Shown: positions 1 through 35,761 of the stretch, one piece after another
Layout: each line of letters opens with the position of its first letter
How positions within the stretch are numbered: the first letter of the stretch is position 1
NCBI GenBank assembly: GCA_034408725.1
Contig: JAWXCN010000142.1
Location: 1-35,761, forward strand
DNA: 35,761 bases
Direction: 5' to 3'
Source of the DNA: Candidatus Hydrogenedentota bacterium
GTDB lineage: Bacteria > Hydrogenedentota > Hydrogenedentia > Hydrogenedentales > SLHB01
Notes under the pieces: generated by a model
Seen by the model: only the letters and a program-made list of their open reading frames with translations
The model's database searches: none
Told to the model about the DNA's origin: nothing
Made by a program: the position numbers and the translations under genes

Positions 1-35
1 CTGCATGGGTGAGAATCGCGGAAAGGACTCCATCA

Positions 36-2624
36 ATGCGTTTAGACAAATTGACCATTAAGGCACAGGAAGCGCTCGCGGAAGCGCAGGACGTGGCGTC
101 GCAAAAGGGCAATCCGGAGATCGCTCCGGTGCATCTGTTTCACGCGTTGCTGGCGCAGGAGAAGGGCGTTGCCGGCTCCATTCTCCAACGGCTTGGCGTG
201 CCATTGGAAAACGTGCGCGCGGAGGTCCAACAACGGTTGGGGCAATTTCCGAGTGTGAGTGGCGCGACAGGAATGCCGGGATTGAGCAGCGTCACGCAAC
301 GTGTGCTCGATGCTGGTTGGAAAGTCGCGCAGCAACTCAAAGATGAATACCTGAGCACCGAGCATATGTTGATTGGTATGCTGGAAGTGCGCGGGGATGC
401 GGCCAGCGACATTCTAAAAAATGCGGGCGTGACGCACGATGCCGTGATGCACGCGTTGAAAGACGTCCGTGGGACGCAGCGTGTTACCGATCCGAATGCG
501 GAGGAAACCTATGAAGCCCTCGCGAAATACAGCCGCGATTTGACCCAGCTTGCGCGCGCGGGAAAGCTCGACCCTGTAATTGGACGTGACGAGGAAATTC
601 GCCGCGTGATCCAGGTGCTGTCACGGCGTACCAAGAACAATCCTGTGCTGATTGGCGAGCCGGGCGTTGGCAAAACGGCGATTGTTGAAGGGCTCGCGCA
701 ACGTATCGTTGCGGGTGACGTGCCCGAAAGCCTCAAGAACAAGCGGATCGCTGCGCTGGATTTGGGGGCACTGATCGCCGGCGCAAAATTTCGCGGCGAG
801 TTTGAAGACCGGTTAAAGGCTGTGCTCCGCGAGGTGCAGGAAGCCGAAGGCAATGTTGTGCTGTTTATTGACGAGTTGCACACGCTTGTTGGCGCGGGGG
901 CCGCGGAAGGCGCGATGGACGCGTCGAACATGCTGAAACCTGCGCTTGCGCGCGGCGAATTGCATTGCATCGGCGCTACGACGCTGGATGAATACCGCAA
1001 GCACGTCGAGAAGGATGCCGCGCTGGAACGGCGTTTCCAGCCCGTGTTCGCAGGTGAGCCGGACGTGGAAAATACGATTGCAATACTGCGTGGACTAAAG
1101 GAACGTTATGAAGTGCATCACGGCGTGCGTATTCAGGACAGCGCGCTGGTCGCGGCGGCGGTATTGAGTAACCGGTACATTAGTGACCGGTTTTTGCCGG
1201 ACAAGGCCATTGATTTGATTGACGAAGCGGCTTCGCGCTTACGCATTGAAATTGACAGCATGCCGTATGAGATTGACGTGTTGGACCGGAAAATCCGTCA
1301 GCTCGAGATCGAGCACCTAGCCCTGAAAAAGGAAACAGAAAAGGCGGGACTTGAACAGCGCGAAGGCATCGAGCGGGAGCTTGCGAATTTGCGCGAGGAA
1401 ATGAACGCGAAGAAGGCGCAGTGGCAGGCGGAAAAAGATGTCATAGAAGCGGGCCGAAAGATCAAAAACGAGATCGACGAAGCGAAGCGACAGGAAGAAA
1501 TCGCCGAACGCGCGGGCCAACTCGACAAAGTAGCGCAGTTGCGCTATGGCACGATTGCGGACTTGCAAAAGAAACTCGAAGCGGAGAACGCCCACCTTGC
1601 GGAAGTCCAACAGAAGGGCAGCTACCTCAAGGAAGAAGTGACCGAGGAAAACGTAGCAGAGATCGTTGCGAACTGGACCGGCATCCCCGTGACCAAAATG
1701 ATGGAAGGGGAGATGCAGAAGCTGCTCAAAATGGAAGAGCGGCTTTCCGAACGCGTGATTGGCCAGAAAGACGGCATCCGCGTGGTGTCCGACGCAGTCC
1801 GGCGCGCGCGGGCGGGATTGAAAGAACCTAACCGACCAATCGGTTCCTTCATATTTCTTGGGCCGACGGGCGTGGGAAAAACCGAGCTTGCGCGGGCGTT
1901 GGCCGAGCTGATGTTTGACGACGAGAACGCCATGGTCCGCATCGATATGAGTGAGTACATGGAGAAGTTTTCCGTGTCGCGCCTGATCGGCGCGCCTCCG
2001 GGATATGTTGGCTATGAAGAAGGCGGTCAACTGACCGAGGCCGTGCGGCGGCGTCCGTATAGCGTCGTGCTGTTCGACGAAATCGAAAAGGCGCACCACG
2101 ATGTGTTCAACGTGCTGTTGCAACTGCTCGATGATGGCCGCGTCACCGACAGCCAAGGCCGCACGGTGGACTTCAAGAACACCGTGATTATTATGACTTC
2201 CAATATCGGGAGCGAGGTGTTTCAGGAAGCGGACGGGACGTATGACGAGAAAGTTGAAGCAGTTCTCGGCGTGCTGAAGCATCATTTCCGCCCGGAGTTT
2301 ATAAACCGGATCGACGACATTGTGGTGTTCCACCCGCTCGAACGCGAACATATTCGCAAGATCGTGGACGTGCAGATTCACCGGTTGCTGAAACGTGTCG
2401 AAGAGAAAAAGATCAGCATCGAACTGACAGACGCGGCGCGCGACGTGTTGGCTGAGCAGGGATACGATCCGGCATTTGGGGCACGGCCATTGAAACGTGC
2501 GATTCAACGCATGGTCCTTGATCCGTTGGCCATCGAAATTCTCGAAGGGAATGTGACGGAAGGATCGCGGGTCAAAGTGGATGCGGGTGGAAAGGGCCTG
2601 ACCCTAACGCCAATGGCGGCGTAG
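36..2624 (+). CDS. clpB: ATP-dependent chaperone ClpB
   Basis: MRLDKLT N-terminus, two AAA+ modules ([16 protein letters not shown]), [10 protein letters not shown], coiled-coil middle domain, [10 protein letters not shown] and [10 protein letters not shown] at 36 follows AAAGGA; the ORF track starts at 9. Confidence 0.97.
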
Positions 2625-2735
2625 CGCGCTAACCATGTCTTGAAAGAGGCGGCCGATGCAGACCAAGGCGTCGTCCTCCGGTTTCACTTTTTGCCGTGCG
2701 CGCGTGGTATCGTTTTTCCCGGCAGGGGAAAGCGT

Positions 2736-5024
2736 ATGCTCGAAGGCAACATTCTTGGTGGACATGAAGCACGCACCAGTGACGGCGCGCGACAGACAGT
2801 TATCGTGATCCTGCTGATCACTGCGCTCGTTGGTTTCTGGTTTAACTACGTGCTATTCGAGCGGCCACCTCTACTCAACGATGCTGCCGGTGATATTCTG
2901 CGAATTCATTTGCCAAATGTTTTCTATTCCGTGGAGACGTTAAAAACTGGCGCGTTGCCGTTGTGGAACCCCAACGAATTTTGTGGAATGCCGATGTTCG
3001 CGGGATTGGAGTTTGGGCCGTTATACCCGCCAAATTGGACCTTTTTATTCTTGCCGCTCGACATTGGGCACTTGCTAGGCGCGTTGTTGCATCAGGTGTT
3101 GTTGAGTGTAGGTACGTTTTTGTTTCTTCGGCATGCGTTGCGGATCAGCATCGGCGGCGCGGCGTTCGGGGCGCTGTGCATCGCATTTTCGGGATGGAGC
3201 ACGTTCAGAATGCTCACGGAATTTGACGCATACCGATCGTCGGCATATATCCCATTGATCCTTTTATTTTCGGATCGCGTGATCGCGCGCGTGACACCCG
3301 CGCGATGTGTTGCGCTCGCGGTTGCAGTTGCGTTGCAATTGTTGGCCGGCGAGACCGAGGTTTGGGTGCGCACCTTGATGCTGGTGGCGGCGTATTCCGC
3401 ATACCGGTTACTTCAACTGCTTCGCAACACTGGCCCGCGGGCAGTAACGCTTCTACCGGTGATCGGCCTTTTCGCAGCCGTGCTGCTCGCTGTAGGAATT
3501 GTCGCGGTTCAATTGTTGCCGGCGCTCGAAGCGTCGTGGCTGAGCCTTCGTTCGACCAGTGGGCTTACGTTTGATCACGCGTTTCGCGGCGGGATTGAGG
3601 ATGCGCCTACACTGTTATCCATGATGACCGTGTACAGCTACCCCGCGCATGGCCAGTTCATTGGATTCCTTCCAATAGTGATTGCCGCGTACGCGCTTAC
3701 GCGGCACCGAGGTGATGTCTTGTTCTTTTTGGCCCTCGCAACAGTCTCGTTTGCGCTCATTCTCGGCGACAACACTTTTGTTGCGAAGTTCTACTACGCC
3801 TTGCCGACGGGAAACTGGTTCCGCGCGCCAATACGGTTTTTGCCATACCTGGTCTTTGCGGTGGCGGCGCTGGCGGGAATCGGCGCGCACCAGTTTATCG
3901 AAGATTTGTTCCGGCCCACTGGAAAACGGCGATGGTTTGCGATGACAGCAGTGCTTGTGCTCGTAGCGCCATTGCTGAGCCCAATCGCTTCGTCGAAAGT
4001 GGAATTTACGTCGGCGGCGATTGGCGCGATTCTGTTGGCTGTGGTGGTGATCGTTGCAGTGAGAAGCAAAGTAGAGGTGTGGGGCGGGGTCGCGGCATTC
4101 ACGGTACTTTGTATTTCATATCTTGCGTTGCCGGCTACGCTGTACGACCTGCGCGAATTCAACATACCCAGGCCGCTGGACTTTGTGGGTCCCGCCGCGG
4201 AGGCATTGCCAGCGCTTCGGCAGGGATTGAAACCCGGAGAACGCGTGTATGTGGATTATGCGTTTGAGACGGGACGCCGGCAACCGAAGTTTGGCACGCT
4301 TACGGGCATTCCGGCGATTAACGGCATCTCCGCGTTCATGCCGCGATCGTTCTGGGATTTTATCTATCCCTATTCCTCGACCCGGATACGCGCGATGCAT
4401 GAGCAAGCGGGGTACGGCGGCATGTCTGCGCAGTCGGGTTTGTGGGGCGGACTCGCCGTCGAGCATGGCGCATTGCAGGCGCTGAACGTGTTGGGAGTGC
4501 GGCGGATCGGGTTGGGATTGGGCAACGAATTCGCCGACGGAGATCAGGATGCGCCTCCAGCGTTGCGCGCGATTTATGACAATGGTGACGCGCCGTTGTT
4601 TGACAGGTTCGCTGCATATGACAATCCGGCGGCATGGCCTCGGGCGTTTGTCGTAGACGCGGCAACAGTTGATTCCATCGATTCACTGTTACATCACGTC
4701 GAAGTTGGGATGACTGCCGCCACTATTAAGGAGTATGGCGCGAACGATGTCCAGATCGGTCTGCCGGGGGAAAGCGGCCTTCTGATTCTGACTGATCAAG
4801 TGTACCCAGGATGGCAGGCACGCGTGGATGGGAAGGCAACGCCAATTCTGCCGGTCGCGGGTATATTTCGCGGCGTGCGCGTGGATGCGGATGACGAGGT
4901 TATCGAGTTCTATTACCGGCCCAAATCGTTGGTGTATGGATCGGCAATCAGCGCGGTTGCGATTGCGATTGCATCGGTGTTCTTACTTTGGCATCGCATC
5001 CGGGGTCTCACTTTTTCACGTTGA
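2736..5024 (+). CDS. YfhO-like polytopic membrane protein (GT-C fold glycosyltransferase candidate)
   Basis: LPLWNPNEFCGMP..LYP N-terminal motif, many TM segments, C-terminal YPGWQARVDG..FRGV..YRP. Start chosen at ATG 2736; the ORF is open from 2640. Confidence 0.75.
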   Translation: MLEGNILGGHEARTSDGARQTVIVILLITALVGFWFNYVLFERPPLLNDAAGDILRIHLPNVFYSVETLKTGALPLWNPNEFCGMPMFAGLEFGPLYPPNWTFLFLPLDIGHLLGALLHQVLLSVGTFLFLRHALRISIGGAAFGALCIAFSGWSTFRMLTEFDAYRSSAYIPLILLFSDRVIARVTPARCVALAVAVALQLLAGETEVWVRTLMLVAAYSAYRLLQLLRNTGPRAVTLLPVIGLFAAVLLAVGIVAVQLLPALEASWLSLRSTSGLTFDHAFRGGIEDAPTLLSMMTVYSYPAHGQFIGFLPIVIAAYALTRHRGDVLFFLALATVSFALILGDNTFVAKFYYALPTGNWFRAPIRFLPYLVFAVAALAGIGAHQFIEDLFRPTGKRRWFAMTAVLVLVAPLLSPIASSKVEFTSAAIGAILLAVVVIVAVRSKVEVWGGVAAFTVLCISYLALPATLYDLREFNIPRPLDFVGPAAEALPALRQGLKPGERVYVDYAFETGRRQPKFGTLTGIPAINGISAFMPRSFWDFIYPYSSTRIRAMHEQAGYGGMSAQSGLWGGLAVEHGALQALNVLGVRRIGLGLGNEFADGDQDAPPALRAIYDNGDAPLFDRFAAYDNPAAWPRAFVVDAATVDSIDSLLHHVEVGMTAATIKEYGANDVQIGLPGESGLLILTDQVYPGWQARVDGKATPILPVAGIFRGVRVDADDEVIEFYYRPKSLVYGSAISAVAIAIASVFLLWHRIRGLTFSR

Positions 5025-5727
5025 TCCCTAAATGCGCTACGAGCGGAACGTGGTCCGAGGCGACGAGCGCGCGCAAAGGTTTGTGCGTGCGCGATTCACG
5101 AATCTCCATGCCTTCGTTGACGAGGATAAAATCGATAGTCCGCATGCCCAACCAGGTGGGAACATGACGCGCGTTGATCGACTGCACATCGCGAAGGCGG
5201 CCAAGTAGAGAGCGATAGAGCGGATCGCGCCGGCCCAGATTGAAATCGCCGCAGAGAATGGACGGACCGGAGAACACGTCGTGTCCAAACCAGTCCGGTC
5301 CCAGGAGGGTTTCGATCTGCGCGTGGCGTTCGCGCGGATGCAACCCGAGATGTGTGTTCACAATATGGATCGGCGATTTGCTGTGGCCGATCTCCGCCCA
5401 CAGCGCGCCGCGGGGCTCGCGACCTTTCATGGCTGGAAGATTAGCGGATCGAACGTGCTTCATCGGGAAGCGGCTGAAGATGGCTGTGCCGTATCGGCCG
5501 TCGGTCCAACCTTCGCAGGAATGAAACAGGACGTCCATGTCCAGCGCATCGGCGATGCGCCGGGGTTGATCGATAAACCTGGACCTGGAACGTCCCGCGT
5601 CCAGTTCCTGCAGCGCAATGACATCCGCGTCGCACTCGCGAAGGATCGCGGCGATTCGGTCCGTGCAGATTTTACCATCAAGCCCGCGACAACCGCGTAC
5701 ATTGTATGTAACAACTTTAAGAGACAT
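5008..5727 (-). CDS. Endonuclease/exonuclease/phosphatase (EEP) family protein
   Basis: TYNV, DVIALQE, NTHLG, CGDFN, IDFI and SDHVP catalytic motifs. Confidence 0.92.
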   Translation of the reverse strand: MSLKVVTYNVRGCRGLDGKICTDRIAAILRECDADVIALQELDAGRSRSRFIDQPRRIADALDMDVLFHSCEGWTDGRYGTAIFSRFPMKHVRSANLPAMKGREPRGALWAEIGHSKSPIHIVNTHLGLHPRERHAQIETLLGPDWFGHDVFSGPSILCGDFNLGRRDPLYRSLLGRLRDVQSINARHVPTWLGMRTIDFILVNEGMEIRESRTHKPLRALVASDHVPLVAHLGINVKK

Positions 5728-5781
5728 GTCTGCTCCTTCCGGAACCGCGCTTTCCTCGGTATACGCCGCGCTAAAGCGCTC
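5572..5781. repeat. Diverged direct repeat, copy 1 (3' tail of the phosphodiesterase gene plus 5' ~52 codons of the EEP gene)
   Basis: Aligns by eye with 8640-8851, e.g. CCGCGACAACCGCGTACATTGTA and TTAAGAGACATGTCT shared. The upstream part encodes ERFSAAYTEE..PEG versus ERLRNAYTNE..SEG. Confidence 0.88.
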
Positions 5782-5879
5782 CGTTCAGCGAATGCTCTTG
5801 AATAGAAGCTCACGAGGTGACGAAAGCCGGGCTGGCTTGCACGATAACCCGATCGCGGGTGTGTCTAATTTTGGCTTAG

Positions 5880-6932
5880 TCAATAACTATAGACTTCCCA
5901 CTTCCGGCTTGAATAGTAATATCGTGCGGCGTAGTTTTCTTTACTGGTTTTAAGGTAGTTGTTCACCCAGTTGATTCTCGTATCGTGCCGGGCTGTTCCG
6001 TGCTTTTCGTTCGTATTGAATCTATTCCACCACACTGACCGTCCGCCAACCTCGCCGTTCATGGCGCCGCCAGCGTTACGATAGAGACCTAAAACTGTGT
6101 ACCAATCGGAAATAGTTGCGTAATCGTGATTATATATCTCGATCGAGATATAACGGTCCAACCCCGGCCTGTCCTTAACAAGTACTGTGGTCAGTTCAAT
6201 GATCGTAAGAAGGTTGTTGGGATTGTTCACCTTAAGGTCATATTTTTTAGAAATTGCCGGATGTAATAGCCAATGAATAGCTGACATGTTCCAATTTGAA
6301 AGCGCGATGGACAGGCAGTCCGCCGTCGGTTTTGCGCCACGTTTATGCAACCATTCGAGCACGTCAAACACATCCTTGTTCCGTGTAGAGCCGCATGCAG
6401 AGTGGAGCAAGCTATAATTTGATGGAAATTCATCGCGTCCTTCGTAATGAATGAGAGCGGCGACCGATCCCTCCTCAGCCGCACCGTAAGCGCTTCTATA
6501 TGTTTTATCGAACCAGGCATTAGTGAGCTTCTCAATTTTGGTGAGCAGTTCCAAGGCCTCGCGGTAAGCAGGCGCTTCGCGACCGGTAGCGTTAATGTAC
6601 TTCGTAAGATATTTCGTCCCTTTTGTTCCAAATTCCAGCGAAGCCGAGGCATCGGGTTTTGCCGAATATGCGCGCGCATATGCGGAGCCTAGACGAAGAT
6701 AGTATTCGACCGGAAGCGACCCAGACAATTGCGATTCCAATTTCTCGACCTTACTTAATGCCTCGGCAGATTTCGTCCATTCGCCATTCTTTGCGTATCC
6801 TTCGGCTTCAATAATATGCTTGTCAGCCAGAATTCCCGGATCGGTAATTCCTTGAGAATATGCGACGCAAATTGCCACGTGAAAGAGCAACCACTTTCGC
6901 CCAGCCCAGACGCGTTGATCAATCAGCCTCAT
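5880..6932 (-). CDS. Exported hypothetical protein with a TPR-like N-terminal region and possible degenerate ankyrin-like repeats
   Basis: 350 aa ORF with SD AGGAGGTG and a hydrophobic N-terminus. Helical repeat-like region ends YINATGREAPAYREALELL, followed by AAEEGS / SLLHSAC / DVLEWLHKRGA / LSIAL..AIHWLL segments. Visibly more AT-rich than the backbone. Domain calls are tentative. Confidence 0.6.
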   Translation of the reverse strand: MRLIDQRVWAGRKWLLFHVAICVAYSQGITDPGILADKHIIEAEGYAKNGEWTKSAEALSKVEKLESQLSGSLPVEYYLRLGSAYARAYSAKPDASASLEFGTKGTKYLTKYINATGREAPAYREALELLTKIEKLTNAWFDKTYRSAYGAAEEGSVAALIHYEGRDEFPSNYSLLHSACGSTRNKDVFDVLEWLHKRGAKPTADCLSIALSNWNMSAIHWLLHPAISKKYDLKVNNPNNLLTIIELTTVLVKDRPGLDRYISIEIYNHDYATISDWYTVLGLYRNAGGAMNGEVGGRSVWWNRFNTNEKHGTARHDTRINWVNNYLKTSKENYAARYYYSSRKWEVYSY

Positions 6933-6946
6933 CGAAATCGCACCTC

Positions 6947-8287
6947 CTACTTGATTAAACCGAATAAATTTCCGATTCCGATGGCGTCAACCGCCGCTCC
7001 AAACACATCTGCCAATTGGGAATGGTTTTCGGCGTAATGGTATTGGCCGCCAGTTTCATTGGCGATACGGCGTAAGTCGCCGGCCGCGGCAGAACCTGGC
7101 GAAATGCCAAGGCCGACAGTCTCGTGACGAAAGGCAAGGCCCTTCTGCTTTAATTCCGCCAACACTTGCGCAACATTTCCGCAGGTATCGTCACCATCGG
7201 CCAGAAGTATGATCGCGCGCGCATTGGGTTTTGACGACGCGTTCTTCTGCATGAAATTGGCTGCTATGGATAAAGCGGACCCAAGAGGAGTACCACCATC
7301 GGCTCGCATTCCCCCTATGAATTGAGTGAGCGCGGCTTTGTTTGTCGAAAATCCGACAGTAGCAATTGTTGGACTACTGCACTCACCGGTAAACGTGAGA
7401 ACAGCAACCTCGGTGCTGCCAAGCCCGACGCGGTCCAGCGCGGCGGTTGCGGATCGTTTGGCGGCTGCAAGCTTTTCGCCCTGCATACTTCCGGAAACAT
7501 CAATGACCAAGAGGAGCGACGTTTGATAGGAAGCGTTCTTGTTTGCCCCCGATTCAGGTTGCGAACCGCCCGTTTTCCCTGTGGATGTGCCCACTTTAGG
7601 ACTGTCGAAACCAATCAAATCGGCAATTCTACCGTCGGCCGCTTTTGGAGACGTCGAAACCGTGCCGCTTTTCGACATTTTTGATTCTACTTGATCCGGT
7701 GCCCCTTGCGACTTTGTTTTCGTAACTGTTTCTTTTGAGCTTTTTTTAACACCTTCTTCCGTCTGTCCGCCTTTGGTCGGCGACGATTGCTGGTCGGGTT
7801 GCTTTGTCATCGACTCCGGATTTGTCGAGGTAGGCTTCGCGTTCTTGCCTGCACTGGGGGAAAGGATTTGGTCCCACGCGATTGTTCTGCTGTCTCTGCT
7901 CAGGCGAAAAGTAACAGTCGGCGGTTCAACAGTTACGTCTTTGAAATGGCTCGCCTTTCCGAAACTGTCCCAGGACGTGTTGGACGCTTCGCCCGGTTTC
8001 AAGGTGGATCTAATAAAAGCTTCCGCCGGACCGGTACGCGTTGCGCCGTTTACCAACGTATAAGTCTTCTTCTTTATGGCAACATCGTAAAGCGTTAAGT
8101 CACTCTTGTTTTCAATACGCCACGTCGCCGAAACTGCATTAGGTTGTTTATAATAAAGAATAAGGATTTCTTTTCCGATTCCATCCTTAATACTGTCGTA
8201 TTTGGCCCATGGGACATCTTGTGCGGCGGCATTCACAGAAATTACGCCCATAGACGCAATAAATAAGAAACGAGTTACGCGATTCAT
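6947..8287 (-). CDS. Secreted protein with C-terminal von Willebrand factor A (VWA) domain
   Basis: Signal peptide ending NAAA-Q, S/T/K/P-rich linker, complete MIDAS (DVSGS, GGTPL, LADG). AGGAGG lies upstream of ATG 8287. Confidence 0.88.
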   Translation of the reverse strand: MNRVTRFLFIASMGVISVNAAAQDVPWAKYDSIKDGIGKEILILYYKQPNAVSATWRIENKSDLTLYDVAIKKKTYTLVNGATRTGPAEAFIRSTLKPGEASNTSWDSFGKASHFKDVTVEPPTVTFRLSRDSRTIAWDQILSPSAGKNAKPTSTNPESMTKQPDQQSSPTKGGQTEEGVKKSSKETVTKTKSQGAPDQVESKMSKSGTVSTSPKAADGRIADLIGFDSPKVGTSTGKTGGSQPESGANKNASYQTSLLLVIDVSGSMQGEKLAAAKRSATAALDRVGLGSTEVAVLTFTGECSSPTIATVGFSTNKAALTQFIGGMRADGGTPLGSALSIAANFMQKNASSKPNARAIILLADGDDTCGNVAQVLAELKQKGLAFRHETVGLGISPGSAAAGDLRRIANETGGQYHYAENHSQLADVFGAAVDAIGIGNLFGLIK

Positions 8288-8639
8288 TCGCGACGGGCCT
8301 CCTGCTTCAGTTTTCCATTTCCGGTTAATAAATCTACAAAACTTGGGCACACCGACGATCACACGCGAACGAATAGGGTTCTAGAAGGTCTCCGTTCAGA
8401 CCTCACTCAATGATAAACGAGCGAGGAGTATTCCATATATAGTACACTGCGCTTACAGCATGACCGGTCTCGAATCGAAGAATATCACTCAATGTTGCCC
8501 GCGTCAAGGTAGAGACAGAGAACCGAAAATCCGCGAAGAAATTGCGTCCGTAAAATTCCAGTCGAGATCTGCACCTCGTACTGTCTCGGGGAAGTGAATC
8601 AAAACGTGAAGCAACTTCCCCGTAAATACTTTTCTCTTT

Positions 8640-8796
8640 GATAAATTTCGATCGCAAACGCCCCGCATCTAGCTCTTGCAACGCGATGTCGTCTGCGTCG
8701 CACTCACGAAGAATCGCGGTGATACGGTCCCGTGCAAATCCTTCCATTCAGACCGCGACAACCGCGTACATTGTACGTAACGACCTTAAGAGACAT
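8640..8796 (-). pseudogene. Truncated, frameshifted 5' fragment of the EEP gene (part of direct repeat copy 2, 8640-8851)
   Basis: Reads MSLKVVTYNVRGCRGLNGRICT, then a +1 base, then DRITAILRECDADDIALQELDAGRLRSKFI, after which similarity to 5008-5727 ends. Confidence 0.9.
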
Positions 8797-10579
8797 GTCT
8801 CGTACCTTCGGATATTATTTTTTCGTTTGTATACGCGTTGCGTAACCGTTCTTGAAGATCGTGCAGGCGCAGGCGACGGGCCTTGTCGTCGGTCAGCTCC
8901 TTCCACATCTCCGCGCAATGTTGAGGAACGATAATGAATGGCGTCATCTCCGAGGAGGACGGTCCTGTGTGGCCGCCGCGTTCATAACTGTAAGATATGG
9001 ACGGCACATGCTTCCCGCGATAGCCAAACAGAATCACGTCGCCCGCGGACGGCATGGCGGCCCAGCGCTTGAACTCCGCAAGGTTCTCGTGAATCACGTC
9101 CGCGATATCGGGGGCGACATTTCGAAAGCTTGCATGATTGCTAATGTCGTACCAGAGTCCCGCTACGCCGACCTTTGCGTTGTTCGGCTTCGATCGTGCG
9201 AGTGCAAACCCAATTCCGGGATGGTCCGCGAGCGCATTGACGAATTCTGGACAACACTCAAGCCAGTCTTCCAAAAACAGCCGTTCTTTCCGATCCAACA
9301 AATATAGATGCGCGACTGGTCCGGTTGAAATGAGGTGAACGAGCCGATCCTTGTCCGCGCCATTTTGGGAGGTCCGCTGATTTCGCGCAGGCTTCAGGAA
9401 CCAGCGGTAAATGGACTTCAGCACGCCCGGAAATACGCCGCTGATATTCTCCGCGTGTTCCGCTTGCCATTGAATACGGCTCCGCGCATAGCGGCCATGT
9501 TGACCGCGCAAAAATCGGCCGCGCCGGATTCTTTCAGTCTTATGGCGCGAATGGGCATGCGCGCGAAGTTCTTCAGTCTCGGCGTACATCGACTGGAACA
9601 ACGAATCGAAATGGCGGTCCGGGTCCTGGTTGAAGACTTCCTGAAACGGGAGCGTGTCGGTTTGGCCGTGATCGCTCCACACATAGAAATCATAGTCGCG
9701 GATGCCGAGTTGTTTTGCATGTTCAATCGTGCGCCATACGCGTTCGATAGATGCGTCAATACCGCGCAGGGTCCAGAATGCGTACGCACTGGTGGGGCCA
9801 CGATGATGGGCATGCTCATCATAGGCGATATGATTCAGGTATATCGGTCCCGTGCCGCGATAAATATCGAGAATCGCCGCTAATGTGGCGATCTCGCGGC
9901 AAAGCACCACCGTGGCGATGCGGGCCACGACAAAGCGGAACTCAAGGTATTTGTTCTTTTCCGTGAACAGGGCGCACACGAGATCATAAATCGCGACCAT
10001 GAGTTCCATGAGCGCGTAAAACATGATGCGCGCGATGAGCACAAACTGAAAGACCGCGAATAGCGCCAGCGAAAGCCAGGTGGTCGCGATGTTCACGCTG
10101 GGATGAAAAAGTTTTGCAAACGTGAGAATGGTATTCGTGGCGCCGCCGCAAAATAGCGCGCAATACGCCGATCCGCCCGATAACAGCCCCGGATACGGCG
10201 CGACGGTGCGTTTGACCCGGTCTTCCAGATCGGCCGAACAACGCACCGTATTCAAACTAACGGCGCTATCCGTCCGTTTGTCGTACCAGAAGAAGCCGGG
10301 GACGTCATCATTGTTTCCGTAAAACAGTCCTGTTTGGAATGCGCCGGTAGACGTTGGCAGCATTGATTGCCAGGAACCCTTGATGCCGTGTCCCGCGCGG
10401 AGGTAGCGCCGGAGAAACGGCAGTTTTCCTTTCACGATCGCGCGGTTGAAATTTTCGTGGGACAAACCGTCGATTTGGATGAGCACGCACGAACGCGAGT
10501 CGCGCACGTCCTGCTGTTCGGTTTTGAGGCCAAGGAGCCGCAACCGCCGCGACTCGCTTTTTTTCCCATTTGGTTTCAT
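8786..10579 (-). CDS. Alkaline phosphatase superfamily / type I phosphodiesterase-like protein with an internal membrane segment
   Basis: LIQIDGLS, PTST nucleophile region, YDEHAHHRGP, WSDHGQ and GGHTG metal-binding motifs, plus a hydrophobic stretch around aa 165-205. Confidence 0.85.
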   Translation of the reverse strand: MKPNGKKSESRRLRLLGLKTEQQDVRDSRSCVLIQIDGLSHENFNRAIVKGKLPFLRRYLRAGHGIKGSWQSMLPTSTGAFQTGLFYGNNDDVPGFFWYDKRTDSAVSLNTVRCSADLEDRVKRTVAPYPGLLSGGSAYCALFCGGATNTILTFAKLFHPSVNIATTWLSLALFAVFQFVLIARIMFYALMELMVAIYDLVCALFTEKNKYLEFRFVVARIATVVLCREIATLAAILDIYRGTGPIYLNHIAYDEHAHHRGPTSAYAFWTLRGIDASIERVWRTIEHAKQLGIRDYDFYVWSDHGQTDTLPFQEVFNQDPDRHFDSLFQSMYAETEELRAHAHSRHKTERIRRGRFLRGQHGRYARSRIQWQAEHAENISGVFPGVLKSIYRWFLKPARNQRTSQNGADKDRLVHLISTGPVAHLYLLDRKERLFLEDWLECCPEFVNALADHPGIGFALARSKPNNAKVGVAGLWYDISNHASFRNVAPDIADVIHENLAEFKRWAAMPSAGDVILFGYRGKHVPSISYSYERGGHTGPSSSEMTPFIIVPQHCAEMWKELTDDKARRLRLHDLQERLRNAYTNEKIISEGTRHVS

Positions 10580-10592
10580 CTGATCGCTCTCG

Positions 10593-11843
10593 CTAAATTT
10601 GTGAGAATGACCGGCTGAAGTTTTCCCACACGGTAGAAAAATAGCTTTGGATCAATCCAAACGACATCGTATCGCTCTTGAGCCTGTGCCGCGGTTCGAG
10701 TTTAAGTGCGCGGTATTTTCGCTGAAGTTTTGCGGCCAGCTTCGGCATGTCATAAGCCTGGGCAGTTTCCCGCGCGCCCGCTGACCATTTCGCGGCTTCT
10801 TCGCCGTTGATCGCGTGGAGAATTGCATCGGCGAATTCTTCCTCGGTCGCGTCGGCGCGCAGCAATCGTCCATTGACATTGTCCACGACGACATCGCGGA
10901 CGGCATCGGCATCGCGCGCGACGACGGGCGTTGCGCCGGCCATTGCCTCGACAAGGACCATGCCCTGCGTTTCCGTAGTCGATGCGAAAAGGAAGACGTT
11001 TGCCGCGGTATATAGGTTGATCAAATCCTCGCCCGTGACGGTGCCAACAAACCGGACCTGGCTGTTTTTGTCCGCGCTTGCCTGGTCCTTCAATTCATTT
11101 TCGTGTTTGCCGCTGCCCGCCAAGACGAACACCGCATCGGGCCGCTGTTCCAGCGCTTTGAGCGCGGCGCCCACGAGAAACTTCAGATTTTTTTCGTGGG
11201 CAAGCCGGCCGACATATAAGAGAATGGGTTGCTCCGGCCCAATACCCAGGCTTTCGCGCGCGGCCTCTGGTTTCGCGGCCGCGTATGCAGTCTGTTCTAT
11301 GCCGGACGGCAGTATGTCGATTCGAGAAGTGACTCCGCGCTGGCGCAACTGTTTTTTGACGTCCCGTGTCGGCGCGATGACAAGATCGCACATATTGCAA
11401 AAATCGTTGGCGTGCTTGAGAATCGTGCGCACGGCGGTGTCTTCGCCAATCGGAACGTAGTGCGTGTACTTCTCGTATTGCGTGTGATATGTGAATATCA
11501 GGGGCACCTTGTCGCGCCGCGCCATGTTGAGTCCCGTTTCTCCGAGTAGGAACGGGTGATGGACATGGACGATATCGAACCCTTCGTACTGGAAATCCGT
11601 CACTGGTTTTGTCGAGACCAATGGCAGACTGAACTCGGTATTGTTGAAATTGCTGAGTGAAAGAATCCGCCGTACGTCTTCGTTGTCTTCGAGCGAGCCA
11701 TTGTATTGCGGTGCGTAGATGACGAGACGGTTTCCCAGCGCTTTCAAATGTTCGTAGTACAGGTGTACGGAACGCGACACCCCACTGACGAACGGGAGGT
11801 AGGTATTCGTGAAAAATGCTACGTGGTAATCCGTGTGTGGCAT
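10593..11843 (-). CDS. GT4 family glycosyltransferase (diacylglycerol glucosyltransferase-like)
   Basis: FTNTYLPFVSGV, HVHHPF, TYHT, YVGRLAHEKN and ETQGMVLVEAM. GGAGG precedes ATG 11843. Confidence 0.9.
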   Translation of the reverse strand: MPHTDYHVAFFTNTYLPFVSGVSRSVHLYYEHLKALGNRLVIYAPQYNGSLEDNEDVRRILSLSNFNNTEFSLPLVSTKPVTDFQYEGFDIVHVHHPFLLGETGLNMARRDKVPLIFTYHTQYEKYTHYVPIGEDTAVRTILKHANDFCNMCDLVIAPTRDVKKQLRQRGVTSRIDILPSGIEQTAYAAAKPEAARESLGIGPEQPILLYVGRLAHEKNLKFLVGAALKALEQRPDAVFVLAGSGKHENELKDQASADKNSQVRFVGTVTGEDLINLYTAANVFLFASTTETQGMVLVEAMAGATPVVARDADAVRDVVVDNVNGRLLRADATEEEFADAILHAINGEEAAKWSAGARETAQAYDMPKLAAKLQRKYRALKLEPRHRLKSDTMSFGLIQSYFSTVWENFSRSFSQI

Positions 11844-11970
11844 ATAGGTAAAGTCCTCCGTATAGAAAACGAAGGAATGGACTTCCGGTATTCCGCAGCC
11901 CGAAATCTTCACAGGCGGTTAAAGCCGATTCAGTGTTGATTGGTTGCCCGGAATCTGATGCTGCGTGTAG

Positions 11971-12054
11971 GAAAATTGTAAGCAGGATTGTAAGCCGAAT
12001 TCTGTGAAGTCTTGCGACCCCGACGGCCATTCCTCTGCGACGCGCGTCACCGCG
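11971..12054 (-). repeat. Duplicated, diverged 3' fragment of rnpB (att-like remnant)
   Basis: Matches 14516-14601 at about 79 of 87 aligned columns by hand alignment, in the same orientation. Confidence 0.93.
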
Positions 12055-12183
12055 TAGGCAATGTCGTGGGTAAGAGTTTTCAAAACCGTACTGGCGAATA
12101 TGCGATGAAGCGAATGAGCGAAGCAGAATTGGCTCAACGGTCACTACAAAATACTTTGACCAATTCGGATAGTGCACCACTCA

Positions 12184-12212
12184 TTGACTTGGGGAAATAC
12201 TCACTCTATCAT
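12184..12212 (+). promoter_or_regulatory. Sigma70-type promoter of the three-gene operon
   Basis: TTGACT-17 bp-TATCAT, followed by SD GGAGGGAG and ATG 12234. Confidence 0.7.
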
Positions 12213-12233
12213 GCCCCAGGGGAGGGAGAATCT

Positions 12234-12944
12234 ATGTCCATTTGGGACTTCGTAAACTTTGGCACAATTTGTATTTTTCTCGTTGCGATTGTCCATGCGA
12301 TTCTCGCCATTATTGTCTCCACGCAGCGTCGTTCACTCTTACGAAAGCTCGAAGGGGATATGCGTCGAGTGGTGGGTAACGAGAGCGAACTCACAACCTC
12401 TGAAATCAACGAGTTAGATGCAGATGAGCGAATAGCGAGCTTCTGCCAAGATGCAATGATTTTATTCAAGGAACGACCCGAACTCGCACGAAGCAAAAAC
12501 TTTACGGATTTTCAGCGGCAAAAACCCCACGAAAAAATTGCGCGTGTGGAAAAGCTGTACAACGTAATGCGCACTGTCATCGAGGCTTATCCACTTCTCG
12601 GAATCATCTTTACGCTTTTCGGACTTGCTTCGAGTCTTTACGTGGAACCCAAAAGTGACCCACCAAGCAATGGCGGGGTAGTAGTAGCGCACGCTGGAGC
12701 ATCTGCGAAAACAGTAGACGTTGACTCGGTTACGGCAAAATCAAGTCGTATCATCGACAATTTTGGAAAATCGATTACCGCGACTTTGCTAGCTCTCATA
12801 TTCGCTGTTATCGCAATGGTGCTAAACGCATTCTTCTTCGAATTGCAATTTGACCGACTCAGTGGCCACGGGGAAAGAGTTGCGAACTGGCTCAACTTCG
12901 CGATCACCACCTCGCGACCTCTAGCGAAAGACGCCAATACATGA
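12234..12944 (+). CDS. MotA/TolQ/ExbB proton-channel family protein
   Basis: One N-terminal TM, a cytoplasmic domain, then YPLLGIIFTLFG and GKSITATLLALIFAV TM pair. Real start inferred at ATG 12234 rather than 12012. Confidence 0.8.
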   Translation: MSIWDFVNFGTICIFLVAIVHAILAIIVSTQRRSLLRKLEGDMRRVVGNESELTTSEINELDADERIASFCQDAMILFKERPELARSKNFTDFQRQKPHEKIARVEKLYNVMRTVIEAYPLLGIIFTLFGLASSLYVEPKSDPPSNGGVVVAHAGASAKTVDVDSVTAKSSRIIDNFGKSITATLLALIFAVIAMVLNAFFFELQFDRLSGHGERVANWLNFAITTSRPLAKDANT

Positions 12945-13780
12945 AACGGCGGCCACGAATTGTCCTTCAGCTCGCTGCGCTACTCGATTTAGCTCTCAAT
13001 ATCATATTCGTGCAGGCAATACAGGTGCAGACATCGATTCATGATCATGTCGTGACGGCAGATGGAATAGCGAGTGAAGCAGAGAGTAAGGCCGATGAAG
13101 CGGAACGTGAGAAGCAGGGTGCGCAAAAACTCAGAGACCAGTTCAGCATTGGGATTGAAACCAAAAATGCACGTATTTCCGAATTAGAGGGCGAGCTAAA
13201 AAAGCTGGCATCACAAGTAGATCAGTACAGCGCGACGCTCAAAGATCGTGATGAAAGCCTTGCAACTACAAGGGAGCGGACCGCCCGTCTCGATGATGTT
13301 CTAGCGAGCGTACTAAGACTTGATACCGATGGGGTCACGCGCGTGCTTGAGCAGTTGCCTTCCGGAACTGCTAAACAACTCGATGAAAAGCTTGCCTCCG
13401 TACACGCGCAGCCAGACGCGGGCACACTCGTGAGAATGCTGGGGGAATACATGGACATTCAGAGTGTAGTTGACGTATGGCGACTATATATCGCGCAAGA
13501 CGGTACATTCAGCTTGGAGATACGGGATGAACGCAAGTTCGAGTCCGAATTTGCAACCGTGGATGATGACTTAAAGGCGCTTCTGATAAAGCATTCCCAA
13601 GAGAGCAGGCCGCGTAGGGGGCCCGTAGTGATTTTCTGTTCGTTTCACAGTAATTCGCCCTGGAAAAGCCGCCGCCTGCTCAATTCGTCGAAACAAGCCG
13701 ATGTAGTGGGTGCGCTGAATGACTTACATTCCGGTTCCGAGTTTATCTTCGCAAATCAGGGCATAAATGACAATTTTTGA
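12941..13780 (+). CDS. Single-pass protein with ExbD/MotB-like Asp-bearing TM, long coiled coil and C-terminal globular domain
   Basis: MKRRPR basic N-terminus, LAALLD(16)LALNIIF TM, heptad-rich region at about aa 40-125, ATGA overlap with the upstream gene. Confidence 0.65.
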   Translation: MKRRPRIVLQLAALLDLALNIIFVQAIQVQTSIHDHVVTADGIASEAESKADEAEREKQGAQKLRDQFSIGIETKNARISELEGELKKLASQVDQYSATLKDRDESLATTRERTARLDDVLASVLRLDTDGVTRVLEQLPSGTAKQLDEKLASVHAQPDAGTLVRMLGEYMDIQSVVDVWRLYIAQDGTFSLEIRDERKFESEFATVDDDLKALLIKHSQESRPRRGPVVIFCSFHSNSPWKSRRLLNSSKQADVVGALNDLHSGSEFIFANQGINDNF

Positions 13781-13789
13781 GAGGACGCA

Positions 13790-14188
13790 ATGGGTAAATT
13801 AGTTGGTTTTATCCTCTTCGCGATTGTAGTTGCAGCCGTAGTTGCAGCCATTGTAGTTGCGGCCATAGTTCTGGGGAAGCATTTCGGCTTCGGATCGGGC
13901 TCGTCTTCTAACGCGAGCGAGTCGGCAGAGGGTGGCACGGCAACAAGCACAAATTCCCAAGGGGAAAGGCCACTCAAAGTAAGAATCGAAGGCGGGTCAT
14001 ATCTGAGTACAGATGGCGACAAGCTCTCGCTCGACCAAGTAGCTGAACGTGCAAAGCTGGTACCAGCCGGTACCGGTCCGGCCGTACTTGTTGAGCGTGG
14101 CGATACTTCAACCGCGATAGCGGAACAGGAATTGGAAGCAATATTGCGGTCAACGGGTATTTCGATGTTCTACGGGACGAGTGAATAG
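13790..14188 (+). CDS. Membrane-anchored protein with a G/S linker and small ExbD-periplasmic-like domain
   Basis: SD GAGGA; hydrophobic N-terminus; LKVRIEG..LSLDQV..VLVERGD..ELEAILRSTGI resembles the ExbD/TolR periplasmic pattern (tentative). Confidence 0.55.
   Translation: MGKLVGFILFAIVVAAVVAAIVVAAIVLGKHFGFGSGSSSNASESAEGGTATSTNSQGERPLKVRIEGGSYLSTDGDKLSLDQVAERAKLVPAGTGPAVLVERGDTSTAIAEQELEAILRSTGISMFYGTSE
13826..13864 (+). repeat. Three copies of GTAGTTGC(A/G)GCC within the TM-coding region
   Basis: Read directly at 13826, 13838 and 13853; encodes VVAA-VVAA-I-VVAA. Confidence 0.8.
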
Positions 14189-14192
14189 CAAG

Positions 14193-14474
14193 CTATTCCG
14201 CTTGTCCAAAAAGCGGGGCGCTAAAACGGTAGAGCTCGGCGAACCGCTGCGCGTTGTGCAAACGCTACCAAGCATCGCGAATGTGTTCGGGCTCAAATGA
14301 ATGACGTCTTTGCGGGCTCCACTCGTGTACGCCATTCACCGCGCACTCCGGCTCGATCGCGGCCTGCCCGTCTCTGTACTTGGCGACCCCATGAGCCATG
14401 GCAAGCATTTCCATGCAATAGGATGTTTCGAATCCTTCGATCAACCGCGTGACACCGTCAAATCGCTCGCGCGT
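14193..14474 (-). pseudogene. darG: Decayed C-terminal fragment of a DarG-like antitoxin
   Basis: Hand translation: TRERFDGVTRLIEGFETSYCMEMLAMAHGVAKY..AVNGVHEWSPQRRHSFEPEHIRDAW*RLHN. This resembles the DarG C-terminal pattern RFxxVxxLIEGFE(S/T)PYGxELLATVHWV..WSxRK..F..HI..AWxRL as I recall it. It has an internal TAG and no macrodomain. Confidence 0.72.
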
Positions 14475-14520
14475 CTACAGGCGACTGCCGGGCCACATAT
14501 TACGCGCACGAAACAGAAAA

Positions 14521-14890
14521 TGTAAGCAGGCCTGTAAGCCGAATTCTGTCTGAAGTCTTGCGACCCGAGACGGCCATTCCTCTGGGACGCGCGTCACCGC
14601 GCGCCTCAAGCTTCCTACCCGGGAGCGGAGCGGGCCACTCCATAGCTCCCCTATTTGGAATTGCTCCGGGTGGGGTTTGACAAGCCAGCCTGTTGCCAGA
14701 CTGCTGGTGCGCTCTTACCGCACCATTTCAACCTTACCGGCCACGCGCGAGGCGTGACGTAGGCGGTGTGTTTTCTGTTCCACTTTCCGTCGGGTTTCCC
14801 CGCCTTGGCGTTACCAAGCACCATGCCCTGTGGAGTTCGGACTTTCCTCGATGCCCTTGCGGACACCGCGGCCGTCCGGCCTGCTTACTT
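14521..14890 (-). ncRNA. rnpB: RNase P RNA (bacterial type A)
   Basis: Minus strand shows GAGGAAAGTCCGAACTC, AGTGGAACAGAAA, GGTGCGGTAAGAGCGCACC and ACAGAATTCGGCTTAC. P1 pairing GTAAGCAGGC/GCCTGCTTAC closes the ends. Confidence 0.97.
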
Positions 14891-14894
14891 GAAG

Positions 14895-14903
14895 ATTGTA
14901 CCA
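14895..14903 (-). promoter_or_regulatory. Extended -10 promoter of rnpB
   Basis: TGgTACAAT lies a few nt upstream of the P1 5' strand. Confidence 0.6.
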
Positions 14904-15012
14904 TTTATGTTTGGGCTACACGATCATCTGTGCCTCTCACATGTTGCTATTATACAAGCATAACCGTATTGCGATTAGTTTCCGGTCGAGATGAATTCTT
15001 AAAGAGGATAGC

Positions 15013-16458
15013 ATGACTGAACCGAGCACTCTGTCCGCCCGCAATCTCAAAAATGATCTTGTCCTGCCGACGCTCCTGTTTGCCGCGTTGGGCGCGATGT
15101 CGTGGGCGGTGCGGGGGAGTTCGGGATATGGCGGGTCGGACGGGTGCATCTTTGCCGGCGTGTTGTGGGGCACGGCGTGGTGGTTTATTGCTCGGGAACC
15201 GCGGGCCGTGCAGTCGCGGCGATATACCTCGGGCTGGATCATTCTGGCGATGATGGTGGGGTTCGGCATCTCAGGTAACCGGGGATGGGCGCAATGGTCT
15301 TCGATGTTCGAGGGGCGGCTGCAAACGAACACGGCCGCGGGCGAGTATGTTTCGATTTTGCCGGTGTACGGGTTTGTGTGGTTGTTTATCGCGGGCGTGC
15401 CGTGGGCGGGCATTGGCGCGTGCATGCTGGCGTGGTGCGGTGACGCGTGGAAGCCACGCGGCTCGCGCGAGTGGGTGATATGGTGCGGGAAATGGGTGTT
15501 GCGCATCGGGTCCGGATACGCCGGCGTCAGGCTGGCGCAATACCTGTTCGTCGAATATCCGAACGTTTTTCTGCCGTTGTATACCTTGCATGAAGGCCGG
15601 TACAACGACCTAGAGGCAAACTCGAATCTAGGCCGGATGATCAACGACAACCGTGCGGCAATCACGCACCTCGGCCTTTACCTTGGGTTCCTCGCGTTTG
15701 AATTCGCGCGGCGCGATTGGAAAAACGTTTTACTGATTGCGGCCGTCGGGTTGATCAATGGCGTTGGTTGGTCGGTGCAGCAAAACTGGATGTGGGCCAA
15801 CGAGCTTTGGCCGAACGTTGCGTTCAACTGGTGGCGTAGCTGGGAATCCTGCGGCGGCATCAGCATTGGCGTTGCGTTGGGAGTAGCGTACTTCCTTGTG
15901 AACCGGCCCGTAACGGACGCCGAGCGGGCGAAATTGGGCGAACAACTTACCAACCGGTGGCCGAACCTCGAGCGGTTCGGCGCGTACTTCGGGCTGCTGA
16001 TCGGCGTGGGGTTTTCGATCCGCAACGGTTTGAAAGGTTGGGCCAACCTCTACCTGGGCAACGAAGACTATTGGTCTGGCGTACTTTGGAAAATTATCGG
16101 ACCATTGATGATTCTTGGTTTTATTCTGATGGTGCTGAGGATTTTGATGCGCTGCGTGCGGGTCGAATCAACGGACGATATGGACATGGTGGACGCTGTG
16201 GATATGCGAGATACGGAAGCTGCTGCTGTTCAATCCAAAACCCACGATCAAAAATCAAAAATGAATTTGGTTTTTCCCCATGCCTACGTGATTACCTGGC
16301 TCGTGCTTATCATCATGAATATTTTGGCGCAATTGGCTACCAAGTCATTCGGGCACTGGCCTGAAACGGTTTTCGCATTCTATTACGCGGCGTTGTTCGT
16401 GTTCACCGGGATGATCATTCGTCATTATCATAAGATGAAAAATGCGAGCAGAGAGTGA
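15013..16458 (+). CDS. Polytopic membrane protein of unknown function
   Basis: 481 aa, Trp/Gly-rich, about a dozen hydrophobic segments, SD GAGGA. Confidence 0.8.
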   Translation: MTEPSTLSARNLKNDLVLPTLLFAALGAMSWAVRGSSGYGGSDGCIFAGVLWGTAWWFIAREPRAVQSRRYTSGWIILAMMVGFGISGNRGWAQWSSMFEGRLQTNTAAGEYVSILPVYGFVWLFIAGVPWAGIGACMLAWCGDAWKPRGSREWVIWCGKWVLRIGSGYAGVRLAQYLFVEYPNVFLPLYTLHEGRYNDLEANSNLGRMINDNRAAITHLGLYLGFLAFEFARRDWKNVLLIAAVGLINGVGWSVQQNWMWANELWPNVAFNWWRSWESCGGISIGVALGVAYFLVNRPVTDAERAKLGEQLTNRWPNLERFGAYFGLLIGVGFSIRNGLKGWANLYLGNEDYWSGVLWKIIGPLMILGFILMVLRILMRCVRVESTDDMDMVDAVDMRDTEAAAVQSKTHDQKSKMNLVFPHAYVITWLVLIIMNILAQLATKSFGHWPETVFAFYYAALFVFTGMIIRHYHKMKNASRE

Positions 16459-16459
16459 A

Positions 16460-16488
16460 GCGCGCGGGGACGCGCGCCCTCCCGCGCA
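16460..16488. terminator. GC-rich palindrome between convergent genes (terminator or REP-like)
   Basis: GCGCGCGGGGACGCGCGCCCTCCCGCGC fills the 32-bp gap between two stop codons. Confidence 0.45.
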
Positions 16489-16490
16489 TT

Positions 16491-19400
16491 TCATTCTTCA
16501 GGCTTATACCTTCCTTGTGCGGACGCGATTTCGCCCGGGGTCACGGTAACTTCTTTATCCTTGGGTTTTTTCCAGCCGGTCAGCGGTTTGAATTGAACAG
16601 TGTGCTGTCCAGCCGGAATGCCGGATAGGGTGTCGCCGCTTTTCTGCCATGCGCCGCCATCAAGGCGCCAGCGGGCTTTATCCTGTCGCGCTGCCTTTGG
16701 TTTGATAGTGACCTTCACCGAACCAGTCAACTCGGCATTACAATCCGAAAAGCCACTCAAGTCCGTTAATGCGAGATCCGAAGGAGCTCCCAATCCACGG
16801 GAGAGTCCAGCGATTCCATCCAGAGCTTCGATATTCAAAAAAGTTATGCGAACCCGGCCATCGAAGAACATTTCGATTTGAAACGAGTTGGAAGTGTTGA
16901 GCCCATCTTCGCGCACTTCGTCCCATGTGGCCACCGCGCGGTCCGCCAACTGCATATAACGGATCGGTTTCTGGTTGGTCGGGTCAAGATCGTCGAAGTG
17001 GCCGGAAATGCGCGGAATCGCGTCGTGGTCATACAGCGACTCTATCGCCGATCCGTCAGGAATTCCAAAGGTAATGTTGCCGTTTGCATTGATGAAAAAG
17101 CCGGTGTAGGTCACGCCGTAATAAGTGAACTCCTTGCCATCGGCCAAACTGACCTCGTAAGAGGCATCGCCTTTCAGTCCCACGGTGGACGACAGATTGG
17201 TATGCGCGCTGGCGTCGGTTGGAAACTCCGTGGCCGGCGTCTGGCACGCGCCGTAGTAGCTGATGGAACCGTCTGGCGTGAACAAAAAGGACCGGTTCGC
17301 GAGATCGTTGTCGCTGTCAAAAAACCATTCTGAAAGGTAATCGCGTTTCGCTGTTGTGTCGAAGTCGAAGCACGAGCCCGCATCGTCTGCGAGCGTAGCG
17401 TTCCCCGCGGAATCCGTCGCCTCGATTTTGAATCGATACGTTGTAGAGGCCGTTAACCCGGTTAGGTGGGCGTGATGCTCGACGACGTGTAAACCGCCAC
17501 CGCGAAATTGGGTCAGCTCACCACAGGCCGTACCAAAGCGCGCCACCGTATCTGTTGGACCCGTCGTGGTATATGAAATCACCGCTGAGCTGCTGGTGAT
17601 ATTCGTTATCTGGACATTACTGACGGCAGGCGGTGTGCAATCCACCAGTGCCGATTCTTCATCGACCGCCGGTTGTCCGTCCGCGTTGCTGGCGTCGTTG
17701 TAAGTAACCGTGATTGAGCCGTCATTCACGACTTCCAGAATGCCATTTGCCCCCGGCGCGCCGGTGCTCGTTGCTATGGCCCCCGAAAACAGGCCGGTGG
17801 CTGCCCCCGTTTCATCCAACGACACCGTTTCGGCATCGCCTGTTGAACTGGTGACGCCGACGGTGGCAGTCCCGTTGCCTGCGAGGTCTTGATCGCGCAG
17901 GTTGAAAGTGACTGTCGTGTCGCAGCTAATGTCCGCGGGAAAAATGCGAACATTCCCGGTGGAATCAGGCAAGCCGGCGTTCCATGCGAACAACGCGAAA
18001 TCCTGATCGAGCGCTCCGCCGATATTTGGCACGCCGTCCGCGGCGATGTTAAATGCTTTCACGCTTACGGTGATTGGTCCGCCCGAGGGATTCTCCAGGA
18101 AGACAGCTTCCAGTGTATCTATGCGGTCCAGGTTGCCGCCCGTTTCGGAAAAGCCGGTGGTGAAGACATTGCCTTTGTACAGCGTCCCGTTTTCCGTCAC
18201 GCGTAGATCAAGGTCGTTGACCAGTTGTATGCCCGAGCCGGGGACGCCGGGAACATCGGTCCATGCCAAGGTAATCTTGATAGGCAGGCCGGCGACAATC
18301 GGGGACAGCGTAATGTTAAATTCGTCGCCGGTGCTCGTTAGCAATTCCGATTGGTCCAGCGAATAGAGCGCGGTTTTCATGCTGGCGAGCGTTTCGAGAT
18401 TGACGGCGCCCCAGCCTTGGTGCACGTTTGGAATGTTCGCCAACACGCCACCGTTTCCATCGCTGCCGCCGACAAGGTCAGTGGCCGTGTTGGTGAGGAC
18501 GGCGCGAATCATCGCGGGGCTCGGAGTGTTGGTGTGGCCCATGGCCGATAATTGATCGCGAAACATTTCGTGGATGATGATGCCCGCGCCGCAGGCTACT
18601 GGGCAGGCATGACTCGTGCCTGTGGAACGGCAGTAGTCGGTTTGGGTGGTCGGCCAATACTTGCTCGAAACACCTCGACCGGTGTATCCCTCGACGGTGG
18701 GGGCAGCGCCTTGCACGTGCGTACCGGTGGCGACTACGGTAACGCCGAGACGCCCGTCGGTTGTCGGGCCACGACTGGACGTAATGTAGACGTCGCGAAT
18801 GTTGTTTGACCCCGACGGTCCGGAATTGCCGCCATCAAAACCATCGGCGTCGCTGTTCTCGTGAGAGCCGACGGAGACGACGTTTTTGGCGTTTGCAGGT
18901 GACCATGTGGTGCTTAAGTCGGGTCCGTTGTTGCCCGCGCAAAAGAAGTGGCTGGTCTGTTGGTTGCCGGGTTCATCGGGGTCGGAATCGCGCACCAACG
19001 CGTCGAATTCCGCGGCATTGGCGTTGTATGCGCCGTTGATCGCGGAGCCCCACGAGTTATTGGAGAAGGTAGCGCCGGCATTCTGCGCCAGTTGCGTCAT
19101 CCCGGTGTAGGTGTTAATGCCGATTTCAGTTGAACCGCTGTCATCTGGAAATATCTTGGAAGCATACACCGAAGCCATGGGCGCCACGCCTTGTCCCAGC
19201 AGGTATCCGGCGGAATCCGTCGTACCGGCTGTCGCGTTGCCCATAATGATGGCAGCGTCGAGGTGGCCGTGCCCCCCGCGGCTGGCGCCGTCGGCATCAT
19301 TTGTAGCATTGAAGATTCCCACGATGCGGCCGAGTATGTCAGTGTGCGCGGTGCCTGGCAGATTCGTGGCGATACCCTTATCGATTCCATCGTCGAACAG

Positions 19401-20153
19401 GTGGACCGTGATGCCTGTGCCGCCACTCAGCCCTTCGGCGCCGAGCCATGCGGTGTAACCAGGACCGAAGGGTGTAGTGGCGCCGGGTTGATACTGGCCG
19501 GCCGCGGTTTGTGCCGCGCGTTCACCTCCGAGTATGGGAATTACGTCTTCCTCAATGGTGAACACGCTATTGATTGCCGCTGCGTCCGAAACTTTGGAAA
19601 GGGGAAGTGTGACGCGCGTTTCGTTCCAGCCCATGATCGTTTCGCGGTCTGAGCGGATGCGATGGCCTTTGGCTTCGAGCGTTTTTGCGGCCAGTTCGCC
19701 ATAACTCAGTACAATGGCCTGGATCGAAGTCTCTTCCGATTTTTGCTGGCGCGCCTTTGCAATTTTTGCCGCGAGCGCGATATTTACTTTCGCGGCATCC
19801 GGGATAGTTCCGACCCACGAAACGTTGCCGGCGCTCTTTACGCTATCGAACGTGTTCGGTTTCATCGTCACCAAATACGCGAAGTCGGCGATGTAATGGT
19901 GCACCGTAGCGCCGGTCGCTCGAAGCCCATCCAACCACTCCGGTTGAATCGGGCCCGAAAACTGTACGAGCACTAGCGTCGACTGATCGCCGAGTCCGGT
20001 CTTTTGCAAGGCCTCCGCCGTCAGCGGAATGGCTTTAGCTTTCACGTCGATGCCGTTCAAGATCACGGCTTGTGCGTGGGAGACATGAACGAAAAGCAGG
20101 GCGAGAAAAAGCCAGGGAGCAGAGTACTTCGGGGTGTTACGCCGGTGTCGCAT
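16491..20153 (-). CDS. Secreted S8 (subtilisin-like) serine peptidase with multiple C-terminal beta domains
   Basis: Signal peptide, propeptide, triad FDDG / GHGH / GTSHACP, oxyanion AGNNG, TLAWTD..VNDLDL domain, then FN3-like, nidogen-like and PEGA-like regions (last three tentative). Confidence 0.92.
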   Translation of the reverse strand: MRHRRNTPKYSAPWLFLALLFVHVSHAQAVILNGIDVKAKAIPLTAEALQKTGLGDQSTLVLVQFSGPIQPEWLDGLRATGATVHHYIADFAYLVTMKPNTFDSVKSAGNVSWVGTIPDAAKVNIALAAKIAKARQQKSEETSIQAIVLSYGELAAKTLEAKGHRIRSDRETIMGWNETRVTLPLSKVSDAAAINSVFTIEEDVIPILGGERAAQTAAGQYQPGATTPFGPGYTAWLGAEGLSGGTGITVHLFDDGIDKGIATNLPGTAHTDILGRIVGIFNATNDADGASRGGHGHLDAAIIMGNATAGTTDSAGYLLGQGVAPMASVYASKIFPDDSGSTEIGINTYTGMTQLAQNAGATFSNNSWGSAINGAYNANAAEFDALVRDSDPDEPGNQQTSHFFCAGNNGPDLSTTWSPANAKNVVSVGSHENSDADGFDGGNSGPSGSNNIRDVYITSSRGPTTDGRLGVTVVATGTHVQGAAPTVEGYTGRGVSSKYWPTTQTDYCRSTGTSHACPVACGAGIIIHEMFRDQLSAMGHTNTPSPAMIRAVLTNTATDLVGGSDGNGGVLANIPNVHQGWGAVNLETLASMKTALYSLDQSELLTSTGDEFNITLSPIVAGLPIKITLAWTDVPGVPGSGIQLVNDLDLRVTENGTLYKGNVFTTGFSETGGNLDRIDTLEAVFLENPSGGPITVSVKAFNIAADGVPNIGGALDQDFALFAWNAGLPDSTGNVRIFPADISCDTTVTFNLRDQDLAGNGTATVGVTSSTGDAETVSLDETGAATGLFSGAIATSTGAPGANGILEVVNDGSITVTYNDASNADGQPAVDEESALVDCTPPAVSNVQITNITSSSAVISYTTTGPTDTVARFGTACGELTQFRGGGLHVVEHHAHLTGLTASTTYRFKIEATDSAGNATLADDAGSCFDFDTTAKRDYLSEWFFDSDNDLANRSFLFTPDGSISYYGACQTPATEFPTDASAHTNLSSTVGLKGDASYEVSLADGKEFTYYGVTYTGFFINANGNITFGIPDGSAIESLYDHDAIPRISGHFDDLDPTNQKPIRYMQLADRAVATWDEVREDGLNTSNSFQIEMFFDGRVRITFLNIEALDGIAGLSRGLGAPSDLALTDLSGFSDCNAELTGSVKVTIKPKAARQDKARWRLDGGAWQKSGDTLSGIPAGQHTVQFKPLTGWKKPKDKEVTVTPGEIASAQGRYKPEE

Positions 20154-20279
20154 CGGATGACCCTCTGGACAGTAAGTAAGGTTGGCTGCGCTGAAGTGGC
20201 AGCGTCGCATATTTGCAACGGTAACACAACGAATTTCGCGGCGCGAATGTTAAGCCTCGCCCGGCATGGAACCTGGACG

Positions 20280-20942
20280 CTACGGAGTGGAATCGTCGTG
20301 GTATTTGCGGACGCGGTGGGTGACGGGAAAGGCTTCGTCGGCTTCCTGGGTGCGGCCTTTCGTGAGGAGTAGCGCAATGCTGAAAATGGTGATCGCGGTC
20401 ATGACGGCGGCGGTGAGTTGATGGGGCAGGTAGCTGGAGAGATTGGCGCGCCACAGCGAGTCGCCCATGAGAAAGAGCCAGACAGCGCAAACGAATACGC
20501 CGAGTATCTGATTGATCTTGGATGGCGAGAAGGGGTAGCCGGCGGTGATGTCGAAGAGATTAAAATTTTGGCGGTTCATGGCGCTTTTGTATAGCGGGCC
20601 CATGATTTCATCTTCGAGGAGGTCGACCTGGATTTCCCAGTTGCGCTGCCAAGCTTTGCTTCCCCTGTTGACGAAGTACCATGCGACGGAAAAGGTGAGT
20701 CCGAGGCACGCGACGACATAGGCGGACTCGAAGGAATGTTGCGGGTCTTTCGTAAGGAGGAAGTAACCCGCGAACATACCGGCGATGAATGTCCAAAAGT
20801 AGCTGGCGCGTTTCCAGTAGAGGTCTGTTTCAAACTTGCGGATGTCGAGGGCCTGTTTGAGTGCTTCCCTCTGGCGTTCGCTGGCGTTGCCTTCGCCCGT
20901 GAAGTGATTAATGTAGCCGGTGCGCGTTGTTTTATCGGGCAT
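20280..20942 (-). CDS. Small four-TM membrane protein of the ALDIRKFExxLYWKR family (RipA/octameric membrane protein-like)
   Basis: ALDIRKFETDLYWKRASYFW, NRGSKAWQRNWE, GPLYK and FSPSKIN motifs. The family name is from memory. Confidence 0.6.
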   Translation of the reverse strand: MPDKTTRTGYINHFTGEGNASERQREALKQALDIRKFETDLYWKRASYFWTFIAGMFAGYFLLTKDPQHSFESAYVVACLGLTFSVAWYFVNRGSKAWQRNWEIQVDLLEDEIMGPLYKSAMNRQNFNLFDITAGYPFSPSKINQILGVFVCAVWLFLMGDSLWRANLSSYLPHQLTAAVMTAITIFSIALLLTKGRTQEADEAFPVTHRVRKYHDDSTP

Positions 20943-20966
20943 TGTGTGTCCCCTTGGGAAATTGGA

Positions 20967-21782
20967 TTACGAGACAAAGCGCTTCATGTAGTCCAAGCTT
21001 TTCGTTGCAATGGTTTCAGGTCCGGGATCGAATTTGAAAACTTCCACCGACGCGTACCCGGAAAAGTTGATGTCGCGCAGGGCGTCGAAGATGGGCGCGA
21101 AATCGACGTCGCCGAAGCCGGGGCCTTCGAGGTTTGCGTCATTGGCGTGATAGTGCTTGAGGTATTTTGCGTGTTTGCGAATGGTTGCGGGCCGGCCATC
21201 GGGTTCGCCGGTCATGGCTTTGGTATCGAGTAAGAGCTGGAAGTTGGGGTGTGCGATGCGTTCGATGAGCGTGACGGTTTCCGCGGCGCTTTTCATGAAG
21301 TTGGTTTCCGTCGAGGCAAGGGGTTCCATGCATAGGGTGACGTCGCGTCCGGCGAACGTGGGCATGGCGGTCTCGAAGACTTCGGTGGCGTAATCGAAAG
21401 CTTGTTGGTACGAAACACCGTCCAGGATGTTGCGCTGTTTGGGTGAACCAAAGACCATGATTTGGCCGCCAACGTCGCCGCAGAAGTGGGCGAGGTCAAC
21501 GAGGTATTGGGCCGTCCGGTCGCGAACGCTTTTATCGGGATGCGTGAGATAAAGGCCTTCGGGTCCGACAAGGACCCAGTGAATGCCGAGGATGTCGAGG
21601 CCGGCTTGTTCGGCGCGCGTCGCGATGTCTCTGCGCTTCGACGCGGGAATCTCTGTGACGTACTGTGCGAGGGTGAATGGGGCTATTTCGAGACCGTCGT
21701 ATCCGATGGATTTGACGTAGTCGATGGCGCGGCCGACGTCGTTCCAGTCTTTGAAGATTTCGCTGCAGATGCCGAATTTCAT
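20967..21782 (-). CDS. Sugar phosphate isomerase/epimerase (xylose-isomerase-like TIM barrel, tagatose 3-epimerase-like)
   Basis: GYDGLEIAP, VFGSPKQR, MEPL, LLDT, HYHAND and SVEVF. Confidence 0.9.
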   Translation of the reverse strand: MKFGICSEIFKDWNDVGRAIDYVKSIGYDGLEIAPFTLAQYVTEIPASKRRDIATRAEQAGLDILGIHWVLVGPEGLYLTHPDKSVRDRTAQYLVDLAHFCGDVGGQIMVFGSPKQRNILDGVSYQQAFDYATEVFETAMPTFAGRDVTLCMEPLASTETNFMKSAAETVTLIERIAHPNFQLLLDTKAMTGEPDGRPATIRKHAKYLKHYHANDANLEGPGFGDVDFAPIFDALRDINFSGYASVEVFKFDPGPETIATKSLDYMKRFVS

Positions 21783-21865
21783 GCGAGGGTCCTTGTGAGG
21801 TGATCGGCGGGATGATACTGGATTTCAAGGGGTGGACGTTAAGGAGGAGTTTCGGAACGGGGAAA

Positions 21866-23209
21866 TTACGATGCGGCCTGGGTTTGTTGGCGGTGGACGG
21901 TGGCGCGATTGCCGCCGGCGCGTTTGGATTCGTACATCATGGCGTCGGCGGTGTGGATGAGGGTTTTGGTGTCTATGTCGCCGCGGTAGGTGCAAAGGCC
22001 GAGACTCAGGGTGAGCTGATCAAGGTCCTCTTCCTCGAAATTCCGGCGGATGCGCTCGGTGATGATTTCGGCGGTGGCTTCGTCAGCTTCCGGTAAGATA
22101 ACGGTAAACTCGTCGCCGCCGTAGCGGAAGCCGATATCGACGTGGGTGCGGGTGCTGCGGACGATGGCGCGGGCGGCAGCCTGAAGGGCTTTGTCGCCGG
22201 CGAGATGGCCGCGGCTGTCGTTATAGGTTTTGAATTTGTCGACGTCGAACAACAGTAGCGTGAGAGGATGGCCTTGGCGTTTTGCGCGTTCCATTTCGAC
22301 TTCGATGCGGTCGTAGAAGAACCGCTGGTTGTAGAGGCCGGTGAGGCTATCCTTCGATGAAAGGTCTTTCAATTCGCGTTCGAGCTGTTTCTGGCGCGTA
22401 ATGTCCTTGCAAATCGCGAGAATGGAAGACAATTGGCCGTCGGTTGTCAGCAGACAGGATATGGAGACATTCACGGGTACATGGGTGCGATCCTTGCAGA
22501 CGAGTTCGGTTTCGTAGTCTTGCAGCGTTTGTTCTTCGCGGAGTTTCCGGCGGATGTGGGCGACTTCGTTGACGCCTCCTTTATACAAATGTTGGATGTC
22601 GAGTCCGAGGAGATCGCGTTCGGAATAGCCGAGCATGCGCAACGCGCCGTCATTGATAAACTCGATGCGGTTCGCGCCGTCGGTGGTGATGATGGCATCG
22701 ACGGTGCTATGGAGAAGGTTGACGAGGTATTGCTTGGTGTCGCGCAACTCGGCGGTGACGCGTTCGAGGTCTTCGGTGGCTTCCTGGACGCGGTTCTCGA
22801 GTTTTTCCTGATACTGGCGATGCTGGATGGTGATGGCGCGCTTTTCGAGTGAACGGCTTGCGGAGCGGCCAATCTCGCTGAGGTTGAACGGTTTGACGAC
22901 GTAGTCATCGGCGCCGGCGTGCATGGCGTCGATCGCGTTTGCAATGTCCATCATCGCGGTGACAACGACGATAGCGATATCGGGGTCCACTTCGCGCGCC
23001 CGGCGTACGAGTTCGAGGCCACCCATTTCGGGCATGCGCAGGTCGGTAATGAGCAGTCCGAAAGTATGGGTCTGTATGGATTGCAGGGCGCGAAGTGGCG
23101 AGGTTTCAATAGCGCAGGTGTAGCCGAGCGAGGCGAGATGCGACAACATGACTTCAGAGACGGCGCGCTCGTCGTCCAGCAACAGGATTTGTGTGTCCGC
23201 TGTGGTCAC
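21866..23209 (-). CDS. Response-regulator diguanylate cyclase (REC-PAS-GGDEF)
   Basis: LLDDE, TDLRMP and KPF receiver motifs, a PAS domain, DSLTGLYN, DVDKFK and RYGGDEF. Confidence 0.93.
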   Translation of the reverse strand: MTTADTQILLLDDERAVSEVMLSHLASLGYTCAIETSPLRALQSIQTHTFGLLITDLRMPEMGGLELVRRAREVDPDIAIVVVTAMMDIANAIDAMHAGADDYVVKPFNLSEIGRSASRSLEKRAITIQHRQYQEKLENRVQEATEDLERVTAELRDTKQYLVNLLHSTVDAIITTDGANRIEFINDGALRMLGYSERDLLGLDIQHLYKGGVNEVAHIRRKLREEQTLQDYETELVCKDRTHVPVNVSISCLLTTDGQLSSILAICKDITRQKQLERELKDLSSKDSLTGLYNQRFFYDRIEVEMERAKRQGHPLTLLLFDVDKFKTYNDSRGHLAGDKALQAAARAIVRSTRTHVDIGFRYGGDEFTVILPEADEATAEIITERIRRNFEEEDLDQLTLSLGLCTYRGDIDTKTLIHTADAMMYESKRAGGNRATVHRQQTQAAS

Positions 23210-23302
23210 GTGGTGCTCGATGTTCCTCTTGGCGCTGTCACGAAAATGCGACGAAAGGGCACTCCGCAGCGTAGCGGGGCCACGCGCGAGACGCTGTGGA
23301 GA

Positions 23303-23560
23303 TTACAGATATTTCCAAAGGATGACGGTGACGGCAATTGAACCCAAGGCGAGATACTTTTGCCATGGCTTCGCGAGCCGGGGATCGTCATCTGCAATAC
23401 CTTTACCCTGGAAAAGGCCTTCGATGCCTTTCTTTTCCGCCAAATTTTGGTCGGGATTTCCGGCGGCGTGAACGGTGGCGGGTAAGCAAGCCATGATCAA
23501 CACGAATGCGAATCCTGCAAGCACAGCGATACACAGAACTTTTTGAACTATTGGCAACAT
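23303..23560 (-). CDS. Small exported/membrane protein
   Basis: SD AAGGAG, signal-like N-terminus ending VHA-A, C-terminal TM. Confidence 0.65.
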   Translation of the reverse strand: MLPIVQKVLCIAVLAGFAFVLIMACLPATVHAAGNPDQNLAEKKGIEGLFQGKGIADDDPRLAKPWQKYLALGSIAVTVILWKYL

Positions 23561-23644
23561 AATAACCGTGCTCCTTGCGTGTCTACTCGTTTAATTCTAC
23601 CTTTGCAGACCAGGAAACGCAACGGATACAATTTTCGCGGTCTA

Positions 23645-23959
23645 TCAGGAAGGAGAATCGTGGCCGGGGAGTGGAATTCGCCGCTTTTCGAGATCGGGGT
23701 TTGGCTTGAACAGTGTTGCGACATGTCCGAGGATACCGACGAGATAGCTGCTGGTTTGTCCGGTCAGGTCGTCGATGAGCGCGCGTTTTTCATCTTTGCG
23801 ATCGACGAATTTCACCTTGATTAGTTCGTGCGCGGCGAGCACTTCAGCGGTGGTGCGCACGACCGTGTCGGTGACACCTTGTTTGCCGACGTAAACGGTG
23901 GGCTTCACGTGGTGCGCAAGTTTCTTCAAATGATCGCGTTGGGTGCTGGTAAGTGGCAT
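23645..23959 (-). CDS. yhbY: YhbY/CRM RNA-binding protein
   Basis: LTSTQRDHLKKLAHHVKPTVYVGKQG..HELIKVK..GHVATLF. Confidence 0.92.
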   Translation of the reverse strand: MPLTSTQRDHLKKLAHHVKPTVYVGKQGVTDTVVRTTAEVLAAHELIKVKFVDRKDEKRALIDDLTGQTSSYLVGILGHVATLFKPNPDLEKRRIPLPGHDSPS

Positions 23960-23965
23960 GGGCGA

Positions 23966-23994
23966 AGTATGTGGTTCGTCTGGCGCAATGTCAA
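23966..23994 (-). promoter_or_regulatory. Sigma70-type promoter of yhbY
   Basis: TTGACA-17 bp-CATACT on the minus strand. Confidence 0.65.
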
Positions 23995-24086
23995 TTTGGA
24001 TAGCGTCTGGCGCGGCAACCTGCATGGTATAGTGCGTGGGATGGACGGAATCGCGGCAAAAAACTGAATCCGGGGTTGGGGGTGAT

Positions 24087-24524
24087 ATGCATCATTTAGC
24101 GCGTCACTTGTTGCGATGCGGCATTGCATTGTTTCTGCTCGGACTTCTTACTGGATTGATGGTGCCAGTGTTGAACAACCCGCGAATGGCCTTGTCCAGC
24201 CATCTCGAGGGAATTCTCAACGGTATTTTTCTGATGGTGCTCTCGTTGGCTTGGCCGCAATTTCGATTGTCGGCGCGCGCTCAGAAAATCGCCTTTGGGC
24301 TGGTGCTGTTTGGCACGTACACGAATTGGGGCACGACCCTACTTGCCGCCGCATGGGGCACCGGAACCATGACGCCCATTGCCGCACCTGATCACGCGGG
24401 CGCCTCGTGGCAAGAGCTTATTGTGAACTTCGGGTTGGTATCGCTTTCGATTGCAATGGTTGTTTCCTGTTGCATCTTTATTTGGGGCTTGCGTGGGACG
24501 CTCGTTCGGACGCAAGAGGATTGA
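24087..24524 (+). CDS. Hydroxylaminobenzene mutase (Hab)/StyC-like membrane protein
   Basis: LFLLGLLTG, NPRMALSSHLEGILNG and YTNW motifs; four TM segments. Confidence 0.75.
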   Translation: MHHLARHLLRCGIALFLLGLLTGLMVPVLNNPRMALSSHLEGILNGIFLMVLSLAWPQFRLSARAQKIAFGLVLFGTYTNWGTTLLAAAWGTGTMTPIAAPDHAGASWQELIVNFGLVSLSIAMVVSCCIFIWGLRGTLVRTQED

Positions 24525-24558
24525 GGCGCGTCCCGCTTTGCGCGCATTGGAGCAATGA

Positions 24559-25248
24559 ATGTACCGGAGTCTAGATGATAAGGGAATCACGGGTACCGCA
24601 GAGCAATTGCGGGCGCGTATCACCGTCCGTTTCCGGGATTCCAGTCTTAGCAAGGTTGCGGCGGAGTTGGTTGAATTGTCTCGCGCCGCTACGGTGCGGG
24701 CCACATCGATTATAGCGCCGAACACAACGTTGCGCGCCGGCGTCTATTTTGGAAGCGGTGTTCTGTTATTTATTTCGCTGGTTGTACTGGTCCGATTCAG
24801 TCCGGATTTTACAGCATTCAGTTTTGCGCAATTTGTCGAAATTCTGGACGCGCTGATCAATATCGCCGTGCTGATTGGCGGGGCCATATTCAGCCTTGTG
24901 ACTTTTGAGGGCCGGGAGCAGCGTTCCCGCGCGGTGGCGGCACTCCATGAATTGCGCGCAATGGCACACGTTATAGACATGCACCAACTCGCGAAGCAAC
25001 CTGGCCACGTCGATGATGCGATTCATCCCGATGTCGAGGCGATGTCGCCGCCGGATTTAACGGCGTATCTTTCGTGGTGTACGGAACTGCTGTCACTCGT
25101 CGGAAAACTTGGTGCGTATTACGTTCAGGATTTGAACGACGAAGTTTCGCTCGACGAGGCCAACGAGCTGGAAGATTTGACAACCGGACTTTCCCAGAAG
25201 ATTTGGCAGAAGATTATGATCGTCCATCAAGCACGCGGCATGGCGTAA
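24559..25248 (+). CDS. Hypothetical two-TM membrane protein
   Basis: 229 aa with SD GGAG, two TMs and a helical C-terminal domain (LHELRAMAHVIDMHQL). Confidence 0.75.
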   Translation: MYRSLDDKGITGTAEQLRARITVRFRDSSLSKVAAELVELSRAATVRATSIIAPNTTLRAGVYFGSGVLLFISLVVLVRFSPDFTAFSFAQFVEILDALINIAVLIGGAIFSLVTFEGREQRSRAVAALHELRAMAHVIDMHQLAKQPGHVDDAIHPDVEAMSPPDLTAYLSWCTELLSLVGKLGAYYVQDLNDEVSLDEANELEDLTTGLSQKIWQKIMIVHQARGMA

Positions 25249-25270
25249 CAACAAGTGACGCTCTGGTTCA

Positions 25271-25299
25271 TTGACAGTCAACCGGAGCGGCCCTATACT
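25271..25299 (+). promoter_or_regulatory. Near-consensus sigma70 promoter upstream of the riboswitch
   Basis: TTGACA-17 bp-TATACT. Confidence 0.78.
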
Positions 25300-25359
25300 T
25301 TTTAATATGCGGTACGGTCCGCGAGTCAGGAGGCAGCCGGCAAAAGATAATAATTAGCG

Positions 25360-25522
25360 CGTGGGCATTCAGGAAGACGGTGTAAATCCGTCGCAGACGC
25401 GCTGCTGTAACCGGGGACGAACACCGCATTGATGTCACTGCCGGCGAAAGCGTGAATCGCACGCACGCCGGTGGGAAGACGCGGTCAGTAGGTTGATCCG
25501 GAAGCCAGAAGACCTGCCCACG
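25360..25522 (+). promoter_or_regulatory. Cobalamin riboswitch
   Basis: AGGAA-GACGGTGTAAATCCGTC, GCTGTAA, CACTG..GGGAAG and B12 box AGCCAGAAGACCTGCC. Closing stem CGTGGGCA/TGCCCACG. Confidence 0.9.
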
Positions 25523-25734
25523 TACGCATTGCTGCCCCCTGAAACGGTTTCCAGGCGGCGGCACTCATGCGCAACTTCGCGAGAAGGGTTGCAGCGGGGC
25601 AGGCGGACTATTTGCCTGCATACTCGCCTACTTTTCTCCCCTTTTTTCACGCACGTGAAACCAGATTGATGCACGGCGACCGTGCATCGTGGCAGCGAGA
25701 AACATCGTGGATGTTTTATCGCAGGGGAATGACA

Positions 25735-26613
25735 ATGAACAGTATTTTGGATTCAGGAAATGCGGCAGGCGCGGGACACGCGCCGCCTTTGCGCCGCGGC
25801 TTTACGCTGGTAGAACTGCTAGTCTGCATCGCGATTATCAGTTTGTTGGGCGCGCTGTTGTTGCCCGCGCTAGCCAAGGCCCGACAGAAAGGCTTGTCAG
25901 TGCAGTGCGTCAACAACCTTCGTCAACTCTATCTCGCCAATACCATGTATGCGGATGAGCACAAGGGACAGTACGCACCAGCGGCTCCGGATATCAACGA
26001 CGGTTTCGGCGGACGGGTGCGGTGGCACGGCGTTCGCGAGACCAATAGTCCCGAAAGTGATTTCGATCCGAAGAAGGGGCCGTTGGCCGAGTATATGCCG
26101 GAGGCACGGGTCAAAGAATGTCCCGTATTCACGGAGTTTCGAAAGCGGGGAGACGCGCCGAACGTCTTTGAAGCAGGGACGGGAGGGTACGGTTATAACG
26201 GTTCTTATGTCGGCGGGGCCTACAACCGCAAAGACTGGGTGGAGGCGCCAAAGCACGGGACGCTCGACACGAGCATTCCTGAACCAACCCGGACGATCAT
26301 GTTCGCGGACGCGGCAATGGCGCAGGACGGATATATTGTCGAGTATGGGTTTGTGGAGGCGCCGCATTTTGTTACCAGCGATTTTCCACATGGGAATCCC
26401 AATTGGGGATTTGCGTCGCCGAGCCTTCATTTCCGGCATGACATGCGTGTCAACGTTGTGTGGTGCGATGGGCACGTGACGAGCGAGCGCTTCGAATGGA
26501 CGACGAATGAGAATATCTACGGCGGCCAGAACCGCCGGTTTGGCGTGGGCTGGTTCGGGCCCGAGAGTAATGTTTATTTTGACAGCGGGGACAAGGACGA
26601 GTATCTGCCATAG
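25735..26613 (+). CDS. Prepilin-type N-terminal cleavage/methylation protein with H-X9-DG domain (DUF1559-like)
   Basis: [33 protein letters not shown] and C-terminal [14 protein letters not shown]. Start is ATG 25729 or 25735 after CAGGGG. Confidence 0.9.
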
Positions 26614-26685
26614 CAAGGTTTATTCCGTAGCGCAGGTTCGTTGGGAGCGAGCCTGCGCTGCGTTTCAGGGTTTAAGCTGGCGTCG

Positions 26686-27696
26686 TCAGTCACGGCTGTC
26701 CAATGCGCCGTGTCTGTTTGAAAGTGCTTCGGCATGGCCGGGGTCCAGTGCGAGTGCGCGGTCAAACTGTCGAACGGCTTTATCAGGCTCGCCCATTGCG
26801 AGCAGGAGCAGGCCCAAAAGGTTGAAGGCGTCCGGGTTGCTGGGATCAATGGCGATGGATTCGGCAAGGCACGCGACCGCGCCTTTCAGTTCGCCAGCTG
26901 CCTGAAGGGACTGTGCCTCGTGAAGTCTGCGGCGCGCGAGTTGGCCGGTACGGCTTTGGCCGTGGTCGAGTCCCCATTTTCCGTTGAACAGACTTTCGTT
27001 TCGATGAATGAGTTCGCGATAGGACTCGCTCGTAAAGCCCATAGCTTGAAACGTGCGGCTGCCGTAGTGGAACACGAAGCAACCTTTGGCCATGCAGACG
27101 CGATAGCCGGCTTTCTTTACGCGGAGGCAATAGTCGTCGTCCTCGAGATTTCCAATTCCGAAAGATTCGTCGAGGAGGCCGATCGCCTTGAACGCCGGTT
27201 CACTGATCAGCATGCAGAAGCCGACGATGCGCTCGAGATCGTCCACACTCGCGGCGTAGTCGCGCCAGAGCGTTTCGGAGACGATCGTGAGATCCCCGGT
27301 GTTGTTTACGCGCGCATCGGGAAGGTGTTGCGGTCCTGATACGTTGTTGCTCATCGGGCCTGCCATGCCGATACGGCGGTTACTTTCGAGCGCCGAGACC
27401 AATCGCGACAGCCACCCCGGGGGCACGATGGTGTCGCTGTTCAAGAGCAGGACGTGTCCATCGGCACGAGTGAGGCCAAGGTTCGCCCCGGCTGGAAAAC
27501 CGAGATTTGTTTCGCTGTGGATTACGGTCGCATCCGGGATGGAATCGAAGTATTCGGATACGCCGTCGGTGCTGCCGTTGTCGACGAGGAGCAGTTTGTA
27601 CGGATAGTCAGTATTTGCCAGCACCGAATCGATGCATTGACGGCAGCAATCGAGTTGATTGAATGCGGGAATGACGATGGATACATGGGTGGGCAT
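26686..27696 (-). CDS. GT2 family glycosyltransferase with C-terminal TPR repeats
   Basis: SIVIP, VDNGSTD, LLNSD and EDDDYC motifs, plus a TPR tail (DAFNLLG..ALALDP). Confidence 0.9.
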   Translation of the reverse strand: MPTHVSIVIPAFNQLDCCRQCIDSVLANTDYPYKLLLVDNGSTDGVSEYFDSIPDATVIHSETNLGFPAGANLGLTRADGHVLLLNSDTIVPPGWLSRLVSALESNRRIGMAGPMSNNVSGPQHLPDARVNNTGDLTIVSETLWRDYAASVDDLERIVGFCMLISEPAFKAIGLLDESFGIGNLEDDDYCLRVKKAGYRVCMAKGCFVFHYGSRTFQAMGFTSESYRELIHRNESLFNGKWGLDHGQSRTGQLARRRLHEAQSLQAAGELKGAVACLAESIAIDPSNPDAFNLLGLLLLAMGEPDKAVRQFDRALALDPGHAEALSNRHGALDSRD

Positions 27697-27700
27697 GCAG

Positions 27701-28648
27701 TTACTCGAGGCGTTCGCCAATGCGCGGGCGGCGGATAAATCCTGGCCAAAGCCAAGGAAAAGGCGCGCCCGTGCGGTAGCCAACAATAATCGAAATTGTG
27801 CCCTGGCCTGTCGCCACGCGGACAAATGGCCTGTTCGCGACTATTTCGCCCGGCGGCTTTCCGGAGTCTTTTTCATACGATTTTGCGCGCGAGACAAGCA
27901 CCGTGGACCCGCGATGCCGGAAGCGCGCCATTGCGAAAGGGAAACAGGCCCGGACCATTCTGTCAATTTCAGCGGCGGGCCGGTCCCATCGAATAAACAG
28001 TCCATCACCGTCCAGTTTTTTATCATAACAGGCGCCTTCCGTGGTTTGAACGGTGGCGGAGAGCCCTTCCGATTCGATTCTGTTCAGGAGCATGGGCAGT
28101 TTTTCCGCTGCGAGCAACGACGTGCGCCGGACCAGCGTGCCGGCGGTGTCACTTTGCGTAATGGGTATGCGGTGTTGTTCGACGATAGGGCCGGTGTCGA
28201 TACCTTCATCAATTAAATGAAAAGTCACACCGGTCTCGTTGTCGCCGGAAAGGATGGCCGCCTGGAACGGATTTGGCCCGCGATGCCGCGGGAGTAGCGA
28301 CGAATGGCAGTTGATACAACCGATGCGCGGCAGCTCGATAATAGGTTTCTTGAATATGACGGAGAATCCGCCGACGACAATGACGTCGGGCTTCACCTCG
28401 CGCAGTGGCGCCAACTCTTCCCCGGTCATCTTGTCAATGTAGATGATGGGCACACCGCGCCGTCGCGCGATTCCGTTGACTTTCCATTTGGAGGCAAACA
28501 GCGCAGCGACCGCGGGATTCAATCGCCGGCGATAGCCTTTCGTGGTCCGGCCATTGTCGATTACGGCGACAAGTTCGTGCCCGGATTCGATGATTGCTTT
28601 TGTCATCAGCATGGCCATATGACCTGCGCCGGTCATTGCAATGCGCAC
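27701..28648 (-). CDS. Formyltransferase (Fmt/ArnA-like)
   Basis: INCHSSLLPRHRGPNP, GVTFH and IDTGPI motifs, Fmt-like C-terminal domain; lacks the usual Fmt GTPxF motif. Confidence 0.85.
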   Translation of the reverse strand: MRIAMTGAGHMAMLMTKAIIESGHELVAVIDNGRTTKGYRRRLNPAVAALFASKWKVNGIARRRGVPIIYIDKMTGEELAPLREVKPDVIVVGGFSVIFKKPIIELPRIGCINCHSSLLPRHRGPNPFQAAILSGDNETGVTFHLIDEGIDTGPIVEQHRIPITQSDTAGTLVRRTSLLAAEKLPMLLNRIESEGLSATVQTTEGACYDKKLDGDGLFIRWDRPAAEIDRMVRACFPFAMARFRHRGSTVLVSRAKSYEKDSGKPPGEIVANRPFVRVATGQGTISIIVGYRTGAPFPWLWPGFIRRPRIGERLE

Positions 28649-28651
28649 GCG

Positions 28652-30373
28652 CTAGGCCTCCATCACATTGTGGTACCAGGCGAAGAACATGACCAGCGCC
28701 CAGAATTGCCGCCGCCGATAGATATTATGGTTCGCTTCGCGGAGGATGGTGTCCACCGCGTTCCAGCGAAACAGGCCGGTTGCGTCGACATACTCCGGGG
28801 TGACGACCTGCGAGGCGACGTTTTCAATGACGCGTTGGGCGCGCCCGCTTTGGGGAAACCGAAAGTCGCGGCGCGCGCGTAGCCGCACGGGAGCCGGCAA
28901 CATGCCGCGCATGGCGCGCCGAAGCAGCGGTTTGCTGCGGACGCCGAACTTTGTGGATGGCGCAAGGGCGACTGCAAACGCGACGACTTCATCATCGAGA
29001 TAGGGAAACCGGATATCGATTCCGTGCGCGGCCGCGATTCGATCGCATTTGGTCATTAGCAGATTTGGGATGCCGACGTTCAAATCGAGCGCGAGAACGT
29101 TACGGGTCATGTCGCCTTTGGTAAAGTGGTCTTGCACCGCGGGGATTCCGCCACCGAGATCGTGCACGGCGGAATTCATGGCGCCCGAATACAGGTCTTC
29201 GCGCTCGCCGCGATCAAAGACGGAGACCAGCGATAGATACGACTCTAGCGGATCGTTCATTGACGTCAGGTAACGGCCGCCGCGCCGAATGAATGCATTG
29301 GGCGGCAATGCGGGAAGAATGTCGGCGAGCAGTCCAGCCGGTACAAGTCGCTTTGCCCCGTGCGCCTTCTGAAGAAAGTTATAGCGCGGATAGCCGCCGA
29401 GCAGTTCGTCCGCGCCGTGCCCCGACACAAAGTGCTGGCCATTTTCAGCGGCCGCTTCCGCGACGAGCCATAGCGCCAGGACACTTGGGTCGGCGAGGGG
29501 TTCATCAAGCGCGCGCACGGTCCGATGTACGGTATCCTCAGTGAGCCGCCGGGCGTGAATCGGCGCGAGCGGCATCTTCATCAGGCGCGCGGACTCCGCG
29601 GCCAGGCGCGCTTCATCCTGCCATCCGCGTTCCAGCGAAACAAAGGTAGGCCGGATGCCGGGCGCGCATGCGGCGAGCGCGGCACAATCAATTCCGCCCG
29701 ACCACAGGATATTGTCCGGTTTTTCGCGGTCCATTGCGTTGGACAAGTGCAAGCGTAGTTCGCGCGCGGCAATTTCCCGGGGTTGTTCGCGTGATTGTAT
29801 ATCGAACGAAGTTGACCGCGCCGAGCTGACATGGCCGTCGCAGTATTCAACGACATGGCCTGGCTCGACACGATAGATACCCGCGACGATCGATTCTGGT
29901 CCAGGGACAAAGCGGAGTGTGAGGTAGCGGTCCACCGCGAGGAGGTTTAATCTTTTGGGCACGATTCCTGATGCGAGCAGGGCTTTCAATTCCGAAGCGA
30001 ATGCGAGGAAATTGCCGCCCTGAAAATAGAACATGGGCCGGCGGCCGAGTGCGTCGCGCATGAGCAGCCAACGCCGTCCTTCATCCAGCGCCACAACGCA
30101 GGTGTATGGCCCAAGCAACGCGAGATGCGAATAATTCCCGAGGCTGGAACAATGGCAATGGACCGATGCCGGGGAAAGGACGCCTGTTGATTTCAGGCGC
30201 GGGTCGCCGTCGAGGAGGCAGATAGAGTCACCGTCTATGGGATGCGAAGCGGCAACGGAATACCGGGGTGTGCTGACTCGGTGGACGGCCTTGGCACGGC
30301 CGTGCAGCGCATTGATCATCGCGTCCAGCGTGGTGGTGTCGTGCTTCCCTATAATTCCGCACAGGGCATCCAT
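28652..30373 (-). CDS. Asparagine synthetase B-like amidotransferase (divergent)
   Basis: CGIIG near the N-terminus, RDALGRRP, FASELKAL, SGGID, SGHGADELLGGY and RFPYLD. Confidence 0.85.
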   Translation of the reverse strand: MDALCGIIGKHDTTTLDAMINALHGRAKAVHRVSTPRYSVAASHPIDGDSICLLDGDPRLKSTGVLSPASVHCHCSSLGNYSHLALLGPYTCVVALDEGRRWLLMRDALGRRPMFYFQGGNFLAFASELKALLASGIVPKRLNLLAVDRYLTLRFVPGPESIVAGIYRVEPGHVVEYCDGHVSSARSTSFDIQSREQPREIAARELRLHLSNAMDREKPDNILWSGGIDCAALAACAPGIRPTFVSLERGWQDEARLAAESARLMKMPLAPIHARRLTEDTVHRTVRALDEPLADPSVLALWLVAEAAAENGQHFVSGHGADELLGGYPRYNFLQKAHGAKRLVPAGLLADILPALPPNAFIRRGGRYLTSMNDPLESYLSLVSVFDRGEREDLYSGAMNSAVHDLGGGIPAVQDHFTKGDMTRNVLALDLNVGIPNLLMTKCDRIAAAHGIDIRFPYLDDEVVAFAVALAPSTKFGVRSKPLLRRAMRGMLPAPVRLRARRDFRFPQSGRAQRVIENVASQVVTPEYVDATGLFRWNAVDTILREANHNIYRRRQFWALVMFFAWYHNVMEA

Positions 30374-30375
30374 GA

Positions 30376-30825
30376 TTAGAATTCCTTCTTGGAATCCAGC
30401 ATTAACGTGACAGGTCCGTCATTGACGAGGTGTACTTCCATGTGCGCTCCAAACTCTCCCGTCTCGACGTGGACACCGCGTTCGCGCGAAAATTTCACGA
30501 ATGCCTCATATAACAGCACTGCCAACTCCGGCCTTGCCGCACCGGTAAAAGATGGACGCTTTCCTTTCCGGCAGTCGCCGAACAAAGTGAATTGCGAAAC
30601 CGCGAGGATGCTGCCCCGGATATCGAGCAAAGACAGGTTAAATTTTCCAGCTTCGTCCGAAAAACATCGCAAGCCGGCGATTTTATCTGCGAGGTACTCC
30701 GCGTCGATTTCCGAATCTGAATCAGATACACCTAGCAAGACCAACAATCCGTTGTCGATCGCGCCGATAACTTTGCCCTCGACGGTAACGCTTGAACCGC
30801 GCACCCGTTGAATCACCGCGCGCAT
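30376..30825 (-). CDS. dtd: D-aminoacyl-tRNA deacylase
   Basis: [21 protein letters not shown] and NDGPVT. Confidence 0.97.
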
Positions 30826-30831
30826 GCGAGT

Positions 30832-31407
30832 TTAGAAATCCAACCGGCCGCAATTGCAATGTCCCGAGCGCTGGCTTTTGAGTTTCGCAGTGTACTCGGC
30901 ATCCGCGAGTTCCTGGATGGCGGCGTCCGCGGGGATTGCTTGTGCCCAGTCGCGCGCGACTGCAAAACTAACATGCGGGAGTGTGGCGGGCGTTTCGAGT
31001 ATCCATTCGCCGGATTGCAACTTGGCAGTATACGAGACGTTCGAGTTCGCTTCGATCTCCGCCGCGGTATCAGCATCCGCGGCATCGGTTGGTGTGAAGG
31101 TGTCGCCGGACATCAAACCCTCGACGGTGTACTGGACCGGGAAAACCATTGCGCCGTCGATCACCTGCGGCTTGTTGTGGCGCCAACTTGATATGACCAA
31201 AAAGCGGTCCCATTCTGTTTCGTCGGGGCTGCTGAGCACGGCGTTCACGGAATGACGCCGGTTCGGGTCAAGCCGCGCGCCGCTGCGGTCGAGGTGGACG
31301 AAGTGTTCGACGCTGCGTAGCGCCGCGCTTTCTTCGGGGGATAGGCGCATGGTTGCGCACGAGGTGAGCAACAGGGCCGTCAGTGTTATGGGTGCGTATC
31401 TGCGCAT
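30832..31407 (-). CDS. Putative lipoprotein
   Basis: MRRYAPITLTALLLTSC lipobox; SD AAGGGG. Confidence 0.7.
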   Translation of the reverse strand: MRRYAPITLTALLLTSCATMRLSPEESAALRSVEHFVHLDRSGARLDPNRRHSVNAVLSSPDETEWDRFLVISSWRHNKPQVIDGAMVFPVQYTVEGLMSGDTFTPTDAADADTAAEIEANSNVSYTAKLQSGEWILETPATLPHVSFAVARDWAQAIPADAAIQELADAEYTAKLKSQRSGHCNCGRLDF

Positions 31408-31547
31408 GATCGAATTGTCTACCCCCTTCACGAATGTGACGCCGCAGCATAGCAACGCGCGGGAAGGAGAGTAAAGGCGGCCAGGTGCGGCAGAACGCCG
31501 GGCCGCGTATACTGTGACGGTAGCAATGTGTCGCTTGGAGCGAGCAA

Positions 31548-32663
31548 ATGATTGTGGGCGTGCCGAAGGAGATCAAGCCGGGGGAGAACCGTGTTGCGAT
31601 GCTGCCCTCCGGCGTCGCGGCATTTGTAGCGCACGGGCATGAGGTGCTGGTAGAGAAAGACGCGGGCACGGGCAGCGGGATTCCAGATGCGCAATTTAGT
31701 TTGGCGGGGGCGCGCCTTATTTCAGACGCGGATGACGTCTGGGCCCATGCCGAATTGATCGTCAAGGTGAAAGAACCGGTTGGTCCGGAGTTGGGCCGGA
31801 TGCGGCCCGGGCAAATTATCTATACGTACCTGCATTTGGCGTCAAACGAAGCATTGACGCGACACCTCATGAAAAACTGCGTTACCGGAATCGCGTATGA
31901 AACGATCCAACGCGACGATGGCGCATTGCCGTTGCTGACGCCGATGAGTGAAGTCGCGGGGCGATTGTCGGTGCAGAAAGCCGCGCTGTGTCTGGAAGCG
32001 GCGAGCGGTGGACGCGGCATGCTGTTGAGCGGTGTATCCGGCGTAAAGCCCGCGCACGTTGTAATACTTGGCGCGGGCACGGCCGGCCAAAACGCGTGCC
32101 ATGTCGCGGTCGGCATGGGTGCGCACGTCACGATACTCGATATTGATCCGGGAAAGCTGCGGTACGTGTATGACATCATGGGCGGGCATGTAACGACGTT
32201 GATGTCGAACCGTGCGACGGTTGCGGAAGAGGTGTCAGAAGCCGACGTTTTGATCGGCACAGTGCTTATACCGGGGGCGCGCGCGCCGGTATTGGTGACT
32301 GCGGAGATGGTGAAACAGATGCGGCCCGGCGCGGCGATTGTCGATGTTGCGATTGACCAGGGCGGTTGTATAGAAACTTCGCGGCCCACGACTCACGCGG
32401 AGCCTACCTATGTGGCGCATGGCGTTGTCCATTATTGCGTGACAAATATGCCTGGGGCAGTGCCGCGAACATCGACCTATGCGCTTACGAATGCCACACT
32501 CGGATATGGCCTGTCCCTCGCCAACAAAGGCCTTGACCATGCATTGCGCGAAGACCGTGCGCTACGCCGGGGTTTGAACGTTTTCGATGGCGTGGTGACG
32601 CACAAGGGCGTGGCGGATGCCTTTGGGATCGAATGCCGGGAGTATCCCAATGGGAATGGCTGA
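31548..32663 (+). CDS. ald: Alanine dehydrogenase
   Basis: GVPKEIK..ENRVA, KVKEP, YLHLA, PMSEVAGR, DVAIDQGG and NMPGAVPRTST. Confidence 0.97.
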   Translation: MIVGVPKEIKPGENRVAMLPSGVAAFVAHGHEVLVEKDAGTGSGIPDAQFSLAGARLISDADDVWAHAELIVKVKEPVGPELGRMRPGQIIYTYLHLASNEALTRHLMKNCVTGIAYETIQRDDGALPLLTPMSEVAGRLSVQKAALCLEAASGGRGMLLSGVSGVKPAHVVILGAGTAGQNACHVAVGMGAHVTILDIDPGKLRYVYDIMGGHVTTLMSNRATVAEEVSEADVLIGTVLIPGARAPVLVTAEMVKQMRPGAAIVDVAIDQGGCIETSRPTTHAEPTYVAHGVVHYCVTNMPGAVPRTSTYALTNATLGYGLSLANKGLDHALREDRALRRGLNVFDGVVTHKGVADAFGIECREYPNGNG

Positions 32664-33789
32664 AATGCGCCGGGACATCGAGTACCTCGCGGGTAGCCTC
32701 GCGCATCGCGGCGCAAGCACCGAAAGCGAGCGCTTGGCCGCGGAATATATCCGCGATCGCCTGGCGCGGTGTACGCCGGATACCGAGGTAGACGATTTTT
32801 ATGCGATTGAAAGTCCGTGGCTATTGTTCGCGTCGTACTATGGCGAATTCCTGATTGTTGCGTTACTGGCGTTTTGGCAGCCGTGGTTTGGGTTTGCGTA
32901 TGGCGCGATCGTGTCAACGCTCTATCTGATGGAGTTCACGGGGTACCAAGTTGTCGCGCATATTCTGCCGCAGTACGAAACCCAGAATGTCGTTGCCCGG
33001 ATTCTTGGCGACAGACCGAAAAAGCTTTTCGTAATAACGGCGCACTACGATACGCCCAAGTTCAGCGCAATCACCGCGCCTCAGGCGCAACCGTGGCTGA
33101 AGGTGATCCATCTTTTTATCCTCGTCTGCATGCTGGCGGTGCTGGCGTCCTGCGCCGCGGAAGCGATGGGGGTTGTCTGGGAAGAGCATTACCGGTACGA
33201 CTTGATCATTCGATGGTGTGCGGTCACAGGTCTACTTTGCGCCGCGGTGGCGCTATTCACCTGCGAATACTCCGGCGAATTCACGCGTGGCGCGGGGGAT
33301 AACGCATCCGGCGTGGCCGTGCTGCTGGATTTGGCAGAACGGTTTACACACGAACGCGTGCCTGACGCGGACGTTTGGCTTGTCGCGACCGGGAGCAAGG
33401 AAACCTGGCTGAGCGGCATGCGCCGTTTTTTGGGCACGCACAAGTTGGACCGGGAAACGACATTTTTCCTGAACATAGACCATGTTGGCGCGGGTTCCCT
33501 GCGCTACATCACAGGAGAGGGGTTGCTCCAAATGTTTCCCGCGGACCCCGCGCTACTGCGCATCGCGAAGGAGGAGTCGCACGCGCATGATGCCGCGCCG
33601 ATGGCGTGGCGGGGCCTGCCATCCGACGCATTTCTCGCCAAGGTGCGGGGGTATCGGGCATTGACTATAACCGCTGCGGGCGGCCGGAATGCCTACGGCG
33701 ACGACAGCGACCGGGCCGGGGACATTGATTATGCAACGGTTACCGCGGCCGCATCCTACGCGGAAGCTATTTTGCGCGCGGTCCCTTAG
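32650..33789 (+). CDS. Membrane-embedded M28 family peptidase
   Basis: AHYDT, GAGDNASG, GSKET and NIDHVG motifs with TM insertions. Start uncertain (32650, 32656 or 32665). Confidence 0.8.
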   Translation: MGMAEMRRDIEYLAGSLAHRGASTESERLAAEYIRDRLARCTPDTEVDDFYAIESPWLLFASYYGEFLIVALLAFWQPWFGFAYGAIVSTLYLMEFTGYQVVAHILPQYETQNVVARILGDRPKKLFVITAHYDTPKFSAITAPQAQPWLKVIHLFILVCMLAVLASCAAEAMGVVWEEHYRYDLIIRWCAVTGLLCAAVALFTCEYSGEFTRGAGDNASGVAVLLDLAERFTHERVPDADVWLVATGSKETWLSGMRRFLGTHKLDRETTFFLNIDHVGAGSLRYITGEGLLQMFPADPALLRIAKEESHAHDAAPMAWRGLPSDAFLAKVRGYRALTITAAGGRNAYGDDSDRAGDIDYATVTAAASYAEAILRAVP

Positions 33790-33889
33790 AAAAATCGGCA
33801 TACGCTCTTTAACCGCGCGCTAACAAATACGTGTTAGTGTCCTGAGTTTGAGATTCGCTCGATATGAAGTTTGGAAATCAGACCTTACA

Positions 33890-33922
33890 TCCCCCTAAAT
33901 CCCCCTTCAAAGGGGGACTTTG
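33890..33922. repeat. REP-like palindromic element
   Basis: TCCCCCTAAATCCCCCTTCAAAGGGGGACTT, with stem TCCCCCTT/AAGGGGGA; a type of intergenic palindrome I recall from other bacteria. Single copy in this window. Confidence 0.55.
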
Positions 33923-34017
33923 AAGATCAGATTACGCGTGTGACTTTTGCCAAGGATTCGGGATTCATGACTTAGCGTCGGCAGGGCGTGTAGGTTCAGA
34001 ATCAGGGGTACCCATTT

Positions 34018-34704
34018 GTGCGAGAACATATTCTCGTAGTGGACGACGAAGAAGACATTCTCGAATTGGTCGAGTATAACCTCGTCAAGGCGGGGTACCG
34101 GGTCACGTGCGTGCCTACTGGCGGCGAAGCGGTGAAGGCGGCGCGCGGGTCCATGCCCGACCTCGTTGTGCTCGACTTGATGTTGCCGGGACTGGATGGT
34201 CTGGAAGTGTGCACGCTGTTGAAAAATGATCCCAAAACCAAGGACGCTGCCATCGTGATGTTGACCGCGCGGGGGGAAGAGCAGGACATCGTTCGCGGAC
34301 TGGAGCTCGGCGCCGACGACTACATAACGAAACCGTTCAGTCCGCGCATCCTGTTGGCGAGAATCCAGGCGGTGCTGCGCAGGAAAGAGGCGGAAGCCAA
34401 GGAAAAAGAGGCGGTGTTACGCGTGCATGATTTGGTGATCCATCCGGGACGTCATGAACTTTCGGTACACGGCAAGCCGGTGGAATTGACGTTCACCGAG
34501 TTTCGCGTGCTGCATTGTCTAGCGCGGAGACCAGGCTGGGTCTTCACCCGCTCGCAGATTGTTGATACTGTTCGAGGGGAAGGGTACGCAGTTACCGATC
34601 GCGCCGTTGATGTGCAGATTGTGGGGCTACGAAAGAAATTGGGCGCGCGCGGACAGTATATAGAAACTGTACGTGGGGTAGGCTACCGGATGAAGGGTAG
34701 CTGA
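34018..34704 (+). CDS. OmpR/PhoB family response regulator (PhoB/PhoP-like)
   Basis: VVDDE, LDLMLP, GADDYITKPF and winged helix ending ETVRGVGY. Confidence 0.93.
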   Translation: MREHILVVDDEEDILELVEYNLVKAGYRVTCVPTGGEAVKAARGSMPDLVVLDLMLPGLDGLEVCTLLKNDPKTKDAAIVMLTARGEEQDIVRGLELGADDYITKPFSPRILLARIQAVLRRKEAEAKEKEAVLRVHDLVIHPGRHELSVHGKPVELTFTEFRVLHCLARRPGWVFTRSQIVDTVRGEGYAVTDRAVDVQIVGLRKKLGARGQYIETVRGVGYRMKGS

Positions 34705-35761
34705 GTGCCCCGCCGCCGCCTGATATGGCAACTCTTCCCACTGTTCGTGCTGGTCAGTTTCGGTTCACTTCTGGCGGCTGGACTGTATGCCACGCAGACA
34801 TTACGCCAATTTTATCTTGACCGGGCGACGCAAGGACTTGAATCGCGCGCCTACCTTGTTCAGGAACTTTTGGGCGAGCAGATGCGATTTGCGGACGCTG
34901 CGGCATTGCAGGCGCGCTGCGTAGAACTTGGCGAGCAGTCCGACACACGAATCACGCTGGTGCTCGCAACCGGTGAGGTCATTGCCGATTCCCATGCCGA
35001 ACCCGGGTTGATGGAGAACCATGCGTCGCGTGCCGAAGTTCGTGAGGCGCTTGCGGGGGGAATCGGGCGCAATCACCGATTGAGCGCTACGACCCGCAAG
35101 GATACCAGTTACGTTGCCGTGCCGGTGATGTACGAAGATGAAGTAATCGGCGCCGTTCGGGTCGCCGCGCCGCAATTCACGTTCATGAGCGCGCCGGGCG
35201 CCATCTACTGGCAAATTGCCGGAGGAATTCTTTTCATCACCGTTCTGGTCGCGTTCTTGAGCCTGGCCGCGACGCGGCGGATCACGATGCCGATAGAAGA
35301 CCTCAAGCGTGGAGCGGAACGGTTCGCGCGCGGGGAGTTGGTTGCGCGCTTGCGAATGCCAGAGTCGCAGGAGATGGGTCAGCTTGCGGACGCCATGAAC
35401 ACGATGGCCGCGCAACTGGAAGATCGCATCCGCGCGGTGGAGCGGCAGCGCAACGAACTCGAGGCGGTATTCGGGAGCATGGTGGAAGGCGTAATCGCGG
35501 TGGATACACAGGAGCGCGTAATCAGCATCAACGCCGCGGCAGCCGCCTTATTCGATATTTCGCGCGCGCGCGCGCTGGGTCGCGACCTGCGGGAAGTCAT
35601 TCGCAACGCCGACTTGCACCAGTTCGTCGGGCAAACGTTGCGCAGCGCGGGGCCGGCGGAAGCGGACATCACGCTGCATCAGCAGGGCGAGCAGCAGGTG
35701 CGATTGCACGGCGCGCCGCTGTCCGATACTTCGCGGCGCAATATCGGGTGTGTCGTTGTAC
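34705..35761 (+). CDS. PhoR-like sensor histidine kinase, 3'-truncated by the window edge
   Basis: GTG directly after the regulator stop; hand translation gives a TM, RITLV..GEVIADS..MENHASRAEV, a second TM, HAMP, then SMVEGVIAVD PAS. Absent from the ORF track because there is no stop codon. Confidence 0.88.
   Translation, partial: MPRRRLIWQLFPLFVLVSFGSLLAAGLYATQTLRQFYLDRATQGLESRAYLVQELLGEQMRFADAAALQARCVELGEQSDTRITLVLATGEVIADSHAEPGLMENHASRAEVREALAGGIGRNHRLSATTRKDTSYVAVPVMYEDEVIGAVRVAAPQFTFMSAPGAIYWQIAGGILFITVLVAFLSLAATRRITMPIEDLKRGAERFARGELVARLRMPESQEMGQLADAMNTMAAQLEDRIRAVERQRNELEAVFGSMVEGVIAVDTQERVISINAAAAALFDISRARALGRDLREVIRNADLHQFVGQTLRSAGPAEADITLHQQGEQQVRLHGAPLSDTSRRNIGCVVV

Follow-up and report, generated by a model that had tools for sequence, protein, structure and literature searches.

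What do three genes beside the RNase P RNA gene (rnpB) of a Hydrogenedentota bacterium encode, how did they come to lie there, and do they form a motor that serves in defence? The window, meaning the whole 35,761-nt stretch of DNA that was analyzed, holds the following features at this locus.

11973–12056, minus strand: left att-like repeat, a displaced copy of the 3′-terminal ~84 nt of RNase P RNA
12184–12212, plus strand: sigma-70-like promoter match (10/12), 22 nt upstream of the g1 start
12234–12944, plus strand: g1, 236 aa, putative divergent ExbB/TolQ-type channel (A) subunit with three transmembrane (TM) helices
12941–13780, plus strand: g2, 279 aa, predicted single-pass B-type subunit with an invariant Asp16
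13790–14188, plus strand: g3, 132 aa, TM anchor, Gly-rich motif, disordered linker and predicted TolR/ExbD-fold head
14189–14516, no strand: spacer between g3 and rnpB, nothing recognisable
14517–14601, minus strand: right repeat copy, lying within the 3′ end of intact rnpB
14519–14887, minus strand: RNase P RNA gene, bacterial class A, the putative integration target (RF00010, 319.9 bits, model positions 1–367)

A three-gene cassette at the 3′ end of rnpB

The three open reading frames are intact and co-directional, with a 4-nt overlap (ATGA) between g1 and g2. No further genes were found between the two repeats. Between g3 and rnpB (14189–14518), four ORFs of 51–74 aa had no Pfam match at E ≤ 0.1, and the spacer had no Rfam match. 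The ATG at 12234 is the best candidate for the g1 start, since homologues align from residues 1–10 of the form starting there, a purine-rich stretch precedes it, and the start of the longer frame falls inside the rnpB repeat. The promoter-like match upstream is not above chance, as a single site was found in the region and 2.8 ± 1.5 were expected from shuffles. Public-run contigs match 11807–14489 without a difference and span both junctions. No join in them bypasses the cassette, and these contigs, which drop rare variants, thus show neither an empty site nor an excised form.

The cassette is positioned between a duplicate of the rnpB 3′ end and the intact gene, in an insert of 2.46 kb. The 84-nt direct repeat (direct-repeat families D4, D12 and D3) has two small indels and a few mismatches by pairwise alignment. 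Its left copy matches RF00010 weakly (19.4 bits), with only the two ends of the model covered. The distance between clpB and rnpB is 11.9 kb here, compared to ~0.85 kb and ~2.5 kb in two genomes of the same genus, G004 and G001, respectively, and neither of these carries the cassette between the two genes. A search with the g2 profile found no match in the four sister species covered (0/4). The cassette also differs in composition, with a GC3 of 0.49–0.51 against 0.67–0.71 for the flanking genes and a GC content of 50.7% against 56.1% for the whole window. The low GC3, together with the lack of a match in the four sister species searched, indicates horizontal acquisition, and the cassette appears to have been gained by insertion at the rnpB 3′ end. 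No PF00589 integrase is present on the contig or in the island, so that the mechanism of insertion is read from the repeat alone; PF00589 matches occur on 8 other contigs. Such an insertion would point to a little-noted integration hot spot, and no paper on rnpB as an integration site was among the literature matches listed. No RNase P RNA lies within the stretches fetched for five loci of the same phylum that carry all three genes.

These observations bear on an account of the locus made earlier from the DNA letters, here called the original prediction. Its three intact, translationally coupled genes are confirmed by the open frames and the 4-nt overlap, and its att-flanked island by the repeat derived from the rnpB 3′ end. 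The view of the genes as a stand-alone module also holds, as no TonB, TolA, OmpA or flagellar gene is nearby and no TonB, OmpA or flagellar family was found among the neighboring ORFs scanned. The proposed promoter of their own stands as a site at 12184–12212 and falls as a signal above the shuffled expectation. A darG-like relic said to adjoin the genes was not found: the contig has no Macro domain (PF01661) at E ≤ 1, and the spacer ORFs contain no Pfam family.

Predicted channel subunit, stalked partner and anchored head

Profile comparisons identify g1 as a probable divergent ExbB/TolQ-type channel subunit. Its match to PF01618 (MotA_ExbB; E = 1.1e-4 to 1.8e-4, 21.7–22.4 bits) is just under the cut-off of 22.9, and g1 is absent from the whole-genome PF01618 search results at E ≤ 0.001. 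The family as a whole is matched more broadly, with 30/30 aligned members at E ≤ 0.01 (best 4.6e-12). Alignment by hhalign to canonical ExbB of the same genome and its relatives covered 174 columns (probability 97.2%, E = 3.2e-11) and brought the Gly/Thr motif of TM2 and the Thr/Gly motif of TM3 into register, and the g1 profile matched the PDB entries of ExbB 7ajq and 6ye4 at E = 0.004. Four residues invariant in the alignment, G123, T127, F177 and T184, are kept in the present copy, and G123, T127 and T184 align to ExbB motifs. The TM2–TM3 loop carries a variable insert. Among the 30 family members, the NCBIfam models exbB2, tolQ and exbB matched 3, 3 and 2, respectively, in sets that may overlap, and the ZorA models matched 1 each. 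A word-index search with g1 returned itself alone, and a single-protein search of the genomes of 40 relatives returned weak matches to canonical ExbB genes alone. In the exhaustive HMMER search of 1.84 billion representatives, 43 relatives reached E ≤ 1e-3.

The partner g2 opens with an N-terminal Arg/Lys cluster, followed by the TM helix. The AlphaFold2 (AF2) model (mean pLDDT 82.6) shows one helix of ~118 residues (8–125) that includes this segment, followed by a short helical stretch and, at 178–275, an alpha/beta head. Asp16, within the TM helix, is invariant in 24/24 aligned homologues; L14, F23 and W180 are also invariant, and all four residues are kept here. None of the 24 members matched PF02472 (ExbD) at E ≤ 0.01, and g2 has no Pfam family. 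Its TM segment aligned weakly to the canonical Asp segment of ExbD by hhalign (E = 6e-4, probability 28%, 18 columns). ExbD/TolR periplasmic domains aligned to the head over nearly their whole length (72 of 73 residues for ExbD 8p9r_B, Z 6.8), and TolR 5by4 scored Z 7.2. Ranking above both were RNase-H-like folds (Z 8.8) and integrase-core and actin-like folds (Z 8.0–8.8). Foldseek gave E = 0.012–0.022 for g2, with no match at E ≤ 0.001, and leads from the ESM Atlas point to ExbD-bearing clusters. The modeled fold of the g2 head thus does not appear to be specifically ExbD-like. Profile searches of the PDB with g2 and g3 found nothing significant (MotB 6ykp, E = 0.15; GldM 7sax, E = 0.57).

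It is g3 that has the more recognisable head. A TM helix is followed by a conserved Gly-rich motif, a disordered linker and a head of ~70 residues (62–129; AF2 block pLDDT 87–96). The first five Foldseek ranks for this head are TolR 5by4 and the ExbD structures 8vgc, 8vgd and 8p9r, at a probability of 1.00, with E values of only 0.008–0.04 and no match at E ≤ 0.001. The target TM-score is 0.70–0.72 for the four ExbD rows and 0.51 for TolR, and the superposition on ExbD 8vgc_A (0.72) has an rmsd of 2.8 Å over 74 columns. PF02472 was matched by 2/14 family members (best 1e-4), and hhalign of g3 to ExbD gave E = 3.8e-4. The model therefore assigns the g3 head a TolR/ExbD periplasmic-domain fold. 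Its TM segment, read by eye, has no conserved acidic residue in 14 aligned homologues.

The build of g3, with a helix, a flexible linker and a small head, raises the possibility that it acts in the role of TonB or TolA, powering outer-membrane transporters or tethers encoded elsewhere. The linkers of its homologues are rich in Pro, Glu and Ser, and in one planctomycete genome a g3 homologue is unlinked from g1–g2, as tonB can be from exbBD according to the parts of a recent study used here (PMC12204202). We consider this Ton-like role unlikely. The g3 head matches ExbD/TolR rather than TonB C-terminal domains, g3 has no TonB or TolA family match, and the flanking genes scanned include no TonB-dependent receptor. 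TonB and TolA transducers are described in the same source as binding their motors through a Ser/His motif in the TM helix (PMC12204202), and no conserved Ser/His pattern is seen by eye in the aligned TM helices of g3.

Complex prediction with the present copy's own sequences supports docking of the g3 head on the g2 head. The pair g2 120–279 and g3 55–132 gave an ipSAE of 0.67, against 0.00 for the best of 3 controls; the mark reached here is also reached by 58/80 solved complexes and 2/110 mismatched pairs. At least 97% of contacts are shared between the runs, partner pLDDT is 85 or higher, and the predicted interface joins g2 235–245 and 274–275 to g3 66, 68 and 103–113. Solved ExbD/TolR dimers exist, so this result may reflect likeness to those. 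A division of the ExbD role over two proteins fits the models, since the ion-binding helix belongs to g2, the head most clearly of the ExbD type belongs to g3, and complex prediction pairs the two heads.

On the proteins themselves the original prediction is supported. Its assignment of g1 to the MotA/ExbB superfamily is borne out by the family-wide PF01618 matches and the hhalign result, its translationally coupled Asp partner by Asp16, the overlap and the long helix of g2, and its anchored, ExbD-like third protein with no TM Asp by the Foldseek ranking and the alignment. The split ExbD role that it had proposed is also compatible with the data.

Some features of this copy raise the question of whether it is a decaying or non-functional member of its family, carried as an inert passenger with its frames intact. 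At position 126 of the present g1, in the TM2 "LGT" motif, Phe replaces the near-invariant Gly that at least 90% of relatives carry. The g2 head departs from the family consensus around a conserved Pro-Lys-Ser-Leu-Val strand, for which reason the present copy could be impaired. The cassette is also only 17–35% identical to any relative, and none of the public sequencing runs listed with it is an RNA run. However, none of the three frames is interrupted and each has a length typical of the family, translational coupling and the invariant residues of g1 and g2 are kept, and the predicted g2–g3 complex came from this copy itself. An inert passenger is very unlikely.

Proposed motor and its relation to known systems

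Ion-driven 5:2 motors power flagella, the Ton and Tol systems, gliding and Zorya defence, and every further variant to be understood has brought to light another route by which energy crosses the envelope. We give a probability of about 0.7 to the reading that the cassette encodes a self-contained, ion-driven motor of the ExbB–ExbD/TolQ–TolR kind, from an unnamed and mainly planctomycete family, acquired horizontally at rnpB. By analogy, it is most likely a proton-driven 5:2-type motor working on the envelope; the 5:2 stoichiometry, membrane topology, ion drive, target and any phenotype are points that we infer. The channel ring would be formed by g1, as a pentamer if it follows its family, and two copies of g2 would place their N-terminal Asp16 helices into this ring. 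As in related motors, protonation and deprotonation of Asp16 would drive rotation or a piston-like movement. The g2 helix would extend ~95 residues past the membrane, forming a stalk some 14 nm long that ends in the alpha/beta head. Anchored separately by its Asp-free TM helix, g3 would reach the height of the g2 head on its flexible linker, and its TolR/ExbD-fold head is predicted to dock there. What the motor delivers is probably mechanical work, exerted on a target in the periplasm or outer envelope that is encoded outside the cassette.

In such a motor a single protein would combine the ion-binding helix with a long stalk and a head, alongside a separately anchored ExbD-fold partner, and no linked TonB, TolA or peptidoglycan anchor would be needed. 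The few host lineages of the family have poorly understood envelope energetics. As an apparently self-contained unit of three genes in 2.5 kb that has moved horizontally, the cassette should be directly expressible and testable.

The closest comparison is with ExbB–ExbD and TolQ–TolR. Shared features are an A subunit of the PF01618 superfamily with three TM helices and Gly–Thr motifs in register, a predicted single-pass, N-in partner (g2) with an essential-type Asp in its helix, a TolR/ExbD-fold periplasmic head (in g3), and adjacent, translationally coupled genes. Unlike ExbD and TolR, the Asp-bearing subunit has the ~95-residue stalk and a larger head of uncertain fold, and the clearest ExbD-type head sits on a separate, Asp-free protein. 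The insert in the TM2–TM3 loop sets g1 apart from ExbB and TolQ, and, unlike Ton and Tol, the cassette lacks linked genes for TonB, TolA, Pal or a TonB-dependent receptor. All three proteins fall under the curated cut-offs of Pfam and of the NCBIfam equivalogs, and NCBIfam and PADLOC searches with g1, g2 and g3 gave nothing specific.

Zorya has a long tail on its A subunit, located in the cytoplasm, and its ZorB has a peptidoglycan-binding domain. The cassette resembles ZorAB in encoding a predicted motor of the MotA/ExbB superfamily, a very long helical extension and, at this locus, a mobile context. In contrast to ZorAB, it is the B-type subunit that bears the long helix, with a predicted periplasmic location. 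PADLOC gave no Zor match for g1, g2 or g3 at E ≤ 1, and no ZorC, ZorD or ZorE genes are present. In GldLM and PorLM, which serve gliding and type IX secretion (T9SS), the inner component of the motor is a dimeric shaft across the periplasm. The idea of an ion-driven motor whose inner part extends through the periplasm is common to both, but the g2 profile does not match GldM significantly (7sax, above), and g1, with its three TM helices, resembles ExbB rather than GldL. The vicinity contains no gliding or T9SS genes.

Two recent studies provide a wider frame. A 2025 study in Mol Biol Evol, as represented by the parts consulted, predicts TolQ-like clusters with transpore-helix fusions (TPH–vWA) and, in PVC bacteria, clusters of a tolQ-like gene with two heterologous tolR-like genes (PMC12204202). 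By description only, these clusters resemble the cassette in having a TolQ-like ring gene and no canonical tolR or exbD, an Asp helix fused to a long periplasmic output domain, an adjoining second TolR-like gene, and PVC-type hosts. They differ from the cassette in that g2 and g3 have no vWA domain and g3 has no Asp. In the passages used here, a survey of MotAB in mBio (2025) describes many non-flagellar A/B pairs as "generic ion transporters" (GIT), encoded by adjacent genes, whose cytoplasmic domains are condensed, whose extensions vary and whose periplasmic domains are in some cases very large (PMC12505986). The cassette fits this broad class as those passages define it. They contain no g1–g2–g3 family, stalked Asp-bearing B subunit or third ExbD-fold protein, and the main text nowhere uses the word "coiled" (PMC12505986).

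Family distribution and the defence question

The family is unnamed and occurs mainly in Planctomycetota plus a few other lineages; nearly all loci are from Planctomycetota MAGs, among them one of Planctomicrobium piriforme that carries g1–g2. Its core is the g1–g2 pair, which is linked in all 38 loci where the contig continues (g2 comes next after g1 in 38/40, the remaining 2 stopping at a contig edge) and shows the 4-nt overlap in 26/40. The third gene, g3, comes next in 18/40 loci and completes g1–g2–g3 in 5/5 loci fetched from the same phylum as the present genome.

Another reading, modeled on Zorya, would make the cassette an anti-phage or other conflict system in which the motor senses the envelope as cargo of a small mobile island. 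The repeat-flanked insertion at an RNA gene is in keeping with this, as is the patchy spread of the family (9/135 genomes of its own phylum and 26/401 of a Planctomycetota sample). The rnpB flank is also variable within the genus. In G004 it holds a HicB-like ORF (PDB 6g1c, E = 7.8e-5) and a small HicA-like ORF (1whz, E = 1e-5), and in G001 a different two-ORF insert lies between a 127-nt rnpB duplicate and rnpB. A 158-aa ORF of the G001 insert was considered as a PIN toxin and not confirmed, with no PF01850 match there and no PDB match. If the conflict reading were true, the stalked g2/g3 head would serve as a probe of the outer envelope, with the motor turning a disturbance there into a change of ion flux, and rnpB would be a hot spot holding toxin–antitoxin-like modules in sister species.

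A conflict system of this kind is unlikely. Only the location of the cassette favors it. No PADLOC model matches g1, and those matching g2 and g3 do so weakly, through coiled-coil or low-complexity segments. The cassette has no nuclease, NTPase or protease effector, and g1 has no long cytoplasmic tail. The original prediction had itself stated that the genes do not match Zorya, and the missing tail, Zor matches and ZorC/D genes agree with it. No relatives were identified among viral contigs or in phage and plasmid collections; of 68 viral-contig pattern matches, 0 were confirmed. That the cassette is a portable ion-motor module, an integrase-less cargo aimed at the rnpB 3′ end and serving as an envelope-breach sensor or conflict device, is an unlikely proposition. 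A defence role is unsupported.

The gene neighborhoods, a comparison suggested originally as a check for defence islands, speak against defence. Homologue loci show housekeeping flanks instead: of the 30 flanking ORFs scanned at other loci, every one either is a metabolic or housekeeping gene or falls in no family. Across the 38 other loci, the neighbors include metX/metW, proS, a YggS-like gene, RsgA, DprA and a UvrA-like gene, of which metX/metW (12 loci) and proS (5 loci) recur across subclades. Synteny of the pair is stable within planctomycete subclades, with no recurrent partner, and rpsA and argG, identified by reading, are also among its neighbors.

A three-gene cassette at the rnpB flank

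The putative motor cassette is composed of three genes, g1, g2 and g3, positioned between a partial duplicate of the RNase P RNA gene (rnpB) and its intact copy. A 4-nt overlap joins the g1 stop to the g2 start, and the g3 start lies 9 nt past g2.

2640–11972, six-gene stretch of ~9.3 kb between clpB and the rnpB duplicate
11973–12056, same orientation as rnpB, repeat of its last ~84 nt, with two small indels and a few mismatches
12184–12212, sigma-70-like match, 10/12 positions
12234–12944, g1, 236 aa, intact ORF, same direction as g2 and g3
12941–13780, g2, 279 aa, intact ORF, same direction as g1 and g3
13790–14188, g3, 132 aa, intact ORF, same direction as g1 and g2
14519–14887, minus strand, rnpB, 319.9 bits

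Between the repeat copies lie the three genes, a 328-nt spacer and nothing else; the spacer ORFs, between g3 and rnpB, match no family. The chaperone gene at the left end of the window is clpB by Pfam, and its distance from rnpB is 11.9 kb here, compared to ~2.5 kb in G001 and ~0.85 kb in G004, genomes of sister species within the genus. Cassette GC is 50.7% versus 56.1% for the window, and GC3 is 0.49–0.51 versus 0.67 and 0.71 in flanking genes. The flanking rnpB repeat, the shorter clpB–rnpB spacing in both sister species and the low GC and GC3 bear out the original prediction of an att-flanked island. A search of the contig returned no tyrosine integrase. Contigs from public microbial-mat runs, one of which may be the source sample, span 11807–14489 without difference and bridge both junctions, and none skips the cassette.

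The rnpB 3′ flank was compared at window 14517–14887 and in two stretches fetched from other genomes (L055 6620–7912 and L056 5843–6690). In G001, two short, mutually overlapping ORFs (158 and 72 aa, neither matched to a family) lie between a separate 127-nt rnpB duplicate and the intact rnpB. Beside rnpB, G004 carries a HicB-like ORF (6g1c, E = 7.8e-5) and a small HicA-like ORF matching 1whz. These differing contents mark the rnpB 3′ flank as a site of variable insertion within the genus. The stretch at 2640–11972, which encodes a YfhO-like membrane protein, an endonuclease/exonuclease/phosphatase protein, a 350-aa protein of no assigned function, a VWA protein, a type I phosphodiesterase and a GT4 glycosyltransferase, is missing at the corresponding site in G001 and G004. 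In G002, another genome compared, the last two of these genes lie near an inverted rnpB fragment. The stretch may be an older insertion.

The ATG at 12234, preceded by a purine-rich stretch, is the g1 start that agrees with aligned homologues; longer frames would start within the rnpB repeat. The promoter proposed for g1, whose first position (12184) had served as the left boundary of the operon, is present and plausibly placed. However, it does not rise above chance, since 11800–15100 holds one such site compared to 2.8 ± 1.5 in shuffles. The darG-like relic suggested nearby was not confirmed, as the contig has no Macro domain.

The ExbB/TolQ-type subunit and its long-helix partner

Alone, g1 scores 21.7–22.4 bits on PF01618 (MotA_ExbB, the MotA/TolQ/ExbB proton channel family) against a cut-off of 22.9, and is absent from the whole-genome search with this family, which listed five canonical genes, all on other contigs. 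A word-index protein search found no match beyond g1 itself, while exhaustive phmmer of 1.84 billion cluster representatives yielded 43 proteins at E ≤ 1e-3 and 13 at ≤ 1e-10, with only g1 itself at ≤ 1e-30. The window protein was aligned with 29 of the 42 other matches, the 13 omitted being short or partial. The profile of this alignment matched canonical ExbB of this genome and its relatives (probability 97.2%, E = 3.2e-11, 174 columns), with the TM2 and TM3 Gly/Thr motifs in register, and, among PDB entries, the ExbB chains 7ajq and 6ye4 (E = 0.004). Among the 30 members, NCBIfam equivalog matches were exbB2 (3), tolQ (3), exbB (2) and two ZorA models (1 each). Judged from its sequence, g1 is a divergent ExbB/TolQ-type subunit; unlike ExbB, its family has an insert of low complexity, variable among members, in the TM2–TM3 loop. 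The window's g1 retains the invariant G123, T127, F177 and T184. At residue 126 (12609–12611), the Gly of the TM2 Leu-Gly-Thr motif, present in at least 90% of relatives, is replaced by Phe, a change that may affect ion conduction by this copy.

No Pfam family was found for g2, either with the window protein or with its aligned homologues. Twenty-four homologues from loci of the module align over the whole length, with L14, D16, F23 and W180 invariant and a coiled region that differs in length. As in ExbD and TolR, the Asp lies in a helix following an Arg/Lys cluster, and hhalign aligns it with the Asp-containing segment of canonical ExbD, though the match spans just 18 columns (E = 6e-4, probability 28%). 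In the AF2 model of g2 (mean pLDDT 82.6), a single helix at 8–125 is followed by three short helices and an α/β head at 178–275. TolR (5by4, Z 7.2) and ExbD (8p9r_B, Z 6.8, 72/73 residues) are candidate folds for this head, but higher scores, up to Z 8.8, go to integrase-core and actin-like folds. Together, PF01618 matches in 30/30 aligned g1 rows (E ≤ 0.01, best 4.6e-12), the ExbB profile match and the invariant g2 Asp support the motor reading well at the family level.

Predicted docking of g3 and a proposed mechanism

The AF2 model of g3 (mean pLDDT 78.4) comprises a TM helix (3–31), a disordered linker and a head (62–129, block pLDDT 87–96). In the homologue alignment, the TM helix has no conserved acidic residue. 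The top five Foldseek rows are TolR and ExbD periplasmic domains at probability 1.00 but E of only 0.008–0.04; the four ExbD rows have target TM-scores of 0.70–0.72 and rmsd of 2.8–2.9 Å, and TolR a TM-score of 0.51. PF02472 (ExbD/TolR) is matched by 2/14 g3 homologues, and hhalign matches g3 to ExbD across the periplasmic domain (E = 3.8e-4). Complex prediction of the g2 head (120–279) with the g3 head (55–132) gave an ipSAE of 0.67, compared to 0.00 for the best of three controls; the ipSAE mark is reached by 58/80 solved complexes and 2/110 mismatched pairs. At least 97% of contacts are shared between runs, with partner pLDDT of at least 85. The prediction supports binding between the heads, but dimers of ExbD and of TolR have been solved, and resemblance to them may account for the pass.

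By homology, g1 would form an ion-conducting ring, with two g2 helices and their Asp16 in its pore, a stoichiometry carried over from known motors. Ion flow would then move g2 relative to g1. The positive-inside rule places the remainder of g2 in the periplasm, where a stalk of ~95 residues, about 14 nm long if it is all helix, would bear the α/β head. The ExbD-fold head of the separately anchored g3 is predicted to dock there. The motor would deliver force or rotation to a putative periplasmic or outer-envelope target encoded outside the cassette.

This proposed mode of action resembles that of ExbBD and TolQR, although g2 fails the curated tests for ExbD and g1 narrowly fails those for ExbB. 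PMC12204202 describes predicted TolQ-like motors with an Asp-bearing 'transpore helix' fused to a periplasmic vWA domain, and PVC clusters with one tolQ-like gene and two different tolR-like genes. The cassette shares this logic but lacks the vWA domain. Passages of PMC12505986 report numerous 'generic ion transporters' that are non-flagellar and have no known function, and do not describe the cassette's architecture.

Occurrence and gene neighborhoods

The module was found at 38 loci (one genome per species), 37 labelled as Planctomycetota MAGs (Planctomycetaceae, Pirellulaceae, Phycisphaerales, Tepidisphaeraceae and others) and one as Nitrospirales, whose gene coordinates are identical to those of a genome placed in the window's own order. 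These loci, the window and one genome of its family were searched with profiles built partly from the same sequences. Of the 40, all have g1, 38 have g2 directly downstream (the other two stop at a contig edge), 18 have g3 directly downstream, and 26 have the 4-nt g1–g2 overlap. In the loci fetched from the window's phylum, the three genes are consecutive in 5/5. At E ≤ 1e-5, the g2 profile matched 9/135 genomes of this phylum, the window's own included, and 0/4 other species of its genus; in the Planctomycetota sample it matched 26/401. A Planctomycetaceae genome (G135) with g1–g2 but no adjacent g3 has a g3 homologue (E = 1.6e-23) standing alone on another stretch (L058 7152–7646, G135:C180), where its neighbors, read by eye, are a Rieske-like ORF and a GAPDH-like gene. 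Searches of viral contigs, plasmids and phages found no relative of the module.

Clustering of flanking ORFs showed lineage-level synteny only: two upstream genes, MetW and an α/β hydrolase, recur in 12 loci, and a class II tRNA synthetase with an anticodon domain in 5. In total, 30 flanking ORFs were scanned with Pfam. Matches comprised MetW, α/β hydrolase, tRNA synthetase, BON, UbiD, Ala_racemase_N, DUF1501, ADP-ribosylglycohydrolase, metallophosphoesterase, POT transporter, GH127, GNAT, DUF2959, esterase, UvrA-like ABC ATPase, xylose-isomerase-like barrel, DprA and RsgA; 12/30 had no family, and no TonB, TolA, OmpA, flagellar, gliding or defense-named family appeared among the 30. A defense role, for which location is the sole argument, is contradicted by these ordinary, syntenic contexts at the other loci.

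In a single case, on a Tepidisphaeraceae chromosome, the trio has an ADP-ribosylglycohydrolase gene (L017 4499–5566, minus strand, E = 9.7e-42) immediately upstream. In a trio-bearing genome of the window's order, two tRNA genes lie ~170–350 nt upstream of g1 (L063 4537–4706, the same place as L042), which could be another RNA-gene-linked site.

Three other features of the window were recorded.

16491–20210, minus strand, 1239-aa ORF, Pfam matches to fn3 and purple-acid-phosphatase N-terminal only
20280–20942, minus strand, octameric membrane protein family 8xMP (PF24838), E = 1e-37
25346–25535, cobalamin riboswitch, 83.1 bits, just upstream of the ORF at 25567–26613

The 1239-aa ORF has a subtilisin-like Ser motif by eye and may encode a large secreted protease. 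The 8xMP gene adjoins a xylose-isomerase-like barrel gene and a response-regulator/PAS/GGDEF gene.
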